Positions 1-48,635 of a stretch of DNA of 48,635 nucleotides are shown here, in pieces. The notes under the pieces were generated by a model, which saw nothing but the letters and a program-made list of their open reading frames with translations, ran no database searches and was not told where the DNA came from. The position numbers and the translations under genes are program-made. The stretch is from Candidatus Coproplasma excrementavium. Its GTDB lineage: Bacteria > Bacillota > Clostridia > Christensenellales > Borkfalkiaceae. The DNA is taken from assembly GCA_018715195.1 (NCBI GenBank), contig DVMA01000006.1, forward strand, positions 1-48,635, in the 5' to 3' direction. Each line of letters begins with the position of its first letter. Position 1 is the first letter of the stretch.

Positions 1-55
1 TTGCACCGTTTTATGTCACTTTTTCCGCACAGCCTGCCAAAGTCAGCGAAAAAAT

Positions 56-1663
56 TTACTTGCGCTTCTTTTTATTATATTTTACCGCCGCGGCAATGAA
101 CTCGCGGAAGAGCGGGTGTGCCGACTGAGGACGGGACTTAAATTCGGGGTGGAACTGCACGCCTACATAGAAGTCGTTTGCAGGAATTTCCACAGCCTCC
201 ACGAGCAGTCCCGAAGGCGAGGTACCGGCAATCTTCATGCCTGCCGCCTCCACTTCCTTGCGGTATTCGTTGTTAAATTCGTATCTGTGGCGATGACGCT
301 CGGAAATTTCATCCTTGCCGTACGCCTTTTTCATCTCCGCGCCGAGCACCTTGCAAGGGTATGCGCCGAGACGCATAGTGCCGCCCATTTTTACTCCGTG
401 CTGGTCGGGCATGAGGTCAATGACGCAGTGCGCGCTTTCGGGGTCGAACTCGGATGAGTTGGCGTCCTTATATCCGAGCACGTCGCGGGCAAATTCGATA
501 ACCGCCGTCTGCATGCCGAGGCAGATGCCGAGGTAGGGCACGTTGTTTTCGCGCGCATACTTCGCGCAGTAAATCTTGCCCTCTATGCCGCGGTTGCCGA
601 AGCCGCCGGGCACCAGCACGCCGTCGCAGTCGCCGAGAATTTTAGCAACGTTATCTTCGGTTATGGTTTCGCTGTCCACCCACTTTATCTCCACCTTTGC
701 GGCGTTTTCATAGCCTGCATGCGCAAGCGCCTCCGCCACGGAAAGGTATGCATCGTGCAGCTGAACATACTTGCCGCAGAGCGCGATTTTTACCGTCTTG
801 TCGCGTGCGTCTATGCGTGCGAGCATCTTGTTCCACTCGGTGAGGTCAATCACTCTGGGGTCGAGCTTGAGCCTTTCGCACACTATCTTTGAAAAATTGC
901 TCTGCTCCAGCATTATGGGCGCCTGGTAGAGCACGGGAAGGGTGAGGTTTTCTATGCAGCACTCGGGCGCGACGTTGCAGAACATTGAAATTTTTGCACG
1001 TACGTCCTTGGGCATATGCGAATCCACGCGCGCAATGATTATGTCGGGCGAGATACCCATGCCCTGCAATTCCTTTACGGAGTGCTGCGTGGGCTTGGTT
1101 TTGAACTCTTCGGAGCCCGATATGTAGGGTACGAGCGTCACGTGAATGAAGCAGCAGTTATCCCTGCCCACTTCGCGCGCCACCTGACGTATAGCCTCTA
1201 TGAAGGGCTGACTTTCGATATCGCCTATCGTGCCGCCTATTTCGGTTATTACGACGTCTGCGGCGGTAGTCTTGCCCACGTTATATATGAAAGTTTTGAT
1301 TTCGTCTGTGATGTGGGGAATTACCTGGACGGTCTGGCCGAGGTATTCGCCGTTGCGCTCCTTATTGAGCACGTTCCAGTAGACCTTGCCCGTGGTAAGG
1401 TTGGAATATTTGTTGAGGTTTTCATCGATAAACCTCTCGTAGTGACCAAGGTCGAGGTCGGTTTCGGCGCCGTCGTCGGTGACGAACACCTCGCCGTGCT
1501 GATAGGGGCTCATCGTGCCGGGATCTATGTTTATGTAGGGGTCAAGCTTCTGCGAAGCCACCTTATACCCCCTGCACTTTAAAAGTCTGCCCAGTGATGC
1601 GGCCGTTATGCCCTTGCCGAGGCCGGAAACCACGCCGCCCGTTACGAAAATGTACTTTGTCAT
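56..1663 (-). CDS. pyrG: CTP synthase (glutamine-hydrolysing)
   Basis: N-terminus [19 protein letters not shown] is the canonical CTP synthase start. C-terminal class-I amidotransferase motifs are present ([15 protein letters not shown]). I moved the start from the track ORF (1708) to the ATG at 1661-1663, which is preceded by a GGGGAGAAAGG SD. Confidence 0.95.
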
Positions 1664-1722
1664 AAACCTTTCTCCCCGTCCGCGGGCTTCCTGCCTGCGC
1701 GCACGCATTGTATACTGCGTAC

Positions 1723-1751
1723 ATTATAGCACACGAACGCCGTTAAAGCAA
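1723..1751 (-). promoter_or_regulatory. Candidate SigA-type promoter of pyrG (TTGCTT-17-TGcTATAAT)
   Basis: Minus strand reads TTGCTT (1746-1751), a 17-nt spacer, then TATAAT (1723-1728) with an extended -10 TG. It lies about 60 nt upstream of the pyrG start. Confidence 0.5.
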
Positions 1752-1889
1752 ACGCAAAACGACATTATTTTTTTATTTTTGCAAGCAGAAATTACCTTCC
1801 CTTTCCCCTCCGCCCGCGCGGCGCAAAGCAATATTACCACCGTTAAATTACACAAAAATTTATGTCCACGGAAATATGCCGTCCCCGCA

Positions 1890-1907
1890 TTGTTGACGAG
1901 TCAACAA
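1890..1907. promoter_or_regulatory. 18-bp palindromic operator candidate TTGTTGAC-GA-GTCAACAA overlapping the -35
   Basis: Perfect 8-bp inverted arms (1890-1897 and 1900-1907) with a 2-nt spacer. The palindrome covers the -35 hexamer of the promoter at 1893-1921. Confidence 0.5.
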
Positions 1908-1921
1908 CCGTATGTTATAAT
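1893..1921 (+). promoter_or_regulatory. SigA-type promoter TTGACG-17-TGtTATAAT for the acyltransferase/carrier operon
   Basis: TTGACG at 1893-1898, an exact 17-nt spacer, and TATAAT at 1916-1921 preceded by TGn (extended -10). It lies 46 nt upstream of the ATG at 1968. Confidence 0.65.
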
Positions 1922-1967
1922 TAAAAATGCCGCACTTGCGGCGCTTTAAACAGAGAGGAAACAATTC

Positions 1968-3188
1968 ATGCCGAAAGAGAGTAAAAAAGAGCGCTGGACA
2001 AAGCCGAGGCACAAGGCGGTATTTGCCTTTCTGCGCGCGGTGATGACGCCGTTTTTTAAACTGAAATACAACTACCGCGCCATACCCGCACCGAAAATTG
2101 ATGGGCCCTGCCTTATACTCAACAATCACCAGGCGACGATGGACCCGTTTTTCGTGGCGGCGTCATTTAAAAGGCCGCTGTACTTCTTCGCCTCGGACGA
2201 TTTGTTCAACCTGAAAGTTTCGCCGCTGATACGCTGGCTGGTCAACCCCATACCCAAGAGCAAATCGCTCTCCGACTTAAACGCCGTGCGCACTGCGCTC
2301 AAGGTATTCCGCGAGGGCGGCGCGGTGAGCATTGCTCCCGAAGGCAACCGCACGCTGAGCGGCAGACTGTGGGAGATGAACGATTCCATAGCCAAGCTTG
2401 CCAAGCTTTCAAAGGTGCCCGTGGTAATTTACAACCTCTTCGGAGGGTACGGCACCGACCCGCGCTGGGGCGACGGCATAAGGCGGGGCACTAAGTACGA
2501 AGGGCGCGTAAAGCGCATAATATACCCCGACGAATACGCAAAAATGAGCGTGAGTCAGCTGTTTGAAGTTATAAAAAGCGAGCTTGCAGTTGACGACGCC
2601 AGTTCGGGAGAGAGATACAAAAGCCGCCGCCGCGCGGAGTACATTGAGCGGGCGCTGTACATGTGTCCCGCTTGCGGCAAAGTGGGCACGATTTACTCGC
2701 ACGGCACACGCTTTACGTGCAAAAGCTGCGGCGTTTCTGCCGAATATACCGAAGATTTGCGCATATCCCCGCCCGTATGCGGATATGAGCGCATATACGA
2801 CTGGTACGAATGGGAGCGCGGCGAGATTGCCGAAAAGGTGCAGGACGGACTGAAAGTTGAAGACGACGGCATACTCTTCCGCGAGAGCGTGAAATTCAGA
2901 AAAAAGGTTGACCTTGGCGGAAGAGCCGTGAGCATTGACAGGGACAACCTGTACATAACTGGCGAAAAAAAATATGTGTATGCGCTGAAAGACATAATTT
3001 CCGTGACGGCCGTAGGCAAGAGAAAACTTAACTTTTACTGCGGCGGAAAGACGTTGCAGATAAAGGGCGGGCCGAGGTTCTGCGCGGTAAAGTACGTGCA
3101 CATATTCGACGGGCTGAAGGCCATTGAAAACGAAGGCGGGCAAGAAGCAACGCCCGCAAAAGATGCTGATTCGGAGGACAAAGAATGA
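1968..3188 (+). CDS. Lysophospholipid (1-acyl-sn-glycerol-3-phosphate type) acyltransferase with C-terminal zinc-ribbon domain
   Basis: PlsC-family HX4D box NHQATMD and the IAPEGNRT block are present. The C-terminal half carries CPACGKVGTIYSHGTRFTCKSCG. SD is GAGAGGAAA upstream. Confidence 0.8.
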   Translation: MPKESKKERWTKPRHKAVFAFLRAVMTPFFKLKYNYRAIPAPKIDGPCLILNNHQATMDPFFVAASFKRPLYFFASDDLFNLKVSPLIRWLVNPIPKSKSLSDLNAVRTALKVFREGGAVSIAPEGNRTLSGRLWEMNDSIAKLAKLSKVPVVIYNLFGGYGTDPRWGDGIRRGTKYEGRVKRIIYPDEYAKMSVSQLFEVIKSELAVDDASSGERYKSRRRAEYIERALYMCPACGKVGTIYSHGTRFTCKSCGVSAEYTEDLRISPPVCGYERIYDWYEWERGEIAEKVQDGLKVEDDGILFRESVKFRKKVDLGGRAVSIDRDNLYITGEKKYVYALKDIISVTAVGKRKLNFYCGGKTLQIKGGPRFCAVKYVHIFDGLKAIENEGGQEATPAKDADSEDKE

Positions 3189-4732
3189 GCTTTTCTGAAC
3201 TGAGCGTGTGGACGTTTATAATGGTATTTGCCACACTGCTTGCGGGAATGTTGGTTGCCGCCGCGCTGAAAAGGTTTATACCCTTTCTGCAAAAGACGCT
3301 TATACCCGTTTCCGTGCTGGGCGGCATACTGCTGCTTATAATTTCCACCATTGTATACTTTACCGCGGGCGACTATCTGTTCAACATGCCCGCCTACGGC
3401 GACGGAAGCGACGGGCCTTCGGGCATGCAGATGCTGGAGATGATAACCTACCACTGCCTGGGCATAGGTTTCATAGCCTCGGGCATGCGCAATTCCAAGA
3501 AAAAGTTCAACAAAAAGCGCGCGGGCGAGATATTCGATTCGGGCGTGACAACCGTCAACGGCTACCTGATTCAGGCCTTCGGCGGACTGATTATAACGAT
3601 AATTGCGGCGTGGGCGATAGGTTCTGAAGGACTTATTTCCGCCGCGGGCATTCTGCTTGCGTTCGGCTTCGGCCAGGGCACGGGACAGGCGCTCAACTAC
3701 GGAAAGATTTACGAAAACGAACACGGCTTTGCAGGCGGAGGCAACTTCGGCCTTACGATAGCCGCCGCAGGCTTTCTGGTGGCGTGCATAGGCGGCGTTA
3801 TATACATAAACGTAATGCGACGCAAGGGGCTTATTAAAATTGATACCACCCAGAAGCGCGCAACGCTTGCAGACTACGAGGACGAAAACGAGCTGCCCGC
3901 CGTGTCCTCCATAGACAAAATGACCGTTCAGTTTGCCATAGTGCTGGGTGTTTACGCCATATCGTTCGGCATAATGTACGGACTCTCCGCCCTCATTCCC
4001 TCGCTTGCGGACACGCTATTCGGGTTTAACTTTTTAATCGGCGTACTGCTTACCATACCCGCAAAGGCCATACTCAACAAGCTGTATAAAAAGGGCGTGA
4101 TAAAAAAGCAGGTAGTAAACAACTATATGATGGACCGCATAAGCGGACTTGCATTCGATATGATGATAGTTGCAGGCGTTGCCGCCATTCAGCTGCCACT
4201 GCTTGCCGAATACTGGCTGGTACTTCTTCTGCTTGCAATATACGGCACCGTTGCCACGTTCATATACGTGAACTTTGTGAGCAAGAGGCTCTTCGGACAA
4301 TACAGACACGAACAGTTCCTGGCATTCTTCGGCATGCTGACTGGCACGGCCAGCACGGGCATGATACTGCTGCGCGAAATTGACGGCAGTTACCGCACCC
4401 CCGCCAGCGAAAACCTGGTATACCAGAGTCTGCCCGCAATAGTGTTCGGCTTTCCGCTGATGTTCCTTGCGCCATATGCCGCAACCAGCAACCTGGCCGC
4501 CCTCATCACCTGCATAGTGGTCGGCGCGGCGTTCGTGGTGCTCAACATTGTACTCTTCCGCCGCTCGGTGTTCAGAAAGGCGTATGCAAAATATGCCGCA
4601 AAGCGCGCAGACGCGTCCCAGTCTGACGGCTGCGATGGCAGCCCTCAGAACGATACGGAAAATTGTTTAGAAAGCGCAGTCCTTTCAGACTGCTCGCAGA
4701 GCGCCGACATTGAGGACGATACACGGCAGTAA
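3185..4732 (+). CDS. GltS-like (sodium/glutamate symporter family) polytopic membrane carrier
   Basis: N-terminal FIPFLQKTLIPVSVLGGILLL resembles the E. coli GltS block FLKKYTIPEPVAGGLLV. GFGQGTGQA resembles the GltS block SGGHGTGAA. There are many TM segments. The start ATG overlaps the upstream stop (ATGA) and has a GGAGGA SD 6 nt upstream. Confidence 0.6.
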   Translation: MSFSELSVWTFIMVFATLLAGMLVAAALKRFIPFLQKTLIPVSVLGGILLLIISTIVYFTAGDYLFNMPAYGDGSDGPSGMQMLEMITYHCLGIGFIASGMRNSKKKFNKKRAGEIFDSGVTTVNGYLIQAFGGLIITIIAAWAIGSEGLISAAGILLAFGFGQGTGQALNYGKIYENEHGFAGGGNFGLTIAAAGFLVACIGGVIYINVMRRKGLIKIDTTQKRATLADYEDENELPAVSSIDKMTVQFAIVLGVYAISFGIMYGLSALIPSLADTLFGFNFLIGVLLTIPAKAILNKLYKKGVIKKQVVNNYMMDRISGLAFDMMIVAGVAAIQLPLLAEYWLVLLLLAIYGTVATFIYVNFVSKRLFGQYRHEQFLAFFGMLTGTASTGMILLREIDGSYRTPASENLVYQSLPAIVFGFPLMFLAPYAATSNLAALITCIVVGAAFVVLNIVLFRRSVFRKAYAKYAAKRADASQSDGCDGSPQNDTENCLESAVLSDCSQSADIEDDTRQ

Positions 4733-4875
4733 TTGCGGCATATATGCGGGTCAACCGAAAATTTTATATACCGCACGCGCACATAACGGCACCCGCGCGC
4801 CAAGGCAACGCGGAGCAGACCGCAAGGCATATTACCGCACCAACCAATAGGACACACCTCAATTGCTTATAACAT

Positions 4876-4922
4876 AAAATACTGCGCCCGCCGCGGATTT
4901 TCCGCGGCGGGCGCAGTATTTT
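4876..4922. terminator. Bidirectional intrinsic terminator between convergent genes
   Basis: Perfect 22-bp stem (4876-4897 pairs with 4901-4922) around a TTT loop. The GC-rich core ACTGCGCCCGCCGCGG is flanked by an A-tract on the 5' side and a T-tract on the 3' side. Confidence 0.85.
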
Positions 4923-5027
4923 CAGCCGAAAAAACTTTCAGCCATCGATTTGAATTTAAGAGAAAACGCATATCAATGCGCAGGCACGCAATCGGTATGC
5001 AAGCCGCGCAAAATCAGAGGCGGAAAA

Positions 5028-5867
5028 TCAGATTTCAACCTCGCCGGTGAATACAAGCGTTGCCGCACCCTCCATATACACCGTTTCGTCCGTGTATGTG
5101 ATGCGCAGTTCGCCGCCCGTGAGCAGTACGGAAATTTCCGTATTCATATCGCAGTAACCGTTGAGCACCGCCGCAACTGCCGAGGCGCACGCTCCCGTGC
5201 CGCAGGCAAGCGTTTCGCCGCTGCCGCGCTCCCATACGCGCATTCTGAGCTTGTTGCGCGCAATGACCCTTATGAATTCGGTATTCACGCGCTCGGGGAA
5301 TACGGGCAGATTTTCAAAGAGCGGGCCGTAGTGCTCCACTCCTATTCTGTCGGGGTCCTCGAACACGACGCAGTGGGGATTGCCCATTGAAACGAGCGTT
5401 GCGCCGAACGTGCGGCCATCCACTTCCAGGGGCACGTTGACGATTTTTTCGCCCGAAAGCGTGCTGGGAATGTCCTCGCCGCGCAGTACGGGCGCGCCCA
5501 TATCCACCCTGGCGGAAACCACCGTGCCGTCCGCGCCTATGCCGAGCGACAACGTCTTTATGCCTGAGAGCGTTTCAACGGTTAAGCTGTCGCCCGAAAC
5601 GTAGCCCAAATCGTGCGCAAGTTTGCCCACGCAGCGTATGCCGTTGCCGCACATTTTTCCTTCCGAGCCGTCCAGATTGAACATGCGCATGCGGCAGTCA
5701 GCCACATCGGAAGGGCACAGCAGTATGATGCCGTCGCCGCCTATGCCGAAGTGTCTGTCTGAAAGTCTGATTGCCAGTTCAGAGGGGTTTTCTATGGGTT
5801 CCTGCATGCAGTCAAAGTAGATGTAGTCGTTGCCGATACCCTGCATTTTATAAAATCTTCTGAGCAT
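5028..5867 (-). CDS. dapF: Diaminopimelate epimerase
   Basis: FYKMQGIGNDYIYFD N-terminus and the two catalytic Cys motifs CGNGIRC and ACGTGACA. Length is 279 aa. Confidence 0.93.
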   Translation of the reverse strand: MLRRFYKMQGIGNDYIYFDCMQEPIENPSELAIRLSDRHFGIGGDGIILLCPSDVADCRMRMFNLDGSEGKMCGNGIRCVGKLAHDLGYVSGDSLTVETLSGIKTLSLGIGADGTVVSARVDMGAPVLRGEDIPSTLSGEKIVNVPLEVDGRTFGATLVSMGNPHCVVFEDPDRIGVEHYGPLFENLPVFPERVNTEFIRVIARNKLRMRVWERGSGETLACGTGACASAVAAVLNGYCDMNTEISVLLTGGELRITYTDETVYMEGAATLVFTGEVEI

Positions 5868-6025
5868 AATATTTCCGCCTTTTTAATTCAAGCGCCGCGC
5901 GCGGTATTATCCCGTGCGCGGCGCAACATATTTTACATAAATTTTTTAATTGCCCCGCATATATGCCGCAACTATTATACTTTTGCGCGGACATATTCAT
6001 GCCAAATCACGCCGTCTGAAAAGCC

Positions 6026-6754
6026 TTAGTTGTTGGTGTACATCTGCTTGTAGGGGTTATCCGAATTGGGCGTGAGCACATAGAAGTTGTGCGCAAGGAG
6101 CTGTTCCGCGTTGTATTCGGGGAAGAAGTTGCACCAGTCGCGCACCAGCTCGCTCAGTTCGGGGATATCTGCGCCCCACTTGCGCTGGGACGCCACCTGC
6201 GCGGGGAGCGAACGGGGAAGGCTGTCGCATCTTAAATAGATAACTCCGCCGTGCATACCGGTGCCGCAGAAGTTATTTATTATGGGCAGTCCGTCCTTAT
6301 TCTGACCGAGCACGACTATGACGCCGCCCGCCTGGTATTCGCCGAGGAAGGAGCCCGCTCTGCCGCCGACCACTATCACGGGGCGGAAGTCCATGTACGC
6401 CTTCATATGAATGCCCGCGCGGTAACCTATGTTGTCGCGGATATAGATTTTGCCGCCGCGCATTGCATAGCCTGTGGCGTCGCCCGCGCTGCCGTATACA
6501 ATTATCTTGCCGCTGTTCATAGTGTCGCCCGTGGCCTCCTGCACGTTGCCGTGCACGATGACCTCGCAGCCGTTCATATATGCGCCGAGCGCGTTGCCGG
6601 GCACGCCGTTTATGACTATGCGCTTGCCCTCAAGCCCGTCGGCTATGTAGCGCTGACCCACTACGCCGTTTATCGTTATATCGGTATCCTTGCTTTCACG
6701 AATTATTCTGTTGAGAGCCTGAAAGTGGACGTTTTCGTCTACGCTGATTTCCAT
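6026..6754 (-). CDS. Glutamate synthase GXGXG (GltB domain 3-like) subunit
   Basis: Repeated GXGXG beta-helix pattern (VHGNVQEATGDTMNSGKIIVYGSAGDATGYAMRGGKIYIRDNIGYRAG). Start set at MEISVDEN (ATG 6752-6754) behind a GGGAG SD. The track ORF extends to 6868 without support. Confidence 0.85.
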   Translation of the reverse strand: MEISVDENVHFQALNRIIRESKDTDITINGVVGQRYIADGLEGKRIVINGVPGNALGAYMNGCEVIVHGNVQEATGDTMNSGKIIVYGSAGDATGYAMRGGKIYIRDNIGYRAGIHMKAYMDFRPVIVVGGRAGSFLGEYQAGGVIVVLGQNKDGLPIINNFCGTGMHGGVIYLRCDSLPRSLPAQVASQRKWGADIPELSELVRDWCNFFPEYNAEQLLAHNFYVLTPNSDNPYKQMYTNN

Positions 6755-6877
6755 TGAACACTCCCTTCCGCCACATACGCAAAATATGCGCCACGGGGCG
6801 GTATTTTTATTCAGGCGGTACTTTAGCGCACGCGTTGCGCTCTGCCGCGGAAAAATTGCGTGCGGCACGCCGCCTTA

Positions 6878-8116
6878 TTACACTCTGCGTGCAAGTTTCT
6901 GTTTGCGCGCATCCTTGCTGAACGCAAGCAGCTGGGGCTCCTTACTGAGAAGCTCGAAATCGACCTCCGAAAGCGGAGTCTTTGCGCGGATGAGCGAGGT
7001 GTATATGCCTGCGCGCAGGAATTTATTTATGAGTATAAAGCCGACAAGACAGCCGTCTTTTATAAACAGTTTTTTGTAGTAATTGTCGCCGATGTCGGAT
7101 ATGACTTCGCCCTCGTACACGCCCGCGGTGAGCACGTGCGTATCGAAAAAGCCTATGGCGTTCATGGGAATGGCGTCGTCGTGCAGAGCCATGCCGCCCG
7201 CCATATTCACGCCCGCAACGCTGCCCTGGAAGTATGCGTTGGGCAGAAGCGCAAGCACGCGGTCGGAGCCTATGGAACTGTCGTAGCCCTCCGCGCAGTC
7301 GCCTGCGGCAAACACGCTTTCAAGGCTTGTATGCATACCCTTATCCACAACTATGCCGCGGTTGACGTTGCCGCCCGCCTCTCTTACGAGTTCGGTATTG
7401 GCGCGCACGCCTACGGCCACGACGAGGATATCGAAAGCTATCTTCTTTTTGCTGTTTTTGAGGTATGCAACGTTCTTTTCAAACTTTTCAGCGCTGTCGC
7501 CGAGCACAAACTTGACGCCGTGCTCCTCAAGGCCGCGCTGTACCATTGCGGCGCCCTCCTTATCGAGCACCGAGGGCATAATTCTGTCCGCCATATCCAC
7601 GACGGTTATGCTCTTTACTCTGTCGAGTATGCCCTCCACGCACTTGAGGCCGATAAGACCCGCGCCGATGACCAGCACCTTCTTTTCGGGCGAGAGAGCC
7701 TTTTCAAGGGCGAGCATATCGTCCATGGTCATGAACGAATACTTGCTCTCCACTTCCTCAATGCCCTGCATGGGAGGCACGAACGGACGGGAACCCGTTG
7801 CGACCAGCAGTTTATCGTATGCTATCGTTTCGCCGCCGTCCAGGGTGACAGTCCTGCCCTGCGCGTCAATCTTTTCGGCGCGGCGGGAATAGAGTACCTT
7901 TACGCCGTTCTTTTCGTAGAAGTCGGCGGGACGGTAGTTCATGTTTTCGCGTTTTACTCTGCCGAGAAGGCAGTAGGATATGAGCGGCCTGCCGTATACG
8001 GGATACTTTTCGGCGGAAATTACAGTAATTTCGCCCTTTTTATCGACACTGCGTATGCCCTCTATGCAGGCGACGGAAGCTATGGAATTACCAATCAGAA
8101 CGTATTTCATACTCAT
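6878..8116 (-). CDS. FAD/NAD(P)-dependent pyridine nucleotide-disulfide-type oxidoreductase (electron-input subunit of the split glutamate synthase)
   Basis: Two dinucleotide folds are present: KYVLIGNSIASV and KKVLVIGAGLIGLKCVEG. The ATG overlaps the upstream stop (ATGA). The second ATG at 8110 has better SD spacing. Confidence 0.8.
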   Translation of the reverse strand: MSMKYVLIGNSIASVACIEGIRSVDKKGEITVISAEKYPVYGRPLISYCLLGRVKRENMNYRPADFYEKNGVKVLYSRRAEKIDAQGRTVTLDGGETIAYDKLLVATGSRPFVPPMQGIEEVESKYSFMTMDDMLALEKALSPEKKVLVIGAGLIGLKCVEGILDRVKSITVVDMADRIMPSVLDKEGAAMVQRGLEEHGVKFVLGDSAEKFEKNVAYLKNSKKKIAFDILVVAVGVRANTELVREAGGNVNRGIVVDKGMHTSLESVFAAGDCAEGYDSSIGSDRVLALLPNAYFQGSVAGVNMAGGMALHDDAIPMNAIGFFDTHVLTAGVYEGEVISDIGDNYYKKLFIKDGCLVGFILINKFLRAGIYTSLIRAKTPLSEVDFELLSKEPQLLAFSKDARKQKLARRV

Positions 8117-8556
8117 CTTTCCTCGTACACAATGGCGTTATTGGGGCAGTTTTTAACGCAGTTCGGGTCGCCGAACCCGTTATCCGTGCAGAGCGCGCAT
8201 TTCTGGGCGGCCTTGCCGTCGGGCGCGGGCATTATCGCGCCGAACGGGCAGACGAGCACGCAGGTATAGCAGCCTACGCATTTGTTTTTGTCTATGCGGA
8301 CAACTCCGCCCTCATCCTTTGAAAGGGCGCCCGCTATGCAGCTTTTGACGCATATAGCATCGGTGCAGTGGCGGCAGTTGACGGCAAAATGAATGGCGTT
8401 GCCGTCCTCACCCTCCACCTTTATGCGGGGTATGAACTGATTGAGCCTGCCTTTGAGTTTGAACATTGCGTCCAGACCCGAATTTGCGTACATACACTCG
8501 TACTCGCAAAGGTGACAGCCCAGGCACCATTCTTCGTTCACGTAAATTCTTTTCAT
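8113..8556 (-). CDS. 4Fe-4S dicluster ferredoxin-domain protein
   Basis: Four Cys clusters: CLGCHLCEYEC, CRHCTDAICVKSC, CVGCYTCVLVCP, CALCTDN..NCVKNCP. Start set at ATG MKRIYV. The track start is a GTG two codons upstream. Confidence 0.8.
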   Translation of the reverse strand: MKRIYVNEEWCLGCHLCEYECMYANSGLDAMFKLKGRLNQFIPRIKVEGEDGNAIHFAVNCRHCTDAICVKSCIAGALSKDEGGVVRIDKNKCVGCYTCVLVCPFGAIMPAPDGKAAQKCALCTDNGFGDPNCVKNCPNNAIVYEER

Positions 8557-8612
8557 AAACACCCCCGTTAGTGCGCATATATGCGCCGTTCATTGCGCGG
8601 TGTCGCCGCGCA

Positions 8613-9893
8613 TCAGTACATCTTTATGCAGGATTCGCGCTCGGCGCCGACCGATACGTAGCGTATGCGGCATTCGCAGAGCTTTTCAAGCAGTTTTATG
8701 TAGTCAAGCGCCTCTTTGGGCAGGTCTTCGGGTTTTCTGCAACCCGTTATGTCGCAGTGCCAGCCCTTTACCTTTTCAAATACGGGCTTGCAGAAGTCAA
8801 GCACGTCCGTGAAGGGGAACTCGTCGATGCGCTTGCCGTCGAGTTCGTAGTGCGTGCAGAGTTCAATCTCTTCGTAGTCGTCTAATACGTCCAGCTTGGT
8901 GAGCGCAATTTCGTCCGCGCCTTGGCAGCGTATGCCGTAGCGGGAGGCAACCACGTCGAAGGGGCCTACTCTTCTGGGTCTGCCCGTAGCCGCGCCGTAC
9001 TCGCCGCCGAGTTCGCGCAGCCTTTCAGCCTTCTCGCCGAAGTATTCGCAGGTGAAGGGGCCTGCGCCTACGCAGCTGGAATATGCCTTCATTATGCCTA
9101 TGGACTTATCCAGCTTGAGATTGGGCACGCCCGCGCCTATGGGTGCGTATGCGGCAATCGTGGACGAGCTGGAAGTATAGGGAACTATGCCGTAATCTAT
9201 GTCGCGGAGTGCGCCGAGCTGAGCTTCGAACATTATGTTCTTGCCCGCCTTGTGCGCCTCGTTGAGGAACACGCCCGTATCGGTGATGAACTCTTTGAGA
9301 GGTTCGCCGTAGGTGGTGAGGTAGTCTATCATATCCTCAACCTTGACGGGGTCGTAGCCGTATGCGCCGACGGTGAGGTTCTTCCACGCTACGATATCGG
9401 GAAGGCGCTTGAACATGAGCTTGGTGTTTAAAAGTTCGCCCATGCGGAAGGCCTTTTTCATATACTTATCGGCATATATGGGAGCTATGCCGCGGCGGGT
9501 GGAGCCGTAGGGCTTGCCTGTGGCCTTGGAGAGTCTGTCCTCCTCCATTATGTCCTGCAGAACGTTGTAGGGCATTGTTATGACGGCCTTGTCGCTTATT
9601 TTGAGGTTTTCGGGAGTGATTTTGATGCCCGCGTTCCTCAGATTTTCGATTTCGCCGCAAAGATGTTTGATGTCGATTACCATGCCGCAGCCGAGAACGT
9701 TGACAACGTCGTCGCGCAGAATGCCCGAAGGAAGCAGGTTGAGTATGAACTTGCCCTTTTCGTTGATTACGGTGTGACCGGCATTATTGCCACCCTGATA
9801 GCGGCATACGATGTCGAAATCGCGCGAAAGCAGGTCAACCATTCTGCCCTTGCCTTCATCGCCCCAGTTGATACCACAGATACTTGTCAACAT
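8613..9893 (-). CDS. purA: Adenylosuccinate synthase
   Basis: NWGDEGKGRMVD P-loop, GGNNAGHTV and STRRGIAP motifs. Length is 426 aa. Confidence 0.93.
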   Translation of the reverse strand: MLTSICGINWGDEGKGRMVDLLSRDFDIVCRYQGGNNAGHTVINEKGKFILNLLPSGILRDDVVNVLGCGMVIDIKHLCGEIENLRNAGIKITPENLKISDKAVITMPYNVLQDIMEEDRLSKATGKPYGSTRRGIAPIYADKYMKKAFRMGELLNTKLMFKRLPDIVAWKNLTVGAYGYDPVKVEDMIDYLTTYGEPLKEFITDTGVFLNEAHKAGKNIMFEAQLGALRDIDYGIVPYTSSSSTIAAYAPIGAGVPNLKLDKSIGIMKAYSSCVGAGPFTCEYFGEKAERLRELGGEYGAATGRPRRVGPFDVVASRYGIRCQGADEIALTKLDVLDDYEEIELCTHYELDGKRIDEFPFTDVLDFCKPVFEKVKGWHCDITGCRKPEDLPKEALDYIKLLEKLCECRIRYVSVGAERESCIKMY

Positions 9894-10060
9894 AATAAAG
9901 ATACCCTCTTGAAAAATATATTCGCCCCAGCTCTCTTAAGGGCGCGCCGCGCTTGGCGGCGTTCGTTTTAATTTTAACAGATTGAGGCGGCAATATGCCG
10001 CATTTATTGCAAATTTTTTAGACTTTTTCCGCAGCGAAAAACAGAATAACATTCTGAAAA

Positions 10061-10069
10061 ATTATATCA
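10061..10069 (-). promoter_or_regulatory. Extended -10 element TGATATAAT upstream of purA
   Basis: Minus strand reads CTGATATAAT about 170 nt upstream of the purA ATG. There is no good -35, but a TGn extended -10 can compensate. Confidence 0.4.
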
Positions 10070-10139
10070 GAATGCGCAGCTTAACGGCTGCATTTTTTGC
10101 CGCCGCGCCGCAGAAAAAGCGCAATGTCCCGCAAAAAAT

Positions 10140-11645
10140 TTATTCGCCTGCGTACTTTATGCCGAGAATTCTGAGCTCGGTTTCGTTGAGTCCCACGCCG
10201 CGGAGCATGAGTCTGTTGCCGCGCAGAGCTTCTATCGAGTTGATGCCCATGCCGCCCATCATTTCCTGGATTTCGTGCGTCCAGGCGTGGACGAGGTTTA
10301 CAAGACGCTCCTTGCCGACATCGGGATTGAGCCTCTTTACGAGGTCGGGACGCTGGGTAGCTATGCCCCAGTTGCACTTGCCCGCGTGGCAGCTGCGGCA
10401 GAGGTGACAGCCGAGCGCCATTACCGCCGCGGTAGCTATGTAGCAGGCGTCCGCGCCGAGCGCTATGGCCTTTACCACATCCGAGCTGGAATGTATGGAG
10501 CCGCCGACAACCACGGAAACGCTGTCGCGTATGCCCTCCTGGCGGAGACGTTCGTCCACCTGTGCGAGCGCAAGTTCGATGGGAATGCCCACGTTGTCGC
10601 GTATTCTGGTGGGAGCCGCGCCCGTGCCGCCGCGGTAGCCGTCTATGGCAATGATGTCCGCGCCGCTGCGCGCAATGCCCGAGGCTATGGCCGCAACGTT
10701 ATGCACCGCCGCAACCTTTACGATTACGGGTTTCGTATATGCGGTGGCCTCTTTGAGGCTGTAAATAAGCTGTCTTAAATCTTCTATGGAGTAGATATCG
10801 TGATGGGGTGCGGGCGAAATTGCGTCCACTCCCTTGGGAATCATACGCGTCTTGGATACGTCGTCCGAAATCTTCATTCCGGGCAGATGTCCGCCTATGC
10901 CGGGCTTTGCGCCCTGACCCATCTTAATCTCTATGGCGGCGGCAGTCTTGAGGTACTTTTCGTGCACGCCGAACCTGCCCGAAGCCACCTGAACTATGGT
11001 GTTCTTGCCGTACTTGTAGAAGTCGCTGTGCAGACCGCCTTCACCGGTGTTGTAGTAGATGCCCAGCTCCTCGGCGGCGCGGGCGAGCGCCTCGTGCGCG
11101 TTATAGGAGATGGAGCCGTAGCTCATCGCCGAGAACATTATGGGCGTGGACAGCTTGAGCTGAGGGGGCAGATTGTCTACGAGCATTCCGCGCGCGTCCC
11201 TCTTTATCTCCACGTCCTTTTTGCCGAGGTATACGCACGTCTCCATAGGCTCGCGCAGCGGGTCTATGGGAGGGTTGGTTACCTGCGAGGCGTTTACCAG
11301 TATCTTATTGAAATATATGGGGTTTTCCGTAGGGTTGCCCATGGAAGAGAGCAACACGCCGCCCGTCGCGGCCTGACGGTATACCTCGTTCATGGCTCTG
11401 TTGGGCCAGTTGTAGTTGAGCTTGTAGGTATCGTCGCTCTTGACTATCTTGAGCGCGTGCGTGGGACACATGCATACGCACCTGTGGCAGTTTACGCACT
11501 TGGTGCTGTCGGCAATCATCTTGCCCAGGTCCTTATCGTACTTGTGCACCTCGTTGGCGCACTGACGCTCGCACACCCGACAGGCTATGCACAGGTCGGG
11601 ATTGCGCACTACTTCATATTCGGCGGGAATAAATATGTCCTTCAT
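10140..11645 (-). CDS. Glutamate synthase FMN/2-oxoglutarate domain (GltB domain 2-like) with N-terminal 2x[4Fe-4S] motif
   Basis: CIACRVCERQC and CVNCHRCVCMCP at the N-terminus. YNTGEGGLH and KMGQGAKPGIGGHLPG are the conserved FMN-domain blocks. The start overlaps the upstream stop (ATGA). Confidence 0.9.
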   Translation of the reverse strand: MKDIFIPAEYEVVRNPDLCIACRVCERQCANEVHKYDKDLGKMIADSTKCVNCHRCVCMCPTHALKIVKSDDTYKLNYNWPNRAMNEVYRQAATGGVLLSSMGNPTENPIYFNKILVNASQVTNPPIDPLREPMETCVYLGKKDVEIKRDARGMLVDNLPPQLKLSTPIMFSAMSYGSISYNAHEALARAAEELGIYYNTGEGGLHSDFYKYGKNTIVQVASGRFGVHEKYLKTAAAIEIKMGQGAKPGIGGHLPGMKISDDVSKTRMIPKGVDAISPAPHHDIYSIEDLRQLIYSLKEATAYTKPVIVKVAAVHNVAAIASGIARSGADIIAIDGYRGGTGAAPTRIRDNVGIPIELALAQVDERLRQEGIRDSVSVVVGGSIHSSSDVVKAIALGADACYIATAAVMALGCHLCRSCHAGKCNWGIATQRPDLVKRLNPDVGKERLVNLVHAWTHEIQEMMGGMGINSIEALRGNRLMLRGVGLNETELRILGIKYAGE

Positions 11646-12760
11646 CTTTCCGCTCCTTCGCGCAGGGTGAATATGACGGGCTGACCGCCCGCAGGCGCGA
11701 ATATATTGTCCAGTTCAGGCTGAATCACCCTTATGCCGCACTCCTCCGAAGAGACGAATGCAAGGCTGCCCTTTTCGGCGCAGACCATCGAACGCAGTTT
11801 GAGTCTGTCATTGAGCGCCATAAGCCCGCCGCTGAAACCGAAAATTATGGAGAAAGGTCCGTTTATGAGCAGCGAGGGGAAAGCTTTGCGCAGGAAAATT
11901 TCCTGTCTGCGGTCCTCTTCGCTCTTGTCGTTGATGGTAGTCCAGAACGATGCGGATATTACCTTTGCAACCTCCTCCAAAGTGAGGTGTTTGACCCTCA
12001 GCAGAAAGTCTATTATGTAGGTTATTACTTCGGTATCGGTCTGCAGATTGCACTTGTAGCCGAACATTTCTATGTAACGGCGGTTGGCGTCGTAGGAGGA
12101 TATTTCGCCGTTATGCACGACGGAATAGCTCAGCAGTCCGAAGGGATGCGCGCCGCCCCACCAGCCGGGGGTGTTTGTGGGATAACGGCCGTGCGCCGTC
12201 CACATATAGCCCTCGTATTCCTCATCCAGCAGGTAAAATCTGCCTATATCCTCGGGATAACCTACGCCCTTGAATATGCCCATATTTTTGCCGCTGGAAA
12301 ATACGAATGCACCCTTGATGTCCGTATTGATTTTGTTTACGCACTTTACAACGTACTGTTCTTCATCGAGCAGAGAATTGGCAAGACGCTTGGAAAGAGG
12401 ATACAAAAAGTAACGGAAAATGAGCGGTTCGCCCGATATGCCGCGTACCTTTTTAGTCTTCATTTCGGAAGAATACACTACCTCGAAATGGGCAGCAAGG
12501 TAGTCTTCCGTCTCCTTGCGTGCTATGCGGTCGTCAAAAAACAGATGAAAGGCGTAGTAGTCCTTGTAGTCGGGGTAGATGCCGTAGCCTGCAAAGCCGC
12601 CGCCGAGGCCGTTTGACCTGTCGTGCATGGTGGCAATGGAGCGTATTATCTTATCGCCCGTCATGCGGACGCCGCTCCTGTCTATGATAGCGCTTACCGC
12701 GCACCCCGAAGGAATTCTTACTTCCCCTTCGCGCGGGGAGAAATTTTGTGTGTTCAACAT
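11642..12760 (-). CDS. Class II (Ntn) glutamine amidotransferase subunit (GltB domain 1-like)
   Basis: PSGCAVSAI (candidate N-terminal nucleophile Cys behind a short propeptide), DRSNGLGGGFAGYG and VVHNGEISSY. Start placed at ATG 12758-12760. The track start at 12784 is a TTG. Confidence 0.85.
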   Translation of the reverse strand: MLNTQNFSPREGEVRIPSGCAVSAIIDRSGVRMTGDKIIRSIATMHDRSNGLGGGFAGYGIYPDYKDYYAFHLFFDDRIARKETEDYLAAHFEVVYSSEMKTKKVRGISGEPLIFRYFLYPLSKRLANSLLDEEQYVVKCVNKINTDIKGAFVFSSGKNMGIFKGVGYPEDIGRFYLLDEEYEGYMWTAHGRYPTNTPGWWGGAHPFGLLSYSVVHNGEISSYDANRRYIEMFGYKCNLQTDTEVITYIIDFLLRVKHLTLEEVAKVISASFWTTINDKSEEDRRQEIFLRKAFPSLLINGPFSIIFGFSGGLMALNDRLKLRSMVCAEKGSLAFVSSEECGIRVIQPELDNIFAPAGGQPVIFTLREGAER

Positions 12761-12841
12761 AAGCCGCCCCGTAGCCGCGGACAAAATTTGCTCGCGGCCA
12801 GATAGTATTACCGCAAAAAAAATAAATTACAGTTCTATGCT

Positions 12842-12870
12842 ATTATATAAAAAACGGTCAAGCAAGTCAA
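12842..12870 (-). promoter_or_regulatory. SigA-type promoter TTGACT-17-TATAAT of the glutamate synthase operon
   Basis: Minus strand has TTGACT (12865-12870), a 17-nt spacer and TATAAT (12842-12847). It lies about 80 nt upstream of the amidotransferase start. Confidence 0.6.
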
Positions 12871-12983
12871 GCGGATATATTTGGCAATGCAAATTTATGC
12901 ACACATGCACGTTTGATTGTTTTAATACGCAATATAACTTGTCCTTATAAAAAAGCCGCTGGGCCCGCAAAAAGCGGTCTTAA

Positions 12984-13034
12984 GAAAAAAATTCTGCGGT
13001 CTGCGCACGGAAAATTGCGCGCGCAGACCGCAGA
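12984..13034 (-). terminator. Intrinsic terminator of the ClC gene
   Basis: 14-bp perfect stem TCTGCGGTCTGCGC / GCGCAGACCGCAGA (12993-13006 and 13021-13034). On the minus strand it is followed by ATTTTTTT. Confidence 0.8.
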
Positions 13035-13074
13035 TTGAGCCGTATATATATCTGAAATACCGTATTTTTACACA

Positions 13075-14682
13075 TTACTTTTCGGGAGCAAGGACAATAT
13101 CCTTGAGATAGTCCTTTACGTCCTCTTCAGAGGCGGCCACACATTCAAAAGTAATCTTATCGCCCGCGGAGAGCACCGTCTTGCCGTCGGGAACGAAACA
13201 CTCGCCGCAGGGCGGGCAGACTTCGGTGACCATTCCCTGCGCGGGCCACAGTACGGAACGTATGCTTCTGCCCTCGGCGTAGGAGTCCTCCTCCACCACA
13301 ATCTCCACGCGGCGCTTTTCCGCACCAACTACTATTTTGCCGTCCTCCACAATGAGGTCGAGGCACTTTTCAAACGCGGGCTGCGTGCGGAACACCTCGC
13401 CAACGATATAGCCTATGGCCACACCGAGAAGAGCGGGCAACAGATTCTGGAACTGCCCCGTGAATTCTACCGTCATTACGAGCGCCGTGACGGGGGCGCG
13501 CACGACCGTTGTGAAGTACGCCGCCATCGTGACAATTATTATATAGTCGGCCAGGGCAGAATTCATTCCCATACCCTCGAACCCCTTGCAGAGCAGCGCG
13601 CCCAGACCAGCGCCCGTTGCGAGCACGGGCACGAATATGCCGTAAGGCATTCCGCATCCGACCGCGAGTATGGTGGAAATAAAGCGGAACAGCACGACTA
13701 TTGCAAGCGTCGCCGCAACCGAAATGCCGAATATCCGTTCAAACTCTCCGTCCCAGCCCGAGCCGAGCGACTGAATGAAATCGTGACCGCCGCCCATGGC
13801 ATATGCGGAGATAAGTCCGAACGCACCCGCCACGAAGAAGGGAATTACGTACTTGCCCACTCCCTTTAAAAAGGTAATCTTTGAGAAACCTCTGCGGCAG
13901 AGCAGCATGAGGTGATAGAACGCCACGCCCAGAAGTCCCGCCGCGAGCGCGGCTATCGCCACATAGAGGTAGCCTATCGGCTCCATCGGAACATAGTTGA
14001 AAGTCGTGAAGGTAAAGCCGACGGAAAAGCCCATTGCCGAGCGCATGAGGTTGCGCACGGTGAGGGACACCAGCACGCTGACCGCCGAGCAGGTGAATAC
14101 CTGAGCAGAGAAGGAACGGAAGGCCTCCTCCATTGCAAAGGCAAGTCCCGTGAAGGGAGCGTTGAAGGCTACGGCAAGACCTGAAGATGCGCCCGCCGCT
14201 ATCTGCAGTCTGCGCACCATCAGCGAACGGCGAAGAGTTGCGCCCACGCCCTGACCTGCGCTTGCGCCTATTTCCAGCGAGGGTCCTTCACTGCCCGCGG
14301 GAAGTCCCATGAACACGCACGCCAGCGAGGCGGCAAACATAGAGCACATTACCACGTACCATCTGAAGTGAAGTATGCCGCGCGCCGCGCCCTCCGTCTG
14401 TGGTACGCCGCTGCCGCGTATCATCGGCACAAGTCGGGTGGCCGTGCCTATCACGAACGCACCTGCCGCAAGTCCCACAAACAGCAGCGGAACAAAGGCG
14501 GGATTTGCCGCAATCAGACTGTAAAGTTCAACCGACTTCTCCTCCGCTATGCCCGTGAGTATGTTGTACAGCGTGACCACCGCTCCCGCAAAAAGACCCG
14601 TAAGTATGCTGAGAGCAATGAGGTTTACGCCGTATTCGCGCAGGGCACGCAGACGGCTTCCGCTCTTTTTTTTCTGGCTCAT
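13075..14682 (-). CDS. ClC-family chloride channel/antiporter with C-terminal TrkA-C (RCK_C) domain
   Basis: ClC selectivity motifs GSGVPQ, GSEGPSLEIGA and GIFVPVLATGAGLG. The ~90-aa soluble C-terminus (VEIVVEEDSYAEGRSIRSV...DKITFE) is typical of TrkA-C. Confidence 0.9.
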   Translation of the reverse strand: MSQKKKSGSRLRALREYGVNLIALSILTGLFAGAVVTLYNILTGIAEEKSVELYSLIAANPAFVPLLFVGLAAGAFVIGTATRLVPMIRGSGVPQTEGAARGILHFRWYVVMCSMFAASLACVFMGLPAGSEGPSLEIGASAGQGVGATLRRSLMVRRLQIAAGASSGLAVAFNAPFTGLAFAMEEAFRSFSAQVFTCSAVSVLVSLTVRNLMRSAMGFSVGFTFTTFNYVPMEPIGYLYVAIAALAAGLLGVAFYHLMLLCRRGFSKITFLKGVGKYVIPFFVAGAFGLISAYAMGGGHDFIQSLGSGWDGEFERIFGISVAATLAIVVLFRFISTILAVGCGMPYGIFVPVLATGAGLGALLCKGFEGMGMNSALADYIIIVTMAAYFTTVVRAPVTALVMTVEFTGQFQNLLPALLGVAIGYIVGEVFRTQPAFEKCLDLIVEDGKIVVGAEKRRVEIVVEEDSYAEGRSIRSVLWPAQGMVTEVCPPCGECFVPDGKTVLSAGDKITFECVAASEEDVKDYLKDIVLAPEK

Positions 14683-14742
14683 ATCTTCCCCTTTATTTTC
14701 CGCGCAAAGGCGCGCACCGTTTTACAAAAATTTCCACAAAGC

Positions 14743-14771
14743 ATTATACACCAGACAGAGCGGTTTGTCAA
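14743..14771 (-). promoter_or_regulatory. Consensus SigA promoter TTGACA-17-TATAAT of the ClC gene
   Basis: Minus strand has TTGACA (14766-14771), exactly 17 nt, then TATAAT (14743-14748). This leaves a ~55-nt leader. Confidence 0.65.
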
Positions 14772-14810
14772 AAAAATTTATTCTGCGGGACAAGGCATTG
14801 TCCCTCCGCG

Positions 14811-14992
14811 CCGATTGCCGCATTTGCACGATTGGCGCAACCTTACTATTGCCCAAACAACTTATTTTCACAACCCACCGTCTGGCGCAAACGTCCTATT
14901 TGCGCAAACGACCGACTGATTAAACACTATAATTTCCGCCCCGTCTTACGCAAACGGCCGACTGATACAACTCTCCGATTGCCGCTCCGTCT
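14811..14992. repeat. Cluster of short degenerate direct repeats in gene-free DNA
   Basis: An 18-mer CGCAAACG(A/G)CCGACTGAT occurs at 14903 and 14949 (17/18 identical, 46 bp apart), with a third CGCAAACG at 14886. CCGTCT occurs at 14878, 14941 and 14987. The 11-mer CCGATTGCCGC occurs at 14811 and 14975. Confidence 0.5.
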
Positions 14993-15013
14993 GGCTCACC
15001 CCTTCGGTTGGTG

Positions 15014-15056
15014 CAAAAAAAGAAAAGCCCCGCGCACAGAGTGCGCGGAGTTTTTC
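15014..15056 (-). terminator. Intrinsic terminator of the amt-PII gene
   Basis: 8-bp GC stem CCGCGCAC / GTGCGCGG (15030-15037 and 15041-15048) with a 3-nt loop. On the minus strand it is followed by CTTTTCTTTTTTTGC. Confidence 0.8.
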
Positions 15057-15092
15057 TGTATCTATGAGAGAGCGGGGTGAACAAATTGAAAA

Positions 15093-16943
15093 TTATTCAG
15101 CCTTTACAGGTTCGGGTTCGTTGGTGAGTGCGCTGACACCGGTTTCACCCGTACGTACACGCATTACGTTTTCGATACCCGTTACGAAGATCTTGCCTGC
15201 GCCGTACTTGCCGTCATCAAGCACACGCTGTGCAACGGCTACGACGAGCTTGGGATCTACCGTACTTACTACTATATCCACCTGAATCTTGGGATTGAAG
15301 TGCATAGTAGTCTTTACGCCCCTGTACTGGCCGGTCTTGCCTGCCTGAGTGCCGCAGCCCATTACGTTGGTGACGGTCATGCCGGTTACGCCGATCTGAG
15401 CCATGGCATCCTTTAAGGTGAGGAACTTTTCCTGAGCGGTTATAATGGTAACCTTTGTATACTTTGCTTCGTTTACGGGAGCGAGGTCGATATCTGCGGG
15501 CTTGATGCCGGAGACGTCGAAGCCTTCGCCTTCGCCGTCGTAAGAAGGAATCGAAGGAAGGAAGTCAGCATATGCAGAGGGAAGTCCGTGCTCGCTGATG
15601 TCGAGACCGTTGACTTCTTCTTCAGCCGAGCAGCGCAGACCGTTCCAGGTCTTGCCTGCGCGGATTGCTTCTGCAAGACCGCACTTGTTCTTTATCATTA
15701 CGGGCAGGTACTTGATTGCGCCGAAGAGCACAACCATCCAGATACCGGTCCAAACGAGTATGCTTACGATGCCGAGAACCTGAACGCCGAGCTGTGCAAA
15801 GCTGCCGGTATAGAAGAGGCCGGTTTCGGTGGAGAACAGACCGCAGGCAAGTGTGCCCCAGATGCCGTTTGCGAAGTGTACGCCGATTGCGCCGACGGGG
15901 TCATCGAGATGAAGCTTCTTGTCGAGCAGGTCGCATACGAGAACAACAAGTATGCCGGAAACGATACCGATTACGGTAGCGCCGATTGCGTCAACGATGT
16001 AGCAGCCTGCGGTTACGCCTACAAGACCTGCAAGGGATGCGTTGAGGCACATGCCGACATCGGGCTTCTTATTCTTTATCCAGGTGAATATCATGCACAC
16101 AACCGTTGCAACGGAGGGTGCTATAGTAGTCGTGAGGAAGATGTGAGCGAGCTGGCTTTCGCTTGTTGCAGCTGCGCCGTTGAAACCGTACCAGCCGAAC
16201 CAGAGGATGAATACGCCGAGCGCGCCGAGCGTGAGCGAGTGGCCCTGAATTGCATTTACTTTTACTACCTTGCCGTTTTCGTCGCGGTCATACTTGCCGA
16301 TGCGCGCGCCGAGGAAGATAACGCCGATAAGCGCTGCAAGGCCGCCTACCGTATGTATGCAGGCAGAACCTGCAAAGTCGATGAAGTTAACGGCTACGCC
16401 GTCTACCGTAAGACCGGTGAGAGCGGAGAAGTTTGCAAGCCAGCCGTTGCCCCATACCCAGCCTGCCTCTACGGGATAAACCACGAGAGAGATGACTGCA
16501 GAATAGATGCAGTAAGAGATGAAACGGGTACGTTCTGCCATTGCGCCGGAAACTATGGTTGCGGCAGTTGCGCAGAACACAAGGTTGAATACGAAGTTTG
16601 ATGCCTTTTCAGCAACGAAAGTTTCGAAATCCGAGAAAAGTCCGAGGTTAGGAATGCCGATGAAGTATCCTGCGGCCTCCTGACCTACGAGCAGGGTGTA
16701 GCCGAGGAGCATAAACACGATGGTACCTATGCAGAAGTCCATAAGGTTCTTCATGATTATGTTGCCGGCATTCTTGGCCCTGGTAAAGCCCGTTTCTACC
16801 ATTGCGAAGCCGCACTGCATAAAGAATACAAGCGCTGCGCCAATGAGGAACCATATGGCAAACGCGGCTTCAGTTGACAGAGAAGTGATCATGTCTTCGG
16901 TCAGATTCTCCAACATAAAATGTCCTCCTGAAATTTTAGTCAT
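15093..16943 (-). CDS. amt: Ammonium transporter (Amt/MEP) fused to a C-terminal PII (GlnB/GlnK) signal-transduction domain
   Basis: Amt blocks FAMVETGF, DFAGSACIHTVGG, LWFGWYGFNG, DDPVGAIGVHFANGIWG and LRCSAEEEVNGLDISEHG. A ~40-aa linker is followed by a complete PII fold (see the next feature). Two in-frame ATGs (16943 and 16916) each have a strong SD (GGAGGA-8-ATG and AGGAGGA-6-ATG). Confidence 0.9.
   Translation of the reverse strand: MTKISGGHFMLENLTEDMITSLSTEAAFAIWFLIGAALVFFMQCGFAMVETGFTRAKNAGNIIMKNLMDFCIGTIVFMLLGYTLLVGQEAAGYFIGIPNLGLFSDFETFVAEKASNFVFNLVFCATAATIVSGAMAERTRFISYCIYSAVISLVVYPVEAGWVWGNGWLANFSALTGLTVDGVAVNFIDFAGSACIHTVGGLAALIGVIFLGARIGKYDRDENGKVVKVNAIQGHSLTLGALGVFILWFGWYGFNGAAATSESQLAHIFLTTTIAPSVATVVCMIFTWIKNKKPDVGMCLNASLAGLVGVTAGCYIVDAIGATVIGIVSGILVVLVCDLLDKKLHLDDPVGAIGVHFANGIWGTLACGLFSTETGLFYTGSFAQLGVQVLGIVSILVWTGIWMVVLFGAIKYLPVMIKNKCGLAEAIRAGKTWNGLRCSAEEEVNGLDISEHGLPSAYADFLPSIPSYDGEGEGFDVSGIKPADIDLAPVNEAKYTKVTIITAQEKFLTLKDAMAQIGVTGMTVTNVMGCGTQAGKTGQYRGVKTTMHFNPKIQVDIVVSTVDPKLVVAVAQRVLDDGKYGAGKIFVTGIENVMRVRTGETGVSALTNEPEPVKAE
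15126..15464 (-). other. PII domain portion of the amt fusion (about residues 494-606)
   Basis: The segment reads KVTIITAQEKFLTLKDAMAQIGVTGMTVTNVMGCGTQAGKTGQYRGVKTTMHFNPKIQVDIVV...GAGKIFVTGIENVMRVRTGE. It aligns position-by-position with E. coli GlnK as I recall it (T-loop YRG, K58, GxGKIF, RxRTGE). Confidence 0.85.
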
Positions 16944-17087
16944 TATCTGTATCCTCCGCGGTGGTCTGGGCCGTCAGAGGAAATTAAATAAAGATATATT
17001 TCAGAATAATTTTACGTTCGCGTAAAAAACAACTCTCTCTCATAGTGCCGCCTTACGCGGCATAAACACATTATGTCTGAACGATAA

Positions 17088-17116
17088 GGCCGCCCCGCGC
17101 CCTACGCGGGGCGGCC
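17088..17116 (-). terminator. GC-rich hairpin downstream of the glutamine synthetase gene (probable terminator)
   Basis: Perfect 12-bp stem GGCCGCCCCGCG / CGCGGGGCGGCC with a 5-nt loop, 28 nt after the stop. The T-tract is good on the plus side but only TTATCGTT on the minus side, hence moderate confidence. Confidence 0.55.
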
Positions 17117-17143
17117 CTTCTTATTCTGTTTTTATTTTGTGTA

Positions 17144-19225
17144 TTACTTTACGCTGTAAAGCAGATCGGTGTAGGAAGGATAAGGCCAGTAATCCTGGGC
17201 GGTAAGCGTTTCCATTTCGTCGCCGATTTTGCGTACGGCCTGCATCTGGGGAAGAATTTCGTGCGCCATAGCCTTGGACGCGGGACGTACATCTTCCTTG
17301 TCGATGCCTGCAAGCATATTTTCAAGCAGAGCAACCTGCTTTGCGAACTCATCGTTGAGCGCGGAAAGACGGGTTATAAGGCTCTTTTCTGCCTCGCAGG
17401 GGATATTTTCGGATATCGCCTTCTTTGCGGCCACGTTGGAGCAGAGCTCTGCAATGTAGTCGGATACGGCGGGCATTATGTCCTGCTTTGCCATCTTGAG
17501 CATGGTTACGGCCTCTATGTTGATTATCTTCACATAATTTTCAAGGCGAACCATTGCGCGGGCAAGCGCCTCCTGCTCGGTGTAGACGCCCTGGCTTACG
17601 AATACGTCTATATTCTTCTCTTCGAAGAACACTTCGGTAGCATCTGCGGTGTCCTTGTTGTTGAGCAGGCCCCTCTTCTCTGCTTCGGGTTCCCACGCGG
17701 GACCGTAGCCGTCGAGGTTGAAGATTATTCTCTTGTGAGCCTTTATCGTCCTGGTTACCAGCTCGCGGGCGGCTTTTTCGAGGTCCTTTTTGCCTTCGAG
17801 TTCGTCAGCAAACTTGGAGAAGGTCTTTGCGATTATGGTATTGAGAACTATATTTGCATCGGCAACGTTTGACTGCGAGCCGAGCATACGGAATTCGAAT
17901 TTGTTGCCCGTGAATGCGAAGGGAGAAGTTCTGTTTCTGTCCGACGCGTCCTTGGGGAAGATGGGCGATTCGGGTACGCCGATGGAGCCTTCCTGTGCGC
18001 GGAAAGGAACATAGTCCCTGCCGTTTGCAATGCTGTCCACAAGTTCGCCCAGCTGGTCGCCGAGGTATATGGATATGATTGCGGGAGGAGCTTCGTTGGC
18101 GCCGAGACGGTGGTCGTTGCCCGCAGAGGCAACGGCGCCCCTTAAAATGCCCTGATATTCATCCACGGCATCGATAACCGCCGCAAGAACTACCATGAAC
18201 AGAGTGTTCTTTTCGGGGTTGGGGCCGGGGTCGAGCAGGTTGAGACCCGTATCGGTGGACATGGACCAGTTGTTGTGCTTGCCGGAGCCGTTAATTCCGT
18301 CGAAGGGCTTTTCGTGCAGCAGGCAGATAAGTCCGTGCTTCTGAGCCACCTTTTTCATGAGCTCCATGGTGAGCATATTTTCATCGATGGCGACGTTAGT
18401 TGTGGCATATACGGGGGCCATTTCGTGCTGCGCGGGCGCAACTTCGTTGTGGCGGGTCTTGGAAGGAATGCCGAAAGACCACAGCGTTTCGTCGAGGTCG
18501 GCCATAAAGTCTGCAATGGTGGGCTTTATGGTGCCGAAGTAATGATCCTCAAGCTCCTGGCCGCGGAGAACGGGTGCGCCGAACAGCGTTCTGCCCGTCA
18601 TGCGAAGGTCTATGCGCTTGAAGTACTCCTCTTCGGAGATAAGGAAATATTCCTGTTCGGGGCCGACGGTCGTGGTGACCTTTTTGCATTCAACGCCGAA
18701 GAGCTTTAAAATTCTCTTGGCCTGCATGTCGAGCGCCTTCATTGATTTTAAAACGGGCGACTTTTTATCGAGCGTCTCGCCCGTGTAAGATACGAATATA
18801 GAGGGGATGTAGAGCGTGGTGCCCTTTACGAATGCGGGGGAAGTGGGGTCCCACGCCGTATAGCCGCGCGCCATATAAGTTGCTCTTGAACCGCCCGAGG
18901 GGAAGCTGGACGCATCGGGTTCGCCGACGATGAGGCTCTTGCCCGTCAGACGCATTATGACTTTGTCGCCTTCGGGTTCGATAAAGCTATCGTGCTTTTC
19001 GGCGGTGAGACCGGTGAGCGGCTGGAACCAGTGAGTATAGTGGGTTGCGCCCTTGGAAACTGCCCAGTCCTTCATTGCGGCGGCAACTGCGCCTGCTATG
19101 GATACATCGAGCTGAGTGCCCGCTTCGATTGTAGCACGGAGCGACTTATACACTTCTTTGGGGAGCCTCTCCTTCTGCACGGCGTCATTGAATACGTTTT
19201 CGCCGAACTTTTCGGGAAGATTCAT
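17144..19225 (-). CDS. glnN: Glutamine synthetase, type III
   Basis: 693 aa, the size class of GSIII. The N-terminus [29 protein letters not shown] and the block [16 protein letters not shown] are characteristic of the Bacteroides/Clostridia GSIII family. SD is AGGAGA. Confidence 0.92.
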
Positions 19226-19372
19226 AAACTTATTATCTCCTTATAAAAAATATTTAACTTTTCAATGCGAAAAGGGGCTCTCTCATCTTCTCCCCTTCAG
19301 GTTACGGCTTTCGCCGCGCACCACCCGCACTTTTTATCAAAGGCGGGCGCCTTGCTGAAAATTTATACTGAA

Positions 19373-19401
19373 ATTATAGAATAAATAATTTATGCTGTCA
19401 A
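19373..19401 (-). promoter_or_regulatory. Consensus SigA promoter TTGACA-17-TATAAT of the GSIII gene
   Basis: Minus strand has TTGACA (19396-19401), a 17-nt spacer GCATAAATTATTTATTC, and TATAAT (19373-19378). This leaves a ~140-nt leader. Confidence 0.65.
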
Positions 19402-19618
19402 ATGATATGCACAGGGTTGATTTTCGCAACTTTTTATGTTTGATATAAGCACAAGTTATGGTAATTTGAATTTTACTTTGAGCTTTACACGCAAAAAAAG
19501 CGCCTTTTTTCGCCGCTTTGCGGGCATATGCTTACGCGCACAGACACGCGCCATGCGCGTGACACAAATTATAGTATACTTTTTATTGCGGCGTTGCAGA
19601 ACACGCCGTGCAAGTCCG

Positions 19619-19664
19619 CACATAAAAATTCCGCCGCGGGAATTTACCCTCTGCGGCGGAATTT
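19619..19664 (-). terminator. Possible terminator hairpin spanning the stop codon of the membrane-protein gene
   Basis: 12-bp arms AAATTCCGCCGC / GCGGCGGAATTT (19653-19664 and 19626-19637) with a 15-nt loop containing the stop, followed by TTATG. The long loop and short T-run make it only moderate. Confidence 0.4.
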
Positions 19665-20570
19665 AACCGAGCCGCGCGGTCTTGCGCCGCGCGCATTGAA
19701 TTTTATTTTTCTGCGACCGAAACGGTACCTTGTGAACAGATGCTTGAGTTTTGAAAAGAGCGACTTCACGTCCGAGGCGAAGTGACGGTGTTCCCAGTAC
19801 AGACACATTAAAAATCCCAGCGGACAGCCGAGTATTATCACGGGGCCGAGCTGCCACAGCGCGGGCGCATAGTACGGGTTCTGCGCGGACGGCCTGAAAA
19901 ACGGAGGCACGAACAGCAGTAAAAAGTTGAGCACACCCGTACCCTCAAGGTCGCTGTACGGGCCGAAGGCCAGTCCGCCGTTGCCGTGGTCTACGGAGAG
20001 CAGATACTTTGCCTGGTCCAGTCCGAACGCTACCAGCGCCACCTCGTTGAACACGATAACGACTAGAACAAGAATATATATGAGCGGAGTGAAAATTATT
20101 CTGCGGTAGTCAAGTCTGTGCAGTCTTAAAACGACCATCAGCATGGGCACGACCCACAGCACGGTATGGCAGAAATAGTAGCGCATGCAGTCGAAGTCGA
20201 AGGGCACGCTGTACTCAATGCTCATAGGCAGCCAGCAGGCCGCAATGCCGCTTATCGTGCCTATATAGAACATATAGTCGCGGAGCGCCCCTCCCTTTTT
20301 GAGAAAGAGGAAGGGGAAAATCATCGTATTTATAGCGCAGACATTTTCCGCCGTGATTTTTTGCATGGCGACATCGTAACTTTCGTCGCAGTAGGGCGGG
20401 AACAGCAGTTTTAAAAAATGCAGCGCAAAATTGAGCGCGAGCAGACAGAAGAGCACTATGCTCTGCACCCTTGCGCTTCTGCGGCGCAATATAAAATATA
20501 GAATAACGAAGAACGCGCCGCTCATCAGCGGAAAGAGATAATAGTACGGGTCGGAAAAATTTACTGTCAT
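19644..20570 (-). CDS. Polytopic integral membrane protein of unknown function (possibly YwaF/TIGR02206-like)
   Basis: 308 aa with about 8 hydrophobic segments and a plausible SD (AAGGGTG). The family assignment is from general resemblance only. Confidence 0.6.
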   Translation of the reverse strand: MTVNFSDPYYYLFPLMSGAFFVILYFILRRRSARVQSIVLFCLLALNFALHFLKLLFPPYCDESYDVAMQKITAENVCAINTMIFPFLFLKKGGALRDYMFYIGTISGIAACWLPMSIEYSVPFDFDCMRYYFCHTVLWVVPMLMVVLRLHRLDYRRIIFTPLIYILVLVVIVFNEVALVAFGLDQAKYLLSVDHGNGGLAFGPYSDLEGTGVLNFLLLFVPPFFRPSAQNPYYAPALWQLGPVIILGCPLGFLMCLYWEHRHFASDVKSLFSKLKHLFTRYRFGRRKIKFNARGARPRGSVKFRRRG

Positions 20571-20582
20571 ATCGCACCCTTA

Positions 20583-20620
20583 TGCGCCTGCCGCACAATT
20601 TTCTGCGTGCGGCAGGCGCA
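20583..20620. other. Perfect 14-bp GC-rich stem-loop without a U-tract, filling the aroA/membrane-gene spacer
   Basis: TGCGCCTGCCGCAC (20583-20596) pairs with GTGCGGCAGGCGCA (20607-20620) around a 10-nt loop. There is no T-run on either strand. Confidence 0.7.
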
Positions 20621-20622
20621 GC

Positions 20623-21846
20623 TTAAATCGTGAGTTCTTTAACAAGCCTGTCCAGCACTTCAAAGAAGTCGGCAAAGGTCTTGGAGCAGACCTGCGCGTT
20701 TTCAATCACCACTCCCTCCGAGCGCAGTCCCGTTACGGCAAAGCTCATTGCCACGCGGTGGTCGCCGAAGGTGTTTATGCGCGCGGGACGAAGAGCCGAG
20801 GGGAAGATTGTGACCGCGTCCGCCTCCTCTTCGCACTTTCCGCCGAGGGCGCGGACAGCTGAAACAATTGCGGCAATTCTGTCGCACTCCTGGCCGCGGA
20901 TATGGCCTGTTCCGCAAATATGCGTCGGCTGCGAAAAAAACGGAGCTATCGCCGCGAGAGTGAGCGCCTGGTCGGAAAATGAGGACATATCCACGCTTCC
21001 GCCATCGAAACCCGACTGCATAAGGCGGATGAACTGCATATCGCCCTGCATGCTGCGCTCGGGCAGGTTTTTAACGGAAATGTCCGTGCCGAGCACTCTG
21101 TTTGCGGCAGAAAAGTAGCACGCCGCCGACACATCGGGTTCGACTATATATTCGCGCGCGGAGTAACTTCCGCCCGCGTGCCACACGCCGTCCTCTTCCA
21201 CGGCGTACGCGCCGAACGAGCGCATGATGTCGGCCGTCATCTTCACATAGTCCATTCCATGAGTGCCCTCAACGGAGATTTTCAGTCCGCCCTCCGCACA
21301 GACGGAGGCCAGCATGAGCGCAGAAAGAAACTGACTGCTGCCGCTTATATCCACGCATAAATTGTTTTGCGGGTGAGAAGTTCCGTGCACCACGAAGGGG
21401 AAACTGCCCTCCCTTTCTTCAAATTCAAAGCGGGCGCCCGCCGAGGCAAGCGCGGAGAGCAGACGCCCCACTGGTCGGGACTTCATCTGCTGCGAGCAGG
21501 TGAGGCGGAAAGTGCCGTCCGTAAAGGCGAGCAGCGCGGTAATAAAGCGCGCCGCCGTGCCCGCGCTGCCGACATACACCTCTCCGCCGTCAGTTTTGAG
21601 CCTTCCGCCGCAGCCGCAGACCGTGACGTCCCTCCCCGATATTGCAACATCTATGCCCAGGCTCTTAAGACAGTTTATAAACGTGAGGCAGTCATCGGAA
21701 AGGCCCGCGCCGCGAAGTACGGACGTACCCGAGGAGAGCGCGGCGGCAAACAATGCGCGCGCCGTAATGCTCTTGGAGCCCGGTACTTCGACCACGGCCT
21801 CCCTTTTGTTTATTCTGCCGTAAATGCAGGGTACAGAGTAATCCAT
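20623..21846 (-). CDS. aroA: 3-phosphoshikimate 1-carboxyvinyltransferase (EPSP synthase)
   Basis: VPGSKSITARAL and GDHRVAMSFA motifs. Start placed at MDYSVPCIYG (ATG 21844-21846) behind an AAGGTGGA SD. The longer track ORF would run through an intergenic hairpin. Confidence 0.92.
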   Translation of the reverse strand: MDYSVPCIYGRINKREAVVEVPGSKSITARALFAAALSSGTSVLRGAGLSDDCLTFINCLKSLGIDVAISGRDVTVCGCGGRLKTDGGEVYVGSAGTAARFITALLAFTDGTFRLTCSQQMKSRPVGRLLSALASAGARFEFEEREGSFPFVVHGTSHPQNNLCVDISGSSQFLSALMLASVCAEGGLKISVEGTHGMDYVKMTADIMRSFGAYAVEEDGVWHAGGSYSAREYIVEPDVSAACYFSAANRVLGTDISVKNLPERSMQGDMQFIRLMQSGFDGGSVDMSSFSDQALTLAAIAPFFSQPTHICGTGHIRGQECDRIAAIVSAVRALGGKCEEEADAVTIFPSALRPARINTFGDHRVAMSFAVTGLRSEGVVIENAQVCSKTFADFFEVLDRLVKELTI

Positions 21847-21890
21847 ATTTTCCACCTTGCCGCGGGAAACAATCTCCGCAATTATTCCTA

Positions 21891-21923
21891 GGGCGCCGCC
21901 GCGCATAAGGCGCGGCGGCGCCC
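21891..21923. other. Perfect 14-bp GC-rich stem-loop without a U-tract between the U32 gene and aroA
   Basis: GGGCGCCGCCGCGC (21891-21904) pairs with GCGCGGCGGCGCCC (21910-21923) around a 5-nt loop. There is no adjacent T-run. Confidence 0.7.
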
Positions 21924-21962
21924 GTTAAAATTTAAGTTATTCAGGCCATATATGCGGCCGTT

Positions 21963-23162
21963 TTAAGCCTTTCTGCGGCGAAGAATGTCGCCCGCAGAGA
22001 GCGCAAAGGGACACTTTACGCGGTACACTTCCTGCACGAGCTTGCAGTCTGTCACGGGCTGACCGTCGTGCGTGAAGGCCTGCTCCACCACAAAGTTTTT
22101 GCCGAAATTTTCAGAGGGCGAAAGCACTTCCAGCACGTCGCCCGCGCGGAATCTGCCGCGCATTTCAACGAGCGCAAAACCCTCTTCATACCCTAAAACG
22201 TTGCCTATATAGTCGCAGTCGCCCTTGGCCTGACTGTCGGTATAGTTGACCGTCTGGTGGTTTTCGCCGAAGGCGTACGCCGTGGTATAGTCGCGGTGCG
22301 CCGCCGTGAGCAGTTCGCGCTCCACAACGGGCGAAAAGCCGCCGTCTATGCACCTGCGGTAGGCGTTTATGACCGTGGCGAGGTAATACTCGCTCTTCAT
22401 TCTGCCCTCAATCTTAAAGGAATATACGCCCGACTCGCGCATTTTATCGAGGTATGCGGACATATTCAGGTCCTTTGAATTGAGGATATATGCGCCCCTT
22501 TCGTCCTGCTCCATATCCAGCCAGCCGCTGTCGCTCTTGTCGTCCTTTTTTCTTATGCTGTAATTCCAGCGACACGCCTGGGCGCACTCCCCGCGGTTGG
22601 ACGGCCTGCCCGTAAGATAGTCTGAAAGAAGGCATCTGCCCGAATAGGATATGCACATTGCGCCGTGAACGAAGGCTTCAAGCTCCATATCGGGCACAAA
22701 GTCGTGAATTTCTGCAATTTCGGCAAGCGAAAGTTCGCGGGCAAGCACCGCGCGCGCCGCGCCCTGTTCGCGCCAGAATTTTACGGCGTACTTGTTGGTT
22801 ATGTTGGCCTGCGTGGATATGTGCACGGCAAGCTTTGGCGCGGCCTTTTTTGCCGCGTACAATACGCCGGGGTCGGAAATCAGCGCCGCATCCGCACCCG
22901 CCTGCTGAAGAAAGGCAAAGTAGTCCTCCATAAGAGCAAGGTCGCCGTTGCGCGCGTAGATGTTTACCGTAACATATACCTTTTTGCCGCGTTCGTGAGC
23001 GTATTTTACCGCCTCGGCCAGCTCCTCGCGCGAAAAATTATCGGCAAAGGAGCGCAGGGAAAAGTCCTTTCCGCCGAGGTACACGGCGTCCGCTCCGAAA
23101 TATATTGCCGTCTTCAGTTTTGAAAAATTGCCCGCGGGGGCAAGAAGTTCAACGTCTTTCAT
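21963..23162 (-). CDS. Peptidase U32 family protein (TrhP-like, candidate tRNA U34 hydroxylation factor)
   Basis: N-terminus MKDVELLAPAGN...GADAVYLGG is typical of U32. It is 399 aa with the C-terminal beta-barrel extension. It sits directly downstream of a TrmR-like methyltransferase. Confidence 0.85.
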   Translation of the reverse strand: MKDVELLAPAGNFSKLKTAIYFGADAVYLGGKDFSLRSFADNFSREELAEAVKYAHERGKKVYVTVNIYARNGDLALMEDYFAFLQQAGADAALISDPGVLYAAKKAAPKLAVHISTQANITNKYAVKFWREQGAARAVLARELSLAEIAEIHDFVPDMELEAFVHGAMCISYSGRCLLSDYLTGRPSNRGECAQACRWNYSIRKKDDKSDSGWLDMEQDERGAYILNSKDLNMSAYLDKMRESGVYSFKIEGRMKSEYYLATVINAYRRCIDGGFSPVVERELLTAAHRDYTTAYAFGENHQTVNYTDSQAKGDCDYIGNVLGYEEGFALVEMRGRFRAGDVLEVLSPSENFGKNFVVEQAFTHDGQPVTDCKLVQEVYRVKCPFALSAGDILRRRKA

Positions 23163-23218
23163 ATTATTTATTCAGGTTCCGCCGCACGTTATTAAAGCCA
23201 TGCCGCAAGTAAAAAATC

Positions 23219-23887
23219 TTATATCTGCCTCTTCACCGAGAGCGCTATTCCGTCCCCCACCCTTATCACCGAGGTGATAAGCTGCTCATCTGTTGACACG
23301 GCGCGCAGATATTCCTCTATGTGCAGGGCAAGCATTCTGCGCTTTTTGGGCACTTCGGCCTCGCCGCTGGCCCAGCCGAACAGAAGCACGTCGTCGGCAA
23401 TGAGCACGCCGCCGGAAGAGAGCAGCTCTTTAAGTCTGGGCAAATATTTTACGTACTGCACCTTTGCGCTGTCCAGAAAGATGAGGTCAAACGGGCCTTC
23501 AAGCTTTGAAATAACTTCGCCCGCGTCGCCTAAAATTGCATTTACGCGCGGGGATATGCCGCAGATATCAAAGTTTTTTACAGCCTCTCTGTAAAAATTT
23601 TCGTCACGCTCGACGGTGACTATCTGCGCCTGCGGACATACGTACGCCATCGCCGCGGCGGAAGTTCCCACCGCCGTGCCCAGCTCCAGTATGCGGGCAG
23701 GTCGGCGCGCCGCCGCCTGCGCCATTAAAAAGCACAGCGTTTCATCGCCCGCAACGGGAATTTCGCGCGCGAACGCTTCGCGGCGGATATTTTGAAGTTC
23801 GGGCGGGATATGCGGCACGTTGAACCGCGCCACCCCCGCCGAGCCGCTTGCGGACGTATCCCTGTGAGCGTAAGAAAAATCATCCAT
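23219..23887 (-). CDS. Class I SAM-dependent O-methyltransferase, family 3 (TrmR/YrrM-like)
   Basis: SAM motif ILELGTAVGTSA and the metal/substrate block DLIFLDSAK. Length is 222 aa. It starts 6 nt after the RNase J stop. Confidence 0.85.
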   Translation of the reverse strand: MDDFSYAHRDTSASGSAGVARFNVPHIPPELQNIRREAFAREIPVAGDETLCFLMAQAAARRPARILELGTAVGTSAAAMAYVCPQAQIVTVERDENFYREAVKNFDICGISPRVNAILGDAGEVISKLEGPFDLIFLDSAKVQYVKYLPRLKELLSSGGVLIADDVLLFGWASGEAEVPKKRRMLALHIEEYLRAVSTDEQLITSVIRVGDGIALSVKRQI

Positions 23888-23893
23888 GGTATT

Positions 23894-25945
23894 TTAAAGT
23901 TCCACAACCACGGGCACTATCATGGGCGACTGCTTTGTCTTTTTGAACAGATAATTTTTGAGCGTACGCTTGATTGCGCGCTTAAGCTCGTCCACGCTGC
24001 CTATGGAGAGGTCGTAACCCTCTATGGCATTTTTTATGACTTCGCGGATTTCCGCAATGTAGTCCTTGTGGAATCCGAAGATAAAGCCGCGGCTGTTCAC
24101 TGCGGGTTCGCCTATGACTTCGCCGCCCGATACCACCACCGAAACTATGAACAGACCGTCCGCCGCAAGCTGACGCCTGTCCTGCATCACCGTGGAGGCT
24201 TTTTCGTCCTCTATGCCGTCGCCGTCAATCAGACGGGAACCCGCGGGCACGTTGTCGCCGCGGCGCATCGTTTCGGAAGTGAGCATTACGCAGTTGCCTA
24301 TGTCGGGCAGGAATATGTTGCCCTCATTCATGCCCAGTTCGTGCGCAAGCTCCGCGTGCTCCTTGAGGTGACGGTATTCGCCGTGCACGGGTATGAAGAA
24401 CTTGGGCTTTAACAGTCTGTGCATTATTTTATGCTCTTCGCGGCAGGCGTGGCCCGATACGTGTATGTTTTCCAGACTCTTATACACAACGTTTGCGCCC
24501 TTGCGGTAGAGGTTGTTTATAACTCTGTAAATGTCCCTCTCGTTTCCCGGAATGGGCGATGCGGAAATTATTATCGTGTCGTTATCGCCCACGGTGACGG
24601 CGGGATTTTCGCCGTTGGCCATGCGGGTGAGCGCGCTCATGGGCTCGCCCTGGCTGCCCGTGGATACGATTACCAGCTCGCTGTCCGCCAGTTTTTTGGT
24701 GCGCGCCACGTCCACAAGCACGCCTTCGGGTATGTTGAGGTCGCCAAGCTTTTCAGCGGCGTCCACAACGTTGAGCATGCTCCTGCCCGAGAGCGCAACC
24801 TTGCGCTTATACTTTACTGCAAGGTCGACTATCTGCTGCAGGCGGTGCACATTGGAAGCGAACGTTGCTATTATTATTCTGCGGGTGGAATTTTCGTTGA
24901 ACAGTCTGTCCAGAGTGCTTCCCACCGTCTTTTCGCTCATCGTGTAGCCGGGGCGCTCTATGTTGGTGCTCTCGCCGAGGTACAGAAGTACGCCCTTTTC
25001 GCCTATATCCGCAATAGTCTTTAAATCAATGGGTTCGCCCGCCACGGGGGTTAAGTCTATCTTGAAGTCGCCGCTGTGGAAGATAAGGCCCTGCGGCGTA
25101 TCTATCGCAAGCGCCAGCGCGCCCGCTATTGAGTGGTTTACGTTTACAAACAGAACGTTGAAACAGCCGAGCTTGATTCTGTCGCCGGGGGAAACGATTA
25201 TCTCCTCCGTGTCGTTTATGCGGTGTTCGCGCAGCTTGTTATCCACAAGCGCGAGCGTGAGCCTTGTGCCGATTACGGGCGCCTTTATTTCGCGCAGGAA
25301 ATAGGGCACGCCGCCTATGTGGTCCTCGTGTCCGTGGGTGAGCAGAAGTCCCCTTATCTTGGACTTGTTTGCCACAAGATAGGAGATGTCGGGCGCAACG
25401 AGGTCTATGCCGGGGAGCTCCTCCGAAGGGAAGATTATGCCCGCATCTATTATGATTATGTCGTCGCCATACTCTATGGCGGTCATGTTTTTGCCTATTT
25501 CGCCCACGCCGCCGAGGAAGATGATTTTAACCTGCTTTTCGCGTCTGGAACGCGTTCTGCGTGCAGGCTTTGCGCTCTTTTCCGAAAAAGTGTTTTCCAT
25601 AGGCTCGCCGCTCTGTTCGGCAAAAGTCTCACCAGACTTTTTTGAGCGCTGTTTTTTATCGTCCGAAAGCTTTTTCTTGCCGCGCGGCTTTTTTTCCGTT
25701 TCGGCAGATTCAGCGGCTGCGGAAATCTCTTCCGACTCCTGCTCTTTGCGCTCGCCGCCCTTTGCGGGCTTTGCAATGCGCTTTTTCGAGCGGCGCTCGC
25801 TCCTCTTTTCGCCGCTCTGAACGTTTGCCGCGGGCGCGGACTGTTCAGAAATGGTTTCGGCGGGTTTTTCAGACTTATTTTCCGCCCCCATATCGGCAGA
25901 GTTGCCGAGGAACAGAAAGCGCGAAAGACCGCCGCCGAGCGTCAT
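23894..25945 (-). CDS. rnj: Ribonuclease J with ~138-aa basic low-complexity N-terminal extension
   Basis: The beta-lactamase/beta-CASP core starts at VKIIFLGGVGEIGKN with LLTHGHEDHIGG. Start chosen at ATG 25943-25945 (GGAGG-8-ATG). Upstream in-frame TTG/GTG starts (to 26053) cannot be excluded. Confidence 0.88.
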   Translation of the reverse strand: MTLGGGLSRFLFLGNSADMGAENKSEKPAETISEQSAPAANVQSGEKRSERRSKKRIAKPAKGGERKEQESEEISAAAESAETEKKPRGKKKLSDDKKQRSKKSGETFAEQSGEPMENTFSEKSAKPARRTRSRREKQVKIIFLGGVGEIGKNMTAIEYGDDIIIIDAGIIFPSEELPGIDLVAPDISYLVANKSKIRGLLLTHGHEDHIGGVPYFLREIKAPVIGTRLTLALVDNKLREHRINDTEEIIVSPGDRIKLGCFNVLFVNVNHSIAGALALAIDTPQGLIFHSGDFKIDLTPVAGEPIDLKTIADIGEKGVLLYLGESTNIERPGYTMSEKTVGSTLDRLFNENSTRRIIIATFASNVHRLQQIVDLAVKYKRKVALSGRSMLNVVDAAEKLGDLNIPEGVLVDVARTKKLADSELVIVSTGSQGEPMSALTRMANGENPAVTVGDNDTIIISASPIPGNERDIYRVINNLYRKGANVVYKSLENIHVSGHACREEHKIMHRLLKPKFFIPVHGEYRHLKEHAELAHELGMNEGNIFLPDIGNCVMLTSETMRRGDNVPAGSRLIDGDGIEDEKASTVMQDRRQLAADGLFIVSVVVSGGEVIGEPAVNSRGFIFGFHKDYIAEIREVIKNAIEGYDLSIGSVDELKRAIKRTLKNYLFKKTKQSPMIVPVVVEL

Positions 25946-26333
25946 AGGAGTGCCCTCCGAAGGTTTGCCTATGCGACCCGTACGAAGTTTTCTTGTAGTT
26001 TTTTTATCGTTCTTGTTGTCGTTTTCCAAATTGTACTCTCCCCCGACGCGCACCCCTTTACGTCGGCAAATTTTTGTTGTTGAATGCGGCCTGAATGCCG
26101 CGGCGCCGCTTCCGGCGTTTGATGCGGGTGCTTATGTAAGATATACAGACGGACAAGGCGTCAGATCCGTGCAGGCGCGTGTCTCTTTCCGGAAACGGAC
26201 AGACGCGAAAAAGGTCTGTATGCAAATTTCCATTTGCAAAAGCGGCCTTTGAACATTAAGCCGCAACACAAAGCGACGCTGCACGAAAAATTTTGCCGCG
26301 TGCTTTTATATGCCCGCCTTTTGAATGAAAGAC

Positions 26334-26375
26334 GGAAAAATATTTTCACCGACCGCATTGCGCGGGGGTCGGTGA
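26334..26375 (-). terminator. Hairpin plus U-run inside the long rnj upstream region (attenuator or sRNA terminator candidate)
   Basis: 9-bp stem TCACCGACC / GGTCGGTGA (26346-26354 and 26367-26375) with a 12-nt loop. On the minus strand it is followed by AAAATATTTTT. Confidence 0.4.
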
Positions 26376-26607
26376 CCTCACAAAAGGTCTGACTTTTTCA
26401 GACGTCTTGTGAATTCACCTTTCACAGAAATAAAATTTTACCGCTGAACTGTTTTCGGTCGCAAAGATTTTAGAAATAAACTTGCAAATTATAAAGACTG
26501 AAGTTTTACGCCAAGCCTCAAACATTCTTAAAAAACAGCAGTCATACACATAATGAATGTATGAGCAAAACTCCGACGCGATATAACTCTTCCGCCAAAA
26601 CGCAAAG

Positions 26608-26637
26608 ATTATAACACAACGGCAGGCAAAAGCGCAA
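26608..26637 (-). promoter_or_regulatory. Candidate promoter TTGCGC-18-TGtTATAAT in gene-free DNA upstream of rnj
   Basis: Minus strand has TTGCGC (26632-26637), an 18-nt spacer, and TATAAT (26608-26613) with an extended -10 TG. Confidence 0.4.
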
Positions 26638-26818
26638 GCGTTAACAAAGAGTAATTTATATGCCGTAAAAACGCCCGAAACAATATGAATGAAACTTTAA
26701 GACTGCAAACAAAGGAAAAAAATTTTCTGTAGTCAGACGTAATTATTGCGCCATTTTCAGACGACAAGGACGCAACAAACCAGGGCGACGCATAATTTTG
26801 CCGCAAAACACAGCATAC

Positions 26819-26848
26819 GGGGGTTGATAAAAAAGCATATCAACCCCC
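26819..26848 (-). terminator. Probable terminator of the giant acidic protein gene
   Basis: 11-bp stem GGGGGTTGATA / TATCAACCCCC with an 8-nt loop, 24 nt after the stop. The minus-strand tail GTATGCTGTGTTTTG is only moderately U-rich. Confidence 0.55.
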
Positions 26849-26871
26849 TTAGTAAATGCTGTTTTTAATTT

Positions 26872-29800
26872 TTACTTGATTTTCCTTACATCCTTTACAA
26901 GCCCGTCTTCAATGAGCTCTTCAATGGTTTCGTAAGGATACATTGCGGCGTAATCCCTTTCCTGGATAGGACGCTTTTCGCCATTGCGGCGCTTTAACAT
27001 TTCATCTATCAGACGAATGGCCTTCTTTACGCCGAGAGGGCTCTTTATTTTGACCATCATAGGAGTGCCGTGCATTGACTTGTTGTCAGATACGTCTACC
27101 TGATGGTATACCGATGTCTTGAATTCGTTGGGATCGAGGTTGAGATACAGGCAGAGCGTCTTGCCCCTTATTTTGAGTTTTGCAATGGTCTCTCTGCCCT
27201 TGTTGAAGCGCTCTGCACCCCAGGCGATGGAGGAATTTACCCTTCTGTATGCGAGCATGGCGTTCTTTATCTGGCCATAGTAACGCTTTACATCGTCATC
27301 GCTCTGAATTATTCTTGCAATGAAGCTGCGGTTGTACTTCATCATGTTGGCGAAGTCAACGCCGTCATTGCTTATTCCTGGTATGCCGTCGGGTTCAGCC
27401 TCGCCTTCAACGGTCTGCTCGTCTACATCGTCAAAGATGTTCTCTATGACTTCGTCCACGGGCTCATCCTCTACGGCGCTTTCATCTACGATGTCGCTTA
27501 CCGTAACAAGCTCCTCGTCCTCGGCATCTTCAGACTCTTCGGCTGCCTGCTCTGCAGGTTCTTCAGAAGGTTCTTCCGCGGCAGGCTCTTCTGCCTTCTC
27601 TTCGGCTGCTTCTTCTGCGGGTTCCTCTGCGGGAGCTTCTTCAGCCGTTTCTTCAACGGGTTCTTCCGCAGGCTCTTCTGCGGGAGTTTCTTCAGCCGTT
27701 TCTTCAACGGGTTCTTCCGCAGGCTCCTTGGCGGGAGCTTCTTCAGCCGCTTCCTCAACCGTTTCTTCAACAGGCTCCTTGGCGGGTTCCTCTGCGGGCG
27801 CCTCTTCAGCAGGCTCTTCTGCGGTCTCTTCAACCGTTTCTTCGGCAGGCTCTTCCTTGTCGGCAGCGGCAGCCGCGGCTGCCACGGTGGTTATTACCGC
27901 GCCGCCCGCTATCATTGCCTTTATCTGGTCGAGCTGTCTGTTGATTTCGGAAATTTCCTGTCTGATTTCGGCTATGTCTTCCGAAGGCTGAGCCTCGGCA
28001 GATTCCGTCTTTTCCTCTGCACTGCGGGCAACCAGCTCATCTATTCTGGAAGTGAGCTCGGCAACCTCGCCCTTGAGATCCTGGATTGCAGGGTCGTTCT
28101 TCATATCTTCAAGCTTCTGCTTGATGTCGTCAAATTCTGCCTGAACGGGGTCCTCTTCGATTATCTCGCCGTTCTCATCCTCCACTTCTTCGGGTGCGAA
28201 CAGATTATCTATTCTGGAGGTGAGTTCGGCAACTTCGCCCTTGAGGTCGTGAATTGCAGGGTCGTGCTTGATTTCTTCAAGCGTTGCCTTTATGTTTTCA
28301 AGTTCAGCCTTTACTTCGTCGGGCTGTTCCTCTTCTGCGGCCTCCTCAGCCTCGTCCTCCTCAAGTTCCTCGGGTTCGAGCAGCTCTTCGAGTTTGGCGG
28401 TGAGTTCGTCTATCCTGCGGCCGAGCTCGTCAACCTTTTCGGCTGTCGCAAGTTCGGGTGCGGGCTGCTCCTCGGCGGCCTCTTCGGTCGTCTCTTCGAG
28501 CTCCTCGTCGGGAGTGAGCAACTCTTCAATCTTGGCGGTGAGTTCGTCTATCCTGCGGCCGAGCTCGTCAACCTTTTCGGCGGTCGCAAGTTCGGGTGCG
28601 GACTGCTCTTCGGCGGCCTCTTCGGTCGTCTCTTCGGCGGTATCTTCAAGCTCTTCGTCGGGTTCGAGAAGCTCGTCAAGTTTAGCGGTGAGCTGCTCTA
28701 CCTGGGCCTTGAGCTCTTCCACAGAGCCGTCGGCCTTGATTTCGTCGAGCGTGAGTTTGATATTTTCAAGCTCCGTCTTTACGGCGTCTTCTTCGGCAGT
28801 TTCTTCGGCGGCCTGTTCAACCTCGCCCTCGTCTATCTCCTCGGGCTCGAGCAGTTCGTCGAGTTTTGCCGTAAGTTCGTCTATCTTGCGGTTGATTTCC
28901 GCAATGTCTTCAGCAGCTGCGGGAGCAGACTCTTCAGCCTTCTCCTCAACAACTTCTTCGGCGGGCTGTTCGGCAGTTTCAGCGCTCTCTTCGGAAGTTT
29001 CTTCAACTTCCTCGGCGGGCTCTTCAGCCTTCTTAACCTCGTCGAGAGCGGCGCGCATGTCGGCAAGCTCGCTCTTCATTGCGGCAAGTTTATCGTCCAT
29101 GCCCTCGAGCATGGCGTTGGTGGAGGCAGTAACCTTCCACGAAATGCTTTCCGTAATCTTCTGAAGGCCTTCGTCGTCTATTACTATATCGTAATCTTCC
29201 TCGGCGGGCTCTTCAGCGGCTGCGGGAGCAGCCTCTGCGCTTTCGGCAACGTCTTCCTTGCCGCGGCCGAGCTTTTCGCATACGCCGTCCACAATGGCGT
29301 CGTAGTCGATTTCGGTTGCGGGTATGGAGGCGAGCACCGCGGAGGCAACCTTGTCGGCAATGTCGTCTGCGTCTATTTCAGGCAGGTAGTTGGAAATAGC
29401 CGCGGCGGTCTTGTCGGCGATGGATTCTTCGCTGATGCCGTTTTCGCTGAGCGCTTCCGATATCATTCTGGCCATCTCTTCGTCGGAGGTGCGTGTATCC
29501 TCTGCGGCGGCGTCCGCTGCTGCCACTTCGTCTGCGGCGGCGGAATTCTTTTCGGCCAGTTTTGCAATTATGAGGTCGTAATCCAGATTTTCCACAACGG
29601 CCTCGGCAAGAGAACGGCAACCTTCGTCGTCGACGATGATGTCGAAATCGTTGGGCGAAAGCGCGCTGACCTTGCGTGCAATTTCGTCGGCCATTGCATC
29701 GTTATCGGCCGCCGTAACTTCGGCAGCTTCTTCAACCTTGGTCTCTTCTTCGTTTGCGGCAAGTTTTTCGGCTATGCGGTCTGCAAGCTCGTCATAGTCA

Positions 29801-30552
29801 AGCTTGGCATCGGCATAAACGACGCTCGCCTGCTGCGAAGCCTCGCCTTCGGGCAGAACAATCTGCTCTGCAACCTTGGACGCAACGTAATCGGGCGAGA
29901 TGATTTCCTGGGGAGGCAGACTGTCTGCCACCTTCTTGGCAAGTTCGTCGTAGTCGATTGCCGTGGAAACGAGTCCCTTTTCCTCCAGCTTGCCGCAGAT
30001 GTTGTCTGCAAGCACGTCGTAGTCTATGTAACCTTCGGAAATGGAGAGCTGTTCGCCGCTTTCGCTCTCTTCCACGGCGGCAGGAGCAACCTCGTCATCG
30101 AACGTGGCAACTTCATCTGCGACGGGTTCGGCCGCGGGAGCAAGCTTTTCGTAATCGATGGCGTTTGCATCTATCTTTTCGCCGAGCCTCTGTTCGAGGG
30201 CGGCTATCATTCCGGAGAGCTTTGAGAAGACGTTTTCGCACTGCGCGGCGAGATAGCCCATCTCCTGCTTGAGTCCCACGTTTTCGGCGTGGAGCTTTTC
30301 ATAGATGGCGCTTGACTGCTTGCTTATGTACGAAGTTTCGCGCGACATCTTGTCGGCGAGCAAATCTGTCTTCTGAGCGAGAGCCTCCGTCTTCTGGGCA
30401 ACAGAATCTGCCTGGCCGGACGAATGAACCGCCGCAAGCAGCTGGTCAAGCCTTGCAACGATTTCCGCTTCGCGCTGAAGTATCACATCCGCCTTGGTGG
30501 CATATGCGGGCTGTGCGCCCCCTCCGTTTTTCTTGTTGAAGATACCTGCCAT
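26872..30552 (-). CDS. 1226-aa hyper-acidic nested-repeat protein: N-terminal coiled coil, (I/L)DYD helix repeats, E/P/A-rich spacer and a basic globular C-terminal domain. Function unknown.
   Basis: Uninterrupted ORF. Start at MAGIFNKKNGGG (ATG 30550-30552) behind an AAGAGGTG SD. The C-terminal ~170 aa (FANMMKYNRSFIARIIQSDDDVKRYYGQIKN...KIRGKTLCLYLNLDP...MVKIKSPLGVKKAIRLIDEM) are non-repetitive and K/R-rich. Confidence 0.8.
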   Translation of the reverse strand: MAGIFNKKNGGGAQPAYATKADVILQREAEIVARLDQLLAAVHSSGQADSVAQKTEALAQKTDLLADKMSRETSYISKQSSAIYEKLHAENVGLKQEMGYLAAQCENVFSKLSGMIAALEQRLGEKIDANAIDYEKLAPAAEPVADEVATFDDEVAPAAVEESESGEQLSISEGYIDYDVLADNICGKLEEKGLVSTAIDYDELAKKVADSLPPQEIISPDYVASKVAEQIVLPEGEASQQASVVYADAKLDYDELADRIAEKLAANEEETKVEEAAEVTAADNDAMADEIARKVSALSPNDFDIIVDDEGCRSLAEAVVENLDYDLIIAKLAEKNSAAADEVAAADAAAEDTRTSDEEMARMISEALSENGISEESIADKTAAAISNYLPEIDADDIADKVASAVLASIPATEIDYDAIVDGVCEKLGRGKEDVAESAEAAPAAAEEPAEEDYDIVIDDEGLQKITESISWKVTASTNAMLEGMDDKLAAMKSELADMRAALDEVKKAEEPAEEVEETSEESAETAEQPAEEVVEEKAEESAPAAAEDIAEINRKIDELTAKLDELLEPEEIDEGEVEQAAEETAEEDAVKTELENIKLTLDEIKADGSVEELKAQVEQLTAKLDELLEPDEELEDTAEETTEEAAEEQSAPELATAEKVDELGRRIDELTAKIEELLTPDEELEETTEEAAEEQPAPELATAEKVDELGRRIDELTAKLEELLEPEELEEDEAEEAAEEEQPDEVKAELENIKATLEEIKHDPAIHDLKGEVAELTSRIDNLFAPEEVEDENGEIIEEDPVQAEFDDIKQKLEDMKNDPAIQDLKGEVAELTSRIDELVARSAEEKTESAEAQPSEDIAEIRQEISEINRQLDQIKAMIAGGAVITTVAAAAAAADKEEPAEETVEETAEEPAEEAPAEEPAKEPVEETVEEAAEEAPAKEPAEEPVEETAEETPAEEPAEEPVEETAEEAPAEEPAEEAAEEKAEEPAAEEPSEEPAEQAAEESEDAEDEELVTVSDIVDESAVEDEPVDEVIENIFDDVDEQTVEGEAEPDGIPGISNDGVDFANMMKYNRSFIARIIQSDDDVKRYYGQIKNAMLAYRRVNSSIAWGAERFNKGRETIAKLKIRGKTLCLYLNLDPNEFKTSVYHQVDVSDNKSMHGTPMMVKIKSPLGVKKAIRLIDEMLKRRNGEKRPIQERDYAAMYPYETIEELIEDGLVKDVRKIK
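27560..27860 (-). repeat. About 5 tandem 51-bp (17-aa) units encoding PAEEPAEEPVEETAEE(A/T)
   Basis: GGGAGCTTCTTCAGCCGTTTCTTCAACGGGTTCTTCCGCAGGCTC recurs at 27631 and 27682 (51-bp period), with flanking degenerate copies. Confidence 0.8.
28030..28374 (-). repeat. Two tandem 168-bp (56-aa) units (DPAI(H/Q)DLKGEVAELTSRID...)
   Basis: ATCTATTCTGGA(A/G)GTGAG(C/T)TCGGCAAC(C/T)TCGCCCTTGAG begins at 28039 and again at 28207. Confidence 0.8.
28375..28700 (-). repeat. About 2.3 tandem 138-bp (46-aa) units (VDELGRRIDELTAK(I/L)EELL(T/E)PDEELEETTEEAAEEQPAPELATAEK)
   Basis: TTGGCGGTGAGTTCGTCTATCCTGCGGCCGAGCTCGTCAACCTTTTCGG occurs at 28394 and again, identically, at 28532. Confidence 0.85.
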
Positions 30553-30802
30553 AATTGCACCTCTTTGTTGCGGCGCGGTCATACACGACCATATAATATA
30601 ACGCCGCACGTTTTGCTTACAGAATCATTTTACAACAAAAAATGAAAAAAGTAAATATAATTGACGAAAATTTTTGTCGGTTTCAGCAAAAAATTTTTGA
30701 TTGAGCCGCAAATATGCCGCAGTTAACGCATTTTCTGGCAGGACCTGGAAAGCCGCGCGTGATACTTTCGATAAAAAAATGTCAATAATTTTGCCGACGG
30801 GG

Positions 30803-30831
30803 TTGAAATTCTGATAATATTGTATTATAAT
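30803..30831 (+). promoter_or_regulatory. Consensus-like SigA promoter TTGAAA-17-TATAAT for serC-serA
   Basis: TTGAAA at 30803-30808, a 17-nt spacer, TATAAT at 30826-30831. It lies about 150 nt upstream of serC. Confidence 0.65.
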
Positions 30832-30988
30832 ATTTTTATTATACCACAAAAGTCGTTCCGCCCGCGCCGAAAAGATGGCGCAGGACGCATAATATGCGGC
30901 AACAAAAAATAACACGCGAAGCTCACCCCTGCTCGTCGGTTTGTCGCGGCGGCGGGGATAAAAAATACCAGACAAAGGGAGATTAACA

Positions 30989-32062
30989 ATGAGAGTTTAT
31001 AACTTTTCAGCAGGGCCTTCCACCCTGCCCCTCAACGTCCTCGAACAGGCCCGCGACGAATTCCTCGACTTTGCGGGCACGGGCATGTCAGTTACTGAAA
31101 TTTCTCACCGCGACAAAGCATTCGCCGCCGTTGTGGCTGAAGCAGAATCGCTTGTGAGAGAGCTTCTGAAAGTGCCCGACGATTATGCCGTGCTCTTTGT
31201 TCAGGGCGGCGCATCCACCCAGTTTGCGGCCATTCCCCTGAATATGATGCACAACAAAAAGGCCGACTACATAGTTACCGGCAACTTTGCAAAAAAGGCA
31301 TGGCAGGAAGGTAAAATTTACGGCGAGGCCGTAAAGATTGGCGACAGCTCTGACAAAACCTACACCTACATACCCGACGTGGACACCCTGCCCTACTCGG
31401 ACGACGCGGACTACGTTCACATCACCTCGAACAACACCATATTCGGCACGAGGTATGTAAAGTTCCCCAAGTGCAAGGCGCCTTTGGTTGCGGATATGTC
31501 CTCCGAGATATTCTCCCGCGAGGTAAACGTAGCCGACTTCGGCGTGATTTATGCAGGCGCGCAGAAAAACCTTGCGCCCGCAGGCGTGACAATAGTCATT
31601 GCAAAGCGCAGTCTGATACAGGACCCCCTGCCCATCTGCCCCACCATGCTCAAATGGAAGATACAGGACGAGAACGGCTCGCTGTACAACACTCCCCCCT
31701 GCTTCTCCATATACATGGCCGACCTTGTGCTGCGCGACCTGAAGGCTAAGGGCGGCGTTAAGGCCATGAACGAGACAGACGAGTACAAGGCAGGGCTTTT
31801 GTACGACTTCATAGACAATTCCAAACTGTTCAAAAACAACGTTGTAAAGGAGTTCCGTTCGATTATGAACGTGCCCTTCGTAACGCCTTCGGCCGAGCTG
31901 GACGCAAAGTTCATTGCCGAGGCGAAGAGCGCGGGCCTCGTATCGCTCAAGGGACACAGACTGGTAGGCGGCATGAGAGCCTCCATTTACAACGCAATGC
32001 CCGTTGAAGGCGTAAAGGCGCTCATAGAATTCATGAAGAAATTCGAGCTGGAAAATAAATAA
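30989..32062 (+). CDS. serC: Phosphoserine aminotransferase
   Basis: MRVYNFSAGPSTLP N-terminus and the PLP-lysine block YAGAQKNLAPAGVT. Length is 357 aa. SD is AAGGGAGA. Confidence 0.93.
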   Translation: MRVYNFSAGPSTLPLNVLEQARDEFLDFAGTGMSVTEISHRDKAFAAVVAEAESLVRELLKVPDDYAVLFVQGGASTQFAAIPLNMMHNKKADYIVTGNFAKKAWQEGKIYGEAVKIGDSSDKTYTYIPDVDTLPYSDDADYVHITSNNTIFGTRYVKFPKCKAPLVADMSSEIFSREVNVADFGVIYAGAQKNLAPAGVTIVIAKRSLIQDPLPICPTMLKWKIQDENGSLYNTPPCFSIYMADLVLRDLKAKGGVKAMNETDEYKAGLLYDFIDNSKLFKNNVVKEFRSIMNVPFVTPSAELDAKFIAEAKSAGLVSLKGHRLVGGMRASIYNAMPVEGVKALIEFMKKFELENK

Positions 32063-32079
32063 CTGAGGGGGACAGAAAG

Positions 32080-33249
32080 ATGTCAGCACATAAAAAAATA
32101 CTCAAACTGAACGCCATAAGCCCGCTTGCAGACGCAATATTTGCGGGGTACGGATACAGCGACAGCTGCGACGACCCCGACGGCATAATGGTGCGTTCGG
32201 CCCAGATGGCCGAGTATAAGCCTGGAGAAAACCTTGTGGCCGTGGCGCGCGCGGGTGCGGGTACAAACAACATACCCGTGGCCGATTACGCGGAAAAGGG
32301 CATTGTTGTATTCAATACCCCCGGCGCAAACGCCAACGCCGTGAAAGAGCTTGTAATATGCGAACTCTTTTTGGGCGGCAGAAAGATTACCGACGCAATC
32401 GACTGGGTAAAATCGCTCAAAGGCGAGGGCGAAAACGTAGGCAAACTGGTTGAAAAGGGCAAGTCCAAATTTGTGGGACACGAGATAACGGGCAAGATGC
32501 TGGGCGTTATCGGTCTGGGTGCGATAGGCGTTGCCGTGGCAAACGCCGCATACGGACTGAATATGGAAGTCGTGGGCACCGACCCCTACCTTTCCACCAT
32601 GAACGCGCTGGCGCTTTCGCCGCACATAAACATACTGCCCGAACGCGAGGACATTTATAAAAAATCTGACTTCATAACGCTGCACGTTCCGCTCAACAAT
32701 GACACCAAGGGTATGATTAACGCAAAATCAATCGCGCAGATGAAGGACGGCGTCGTGATTATTAACAACAGCCGCGGCGAACTTGTGAATACCGACGACA
32801 TGATTGCCGCACTTGAAAGCGGCAAGGTGGGCAGGTACATAACCGACTTCCCCAACGACAAGCTGATAGGCGTTAAAAACTGCATATGCGTGCCCCATCT
32901 CGGTGCAAGCACGCCCGAGGCCGAGGACAACTGCGCCGTAATGGCCGCGCACGAGCTTGTGGACTACATTGAAAACGGCAACATAACCAACAGCGTAAAC
33001 TATCCCAACGTATTCCTTGCGCGCGACGAAGGCAAGGGCAGAGTGCAGATTCTGCACCGCAACGTAAAGAACATCATCACCAAATTCACCTCCGCCATTT
33101 CCGGCCAGGGACTGAACATTGCACATATGACCAGTTCCAGCCGCGGCGACTACGCCTGCTCCATTCTGGAGATAGACGGCGCCCTGCCCGAGAGGACTGT
33201 ATCCGACATCGCGGCGGTTGAAGGCGTTCTCCGCGTGCGCGCGCTTTAA
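32080..33249 (+). CDS. serA: D-3-phosphoglycerate dehydrogenase with C-terminal ACT-like domain
   Basis: NAD fold GVIGLGAIGVAVA, 2-hydroxyacid dehydrogenase blocks NNSRGELV and PHLGAST. The C-terminal ~75 aa look like a regulatory domain. It follows serC by 17 nt. Confidence 0.9.
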   Translation: MSAHKKILKLNAISPLADAIFAGYGYSDSCDDPDGIMVRSAQMAEYKPGENLVAVARAGAGTNNIPVADYAEKGIVVFNTPGANANAVKELVICELFLGGRKITDAIDWVKSLKGEGENVGKLVEKGKSKFVGHEITGKMLGVIGLGAIGVAVANAAYGLNMEVVGTDPYLSTMNALALSPHINILPEREDIYKKSDFITLHVPLNNDTKGMINAKSIAQMKDGVVIINNSRGELVNTDDMIAALESGKVGRYITDFPNDKLIGVKNCICVPHLGASTPEAEDNCAVMAAHELVDYIENGNITNSVNYPNVFLARDEGKGRVQILHRNVKNIITKFTSAISGQGLNIAHMTSSSRGDYACSILEIDGALPERTVSDIAAVEGVLRVRAL

Positions 33250-33278
33250 AAACAAATAAAAAAATAATTTTATTTTAT

Positions 33279-33309
33279 GCCGCCGTAATTTTTACGGCGG
33301 CATTTTTTG
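33279..33309 (+). terminator. Intrinsic terminator of serC-serA
   Basis: GCCGCCGTAA / TTACGGCGGC stem (33279-33288 and 33292-33301) with a 3-nt loop, followed by ATTTTTTG. Confidence 0.85.
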
Positions 33310-33750
33310 CACATTTTTTTATTGTATTTTTTAATTTGAAAATTATTTATTTATTTTTATAAAGCCGTCATATTTTGCCGACAACGCCCGTATATGCGCG
33401 CATATTAAGCATATGTGCATATATGAAAAAAATAATTAAAAAATTTAATTTGATTCCAACCGCAAAAATAATATTTTTATTTAATTATAATTTTCGAAGA
33501 AAATAAAAACCGCAAAAATTATATCAGACGCAAAATATATTTGCCCGCCGCTTTTTGCGCTGTATGCTCTGCCATTTGGTCATTGCATTTAACTCCCCGC
33601 CTCCGCCGAAAAAAGCATAAGTTTCGTCCGCTGAAGACCTTGGTAAATCTGCCGCAATGCGGAAGTCCGCCGAATAAAACGCCGCAACGGGGCGCATAAT
33701 CAAATACTGCAAACCGCCCGCACGCGGGCGCAAATTACGGAGGTAACATT

Positions 33751-33846
33751 ATGTCCCGAAAAAAGAAAAGATTCACTAAACTTACCGAGGCGGAGTACAG
33801 CGAATACATCGCCCGTCTCCGCGCGCAGGACGACCCCTCCCGCTGA
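33751..33846 (+). CDS. Candidate 31-aa small ORF (MSRKKKRFTKLTEAEYSEYIARLRAQDDPSR)
   Basis: It is below the 60-aa cut-off of the ORF track. The ATG at 33751 follows a near-ideal SD (GGAGGT, 7-nt spacing). It has a basic N-terminus and no homology that I recognise. Confidence 0.35.
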   Translation: MSRKKKRFTKLTEAEYSEYIARLRAQDDPSR

Positions 33847-33903
33847 CCGCGACGTGAACATTATGAAAGATTGGTGAATATAATCTTTTTGGCTGAAATT
33901 ACG

Positions 33904-33932
33904 TTGACAACCCCCGCAGCCGCAATTAAAAT
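33904..33932 (+). promoter_or_regulatory. SigA-type promoter TTGACA-17-TAAAAT of the MarR/ABC operon
   Basis: TTGACA at 33904-33909, a 17-nt spacer, TAAAAT at 33927-33932. Confidence 0.6.
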
Positions 33933-33941
33933 ATAAAACAG

Positions 33942-33955
33942 TTATCATTTGATAA
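33942..33955. promoter_or_regulatory. Inverted repeat TTATCA-TT-TGATAA, candidate MarR autoregulatory operator
   Basis: Perfect 6-bp arms immediately downstream of the -10 (around +1) and 20 nt before the marR-like start. Confidence 0.5.
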
Positions 33956-33975
33956 GTATTATTCAGGAGGTACCG

Positions 33976-34434
33976 ATGGACAACACGGTAAAAGCCGAGC
34001 AGATTATTTCGCTTATGCTGCGGCTTAAAGACTGTCTGAAAAAGTACTCCCAGCAATGCGGCTGCGGGAAGAACATAATGATACTCGGCAGTCTGTACGA
34101 ATACGAGCGGCGGCTGGGAAGACCTGCAAGCGTATCGGAGATAGCGCACGCCTCGGGGCTGGCTCTGCCGAACGTGAGCAGACTGCTTGTGCCGCTTGAG
34201 CAGGAAGAGCTTATAACGCGCGAAAAAAACGGCAGAAAAGTAAGCGTAATCATCACCGAAAACGGCAGAGAGCGGCTTAAAGAATGCTGGAGCGGACTTG
34301 TATCGCTTATGGCTCTCGCAATTGAAGGGCTGGACCCCGCCGACTGCGAAAATTTTATCAGGACGGGCGGCGAGATTGCGGCATATATTGAGGGCAATTA
34401 CAGAAAAAGCTCTGCGGGAGGCAACGAATGTTAA
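33976..34434 (+). CDS. MarR-family transcriptional regulator
   Basis: Winged-helix segment VSEIAHASGLALPNVSRLLVPLEQEELITREKNGRKVSVIITENG. Start at MDNTVKAEQ behind AGGAGGT. Its stop overlaps the next ATG (ATGTTAA). Confidence 0.85.
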   Translation: MDNTVKAEQIISLMLRLKDCLKKYSQQCGCGKNIMILGSLYEYERRLGRPASVSEIAHASGLALPNVSRLLVPLEQEELITREKNGRKVSVIITENGRERLKECWSGLVSLMALAIEGLDPADCENFIRTGGEIAAYIEGNYRKSSAGGNEC

Positions 34435-36161
34435 GACTTTATAAAAACCTTAAAGCCGCAGACTGGGTGCTTGTTGCGCTGATTTGCGGCATTACGGTTG
34501 CGCAGGTATTTTTCACCCTGCAGCTCACCGACTGCATAGCAGACATCATAGGCGCAATTCAGGCGGTGAGCATGGGCGGTTCTACCGCCGAAATCTGGAA
34601 AAATGGCGGCATAATGCTTGGATATGCGGCGGCCGCGGCGGCGTGCATGGTGGCAACCGGCATTTCCGCATCCAAAGTGGCAAGCACTCTTTCGGCGCGG
34701 CTGAGGAGCAGGGTATATGCAAAAGTGGACAGTTTTTCAATTGCAGAAGTGAACAAATTTTCCACCGCGTCGCTGATTACCCGAACCACCAACGACATAC
34801 AGCAGATACAGCTTGCCAACATACTTATTCTGCGAATGCTTATTTACGCGCCGATAATGGCGATATGGGCGATATGCAAGATAAATGCGTCCAGCGGGGA
34901 ACTTACCGCCGCCACGGCCGTGGCCATAGTAGTGCTGGTTATATGCATAATTGCGCTTATGCTCACGGTTATGCCCAAATTCAGACTCATTCAGAAACTC
35001 ACCGACAAACTCAACGGCGTGACCAGGGAAAACTTAACGGGCATACGCGTGGTGCGTGCATACAACGCCGAGGGTTACCAGCAGGAAAAGTTTGAAAAGG
35101 TGAACGACAAGATTACGAGAACGCAGCTGTTCACGGGCAGAGTGATGTCGCTGATGAACCCGCTGATGATGATTGTAATGAACGGTCTTACGCTTGCGAT
35201 ATACTGGATAGGCGCTTCGCTGATGAATGCGGGCGAGATACAGTACCAGACGATTGTGGCCTTTATGACGCTCGCCTCGCAGGTGGTAATGGCATTCCTC
35301 ATGCTGCTTATGATGTTTGTGCTTATCCCCCGCGCGGAGGTTGCGGCAAGGCGTGTGAACGAAGTGCTGGACACCCCCCTCACCATCGCCGACCCCGAGA
35401 CGGAAAAGCCCTTCACTGAGGAGGGTACGGTGGAATTCAGGAACGTAAGTTTCCGCTATCCCGATGCCGACGCGGACGTGTTCGAGCACATCTCATTCCG
35501 CGCGGAGAAGGGTCAGACGGTTGCCTTTATAGGCAGTACGGGCAGCGGCAAGTCCACCCTTATCAACCTTGTACCCCGCTTTTACGACGCCACCGAGGGC
35601 GAAGTTTTGGTTGACGGCGTGAACGTTAAGGATATGAAACAGAGCACCCTGCGCGACAAGATAGGTTACGTGCCGCAGAAGGGCATACTTTTTACGGGCA
35701 ACGTAGCCGACAACATAGCGTTCGGCGGCAAGGCCGACCGCGCAGATATTGAAAACGCTGCAAAAGTTGCGGAGGCCGACTCATTCATACGCGAGATGGG
35801 CGGTTACGACAGCGCCATTTCGCAGGGCGGCAAGAACGTTTCTGGCGGACAGAAACAGCGCATTTCCATAGCCCGCGCCGTGGCGCAGAAACCCGAGATT
35901 ATGATTTTTGACGACAGTTTTTCGGCGCTGGACTACAAGACGGACAAAAAGGTGCGCGAAAACCTTAAAGAGAGCATGAGCGGCGTGACAAACCTTATCG
36001 TGGCGCAGCGCATAGGCACAATTATGGACGCAGACAAAATTATAGTGCTGGATAACGGCAGGGCCGTGGGCGAGGGTACGCACAGCGAGCTGTTGCAAAG
36101 CTGCCCCGTCTACCGCGAGATTGCGCTTTCGCAGCTTTCAAAGGAGGAACTCGGACTATGA
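34428..36161 (+). CDS. ABC exporter half-transporter (TMD-NBD), degenerate-site subunit
   Basis: Six-TM exporter fold, Walker A GSTGSGKST and signature VSGGQKQRISIARA. Walker B is IMIFDD, so Asp replaces the catalytic Glu. Confidence 0.9.
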   Translation: MLRLYKNLKAADWVLVALICGITVAQVFFTLQLTDCIADIIGAIQAVSMGGSTAEIWKNGGIMLGYAAAAAACMVATGISASKVASTLSARLRSRVYAKVDSFSIAEVNKFSTASLITRTTNDIQQIQLANILILRMLIYAPIMAIWAICKINASSGELTAATAVAIVVLVICIIALMLTVMPKFRLIQKLTDKLNGVTRENLTGIRVVRAYNAEGYQQEKFEKVNDKITRTQLFTGRVMSLMNPLMMIVMNGLTLAIYWIGASLMNAGEIQYQTIVAFMTLASQVVMAFLMLLMMFVLIPRAEVAARRVNEVLDTPLTIADPETEKPFTEEGTVEFRNVSFRYPDADADVFEHISFRAEKGQTVAFIGSTGSGKSTLINLVPRFYDATEGEVLVDGVNVKDMKQSTLRDKIGYVPQKGILFTGNVADNIAFGGKADRADIENAAKVAEADSFIREMGGYDSAISQGGKNVSGGQKQRISIARAVAQKPEIMIFDDSFSALDYKTDKKVRENLKESMSGVTNLIVAQRIGTIMDADKIIVLDNGRAVGEGTHSELLQSCPVYREIALSQLSKEELGL

Positions 36162-37948
36162 GACCTTCATTCAATTCGGGCGAAAAGCTTAAAAAGGGCG
36201 AATTCAGCAAGAACATAAAAAAGCTTGCAAAGTTCATGCGGCCGTACTATATACCCATAGCAGTCGCGCTGGTATTCACGATAGCGGCAACGGTGCTGTC
36301 CATATTTGCGCCGCAGATACTTTCCGACCTGGTTAACGTTATAACGGCAAGCTTTATGGCTCCGCCCATAAATATGAGCGAGCTTGCCCGCTTCGGCGTG
36401 ATACTTATAATCTTTTATGTATGCAACGCGGTATGCACATACGTATCGGGCTTTATAATGACGACCATTTCGCAGCGCATGTGCAAGAATCTGCGCACGC
36501 AGATTTCCGAAAAGATAAACAGAGTGCCGCTCAGGTACTTCGACTCCCACCCCTACGGCGACACGCTCTCGCGCGTTACCAACGATGTGGACACGATAGG
36601 CAACTCAATGCAGCAGGCGGTATCGATGGTGGTACAGTCGGCGTGCATGCTTACGGGCGTACTCATCGCAATGTTCGTGACGAGCTGGCAGCTTGCGCTC
36701 ACCGTACTCATAATAGTGCCCTTTATGGCCGTACTGCTGTTTGTGATAATGAAGTTTTCACAGCCTCAGTTCAGAAAGCAGCAGGACGAACTGGCCGTGC
36801 TCAACGGAAAGGTTGAAGAGAACTATTCGGGGCATATGGTGATAAAGGCGTTCAACGCCGAAGCGCTCACCAATGCCGACTTTGAATCTTCCAACGCAAG
36901 GCTGAAAAAGAGCACCTTCCTCTCGCAGGCGCTTTCGGGCATAATGATGCCTGCGATGACGTTCATTTCCTACTTTGCCTACGCCGCGGTATGCGTGGTT
37001 GCGGGCATAATGATTGCGGGAAAGGACGGCGGCGTGACTTACGGCACGCTTACGGCGTTCCTTGTATACGTAAACCTGTTCCAGAGTCCCCTTTCGCAGA
37101 TAGCGCAGGCGGCAAACGTACTTCAGAGCGCGGCGGCAGCCAGCGGGCGCGTGTTCGACTTCCTTGAAGAGAGCGAACTCAGCGACGAGAGCAACAAGCC
37201 ACGTCTGCTTGAAAACGGCGTGCGCGGCGAAGTGGAATTCAGACACGTACGCTTCGGCTACGACGAAGACAGAATTATAATACCCGACTTTTCGGCAAAA
37301 ATTCAACCCGGCTGGAAGGTGGCGATTGTCGGACCCACGGGCGCGGGCAAGACCACTATGGTAAACCTTCTGATGCGCTTTTACGAGGTAAACAGCGGCG
37401 ACATTTTAATTGACGGCGTATCGGTAAAGGATATGTCCCGCGAGGAAGTGCACGACCTGTTCGGAATGGTTCTGCAGGACACCTGGATGTTTGAAGGCAC
37501 CCTGCGCGAGAACATAGTATATTCCAAGACAGCCACCGAAGAACAACTTAAAAAGGTATGCGAGGCGGCGGGCATTTCGCACTACATTGCAACGCAACCT
37601 GGCGGACTGGACCACTACGTTGAAAACGGCGACGAAATTTCGGGCGGACAGAAACAGCTGATAACCATTGCAAGAGCCATGATTGAAAACGCGCCCATGC
37701 TTATACTGGACGAGGCGACCTCCAACGTGGATACGCGCACCGAGGAGCTAATTCAGACGGCTATGGATGCGCTCACCCGCGGCAGAACGAGCTTTGTTAT
37801 AGCTCACAGACTTTCCACCATAAAGAACGCCGACCTTATACTTGTAATGGACCACGGCAACATTGTGGAGCAGGGCACGCACGAACAGCTGATTGAAAAG
37901 GACGGTTTCTACGCAAAGTTATACAACTCGCAGTTTGCGGGAGAATAA
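36158..37948 (+). CDS. ABC exporter half-transporter (TMD-NBD), consensus-site subunit
   Basis: Walker A GPTGAGKTT, signature ISGGQKQLITIARA, canonical Walker B LILDE. There is a 4-nt overlap with the upstream gene. Confidence 0.9.
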   Translation: MRPSFNSGEKLKKGEFSKNIKKLAKFMRPYYIPIAVALVFTIAATVLSIFAPQILSDLVNVITASFMAPPINMSELARFGVILIIFYVCNAVCTYVSGFIMTTISQRMCKNLRTQISEKINRVPLRYFDSHPYGDTLSRVTNDVDTIGNSMQQAVSMVVQSACMLTGVLIAMFVTSWQLALTVLIIVPFMAVLLFVIMKFSQPQFRKQQDELAVLNGKVEENYSGHMVIKAFNAEALTNADFESSNARLKKSTFLSQALSGIMMPAMTFISYFAYAAVCVVAGIMIAGKDGGVTYGTLTAFLVYVNLFQSPLSQIAQAANVLQSAAAASGRVFDFLEESELSDESNKPRLLENGVRGEVEFRHVRFGYDEDRIIIPDFSAKIQPGWKVAIVGPTGAGKTTMVNLLMRFYEVNSGDILIDGVSVKDMSREEVHDLFGMVLQDTWMFEGTLRENIVYSKTATEEQLKKVCEAAGISHYIATQPGGLDHYVENGDEISGGQKQLITIARAMIENAPMLILDEATSNVDTRTEELIQTAMDALTRGRTSFVIAHRLSTIKNADLILVMDHGNIVEQGTHEQLIEKDGFYAKLYNSQFAGE

Positions 37949-38044
37949 AGTTTATGAGGCGTCCGCAGAGAGAGCGGGCATGCGGTAATTTTACCGCTGC
38001 GCGGGCGCAATTCATAATTTCCGTGCCTTATCGGTGCGGAAGGG

Positions 38045-38079
38045 GCCGCCGCGGCAAAAGCCGCGGCGGCTCTTTTTTT
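38045..38079 (+). terminator. Intrinsic terminator of the MarR/ABC operon
   Basis: Perfect 11-bp stem GCCGCCGCGGC / GCCGCGGCGGC with loop AAAA, followed by TCTTTTTTTA. Confidence 0.9.
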
Positions 38080-38298
38080 ATCGCTTTTCCACAGTTATTT
38101 TGTCGGATTTTGACAAATTAAAGAAAAAGCCGTCGGAAAAGCCGGGTAATTTATATGCGGCGCGGCGCACATATCCACAGTGCTCTCCGCCTTTTCCACC
38201 ATACGCCCGCCACCGCCGAAGGGGAGGAGGAGAGCCTATTTTGCCGCCAAAACACATATCTGCCGCGGCGCATATAGGGCTCAACCGCCGCAAACACG

Positions 38299-38362
38299 CA
38301 TATATATTTTTTTACATATATTTCTTAGCGCATATTATTTTTAACGCATATAAAAATTTGAT
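38299..38362. repeat. Four head-to-tail 16-bp AT-rich units starting with CATAT
   Basis: CATATATATTTTTTTA (38299), CATATATTTCTTAGCG (38315), CATATTATTTTTAACG (38331), CATATAAAAATTTGAT (38347). They form the core of a larger CATATG-rich gene-free array (see findings). Confidence 0.7.
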
Positions 38363-38778
38363 TTTTAATATATCCATTCATATGCGTGCCCCTCCACTTT
38401 TTACATATTGCATATGCATTAAACGGCAACCATAATTTTTTTCGCATATGCGTGTAAAAAACAGATTTTTTTACAATATGTGCACCGCCGTTTATATGCC
38501 CTCCTCCGCCGCCGATAATTTTGCCGCGACAGATGATATGCGCCGCAACAAATCTGCGGTAATTGCCACATATATGCCACCGTTTTGCCGCGACCCGTCA
38601 TATGCCGCGGGCAATATATGCGTACCTTTTAATATTGTATTTCACACATATCACCCGCCGATAATATCAGCCGCAAAACATATGCATTGCGGCGGCAAAA
38701 AGGCTTATTTTATGCAATAAGACGCACATTACGCATATGACAGAAAACACGAAAAAATTACATAATTTTTTAGGTAAT

Positions 38779-38813
38779 AAAAAAAACGGAGGAAGCGATT
38801 TTTTGCTCCTCCG
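38779..38813 (-). terminator. Intrinsic terminator of the 86-aa gene
   Basis: Minus strand reads CGGAGGAGC-AAAAAATC-GCTTCCTCCG (one bulged base) followed by TTTTTTTTATT. Confidence 0.8.
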
Positions 38814-38837
38814 CTGAAAAAAATTTCAATCAAAAAA

Positions 38838-39098
38838 TTAAAGAGCCGCCAGAAAACTTACGACCGATATGCACAGCGAAATGGCCGCAAGCGCCACGAA
38901 AAAAGTTACGCCCTTTCTGATTTTGTTGAGGTTGACGGAATTTTTAAGCTTTAAATATTCCTGCTCCTCTTCGGGCGAGAGAGTGGATTCCGCCACAATG
39001 GGAAACCCCTTCGCCCCGTCATTTTCGCCTGACGATTCCTTCAGTTCTTTAAGGCCCAGGTAAACTTTCATATCTTCAATTTCCTGTCTTTTATCCAT
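38838..39098 (-). CDS. 86-aa tail-anchored membrane protein, unknown function
   Basis: Acidic soluble N-terminal ~60 aa, then a single C-terminal TM (VTFFVALAAISLCISVVSFLAAL). It has a strong SD (GGGGGAGGA) plus its own promoter and terminator. Confidence 0.65.
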   Translation of the reverse strand: MDKRQEIEDMKVYLGLKELKESSGENDGAKGFPIVAESTLSPEEEQEYLKLKNSVNLNKIRKGVTFFVALAAISLCISVVSFLAAL

Positions 39099-39125
39099 AT
39101 TATCCTCCCCCGCGATGTATAAAAA

Positions 39126-39154
39126 ATTGTAACATAAAAAATTTTAAAAGTCAA
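39126..39154 (-). promoter_or_regulatory. SigA-type promoter TTGACT-17-TGtTACAAT of the 86-aa gene
   Basis: Minus strand has TTGACT (39149-39154), a 17-nt spacer, and TACAAT (39126-39131) with an extended -10 TG. Confidence 0.6.
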
Positions 39155-39187
39155 CCGCAGATAAAAAACAGAAGGGTAAAAATCCGC

Positions 39188-39223
39188 AAAAAAATTCCGC
39201 GCCGTAAAAGACGCGGATTTTTT
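39188..39223 (-). terminator. Weak bidirectional-looking terminator after the SpoIVA-like gene
   Basis: 6-bp stem TCCGCG / CGCGGA (39196-39201 and 39212-39217) with a 10-nt loop. There are T-runs on both strands. Confidence 0.4.
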
Positions 39224-39272
39224 ATAGACTATTTTTTATGTCGATTTCAGCTTATTTTTCGGCGGATATAAT

Positions 39273-40361
39273 TTACAGAATGATGCAGATTACGCCGCCC
39301 TTGCCCTCGTTTACCATTCGGGTCATCGCCTTGCGCAGTTTTGCGCGGGTATCTTCCTGAATTGCGCCGACCTTTGCACCCAGCCCCTCCTGAACCATGG
39401 CTTTCAGAGATTTGCCGAACACATCGGTATTCCACGTCTCTTCGGGGTTGGTTTCAAAGCCGCTCATCATGCTCTTTACAAGGCTTTCGCTCTGGGAGGC
39501 CTCGCCCATTATGGGGCACACCTCGCCCGAAACGTCCACCCTTATCACGTGATAAGTGGGCGCGGACGCGCGCAGTTTTATGCCTACGGAGCTGCCCTGC
39601 TTTACAACCGAGGGCTGTTCGTAGCTTAAATCTTCCTCGGCGGGGGATACTATTCCGTAACCGTTGACGCGCGCACATTCAAGCGCGTCGCGCACTTTCG
39701 CATATCCCTTTTTGGCCTCAGATGCCGAACGAACGTACTTCATCAGCGTATATTCGCCGTCTATTTTGTCGCCCGCAATTTCGGAGAGCATTTCAAAGAA
39801 TATTCCGTCGCGCTCGCGGCAGATGACCTTTGCCTCGGCCGCGGCATAGTTCACTTCCAGAGTGACTTCCGCCGACCAGTACTTCGTCTTTTCGGTAATA
39901 AGCGAAAGCGCCGAGGCGTCCTTTATTTTTTTTACATTCTTGCAGACCTCTGCCGTATGCGAAACGAGTTCTGCCACAGCGGAATTTTCCGCAGGCAGAA
40001 AGCGCATCCATTCGGGAATATCCACATTGACCGCACTGAGTGCAAATTCGCCCGAAAGGGCGGCGACAAGCGCGCCCAGGCGCTCATCCGTCCACTCACC
40101 GGGAGCTATGCAGGCGCAACCGTATTCCTTTCTTACGCCCTCGGCGTCCTCGGAAATTACTATAAAGGGCCTGCCCGCGGCCTCGGCAAGCACATCGCAG
40201 GAGGTATCCGCAAAAATTGCGGCGGCACTCTCCGCGCACAGCTCCTCCGCCGCCACGCCCGCATCCGCAAGGGCTGAAATAAGGCCGCCGTCGCCGCGCA
40301 CCCCGACCGCGCCGCCCTTTAAAAGCGCGGACAAATCTTTACAAATTTCACTGTCCGTCAT
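39273..40361 (-). CDS. SpoIVA homologue lacking a functional Walker A motif and much of the N-terminal ATPase core
   Basis: The C-terminus NEGKGGVICIIL matches my recalled B. subtilis SpoIVA NEGSGGLIAIIL. VNVDIPEWM matches VNVNLPSWV, and APTYHVIRVDVSGEVCPIMG matches APSIHMIKVDVESEFAPIIG. The P-loop position reads GVRGDGGL instead of GAVRTGKST. Start set at MTDSEICKDL (ATG 40359-40361, GGAGGA SD). Confidence 0.8.
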   Translation of the reverse strand: MTDSEICKDLSALLKGGAVGVRGDGGLISALADAGVAAEELCAESAAAIFADTSCDVLAEAAGRPFIVISEDAEGVRKEYGCACIAPGEWTDERLGALVAALSGEFALSAVNVDIPEWMRFLPAENSAVAELVSHTAEVCKNVKKIKDASALSLITEKTKYWSAEVTLEVNYAAAEAKVICRERDGIFFEMLSEIAGDKIDGEYTLMKYVRSASEAKKGYAKVRDALECARVNGYGIVSPAEEDLSYEQPSVVKQGSSVGIKLRASAPTYHVIRVDVSGEVCPIMGEASQSESLVKSMMSGFETNPEETWNTDVFGKSLKAMVQEGLGAKVGAIQEDTRAKLRKAMTRMVNEGKGGVICIIL

Positions 40362-40465
40362 ATCGTCCTCCGCATTTTGCCGCGCTTTGCTTTCAGTTTT
40401 GCCATCCGTGCCGCGGCTATACAATAATCTATTGCGCGGCGGAAATTTTTAGAACGGTTTTTGAA

Positions 40466-40496
40466 CATAAAAAAGGCAGGGGAGTGCCCTGCCTTT
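40466..40496 (-). terminator. Intrinsic terminator of the ATP-grasp gene
   Basis: Minus strand reads GGCAGGG-CACTC-CCCTGCC followed by TTTTTTATG. Confidence 0.85.
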
Positions 40497-40504
40497 GCAT
40501 ATTT

Positions 40505-41698
40505 TTAAATTTCACACGTGAGCAGCGCGTCCTTATAGAATGCGTTCATCTCCTCTCGCGTTTTGAAGTTTGCAAGGAAATAAGTGTTGCCCATGGCCGC
40601 GGCAAGGGCGTCGGGTATGCGGCCGATTTCCTTGATGTTTGCGGCATATATATGGGCCAATTGCTCATCCGAATACCTGAAGGGCTTGCCGTCGCGGCGG
40701 CCTGCATACGCACAGAAGAACCTTTCGCCCGTGGTTACAAGCGTGCTGTCATAGGCAATCATATCCGCCCATATCTTATACACGTCCGTGGAATTTGCGT
40801 AGTTCATCATATCGGGAGTAAAGCCGCCGCAGGGGCGCATATTTACTTCCAGCGCAATCACGTCGCCCTTTTTGCCGAGGAACTGGTCGGCAGTAAGGCG
40901 GAAAAATTCAAAGTGCACAAAGCGGCTCTTAACGCCGAAGGCCTTCACCGTGCGCCTGCCCGCGTCGCGCACGTCGGGGGCAAGCTCGTTTACTATATAA
41001 TATATGCTGTTGCCATTGGTGTTTACTATATCCATTATGGAAAGGGGCGTAACGTTGCCCGTTTCAAACACGGGTTCGCCGCGGCTGTTTATTATCGCAT
41101 CGTAGGAGTTGACTTCCGCCTGAACAAACTCCTCCATTATGTACTGCACGGGAGGCTTGGTATTGAGAAATTCCCTAAGCTCCTCGTCGGAGGAGAGCTT
41201 GTACGTATCATTTGCGCCCACGCCGTTATCAGGCTTTACTATTACTGGATAGCCGACGGTGGCTATGAATTCGCGGCAGGCCTCTTCCGAGGTGACCAGG
41301 CAGTAGCGCGCCGTGACAACGCCCGCCTTTTTGTAAAACTCCTTCATGCGGGACTTGCACTTTACCTTGGGCATATCTTCCGATTTGAAGCCCGTGCACA
41401 CGTTGAAGTCCGTGCGCAGGCGCGCGTCCAGCTCCAGCCAGTATTCGTTGTTGCTTTCAATGAAATCTATGCGGCCGTACTTAAATGCAAAGTACGCGGC
41501 GGCGCGGTAGACCTCCTCATAATTTTTCAGCGAATACACCCTGTAATATTCTGCAAGATTTTCCTTTACCTCGGGTGCGAGGTTTTCATACGGGCAGTCG
41601 CCTATGCCCAGCACGTTGAAGCCGTTTTTCTTCAGTTCAAGGCAGAACTTGTAGTAATTGGTCGGAAAATTCGGCGAAATAAATATAAAGTTTCTCAT
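40505..41698 (-). CDS. ATP-grasp family ligase of unknown substrate
   Basis: A pre-ATP-grasp N-domain is followed by KSRMKEFYKKAGV...GYPVIVKPDNGVGA, typical of carboxylate-amine ligases. The second ATG (41698) has correct SD spacing (GGAGGG-8-ATG). The track start is 41704. Confidence 0.85.
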   Translation of the reverse strand: MRNFIFISPNFPTNYYKFCLELKKNGFNVLGIGDCPYENLAPEVKENLAEYYRVYSLKNYEEVYRAAAYFAFKYGRIDFIESNNEYWLELDARLRTDFNVCTGFKSEDMPKVKCKSRMKEFYKKAGVVTARYCLVTSEEACREFIATVGYPVIVKPDNGVGANDTYKLSSDEELREFLNTKPPVQYIMEEFVQAEVNSYDAIINSRGEPVFETGNVTPLSIMDIVNTNGNSIYYIVNELAPDVRDAGRRTVKAFGVKSRFVHFEFFRLTADQFLGKKGDVIALEVNMRPCGGFTPDMMNYANSTDVYKIWADMIAYDSTLVTTGERFFCAYAGRRDGKPFRYSDEQLAHIYAANIKEIGRIPDALAAAMGNTYFLANFKTREEMNAFYKDALLTCEI

Positions 41699-41916
41699 TT
41701 TCATACCCTCCCCCGCTCGCCGCGGGAAATGGCGGCTTTCTGCCGCCTTATTACAAATATTTGCGACATATGTGCCGCTGTTTTTACTGCGGGCGACACA
41801 TATACGCTTTGAAAGTCACTTTATTTAAGTCGCCGCGCGCAAGCTGCGCAAGTAAAAGAATGCAAAATAAGTCCGACAGCATTGAATGGCACATATATGG
41901 CACCCAATGCCAAAAA

Positions 41917-42669
41917 CTAATCGCCGAGAATTTTAGGCAGAAAATATGCGGCCTGCGCAAACCACCAGTTCCAGTCGTGACGTACGTCCGTACCCCAGAA
42001 GTCCACCCAGGCGTTTATGCCCTTGCTCTTTAAAATTTCGGCAAACGCCGAAGTGCTTTCCAGCGTTTCGTTTTCCCACGCGCCGCGGCCTACGCACAGC
42101 ACTATGCGACCCTGATTGTACTTTTGTATATACGGATGGTCCTGCGGCATTCCCGCTATGAACTGCTGGGGCGAATTCATATAAGTCAAATCGTCGTGAT
42201 AGTCGCCGAAGCAGTATTCGTTTGTATAGAGTCCGCTGAGGCACAAGAGCGCGTCGAACACGTCGGGATAGCGGAAAAACAGCGTGGCGGCGTGCAGTGC
42301 GCCAAGGCTTAACCCCTCGGCCATGAAGCGTATTTCCCAGCCGTTGGCGCGGGTATTGATATCTGAAAAGAGGGGCACAGCCTCCTCCATTATGAACTTT
42401 ATCCAGCGTTCGTGCAGCTCTATGCGGGCGCGCGGGTCACCGTATCCCGTAAGCGTCTGGTTGTCCAGACTGTCTATGGTGAACACCTGAATACGGTCTT
42501 CCTCGATATAGGGCGCGTAGACATCGAGCATGTGCAGGTCCTCAAACTCGTAGAACCTGCCGCCCTGACAGGGTATTGCAAGCACGGGCTTGCCGCGCGT
42601 GCCGTACACCTTGTATTCCATATCTCTGCCGAGGTTGTGGCTGTAAATTTTTCCGTACGATATTCTCAT
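41917..42669 (-). CDS. Esterase-family alpha/beta hydrolase (PF00756-like)
   Basis: 250 aa with nucleophile elbow GLSLG and an esterase-D-like layout. The distal H (RHDWNWW) is a candidate triad His. Confidence 0.75.
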   Translation of the reverse strand: MRISYGKIYSHNLGRDMEYKVYGTRGKPVLAIPCQGGRFYEFEDLHMLDVYAPYIEEDRIQVFTIDSLDNQTLTGYGDPRARIELHERWIKFIMEEAVPLFSDINTRANGWEIRFMAEGLSLGALHAATLFFRYPDVFDALLCLSGLYTNEYCFGDYHDDLTYMNSPQQFIAGMPQDHPYIQKYNQGRIVLCVGRGAWENETLESTSAFAEILKSKGINAWVDFWGTDVRHDWNWWFAQAAYFLPKILGD

Positions 42670-42717
42670 AACTCTTTCCGCTTTTTACGTTTGCATGCTG
42701 CGCCGCAATAAAGTTTT

Positions 42718-43476
42718 TTATTCGGGGGCGTAGCCCAGCGCCGTCATGAATACTGGTATCTGCTGCTGCCACGAGGCCTCGCAATGGGTGCCGCCGGGCA
42801 CTATGCGGGAGGTGACGTAGACCCCCTTTTCAATCAGCTCTGAGGTGACGTCCGCGAAAAATTTGCGCTGGCCTTCGTGATTTTTGAATTCGCGGCTGCC
42901 GTAGTCCATATAAATCTGTGTGGGACGCCCGAATTTTGCACGAGTGAGGAAGGAAGGCGTGCCGCCGCCTACCCACAGACTGGGCGAAAGCGCGGCCCCG
43001 CGCGAGAACCAGCGGCCGTATACGGAGAGCGCGTAAAGCGTCATAAGTCCGCCCATTGAACTGCCGCCGATGGCTGTATTCAGTCTGTCGGAGAGGGTGA
43101 GAAAGTTGGCGTCTATATACGGTTTGAAAACTCCCACCAGCCAGTCCATATATTTTCTGCCGTTGCCGCGGATGAATGTGCCGTCGGGCAGGGTGAAGTT
43201 TATGGGGGAGTACTCCTCCAGTCTGCCGTTGCCGACGGTATTGCACTCCACGGCGGCAATTATGATTTTTGTGTTGGTGTAGTCGAGATATTCGCCCAGT
43301 CCCCAGCTCTTGCCGAAGGTGGCCTCCTCGTCATAGAAGAGGTTGTGTCCGTCGAACATGTACATTACGGGATAGCGGCGGTCCTCCTCGCCGTAGCCGA
43401 CGGGGAGATATACGTATGCCCTGCGAGTGCGCTCGCCCGTGAGCGTGGGGATAGTTATATCCCATTCTTTAACCAT
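42718..43476 (-). CDS. Esterase-family alpha/beta hydrolase (PF00756-like)
   Basis: N-terminal RRAYVYLPVGY...YPVMYMFDGHN signature of the putative esterase family. Nucleophile elbow is GGSSMGG. Confidence 0.8.
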   Translation of the reverse strand: MVKEWDITIPTLTGERTRRAYVYLPVGYGEEDRRYPVMYMFDGHNLFYDEEATFGKSWGLGEYLDYTNTKIIIAAVECNTVGNGRLEEYSPINFTLPDGTFIRGNGRKYMDWLVGVFKPYIDANFLTLSDRLNTAIGGSSMGGLMTLYALSVYGRWFSRGAALSPSLWVGGGTPSFLTRAKFGRPTQIYMDYGSREFKNHEGQRKFFADVTSELIEKGVYVTSRIVPGGTHCEASWQQQIPVFMTALGYAPE

Positions 43477-43557
43477 TTTAAAGCCTCTGAAATCTAGTGT
43501 AAGTTGCTTTTTTAAGTCGCGGCGGTCGCCATTGTCGGCGTCAAAGGCCCTGCAGTG

Positions 43558-44496
43558 TCAGATTGTATCTTCTGCAGAAATTCCCGCCTTGTCGGCGAGG
43601 AAGGCAAGCACGTCGCGGCAGGCGGCCTGCCTGCACGTATCGTTGAGTATTTCGTGGCGCGCGCCCGAGTACAGCTTTAACTGCACATCGGCAAGCCCCG
43701 CCTTTTTGTATTTATTATACACCTTTTCCACACCCTTGCCATAGTCGCCGACGGGGTCGTCCTCGCCCGATACTATCAAAAGGGGCAGGTATGCGGGAAC
43801 TTGCGCGAACGCACTCTCCGAGCACGCCTTTTTCATTATGCCGAACAGCCCCATGTATCCGCCGCACGTAAAGCCGAAACCGCACAGCTCGTCGGCCATG
43901 TAGGCGTCCACGTTGCCCTCGTCTGCGGAGAGCCAGTCGTACGCGGTGCGCGCGTGCGGAATGCGCTTGTTGTATGCGCCGAACGCAAGCGAGGCTATGA
44001 AGTTACTCTTTTTATCGTACCCGCGCAATCTGCCGACAGTTGCGGCGAGAGAGCGCGCGAAAGCAAGCAATGCGGGGCTTTTGTAGCCCGTACCCATTAT
44101 CACCGCGCCCGACAAATCTCCGCCGAAGCGGGCAATGTATTCGCGGCAGAAGAACGAACCCATGCTGTGGCCGAGCACGAACACGGGGACATCGGGCACA
44201 GACTCGGCTGCGCGCAGGGTAAGCGAGCGGATATCCTTTAAAATGAATTCCTCGCCGTCCTTGGGGAAGTGTCCCCTTTCGCTCTGCGCGGCCGTGCCGC
44301 CGTGACCGAGATGGTCCTCCGCGCACACCAGAAAGCCGAGCGCCGCGGCGCTTTCGGCAAACGGTGCGTAGCGTGCGCCGTACTCCTCCATTCCGTGAAT
44401 TATCTGCAGAATGGCGCGCGGCCTGCCCTGCGGTCTCCACAGTGTTGCGTGAACGGTATGCATTCCGTCCGAAGAAGGATAAAACAGGTCTTCCAT
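43558..44496 (-). CDS. Alpha/beta hydrolase, lysophospholipase/monoacylglycerol-lipase-like
   Basis: Oxyanion HG (IIHGMEEYGARY), nucleophile elbow GHSMGS, and distal D and H (GEDDPV, GARHEI). Confidence 0.85.
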   Translation of the reverse strand: MEDLFYPSSDGMHTVHATLWRPQGRPRAILQIIHGMEEYGARYAPFAESAAALGFLVCAEDHLGHGGTAAQSERGHFPKDGEEFILKDIRSLTLRAAESVPDVPVFVLGHSMGSFFCREYIARFGGDLSGAVIMGTGYKSPALLAFARSLAATVGRLRGYDKKSNFIASLAFGAYNKRIPHARTAYDWLSADEGNVDAYMADELCGFGFTCGGYMGLFGIMKKACSESAFAQVPAYLPLLIVSGEDDPVGDYGKGVEKVYNKYKKAGLADVQLKLYSGARHEILNDTCRQAACRDVLAFLADKAGISAEDTI

Positions 44497-44657
44497 TATT
44501 TAAATTCCCCTTATCATAGCGCGCAAAAACGGCGATAGTTGCCGCATATATGCGCCTCTTTTGCCATATGAGGCAAATTTTTCCCTTAACGGCACAGATA
44601 CTGTGCCTGAGTACGGCGGCCGAAATTTTTTCAGCTGCCCGCAATAAGTTTTTATAT

Positions 44658-44686
44658 ATTATACCACCCGCGCGCGATAAATGCAA
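44658..44686 (-). promoter_or_regulatory. SigA-type promoter TTGCAT-17-TGgTATAAT of the hydrolase operon
   Basis: Minus strand has TTGCAT (44681-44686), a 17-nt spacer, and TATAAT (44658-44663) with an extended -10. This leaves a ~160-nt leader with several hairpins. Confidence 0.6.
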
Positions 44687-44718
44687 CAATATGCGCCGCA
44701 CACCGCATTCGGGCAGTT

Positions 44719-45729
44719 TTACACAAGATTTTTGAAAAGTTCGAGATTTTTCGGCGAAATAGTGCGCTCTCCGCGCTCGATTTCGTGCACGCCGTTGCAG
44801 ATAATGCTGTTGAGCGGACCGTCAGCGCCCTTCTTCTTTGCATAGGCGAGCGCCGCGCCGTTTATGAAGTCAATTTCGCACAGTCTGCCCGCGGCCAGGT
44901 CGCAGTACATTCCCGAAACTATGTCGCGGTGCTTTTTCATTGCAAGCGGTATTATCATATAGGACAGCCATTTTGTGAAAGGTCCGCGGTAGCCGAGTAT
45001 TTTTTCCACGTTGTGGCCCTGCACTTTAGCGGGGCGTATGCCGCAGACCTTTGCCATGTCAAAGCACTCTTTAAGCACCGCCTGCGCCACTTTTCTTGCA
45101 TACTTATTATCGCAAATCTGTCCAAAAGTCAGCCCTGTAAGCGCCGAAATGCCCGAAAAAGCGCAGTTTATGGTGAGTTTTGACCACCTTGCGCCCACAA
45201 AATTTTCTTCCACGGTGACCTTGCCCATCAGGCTCAAAAGATTTCTGACGTCCTCAAGCCTGTTGCATTTGCCGAAAATTGTGCCGAGAGCAAATTCCAA
45301 TGCGTCCGTGCGGGTGGTCAGCCGCGCGCTGCCCTTGCCCAGAAAGGTAGCTCCCCAGGAAACGGCACAGCCGCAGCAGCGTTCCTTGCCCACGATTTCA
45401 CCGACAAGAGGTTCGGGCAGACCGTTCTGTGTGGTGCATACCACTCCGTCCTCCGCAAGATATGGCGACAGAAATTTAAGAATTTCGGCGTTGTGACGCT
45501 GTTTGGTCATGAGGAAAATGACGTCGTATTCCCCCTCCATCTCCTCGGGCAGGTACGCCTTTACGGGCACGGTGAATTCAGCCTCGCCCACAATGTGCGC
45601 GCCGCCCGACCTGAGCGCCGCTATATGCTCCCTGTTGCGGGAAATAAGGTCAATGCTGCCGCCGTTTTTTGTTATGTATGCGCCGAGCACCGTACCCATT
45701 GCGCCCGCGCCGTAGATTGCCGCCCTCAT
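44719..45729 (-). CDS. panE: Ketopantoate (2-dehydropantoate) reductase family oxidoreductase
   Basis: N-terminal Rossmann IYGAGAMGTVLGA and ApbA/PanE-like length and layout. The start overlaps the stop of the upstream GH3 reading frame by 4 nt. Confidence 0.8.
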   Translation of the reverse strand: MRAAIYGAGAMGTVLGAYITKNGGSIDLISRNREHIAALRSGGAHIVGEAEFTVPVKAYLPEEMEGEYDVIFLMTKQRHNAEILKFLSPYLAEDGVVCTTQNGLPEPLVGEIVGKERCCGCAVSWGATFLGKGSARLTTRTDALEFALGTIFGKCNRLEDVRNLLSLMGKVTVEENFVGARWSKLTINCAFSGISALTGLTFGQICDNKYARKVAQAVLKECFDMAKVCGIRPAKVQGHNVEKILGYRGPFTKWLSYMIIPLAMKKHRDIVSGMYCDLAAGRLCEIDFINGAALAYAKKKGADGPLNSIICNGVHEIERGERTISPKNLELFKNLV

Positions 45730-48079
45730 TTTTTATTCTCCTTTCTGCGTTCCTTGCCCGTGATTATCTTTCTGAGTCCGCTGAAAAATCTGCCGTTGCA
45801 CATATCCACAAACCCGTGCGCCTGCGCGAGGTTGAAACCCGCGTACTGCATTGCCGAACGCACGCTTATGTAGCGGAACGTGAGCAGAGCCTTGTTCTTT
45901 TTGCCCGTGCAGTACCAGTCGGCAATGCGGTATATTAGCCGCCCCGTTACGCCGTTTGCACGCTTTAAATCAATCAGCGGGCTGTGCAGAGTGATTACCT
46001 CCCTGCCCACGGGCTGGGGCGCGGGAGATGCGGTCTTGTCCTTTGCCATAACGTAGGCAATAAGCCGTTCGCGCAAGGCAATACCTGCACCCGCGGAGGG
46101 CGCGCTCTGACCGTTTATCTGAATTACCGAATAAAGGCGTATATCGCGCGAGGAAGAGCCTACGCCTATGCCGTATTCACCGCCATATATGGCGAAACTA
46201 TGCGTATTTTCGTCGAATATCCGCAGCACGTTTTTGTTGAGCGGAATGAAGATAACCTGCTCCTGCCCCGGCTGGAGATATACCTTTTTATACCCCATAA
46301 GTTTTTTTACGGGAGTGCATACGCCGCAGTCGGGAAGGTACACGTACACCTGCGCCACCTCTGCGCCTGCGGTAAAGCCGATATTTTTTACCCTGAACGC
46401 CACGCCGCTCTCCGTTGCGCTTAAGCGCGAGTACTCGAACTGCGTATAGGAAAGGCCGTGACCGAAGGGATATTTTACCGCAACTTCCGCCGCGTCGTAC
46501 CAGCGATAACCCACTAAAATATCCTCTTCGTAGCGGCATATGTAGGGGTCTTTTGCGTATTCCGCGCCGCAGGGTACATCTTCATAGGAGATGGGGAAGG
46601 TCTGCGCGAGCTTGCCGCAAGGTACGGCACTGCCGCAAAGAAGGTCGGCAACAGCGCCGCCCGTTCCCGCGCCGGTGAGAGGCATATACAGCACCGCGGC
46701 ACAGCTTTCGTCCCAGGAGGTATCCACAGCCGAACCCGAGAACAGCACTACTATCGGGTGAACGCCCTCGGCCGCGAGCGCGCTCAGAAGTTCCGTCTGG
46801 CAGGCGGGCAGCAGCATATCTTCCCTGTCGCCGCCCTCGGCGTCGTCCATATCCGAAAGGCCGACAAACACGACCGCGTGTTCGGCCGTCTTTGAAAGTT
46901 TTACCGCCTCGGCAATAAGTTTTGCGTTGCGGCGGCCGTCACTCTGATAGCCGCGGGCAAAGCCCGTAACCACGAAGCGGCTGCGCAGACAGGAGAGAAT
47001 ATCGTCCGACGCGTTGAAATTGACCTTTGCCGAACCGCCGCCCTGAAGGTGAGGGTTGACGCACAAATCGCCTATGACCGCCACGGACGAGCCGCCGCGT
47101 ATGGGCAGAACGCTGTTTTTTAAAAGTACGGCGCAGTTCTGCGCGGCCGTGCGCGCAAGCGCGAGGTGAGCCGACATATCGCACGGCGGCTGCGCCGCGC
47201 GGGAGTACTTCTGCGCAAAGGCGGCTATGCGGTTGACGCAGCTGTCAATCTCCTCCTCGGCAAGGTTGCCCGAAAGCACGGCATTTTTTAGCTGTTCGGC
47301 GGAAAAGGCACAGCGGGGCATCTCTATATCCTCACCCGCCTTTACGCCCGCAACGCGGTCGCTTGTGCCCGTCCAGTCGGAAATGACTATGCCGTCAAAA
47401 CCCATTCGCAGCGGAGTATGTCCGAAATAAGCCACTTGTTTTCCGAACAGAATTTATCGTTGAGCTTGTTGTAGGCCGTCATTACGCAGGCCACTCCGCC
47501 CTGCGTTACAGCCATTTCAAAGGGAACGAGGTACACCTCTCTGAGGGCGCGTTCAGATACTTCTGAAGAGTATATGGTGCGGGCAAATTCGCGTCCGTTT
47601 ACGGCAAAGTGCTTTACGCACGCCGCCGTGCCCGTGCTCTGCACGCCCTGAATGTACTGCGCGGCAAGACTGCCCGCAAGGTATTCGTCCTCGGAAAAAT
47701 ATTCAAAATTTCTGCCGCAGAGAGGGTTGCGCTTTAAGTTTACGCCGGGGCCGAGCAGTACGTTTACGCCTGCGGAGGCCGCCTCCTCGCCGAGGGCTGT
47801 GCCAACGGCGTACACAAGTCCGCCGTCCCACGAGCAGGCCAGCGCAGAGAGCGAGGGAAAGCCCGTTGCGGGAAGGGTATTTTCCATTTCCGAGCGGTTG
47901 CCGTTGCCCGCCTCTATCCTGAGGCCTGAAGGGCCGTCGGCAAAGCGCACGGAGGGTACCCCGCGGGAGGAATAGTCCTGCGTGGTCCAGAAGTCGCGAC
48001 CGCTTAAAAGTGCGGTCTTTTCATTGAGATTGAGGCGGAGTGAAGGCAAAGTCACGCCGCGGGGTTCATTTGTATTCAT
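45726..48079 (-). pseudogene. GH3 beta-glucosidase split by a single-base frameshift (or assembly error)
   Basis: ORF 47387-48079 ends ...SDILRCEWVLTA*. The -1 frame continues GFDGIVISDW (GH3 nucleophile block) as ORF 45726-47435. The reading GAATGGGTTTTGAC needs one more G (plus-strand CCC run 47400-47402) to give CEWGFDG. Confidence 0.8.
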
Positions 48080-48288
48080 ACGAAAATTTTACCACAACGG
48101 CGAAACAATTGCAATATTAACGCGCCCATTTATTTCACCGCCGACAGTTATGCACAAAAAATTTACATACCAAAGTACATACGGGCGCGCCACGCACAAA
48201 TACGGATATCGCGGATACGAAAATTGTTGCCGCACGCATATATTACTTTGCAGGCGGGCATACTAGCTAACAAGGAGATGAAACGCTT

Positions 48289-48528
48289 ATGTTGATTGCA
48301 AATTTTGTTGCGTATATTCTGTGCATAGTAGGCGCACTCAACTGGGGTCTTTACGGCATATTCAACTTCAACCTTGTAAGCTGGATATTCGGCGGCCCCC
48401 GCACGGCGGGTTCGATTACGGTATATATCATTATTGCCGTAGCCGCACTCTGGCTTATACTCTCGCCCATCATTTCGGGCTGGGGCTTAAGACTTTCCCG
48501 CCGCGACGACATGCGCGAAGCTAACTAA
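48289..48528 (+). CDS. DUF378-family small membrane protein
   Basis: GALNWGLYGIFNFNLVSWIFG matches the DUF378 signature. It has two TM segments and an AGGAGA SD. Confidence 0.8.
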   Translation: MLIANFVAYILCIVGALNWGLYGIFNFNLVSWIFGGPRTAGSITVYIIIAVAALWLILSPIISGWGLRLSRRDDMREAN

Positions 48529-48591
48529 AAAGCGCAAACCGCGCCGCCACGGCGGCGCTCTACATAAAAAGTTCAGGCAAAAATATGCAAT

Positions 48592-48623
48592 GGGCGGCAC
48601 ATATGTGCCGCCCATTTGCTTTT
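48592..48623 (+). terminator. Palindrome GGGCGGCACAT/ATGTGCCGCCC followed by ATTTGCTTTT (probable terminator)
   Basis: 22-nt perfect palindrome at 48592-48613 followed by a T-rich tail, about 65 nt after the DUF378 stop. Confidence 0.5.
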
Positions 48624-48635
48624 AAAAGCGGCGGG

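What the first reader, a model, noticed from the sequence alone, without database searches (positions are those of the whole stretch)
38081..38760. About 700-bp gene-free array of phased CATATG-type motifs plus three DnaA-box-like 9-mers between two converging terminators
No SD-preceded ORF is present. I count 21 CATAT/ATATG cores in about 590 bp (38153-38738), mostly as (G)CATATG(C). Only a few would be expected by chance. Four units are strictly head-to-tail with a 16-bp period (38299, 38315, 38331, 38347), and many later cores fall at roughly 16- or 32-bp steps, which suggests phased A/T tracts. TTTTGCCGC occurs three times, 8-11 nt upstream of a CATAT/ATATG core (38239, 38519, 38583). The last two share TTTTGCCGCGAC exactly 64 bp apart. 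Imperfect palindromes of the form ATATGC-(GC-rich)-GCAnATAT lie at 38153-38174, 38255-38275 and 38599-38620. Immediately after the ABC terminator there are three same-orientation DnaA-box-like 9-mers. TTTTCCACA (38085-38093) fits TTWTNCACA. ATATCCACA (38171-38179) and TTTTCCACC (38192-38200) each have one mismatch. The architecture of protein-box cluster plus AT-rich tandem repeats resembles an iteron/DUE-type element or a dense binding array for a palindrome-recognising protein. I cannot assign it.
Basis: seen in the sequence. Interest (0 to 1): 0.62.

Follow-up and report, generated by a model that had tools for sequence, protein, structure and literature searches.

The report
Conserved 16-bp lattice of CATATG sites
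A gene-free spacer in an uncultured chicken-gut Clostridia bacterium carries about 22 copies of the short palindrome CATATG spaced in steps of 16 bp. Related species keep the same sites and spacing at the same place, so it is most likely a docking platform for an unidentified DNA-binding protein and not a replication origin.

Summary
Window 38140-38745 holds 22 CATAT/ATATG cores, about 5 times the composition-matched expectation and about 30 times the window background for the 7-mer ATATGYG. Their mutual distances fall on multiples of 16 bp (p < 2e-4).

The array is not a feature of this one genome. Ten species of the same uncultured Clostridia lineage (Candidatus Coproplasma-like) that keep spoIVA next to the MarR-ABC exporter operon all carry such an array in that spacer. 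Three relatives that lack this gene junction have none.

In a four-species alignment the cores are 71% invariant against 22% for the DNA between them. Indels are almost absent inside the array, although the flanks at the same identity are full of gaps. Strain SNPs also avoid the cores. Sites, spacing and a mirror-symmetric layout are therefore under selection.

There is no Rfam hit, no conserved sigma-70 promoter, a low structure-conservation index and no conserved ORF.

The DnaA-like 9-mers are not significantly clustered and are absent from 6 of 10 arrays. I see no skew or gene-strand switch, no dnaA and no Rep gene.

Best reading: a cooperative protein-binding lattice on DNA. The protein and its purpose are unknown.

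The parts
38040..38079 (+). Intrinsic terminator of the MarR-ABC exporter operon (16-nt arms plus a T7 run). It forms the left boundary of the spacer.
   Evidence: I13; sequence
38085..38200 (+). Three DnaA-box-like 9-mers (38085 TTTTCCACA, 38171 ATATCCACA, 38192 TTTTCCACC). GGTGGAAAA and TGTGGATAT are conserved in W, L015 and L016 only.
   Evidence: not a significant or general feature
38140..38745 (.). The array: 22 CATAT/ATATG cores with consensus R-C-A-T-A-T-G-Y-(G), placed on a 16-bp lattice with a few conserved off-lattice steps (34 and 42 bp).
38239..38275 (.). Left arm of the long inverted repeat (TTTTGCCGCC...GCGCATAT). It pairs with 38664-38700.
   Evidence: I1: 37 nt, 73% complementary; conserved in four species (columns 250-270 with 692-712)
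38170..38351 (+). Left block: seven half-sites, all in the CRCATAT orientation. It includes the AT-rich 16-bp tandem run at 38296-38352.
38410..38452 (.). Centre of symmetry: two full palindromes, GCATATGC (38410-38417) and CGCATATGCG (38443-38452), 34 bp apart inside the 26.5% GC core. Both are invariant in four species.
38476..38740 (+). Right block: half-sites mostly in the ATATGYG orientation, plus full palindromes at 38599, 38679 and 38734. It contains the phased run 38600-38680.
38664..38700 (.). Right arm of the long inverted repeat (ATATCAGCCGC...GGCGGCAAAA).
38213..38237 (+). Purine-rich GGAGG block, complementary to the CCTCC block at 38494-38512. Both are present, with species-specific spelling, in W, L015, L016 and L018.
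   Evidence: I16
38792..38809 (-). Terminator of the 86-aa membrane-protein gene. It forms the right boundary of the spacer.
33369..33425 (.). Small off-lattice cluster of the same motif far upstream of the MarR-ABC operon. It is not conserved in relatives.

Best explanation
The spacer is a cis-acting DNA element: a lattice of binding sites for a sequence-specific, probably dimeric (helix-turn-helix or winged-helix type) DNA-binding protein.

**How it would work.** The protein reads the palindrome RCATATGY. Neighbouring copies sit exactly 16 bp apart (1.5 helical turns, so on alternate faces of the helix), which would let them bind cooperatively. The sites form two blocks of opposite polarity around a pair of full palindromes and are bracketed by the inverted pair TTTTGCCGC / GCGGCAAAA. 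The loaded element would therefore be a large, two-fold symmetric nucleoprotein complex of up to about 20 dimers.

**Where it sits.** It lies between the terminators of two converging transcription units (the MarR-ABC exporter operon and the 86-aa gene/spoIVA), not in front of any gene. It goes with the spoIVA-ABC junction in every species that has that junction.

**Shown here:** the motif, its 16-bp phasing, its mirror layout, and purifying selection on sites and spacing across ten species and within two species.

**Inferred:** that the selective agent is a DNA-binding protein. Also inferred is what the complex does. Candidates are a local insulator or roadblock between the converging genes, a reservoir that titrates a regulator, or a chromosome-organising anchor. 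The protein is not identified.
For: **Enrichment and phasing**
- The cores are enriched about 5-fold over composition, and ATATGYG about 30-fold over the window.
- Distances between cores pooled over nine of the orthologous arrays peak sharply at 16, 32, 48, 64 and 80 bp, with counts of 20, 20, 14, 17 and 14 against 1-5 at the neighbouring distances. L146, fetched later, shows the same 16-bp steps.
- In the window alone, 27 pairs lie on the lattice against 4.2 expected.

**Conservation across species**
- The array is present in all 10 species that keep spoIVA next to the ABC operon, down to 50% SpoIVA identity. Density there is 11-40 cores/kb against 1.5-4.4/kb in the rest of each locus.
- It is absent downstream of spoIVA in L002, L014 and L147, which lack the ABC neighbour.
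- In the four-species alignment A3, core columns are 71% invariant against 22% for non-core columns. In the three short arrays (A2) the figures are 88% against 50%.
- The array core has 13 gapped columns in 463. The flanks, at the same pairwise identity of 0.53-0.57, have 48-71% gapped columns.
- The off-lattice steps of 42 and 34 bp are also the same in all four species.

**Within species**
- Strain variation in two species gives 31 variable positions in the arrays, of which 1 is in a core (about 5 expected; binomial p = 0.02). There are no gains or losses of repeat units.

**DNA-level symmetry**
- The consensus is symmetric and both strands fold equally 'well'.
- The inverted pair TTTTGCCGC/GCGGCAAAA and the orientation pattern of half-sites are shared by four species.

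**Literature leads (not tests)**
- PadR-family winged-helix dimers bind ATGT-N8-ACAT. This is a 16-bp dyad that, laid end to end, gives exactly ACATATGT every 16 bp. LmrR, a PadR protein, controls the LmrCD-type heterodimeric ABC exporter (PMC5050560, PMC3506622).
- A C. difficile XRE-family regulator is reported to bind GCATATGCACCACC (PMC13260099).
Against: - No binding protein is identified. The only regulator in the neighbourhood is a generic MarR/ArsR-like winged-helix protein. Its likely operator is a different, conserved palindrome, TTATCA-TT-TGATAA, at the operon promoter.
- No PadR or XRE gene lies in the window.
- The position between two 3' ends is unusual for operators, so the purpose of the complex is guesswork.
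- A low level of RNA-library coverage over the array cannot be excluded as real transcription.
- I could not tell whether the bound unit is centred on CATATG or on the spacer between two CATATG.
Confidence: 0.55

Rival explanations
1. The spacer encodes a non-coding RNA, either a long structured RNA or a protein 'sponge' with many CAUAUG motifs. In this reading the self-complementary hexamers and the long inverted repeat are RNA helices.
For: - The spoIVA-sense strand folds at -224.6 kcal/mol, z = -5.0.
- RNAalifold finds nested long-range helices kept in four species, with a few two-sided changes such as columns 291/684 (GC in two species, CG in two).
- The consensus energy is far below that of column-shuffled alignments.
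- Contigs of one cDNA library (X27) cover parts of the array at depth 3-4.
Against: - No Rfam family matches at E <= 1 except chance hits on the terminator.
- There is no conserved sigma-70-type promoter, and promoter-like sites are fewer than in shuffles in L016 and L018.
- The array is fenced by terminators pointing inward on both sides.
- The structure conservation index is only 0.33 and 0.23. Both strands give the same signal, as expected for DNA palindromes.
- Degenerate sites show no G-U-type bias.
- The covariation term is only -2.2 kcal/mol.
- Exact conservation of CATATG itself, with no compensatory variants, points to sequence readout.
- RNA-library depth over the array is 5-8 times lower than over spoIVA and similar to the weakly covered ABC genes, and the contigs carry no direction.
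Confidence: 0.12
2. It is an origin-type element: iterons plus DnaA boxes plus an AT-rich unwinding region. It could be the chromosomal origin, a DnaA-titrating cluster, or the origin of an integrated replicon.
For: - The long arrays have a 26.5% GC centre and one to three DnaA-like 9-mers. L016 has one perfect TTATCCACA.
- Full palindromes plus runs of half-sites in direct orientation recall iteron replicons, where initiator dimers bind inverted repeats and monomers bind direct iterons (established knowledge).
- An unrelated phage contig (L023 7000-7160) has about eight TTAGGCATATGAGG repeats, mostly at a 16-bp period, followed by two perfect DnaA boxes.
Against: - DnaA-like boxes are absent from 6 of 10 orthologous arrays and are not significantly clustered in the window.
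- The short arrays (247-291 bp, GC 0.50-0.60) have no AT-rich segment.
- There is no dnaA, dnaN or Rep gene in 48.6 kb.
- Genes converge on the array, where at an origin they would diverge. GC skew follows gene strand and shows no turning point at 38 kb.
- There is no similarity to plasmids or phages.
Confidence: 0.06
3. It is selfish or neutral repeat DNA: a REP/BIME-like or MITE-like palindromic element, or a decaying 16-bp tandem repeat, that lodged between two converging genes.
For: - It sits between converging 3' ends, as BIMEs often do.
- It has an inverted-repeat outline of 462 bp with TIR-like ends.
- Array length varies from about 150 to about 900 bp among species.
- Isolated GC-rich hairpins with ATAT loops occur in other spacers.
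Against: - It is single-copy in the window and in 215 kb of clade DNA.
- It sits at the same locus in ten species and has diverged along with them.
- Cores are conserved while spacers are not, indels are suppressed, and SNPs avoid the cores. A decaying repeat would lose all positions alike.
- There is no unit-number variation among strains.
Confidence: 0.1
4. It is an epigenetic mark cluster. CATATG would be the target of a DNA methyltransferase, and the array a dense patch of methylation sites read by a methylation-sensitive protein, in analogy with GATC clusters bound by SeqA or GANTC clusters in Alphaproteobacteria.
For: - The core is a 6-bp palindrome of the kind type II methyltransferases recognise.
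- It is extremely clustered and conserved.
- CATATG is not avoided in genes, with 80 observed against about 30 expected from composition. That is compatible with an orphan methylase and not a restriction system.
Against: - No methyltransferase gene was seen near the array in any locus.
- Conservation extends to the flanking R/Y and G positions and to the exact 16-bp spacing, which a methylase alone does not require.
- There are no methylation data.
- This is really a sub-case of the main explanation.
Confidence: 0.08

Closest known systems
Phage and plasmid iteron origins (ori lambda: four palindromic 19-bp O-protein sites beside an AT-rich region; RK2, R6K and pPS10 iterons)
   Same: A regular array of short protein-binding repeats, with full palindromes and direct half-site runs side by side. 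The long versions also have an AT-rich segment and a few DnaA-like boxes.
   Different: The period is 16 bp, not about 22 bp. There is no initiator gene. It is chromosomal, single-locus and syntenic in ten species. Short GC-rich versions lack any unwinding region. It lies between converging 3' ends.
Plasmid centromeres made of iterated short sites (R1 parC/ParR, pSK41 parC, tubC/TubR, omega-protein heptads of pSM19035)
   Same: Many closely packed short sites in two blocks. Cooperative coating by small dimeric proteins yields one large nucleoprotein complex.
   Different: No ParM/ParA/TubZ-type partition gene is adjacent. The motif and period differ. These are plasmid or phage elements, whereas this one is on a chromosome.
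PadR-family operators ATGT-N8-ACAT (PadR, LmrR of the lmrCD ABC exporter)
   Same: A 16-bp dyad that begins with ATG and ends with CAT. Placed end to end it yields RCATATGY every 16 bp. The neighbour is an LmrCD-like heterodimeric ABC exporter (PMC5050560, PMC3506622).
   Different: Known PadR operators are one or two sites in a promoter. This is up to 22 sites behind the operon. GCAT/ATGC is commoner here than ACAT/ATGT. No PadR gene is in the window.
REP/BIME elements of enterobacteria
   Same: Palindromic units in alternating orientation, clustered between converging genes. They bind host proteins (gyrase, IHF).
   Different: REPs are multi-copy, mobile and species-specific. This array is single-copy in all DNA examined, and its sites are conserved at one orthologous locus.
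Replication terminus of Bacillus subtilis (RTP on Ter sites, inverted repeats IRI/IRII)
   Same: Winged-helix dimers on adjoining 16-bp sites arranged in two groups of opposite polarity (established knowledge).
   Different: The sequence is unrelated. The 48-kb window shows no change of skew or gene strand, so the locus does not look like a terminus.

Membership tests
Bacterial chromosomal origin (oriC) | Cluster of DnaA boxes (TTATCCACA-like) above background | tested here: not met
   Two or three one-mismatch boxes against 14 spread over the window (6.6 expected). None in 6 of 10 orthologous arrays.
Bacterial chromosomal origin (oriC) | AT-rich DNA-unwinding element | tested here: inconclusive
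   There is a 26.5% GC core in the window, but the orthologous short arrays have GC 0.50-0.60 with no AT-rich part.
Bacterial chromosomal origin (oriC) | Turning point of GC skew and of gene orientation; usually next to dnaA | tested here: not met
   Within the 48.6-kb window there is no turning point, genes converge on the array, and there is no dnaA.
Iteron-type plasmid or phage origin | Adjacent gene for the iteron-binding initiator | tested here: not met
   The neighbours are an ABC exporter, an 86-aa membrane protein and SpoIVA. There is no similarity to plasmids or phages.
Iteron-type plasmid or phage origin | Directly repeated 17-22-bp iterons on a period of about two helical turns | tested here: not met
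   The period is 16 bp and the units are mostly palindromic.
REP/BIME or MITE repeat families | Many dispersed copies in the genome | tested here: not met
   No second copy in the window or in 215 kb of clade loci. The complete genome was not testable.
Known RNA families (Rfam 15) | Match to a covariance model at or near the gathering score | tested here: not met
   Best hit 31.5 bits against a gathering score of 114, and it lies on the terminator hairpin.
PadR-type operator | Dyad ATGT-N8-ACAT | tested here: inconclusive
   Every pair spaced 16 bp apart gives ATGY-N8-RCAT. However, Y is C in 56% of sites and R is split evenly between G and A. The same pattern also fits a dimer centred on CATATG.
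PadR-type operator | PadR-family gene nearby and a promoter location | tested here: not met
   There is no PF03551 hit. The local regulator is MarR/ArsR-like. The array lies behind the operon.
Protein-coding gene | Conserved open reading frame | tested here: not met
   The ORFs in the array differ in strand and length between species, and their products are unrelated. A 16-bp period is not a multiple of three.

The most novel reading that the evidence does not exclude
The lattice is the loading site of an undescribed chromosome-level nucleoprotein complex in Coproplasma-like Clostridia. An unknown dimeric protein would coat two mirror-image arms of up to about 10 sites each at 16-bp steps and fold them into one particle. 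That particle could act as a barrier or insulator between converging transcription units, as a polar replication-fork or transcription roadblock, or as an anchor for the chromosome during sporulation. This would be a chromosomal counterpart of plasmid centromeres, with its own motif and geometry.
Probability: 0.2. Interest if true: 0.75.

Novelty: new variant of a known kind. Interest (0 to 1): 0.5.

Why it matters
Phased arrays of protein sites are known mainly from plasmid and phage origins and centromeres, and from promoters. This one does not fit those settings. It is chromosomal, lies between two gene ends, and is kept at one locus across a whole lineage of uncultured gut Clostridia. Selection acts on site sequence, on exact 16-bp spacing and on mirror symmetry.

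The element gives a clean bait for finding a new DNA-binding protein and its mode of cooperative assembly. It also shows that such elements can be found from raw sequence by comparing syntenic spacers.

If the element turns out to be only a regulator reservoir for the neighbouring exporter, the interest is modest. If it organises the chromosome or blocks polymerases, it would be a new kind of bacterial cis-element.

Tried and rejected

**Metagenome and viral scans.**
- My first viral scan used a pattern that was off by one base. It nevertheless turned up the phage contig L023, which has CATATG iterons.

**A genome-wide regulatory motif?** The isolated GCCGCATATGCGGC-type sites in other spacers are GC hairpins with ATAT loops just behind stop codons. 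They are not conserved in position, and CATATG is not enriched in other intergenic DNA. Rejected.

**Looping between the array and the small cluster upstream of the operon?** That cluster is off-lattice and not conserved. Rejected.

**Other motif families.**
- Sigma-54 or sigma-E/K promoter readings of the motif: the spacings do not fit, and a sigma-54-like match in the window is not conserved (by eye).
- The NrdR box, LexA box and BlaI/MecI box compared from memory: the half-sites differ.
- Canonical parS: none found.

**RNA libraries.** The contigs have no direction and coverage is low and patchy, so they settle nothing.

**Literature.** Searches for GCATATGC and ACATATGT gave only one weak lead, Xtr of C. 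difficile.

Full report
**What is there**

The region lies between the intrinsic terminator of a MarR-like regulator plus heterodimeric ABC exporter operon (33949-37948, + strand; terminator 38040-38079) and the terminator (38809-38792) of an 86-aa membrane-protein gene. That gene is followed by an N-terminally short spoIVA, both on the - strand.

Between 38140 and 38745 I count 28 overlapping CATAT/ATATG pentamers, which make 22 separate cores. A first-order Markov model of the same region predicts 5.6 +/- 2.5. The longer half-site ATATGYG occurs 16 times against 1.25 expected, about 30 times the density in the rest of the window.

Oriented on ATATG, the consensus over 167 pentamer occurrences (a full CATATG counts once per strand) from nine of the orthologous arrays is R-C-ATATG-Y-G-(T). 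That is the palindrome RCATATGY with weaker outer positions.

- the four 16-bp units at 38299-38347
- the three TTTTGCCGC copies
- the GC-centred imperfect palindromes
- the three DnaA-like 9-mers

**Phasing**

The array is a lattice. In the window, 27 pairs of cores lie at multiples of 16 bp (up to 96 bp), against 4.2 +/- 2.0 for random placement. No other period between 9 and 25 bp stands out. Pooled over nine of the orthologous arrays, the pairwise distances peak at exactly 16, 32, 48, 64 and 80 bp.

The half-sites are polar:
- On the + strand the left block (38170-38347) is all CRCATAT.
- The right block is mostly ATATGYG.
- Two full palindromes (38410, 38443) sit at the centre, in a 26.5% GC core.
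- A 37-nt inverted repeat (38239-38275 with 38664-38700, ends TTTTGCCGC / GCGGCAAAA) brackets the whole.

**Relatives**

The organism is an uncultured chicken-gut member of the Clostridia. The ABC protein is 85% identical to one from Candidatus Coproplasma avistercoris.

Using the short SpoIVA as a marker, I fetched syntenic loci from species with 50-72% SpoIVA identity. Every species that keeps spoIVA next to the ABC operon has a dense CATATG array in that spacer. These are the window plus L001, L015, L016, L017, L018, L019, L020, L021 and L146. Density is 11-40 cores/kb against 1.5-4.4/kb in the rest of each locus, while the spacer varies from 247 to 1619 bp.

The three species in which spoIVA has another neighbour (L002, L014, L147) have no array there.

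In 215 kb of clade DNA, 22 of 23 pairs spaced 16 bp apart lie in this spacer. BLAST finds no second copy.

CATATG is not enriched in other intergenic DNA of the clade.

**Selection**

The arrays of the window, L015, L016 and L018 align over about 700 bp. Columns belonging to cores are 71% invariant and the others 22%. For the three short arrays the figures are 88% and 50%.

The array core (463 columns) has only 13 gapped columns. The flanks, at the same pairwise identity (0.53-0.57), are 48-71% gapped. The off-lattice steps of 42 and 34 bp are also identical in four species.

Among strains of two species there are 31 variable positions in the arrays, one in a core (about five expected, p = 0.02). 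No unit is gained or lost.

Site sequence, spacing and the mirror layout are thus maintained by selection. This excludes a decaying tandem repeat and argues against a selfish repeat.

**DNA or RNA, coding or not**

- No conserved ORF exists.
- Rfam gives nothing.
- No sigma-70-type promoter is conserved, and the array is closed by terminators on both sides.
- Single sequences fold well (z = -5.0 and -2.6). The consensus energy beats column shuffles on both strands alike. However, the structure conservation index is only 0.33 and 0.23, and covariation is slight.
- Degenerate sites show no wobble-type bias.
- One cDNA library covers parts of the array at a depth similar to the poorly covered ABC genes and 5-8 times below spoIVA. 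The contigs carry no direction, and DNA carry-over cannot be excluded.

I therefore read the element as acting at the DNA level and give an RNA role about 0.12.

**Origin?**

The DnaA-like 9-mers are not a significant cluster (14 one-mismatch matches over the window, 6.6 expected). One of them overlaps a lattice core. Six of the ten arrays have none.

The short arrays are GC-rich and have no unwinding region. The window has no dnaA, dnaN or rep gene. Genes converge on the array, and GC skew simply follows gene strand. There is no similarity to plasmids or phages.

A phage contig (L023) does carry about eight TTAGGCATATGAGG repeats, mostly at a 16-bp period, next to two perfect DnaA boxes. CATATG iterons therefore exist in origin-like settings, but that element is unrelated in sequence and context. 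I give the origin reading about 0.06.

**Mechanism proposed**

A dimeric sequence-specific protein reads RCATATGY and binds cooperatively every 16 bp, on alternate faces of the helix. It builds a two-fold symmetric complex on the two arms. Two parses are possible and could not be separated.

- **Dimer centred on each CATATG.**
- **Dimer centred on the spacer.** Here the dimer binds the 16-bp dyad ATGY-N8-RCAT between two cores. This is the published format of PadR-family operators (ATGT-N8-ACAT), including LmrR, the regulator of an LmrCD-type ABC exporter like the one next door (PMC5050560, PMC3506622).

This is a lead only. The local regulator is MarR/ArsR-like, and its likely operator is the conserved TTATCA-TT-TGATAA at the operon promoter. 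A C. difficile XRE regulator reported to bind GCATATGCACCACC is a second lead (PMC13260099).

What the complex does is inferred, not shown. Candidates are insulation or a roadblock between converging units, regulator titration, or chromosome anchoring.

**Verdict**

The element is a new variant of a known kind (phased protein-site arrays) in an unusual, conserved chromosomal setting. Interest is moderate (0.5), and it would be higher if a structural or barrier role is shown.

Noticed in passing
L147 7700-7910: In a relative where spoIVA is not next to the ABC operon, a tight cluster of DnaA boxes lies about 700 bp downstream of spoIVA. It has two perfect TTATCCACA and four one-mismatch boxes within 200 bp, sits beside two ~200-bp direct repeats, and is followed by an XRE-type HTH gene. 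It could be a real DnaA-binding cluster or an origin.
   Followed up: partly
L023 7000-7160 (IMG/VR contig): A GC-rich phage contig carries about eight TTAGGCATATGAGG repeats, mostly at a 16-bp period, followed by two perfect DnaA boxes (TGTGGATAA). They lie between an AAA-ATPase gene (phrog_10440) and small ORFs. This looks like a phage origin built on CATATG iterons.
   Followed up: partly
window, whole length: All 14 matches to TTATCCACA with at most one mismatch lie on the + strand and none on the - strand. This is a striking strand bias, unexplained here.
   Followed up: no
window 36158-37948: The second ABC subunit is 84-87% identical across species whose SpoIVA is only 56-67% identical. 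This exporter is unusually constrained for a presumed multidrug pump.
   Followed up: no
window 37949-38020: Just behind the ABC stop codon and before the terminator lies a conserved non-coding block (...GCGG-AAAATTACCGCAT-CCGC...). It is kept in the window, L015, L016, L017, L018 and L020. Function unknown.
   Followed up: no
window 33942-33955: The palindrome TTATCA-TT-TGATAA, just downstream of the -10 box of the MarR-ABC promoter, is conserved in the five relatives in which the promoter region was read (L015, L016, L017, L019, L021). It is the likely operator of the MarR-like regulator.
   Followed up: partly
window 4742, 5956, 8574, 21950, 41768-41890, 44543, 48598: GC-rich hairpin palindromes with an ATAT or ATATAT centre (such as GGCGGCACATATGTGCCGCC) recur in intergenic DNA, often just behind stop codons. 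They share the CATATG centre with the array but are not on a lattice and are not conserved in position.
   Followed up: partly
L002 880-960: A tandem duplication of about 34 bp (TAAAGGGGATACCCCACACCGTGCCCCCCTTGTG) lies downstream of spoIVA in the closest relative that lacks the ABC neighbour.
   Followed up: no
L020 8770-9260: In this species the array consists almost only of full CATATG palindromes at about 31-34-bp steps, not 16-bp steps. This is a double-period variant of the lattice.
   Followed up: no

Follow-up and report, generated by a model that had tools for sequence, protein, structure and literature searches.

A head-reduced SpoIVA orthologue without ATPase motifs, under purifying selection in uncultured gut Clostridia

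The stretch of DNA analysed here (the window; 48,635 nt, contig DVMA01000006.1 of Candidatus Coproplasma excrementavium) carries an intact open reading frame at 39273–40361 on the reverse strand, whose 362-aa product was identified from Pfam, TIGR02836 and homologue comparison as a head-reduced orthologue of SpoIVA. Translation begins at an ATG at 40361, 4 nt downstream of a GGAGGA Shine–Dalgarno sequence (40371–40366, reverse strand; GCGGAGGA is conserved in orthologous loci), and runs to a stop codon at 39273–39275, the protein ending in NEGKGGVICIIL. A TTG at 40424 (383 aa) is unlikely to be the true start, since it overlaps a conserved promoter element and the resulting extension occurs in no homologue. 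Directly upstream on the same strand lies an ATP-grasp-like gene (40505–41704, 399 aa), which provides a synteny anchor. Its intrinsic terminator, a hairpin at 40496–40472 (reverse strand), sets spoIVA apart as its own transcription unit, and a second intrinsic terminator follows the short spoIVA gene (39217–39196, reverse strand). The initial annotation had recorded the uninterrupted frame, the Shine–Dalgarno sequence and the upstream terminator, all of which held up; the downstream terminator, which it had called weak, has an 8-bp stem with six GC pairs followed by T7 and does not merit that description.

A promoter-like element, GTTCTAAA-N14-AATAGATT-ATTGTATA, occupies 40418–40455 (reverse strand) and has sigma-E-like spacing. 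The arrangement TTCTAAA-N14-AATAGATT is conserved upstream of short, intermediate and full-length spoIVA loci, and its 7-14-8 layout matches the canonical TCATATT-N14-CATATATT that precedes spoIVA in Christensenella-type loci. The element departs from the sigma-E consensus at the -10 (AATAGATT versus CATAxAxT) and, in most loci, at the -35 (CTA versus ATA); a MAFFT alignment of the upstream regions with Christensenella promoters aligned it differently, so that which block is the -10 is ambiguous. No sigma-70-like site was found upstream of short spoIVA on the coding strand, and a regular-expression scan of the window for sigma-E as well as sigma-K sites gave too few matches to be informative. 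Elsewhere in the window, the gap at 26.05–26.87 kb contained no credible small open reading frames, and an Rfam search of the whole window returned no matches.

The stalk and base of SpoIVA are complete. SpoIVA_middle (PF20438) covers residues 109–286 (39504–40037, reverse strand) and matches model positions 2–179 of 179 (E = 1.4e-44), while SpoIVA_C (PF20439) covers residues 289–362 (39276–39497, reverse strand) and matches positions 3–76 of 76 (E = 2.6e-26). These profile matches substantiate the earlier proposal of a SpoIVA homologue with middle and C-terminal domains. The tail of the base, NEGKGGVICIIL, is invariant or nearly so in homologue alignments, and the B. subtilis dimer-interface positions L337, M340, L377 and I403 are replaced by M, V, Y and I, all hydrophobic. 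The SpoIVA_ATPase model (PF09547) gave no Pfam match to the 362-aa protein even at E ≤ 1, and TIGR02836 scored 238 bits, below its equivalog cutoff of 459.9 bits, with only model positions 228–492 matched. A PDB sequence search with short SpoIVA retrieved no SpoIVA structure, and a Foldseek search of the PDB with the full-length model of the protein found nothing significant.

Alignments, AF2 modelling and dN/dS define residues 1–108 (40038–40361, reverse strand) as a vestigial α/β stub, all that is left of the TRAFAC ATPase head. Here the 235-aa head is reduced to ~105 residues without the Walker A Lys/Ser, the sensor Thr or the Walker B Asp. The segment 'VGVR--GDGGLISAL' aligns opposite 'VGVVGPVRTGKSTLIKKF' of 491-aa homologues; the P-loop is ~5 residues shorter, contains no Lys or Ser/Thr, as the initial annotation had noticed, and does not form GxxxxGK[ST]. 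Opposite K30, T70 and D97 of B. subtilis SpoIVA stand D, A and a gap, respectively. In all, ~129 residues are gone in three to four internal blocks, namely the switch I/sensor Thr region, Walker B, the 'EDGxPRLVNTPW' insert and a segment that follows 'TTDG'. The GKPFxIV strand is retained as GRPFIVIS. Strand 1, at the extreme N-terminus (MxDxEIxxDL..R.GG), is kept as well, and so is helix 1, with the intervening loop shortened and without GK[ST]. Because the extreme N-terminus is retained, the loss lies within the N-terminal domain. The earlier estimate of ~130 residues missing before the GKPF-equivalent strand, and the identification of that strand as GRPFIVI, were therefore accurate, but the description of the protein as N-terminally deleted was not.

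The stub is predicted to fold. AF2 assigned it a pLDDT of 77–93 within the full model and, modelled alone, it gave a compact α/β domain of alternating helices and strands (pLDDT 83.6, pTM 0.77). Foldseek comparison of the stub with the PDB yielded only generic flavodoxin/CheY-like α/β sandwiches (TM ~0.5, E > 0.06), so the fold gives the stub no specific new function. A metal site was considered, as the stub is Cys-rich, and rejected: C82 is the sole invariant Cys, and two of the commoner Cys positions are lacking in the window protein. Era-like P-loop NTPases of the TRAFAC class carry Walker A between strand 1 and helix 1, together with Walker B, and the short form has neither. Judged from its sequence, short SpoIVA is unable to bind or hydrolyse ATP via a canonical P-loop. 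With the P-loop lost, the protein would have to act without nucleotide, and with the ATPase motifs absent, polymerisation driven by ATP hydrolysis would be unavailable to it.

By its position, the short gene is the orthologue of spoIVA. Short-form loci (L002, L003 and L009–L015), loci encoding 491-aa proteins (L004, L019–21) and loci encoding 434–435-aa proteins (L005, L018) all have the gene order Hydrolase_4, esterase(s), ATP-grasp, spoIVA. The ATP-grasp-like gene invariably adjoins spoIVA upstream, be spoIVA short, intermediate or full-length, with no functional link demonstrated. RNase J, U32 and MurA genes lie near the locus, where sister species hold a 491-aa SpoIVA. These full-length orthologues share with the short form its locus, its monocistronic unit and a similar upstream element.

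Proteins of intermediate length share the stalk, the base and partial internal head deletions with the short form (434-aa L005/P0107, 435-aa P0065/L018, 423-aa P0082 and 419-aa P0165), and two of them, L005 and L018, also share its locus. Unlike the short form, they keep GxxxxGK[ST] and match PF09547; the switch I/sensor-Thr and Walker B regions are lost. They resemble earlier stages of this head reduction, or parallel ones. The flanks of P0082 and P0099 contained no added sporulation genes.

At least 26 protein clusters have the short architecture, with lengths of 359–382 aa, 49–100% identity and 98–100% query coverage. They were drawn from independent ENA, NCBI and Logan assemblies, some on contigs of up to 678 kb, and are free of frameshifts and stops throughout. 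The lineage that carries them is one of uncultured gut Clostridia, including Candidatus Coproplasma and relatives (Christensenellales, Borkfalkiaceae). The whole short ORF is under purifying selection. dS is saturated for most pairs; in the least saturated (dS 0.74), dN/dS is 0.215 overall, 0.275 in the stub and 0.193 in the middle and C-terminal domains. Near-identical alleles differ by synonymous changes only (dS 0.016 with dN 0). The dN/dS estimate across orthologues that had been suggested at the outset thus speaks for constraint, at ~0.2 overall and ~0.28 in the stub.

In a neighbour-joining (NJ) tree, the short clade is monophyletic (bootstrap 89) and nested in a bootstrap-100 clade that also holds full-length forms. 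Other P-loop-less SpoIVA proteins occur in the representative library (P0157, P0158, P0161, P0162, P0167, P0169 and P0202). Like short SpoIVA, these P0157-type forms are complete ORFs of 360–405 aa with the N-terminal start motif, no GK[ST], and a full stalk and base. Unlike members of the short clade, they are 36–51% identical to the query and fall outside that clade. Only two of their placements are well supported, namely their position outside the bootstrap-89 short clade and the grouping of P0202/P0167 (bootstrap 100) with P0165/P0166 (bootstrap 97). Their position outside the window's clade suggests independent head losses, and loss of the SpoIVA head appears to be recurrent in uncultured Clostridia.

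SpoIVA, the protein on which the spore coat is founded, is the textbook example of a cytoskeleton-like protein that polymerises irreversibly by ATP hydrolysis, the mechanism that defines it in B. subtilis. Dimerisation and localisation to the forespore are functions of its stalk and base, whereas the head alone polymerises (bioRxiv 10.64898/2026.07.09.737436; Bauda et al. 2026). Canonical proteins of this type (TIGR02836; PF09547, PF20438 and PF20439) share the stalk and base of the short form at ~35% (Bacillus-type) to 53% (nearest Clostridia) identity, as well as its invariant C-terminal tail and hydrophobic dimer-interface positions; the short form differs from them in lacking the Pfam-defined ATPase domain with its catalytic residues.

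In C. difficile, mutants in the nucleotide binding and hydrolysis motifs of SpoIVA encased 20–40% of forespores and formed 2–100-fold fewer heat-resistant spores; spore yield fell only 2–3-fold in ATPase-motif mutants, and 100-fold in K35E (PMC7549369). The initial premise that ATP hydrolysis is necessary for SpoIVA therefore holds for B. subtilis only. These mutants provide a functional precedent in Clostridia for ATP-independent SpoIVA. They are laboratory point mutants with an intact head fold, whereas physical reduction of the head in the short form arose in nature and has become fixed clade-wide. Moreover, C. difficile SipL prefers the ATP-bound SpoIVA head, and such a head cannot exist in the short form. 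Pseudoenzymes also occur in the sporulation and germination machinery, for example the C. difficile pseudoproteases CspA and CspC, whose catalytic domain no longer has an active site but is kept by selection because it serves a structural or regulatory purpose. As in short SpoIVA, a catalytic domain without an active site has been kept; they belong to another family and fold, however, and theirs is whole, whereas more than half of the SpoIVA head domain is deleted. Literature searches found no prior description of an ATPase-less, truncated or degenerate SpoIVA.

It is probable, on the features above, that short SpoIVA is a nucleotide-independent orthologue still able to dimerise and to coat the forespore. 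Such a reading fits the C. difficile data, in which the ATPase motifs are largely dispensable (PMC7549369). Of the options offered by the initial annotation, a nucleotide-independent scaffold survives; the other two, a decaying relic and a paralogue, are contradicted, the former by the 26 clusters, a dN/dS of ~0.2, the folded stub and the promoter element, and the latter by synteny. Internal deletions would have whittled a TRAFAC-type ATPase head down to a nucleotide-free stub of ~105 residues, the stalk and base being kept under purifying selection. We infer that the protein would be made in the mother cell from a sigma-E-type promoter and would dimerise through its stalk and base, and that the hydrophobic C-terminal strand would anchor it to the outer forespore membrane, with or without SpoVM. 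Encasement of the forespore could then proceed via dimer–dimer or partner (SipL-like) contacts in place of ATP-driven polymerisation of the head, which may be how C. difficile mutants in the ATPase motifs manage to build spores. A role as structural cap or docking surface atop the stalk probably explains why the stub survives.

A wider proposition can be advanced only tentatively, as slightly less likely to be right than wrong: that in a whole radiation of small-genome gut Clostridia, Borkfalkiaceae and others, spores are built with a naturally head-less, nucleotide-free SpoIVA, that the head was lost independently several times, and that the stalk–base dimer is ancestral and sufficient, ATP-driven polymerisation being a dispensable, lineage-specific refinement. 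ATP-driven assembly of the spore coat may thus not be universal. A selected SpoIVA without the ATPase head, with intermediates at the same locus, amounts to a dissection of the protein already carried out by evolution. Such a protein would reveal the functions of the stalk and base in dimerisation, membrane and SpoVM anchoring and localisation, and would test the need for polymerisation outside the Bacilli, a group in which it is enforced by the CmpA quality-control system. Because equivalog models of the TIGR02836 type reject short SpoIVA, genome-based predictors of sporulation may miss spoIVA and misjudge common gut taxa.

The strongest alternative, though an unlikely one, is that endospore formation has been lost and the stalk–base module, perhaps with SpoIIE, now serves some other function at a membrane. 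Examples would be a reduced differentiation resembling sporulation, remodelling of the septum or envelope, and the formation of offspring. Purifying selection indicates a function and not which one, and septal remodelling and engulfment have recently been tied to SpoIVA, besides the coat; a SpoIVA role outside sporulation is not known, however. Evidence from the host lineage points both ways. Candidatus Coproplasma genomes are very small, at 1.4–1.7 Mb (PMC8035907); the smallest spore-former genome named in one source, that of Candidatus Desulforudis audaxviator, is larger, at 2.2 Mb. A machine-learning study (SpoMAG) classed human Borkfalkiaceae MAGs as non-sporulating (PMC12536801), whereas spore formation was predicted from gene content for Candidatus Borkfalkia, the type genus of the family (PMC6839795).

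The neighbourhood of the gene bears on the same alternative. A further scaffold, scaffold_230 (ERZ28573866), was reached through the acyltransferase gene adjoining pyrG; it is 100% identical to positions 1–13188 of the window (L023) and also carries the 362-aa short SpoIVA (L025). Approximately 43 kb from short spoIVA, it encodes an intact 773-aa SpoIIE with SpoIIE_N and PP2C domains, which scores 277 bits on TIGR02865 (cutoff 490.8 bits) and is full-length and 52–80% identical in relatives. In ~64 kb around short spoIVA, no sporulation gene other than spoIIE was seen, as might be expected had sporulation been lost. Against such a loss, the sporulation-specific N-domain of SpoIIE is intact and conserved, the upstream element of sigma-E-like architecture is common to full-length orthologues, the membrane-anchoring tail of SpoIVA is unchanged and its dimer-interface positions remain hydrophobic.

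It is very doubtful that the genome encodes, at another locus, a full-length SpoIVA that hydrolyses ATP and with which the short protein co-assembles as a regulatory or capping subunit. Polymers could in principle be capped or spaced by a dimerising subunit that has no head, but the short gene occupies the ancestral spoIVA locus, which in sister species holds the full-length gene, and this contradicts a paralogue. The close full-length and intermediate homologues whose context was examined (L004, L005, L018 and L019–21) are all syntenic orthologues of other species, identity between short SpoIVA and its closest full-length relatives does not exceed 53%, and a scan of GTDB species representatives found one locus per assembly.

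Decay after a recent loss of sporulation, with the frame of an eroding pseudogene still open by chance, is more improbable again and is largely refuted. The lost catalytic motifs and ~129 deleted residues would suit it, as would a non-synonymous rate in the stub 2–3 times that of the rest of the protein and the frameshift in the neighbouring GH3 gene of the window's species. However, the architecture is intact across clusters as little as 49% identical, dN/dS is low even in the stub, alleles at dS 0.016 show no amino acid change, the Shine–Dalgarno sequence, promoter element and terminators are conserved, and the stub fold is predicted with high confidence.

Mis-assembly or a wrong start concealing the head of a full-length gene can be dismissed, although the databases do contain clearly chimeric or truncated entries (P0025, P0029, P0181, P0191 and others). 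Architecture and flanks are identical in independent assemblies, which come from many samples and pipelines; the internal deletions keep the reading frame, and the protein is conserved at both termini; and only 144 nt separate the gene from the end of its upstream neighbour, which has a terminator of its own, so that a missing exon would not fit. The short-form proteins are deposited in the databases as 'hypothetical protein'.

The gene at 39273..40361 (-) is an intact open reading frame with an ATG start, a GGAGGA 5′ of it and the C-terminal end NEGKGGVICIIL. In Pfam profile searches, SpoIVA similarity was significant in the middle domain (residues 109–286, E 1.4e-44) and the C-terminal domain (residues 289–362, E 2.6e-26), both complete in the 362-aa product, and the SpoIVA ATPase domain gave no match even at E<=1. 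The NCBIfam equivalog TIGR02836, with its cutoff at 459.9 bits, gave a score of 238 and was matched only over model positions 228–492. On these Pfam and TIGR02836 results and the alignments below, the initial annotation, which had described an intact frame with a GGAGGA Shine–Dalgarno sequence and the two distal SpoIVA domains, is correct with two adjustments.

Alignments with 491-aa homologues revealed that the first ~40 residues are homologous to SpoIVA strand 1, the P-loop region and helix 1, and that VGVR--GDGGL, which contains neither Lys nor Ser/Thr, occupies the P-loop position. Canonical SpoIVA shares the stalk (middle) and base (C-terminal) domains with the short form, whereas the latter has no ATPase domain match and ~129 residues fewer, having lost the segment with switch I and the sensor Thr, the Walker B strand, the 'EDGxPRLVNTPW' insert and some of the sequence that follows 'TTDG'. 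The loss of Walker A and of some 130 residues had thus been read correctly from the sequence, but the deletion lies inside the N-terminal domain, not at the terminus. Residues K30, T70 and D97 of B. subtilis SpoIVA, a 492-aa sequence in which paper-named residues fall at the right numbers, align with D, A and a gap, respectively, in the short form.

An AlphaFold2 model of short SpoIVA (69-sequence alignment) had a mean pLDDT of 77, with residues 1–105 at 77–93. The stub that remains of the ATPase head (residues 1–108), modelled alone (22 sequences), reached a pLDDT of 83.6 and a pTM of 0.77, in the order helix, strand, helix, strand, strand, helix, strand, helix, strand, helix. Foldseek searches of the PDB with the stub returned generic three-layer α/β domains only (CheY-like, B12-binding-like; TM ~0.5, E>0.06), and the predicted fold fits a stripped NTPase core and gives no hint of a specific new function. 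Sequence and Foldseek searches of the PDB found no SpoIVA structure. Positions L337, M340, L377 and I403, the sites of the dimer-breaking mutations made by Bauda et al., align with M, V, Y and I in short SpoIVA.

The ATPase head of B. subtilis SpoIVA (residues 2–235) polymerises by itself. Its stalk and base dimerise tightly, and this dimer is required to place SpoIVA around the forespore, for SpoVM and SpoVID to localise, and for function (bioRxiv 10.64898/2026.07.09.737436). Sensor-Thr and Walker B mutants of C. difficile SpoIVA lose heat-resistant spores only 2–3-fold, and K35E 100-fold, whereas the corresponding B. subtilis mutants lose 10^4- to 10^8-fold; the gap is attributed to Bacillales-specific CmpA quality control and to SpoIVA being redundant with SipL and SpoVM (PMC7549369). 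The initial annotation took ATP hydrolysis to be necessary for SpoIVA polymerisation and concluded that this protein cannot work in the canonical way. The alignments bear out the absence of the canonical motifs, but the premise is too strong for Clostridia, because C. difficile ATPase-motif mutants still give spores (PMC7549369). Those mutants carry altered sensor-Thr, Walker B or K35E residues, whereas short SpoIVA represents natural motif loss.

We consider it probable, if far from certain, that the gene encodes a functional, nucleotide-independent SpoIVA orthologue. Its expression would be driven by the ancestral promoter, which is probably a mother-cell one. The protein would dimerise via its stalk and base and be anchored by its unchanged C-terminal tail; it could then coat the forespore via lateral or partner-mediated contacts, with the stub as a cap or docking surface. 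An unlikely, though tenable, reading is that short SpoIVA has been repurposed and kept in a lineage no longer making true spores. Among curated models, TIGR02836 rejects the protein and others recognise just two of the three SpoIVA domains, its database name is 'hypothetical protein', and no description of ATPase-less SpoIVA orthologues was found in the searchable literature. Short SpoIVA is a novel form of a known protein, not a new kind of system, and bears directly on whether coat initiation universally requires ATP-driven polymerisation.

Besides spoIVA, the 48,635-nt window contains no other sporulation genes, the rest being ordinary metabolic genes. An exact match to the window's 406-aa acyltransferase led to a 133-kb scaffold (ERZ28573866 scaffold_230) that is 100% identical to window positions 1–13188 and reaches 8 kb further left. 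This extension (L023 1–4785) carries dnaA and mnmG (gidA) together with an intact SpoIIE of 773 aa, so the window adjoins the chromosomal origin. SpoIIE has the sporulation-specific SpoIIE_N and PP2C domains and matches positions 108–763 of the 764 in TIGR02865, at 277 bits, under the 490.8-bit cutoff. The 362-aa short SpoIVA is on the same scaffold, ~43 kb from spoIIE, so its genome retains at least one further sporulation-specific gene in intact form. Full-length SpoIIE (744–810 aa, 52–80% identical) occurs in many relatives, the closest on a contig from a metagenome that also yielded a second short-SpoIVA MAG, the two having similar coverage.

Gene-content predictions published for the family conflict: Candidatus Borkfalkia was predicted to be a spore-former (PMC6839795) and sporulation genes were reported in Borkfalkiaceae-related MAGs (PMC11536998), whereas human Borkfalkiaceae MAGs were called non-sporulating by a classifier (PMC12536801). 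The database entry of P0127, a member of the short clade, names it a hypothetical protein from Candidatus Coproplasma avistercoris. Candidatus Coproplasma (GTDB UBA11940, Christensenellales, Borkfalkiaceae) has genomes of 1.4–1.7 Mb with a GC content of 50–56% (PMC8035907), a range that the window's composition matches. A 515-aa protein at 3185–4732 (+) has, as its sole Pfam match, a sub-threshold one to Spore_YtfJ (E 0.002; 18.8 bits, the cutoff being 25 bits) that is probably not meaningful. At 15093–19225 (-), an ammonium transporter–P-II fusion adjoins a type III glutamine synthetase and then a GOGAT-like gene set, an ordinary nitrogen-assimilation island. Right of the window on the same scaffold (L025 1–2581), an adjoining TIR_2-domain protein, AAA ATPase and trypsin-like protease may form an anti-phage defence cluster.

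Synteny was assessed by comparing the genes next to spoIVA in the window with every other locus in the set (tblastn) and from precomputed gene tables. The gene order GH3, ApbA, Hydrolase_4, esterase(s), ATP-grasp, spoIVA is common to the family. It is present in every short-form locus (the window, L002, L003 and L009–L015), where spoIVA encodes 491 aa with an intact GPVRTGKST (L004, L019–21; the very abundant P0056), and at the 434–435-aa intermediates (L005/P0107 and L018/P0065), in which Walker A is retained but the regions around the sensor Thr and Walker B are gone. In L019, too, the full-length gene is flanked by RNase J, O-methyltransferase, peptidase U32 and MurA, whose counterparts in the window lie at 20–26 kb. 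The short gene therefore occupies the ancestral spoIVA locus and is an orthologue, not a paralogue. This position argues against an accessory paralogue beside an unseen full-length SpoIVA copy, which we judge very improbable. In a simple neighbour-joining tree on 263 shared columns, in which deep nodes are weak, the short clade groups together (bootstrap 89) and is nested, along with full-length and intermediate forms, in a larger clade with bootstrap 100.

Several neighbours have features of their own. The 399-aa ATP-grasp-like protein at 40505–41704 (-), for which Pfam matches are only sub-threshold or weak, is invariably the upstream neighbour of spoIVA across the family and is under strong purifying selection (dN/dS ~0.1). 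A small DUF378 membrane protein (79–87 aa) recurs no more than a few kb from spoIVA (L009, L011, L015, L017, L018, L019 and L025), in L017 directly upstream of a 423-aa reduced SpoIVA form. The 1245-aa protein at 26872–30609 (-) has no credible Pfam domain, only weak coiled-coil-type matches; its homologues vary in length and sequence (ORFs >=911 aa, some cut by locus ends) and in some species sit between spoIVA and RNase J. The GH3 β-glucosidase at 45726–48079 (-), a single ORF of 768–777 aa in related species, is broken here into two ORFs, 569 and 230 aa long, that overlap. Because the split recurs in independent assemblies of the window's species (L025 and L026), it is a real frameshift/pseudogene or recoding site, not a sequencing error in the window.

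Intrinsic terminators lie upstream (40496..40472, (-)) and downstream (39217..39196, (-)) of spoIVA; the latter, previously called weak, is a respectable hairpin. No σ70-like promoter was found upstream of spoIVA on its strand. Every family orthologue, whether short, intermediate or full-length, is preceded by a conserved element, GTTCTAAA-N14-(C)AATAGATT-ATTGTATA, then GCGGAGGA and ATG, the first block deviating at two loci, L005 (GAATAAA) and L015 (GCATAAA). At the level of sequence, this element demonstrates regulatory continuity between short and full-length spoIVA. Christensenella-type full-length loci carry a textbook σE promoter, TCATATT-N14-CATATATT, at the equivalent place, and C. difficile σE promoters combine an ATA -35 with a CATATxAT-type -10 (PMC3789822). 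The family element has the 7-14-8 geometry of the Christensenella-type promoter; σE dependence of short spoIVA is only plausible, because the bases are non-consensus and automatic alignment places the blocks differently. The window's 5′ leader from promoter element to Shine–Dalgarno sequence (40375–40417, (-)) is ~30–35 nt longer (CCGCGGCACGGATGGCAAAACTGAAAGCAAAGCGCGGC) than in the short-form loci L014, L011, L003, L009 and L002, and the extra sequence is partly self-complementary.

Nei–Gojobori dN/dS was calculated on codon alignments, in which most pairs are saturated (dS>1). For the least saturated species pair, L002 and L009 (dS 0.74), it was 0.215 over the whole of spoIVA, 0.275 for residues 1–108, 0.193 for the remainder and 0.099 for the adjacent ATP-grasp gene. 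Two near-identical allele pairs (dS 0.016) have synonymous differences only. The stub thus evolves faster than the stalk and base, yet remains constrained; this constraint and the synonymous-only alleles weigh against a decaying relic, which we find barely credible. The chance that the gene is an artefact is negligible.

The short architecture is not a one-off. Among 5.8 billion proteins searched, 26 clusters in one block (P0001–P0024, P0026 and P0031), drawn from ENA, NCBI and Logan assemblies, match short SpoIVA; all have middle and C domains only, at 359–382 aa and 49–100% identity, each covering 98–100% of the query. The window's own cluster has members on contigs up to 678 kb, and 491-aa full-length SpoIVAs come next, at <=53% identity. 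Within the short clade the stub keeps the pattern MLDxEICxDLxARLGG, VGVCG, LLAAL, CGAxIF, GRPFIIV, YGCAC, LLRALAGEF.

An exhaustive HMMER search over 1.84 billion representatives identified seven further complete P-loop-less ORFs of 360–405 aa (P0157, P0158, P0161, P0162, P0167, P0169 and P0202), in which the N-terminal start is conserved, GK[ST] is absent and the stalk and base are complete, together with reduced forms that retain the P-loop (P0165 and P0082). In the neighbour-joining tree, with its weak deep nodes, these forms fall outside the window's clade, and the pair P0202/P0167 (bootstrap 100) has the full-length P0166 as its sister. Head loss looks recurrent, and we infer at least three independent events from these sequences. 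Two database proteins probably arose by chimeric assembly of co-occurring strains: in P0025, a cellulase-family (PF00150) N-terminus precedes the SpoIVA stalk and base, and in P0029, a P0157-like stub precedes a C-half identical to P0005.
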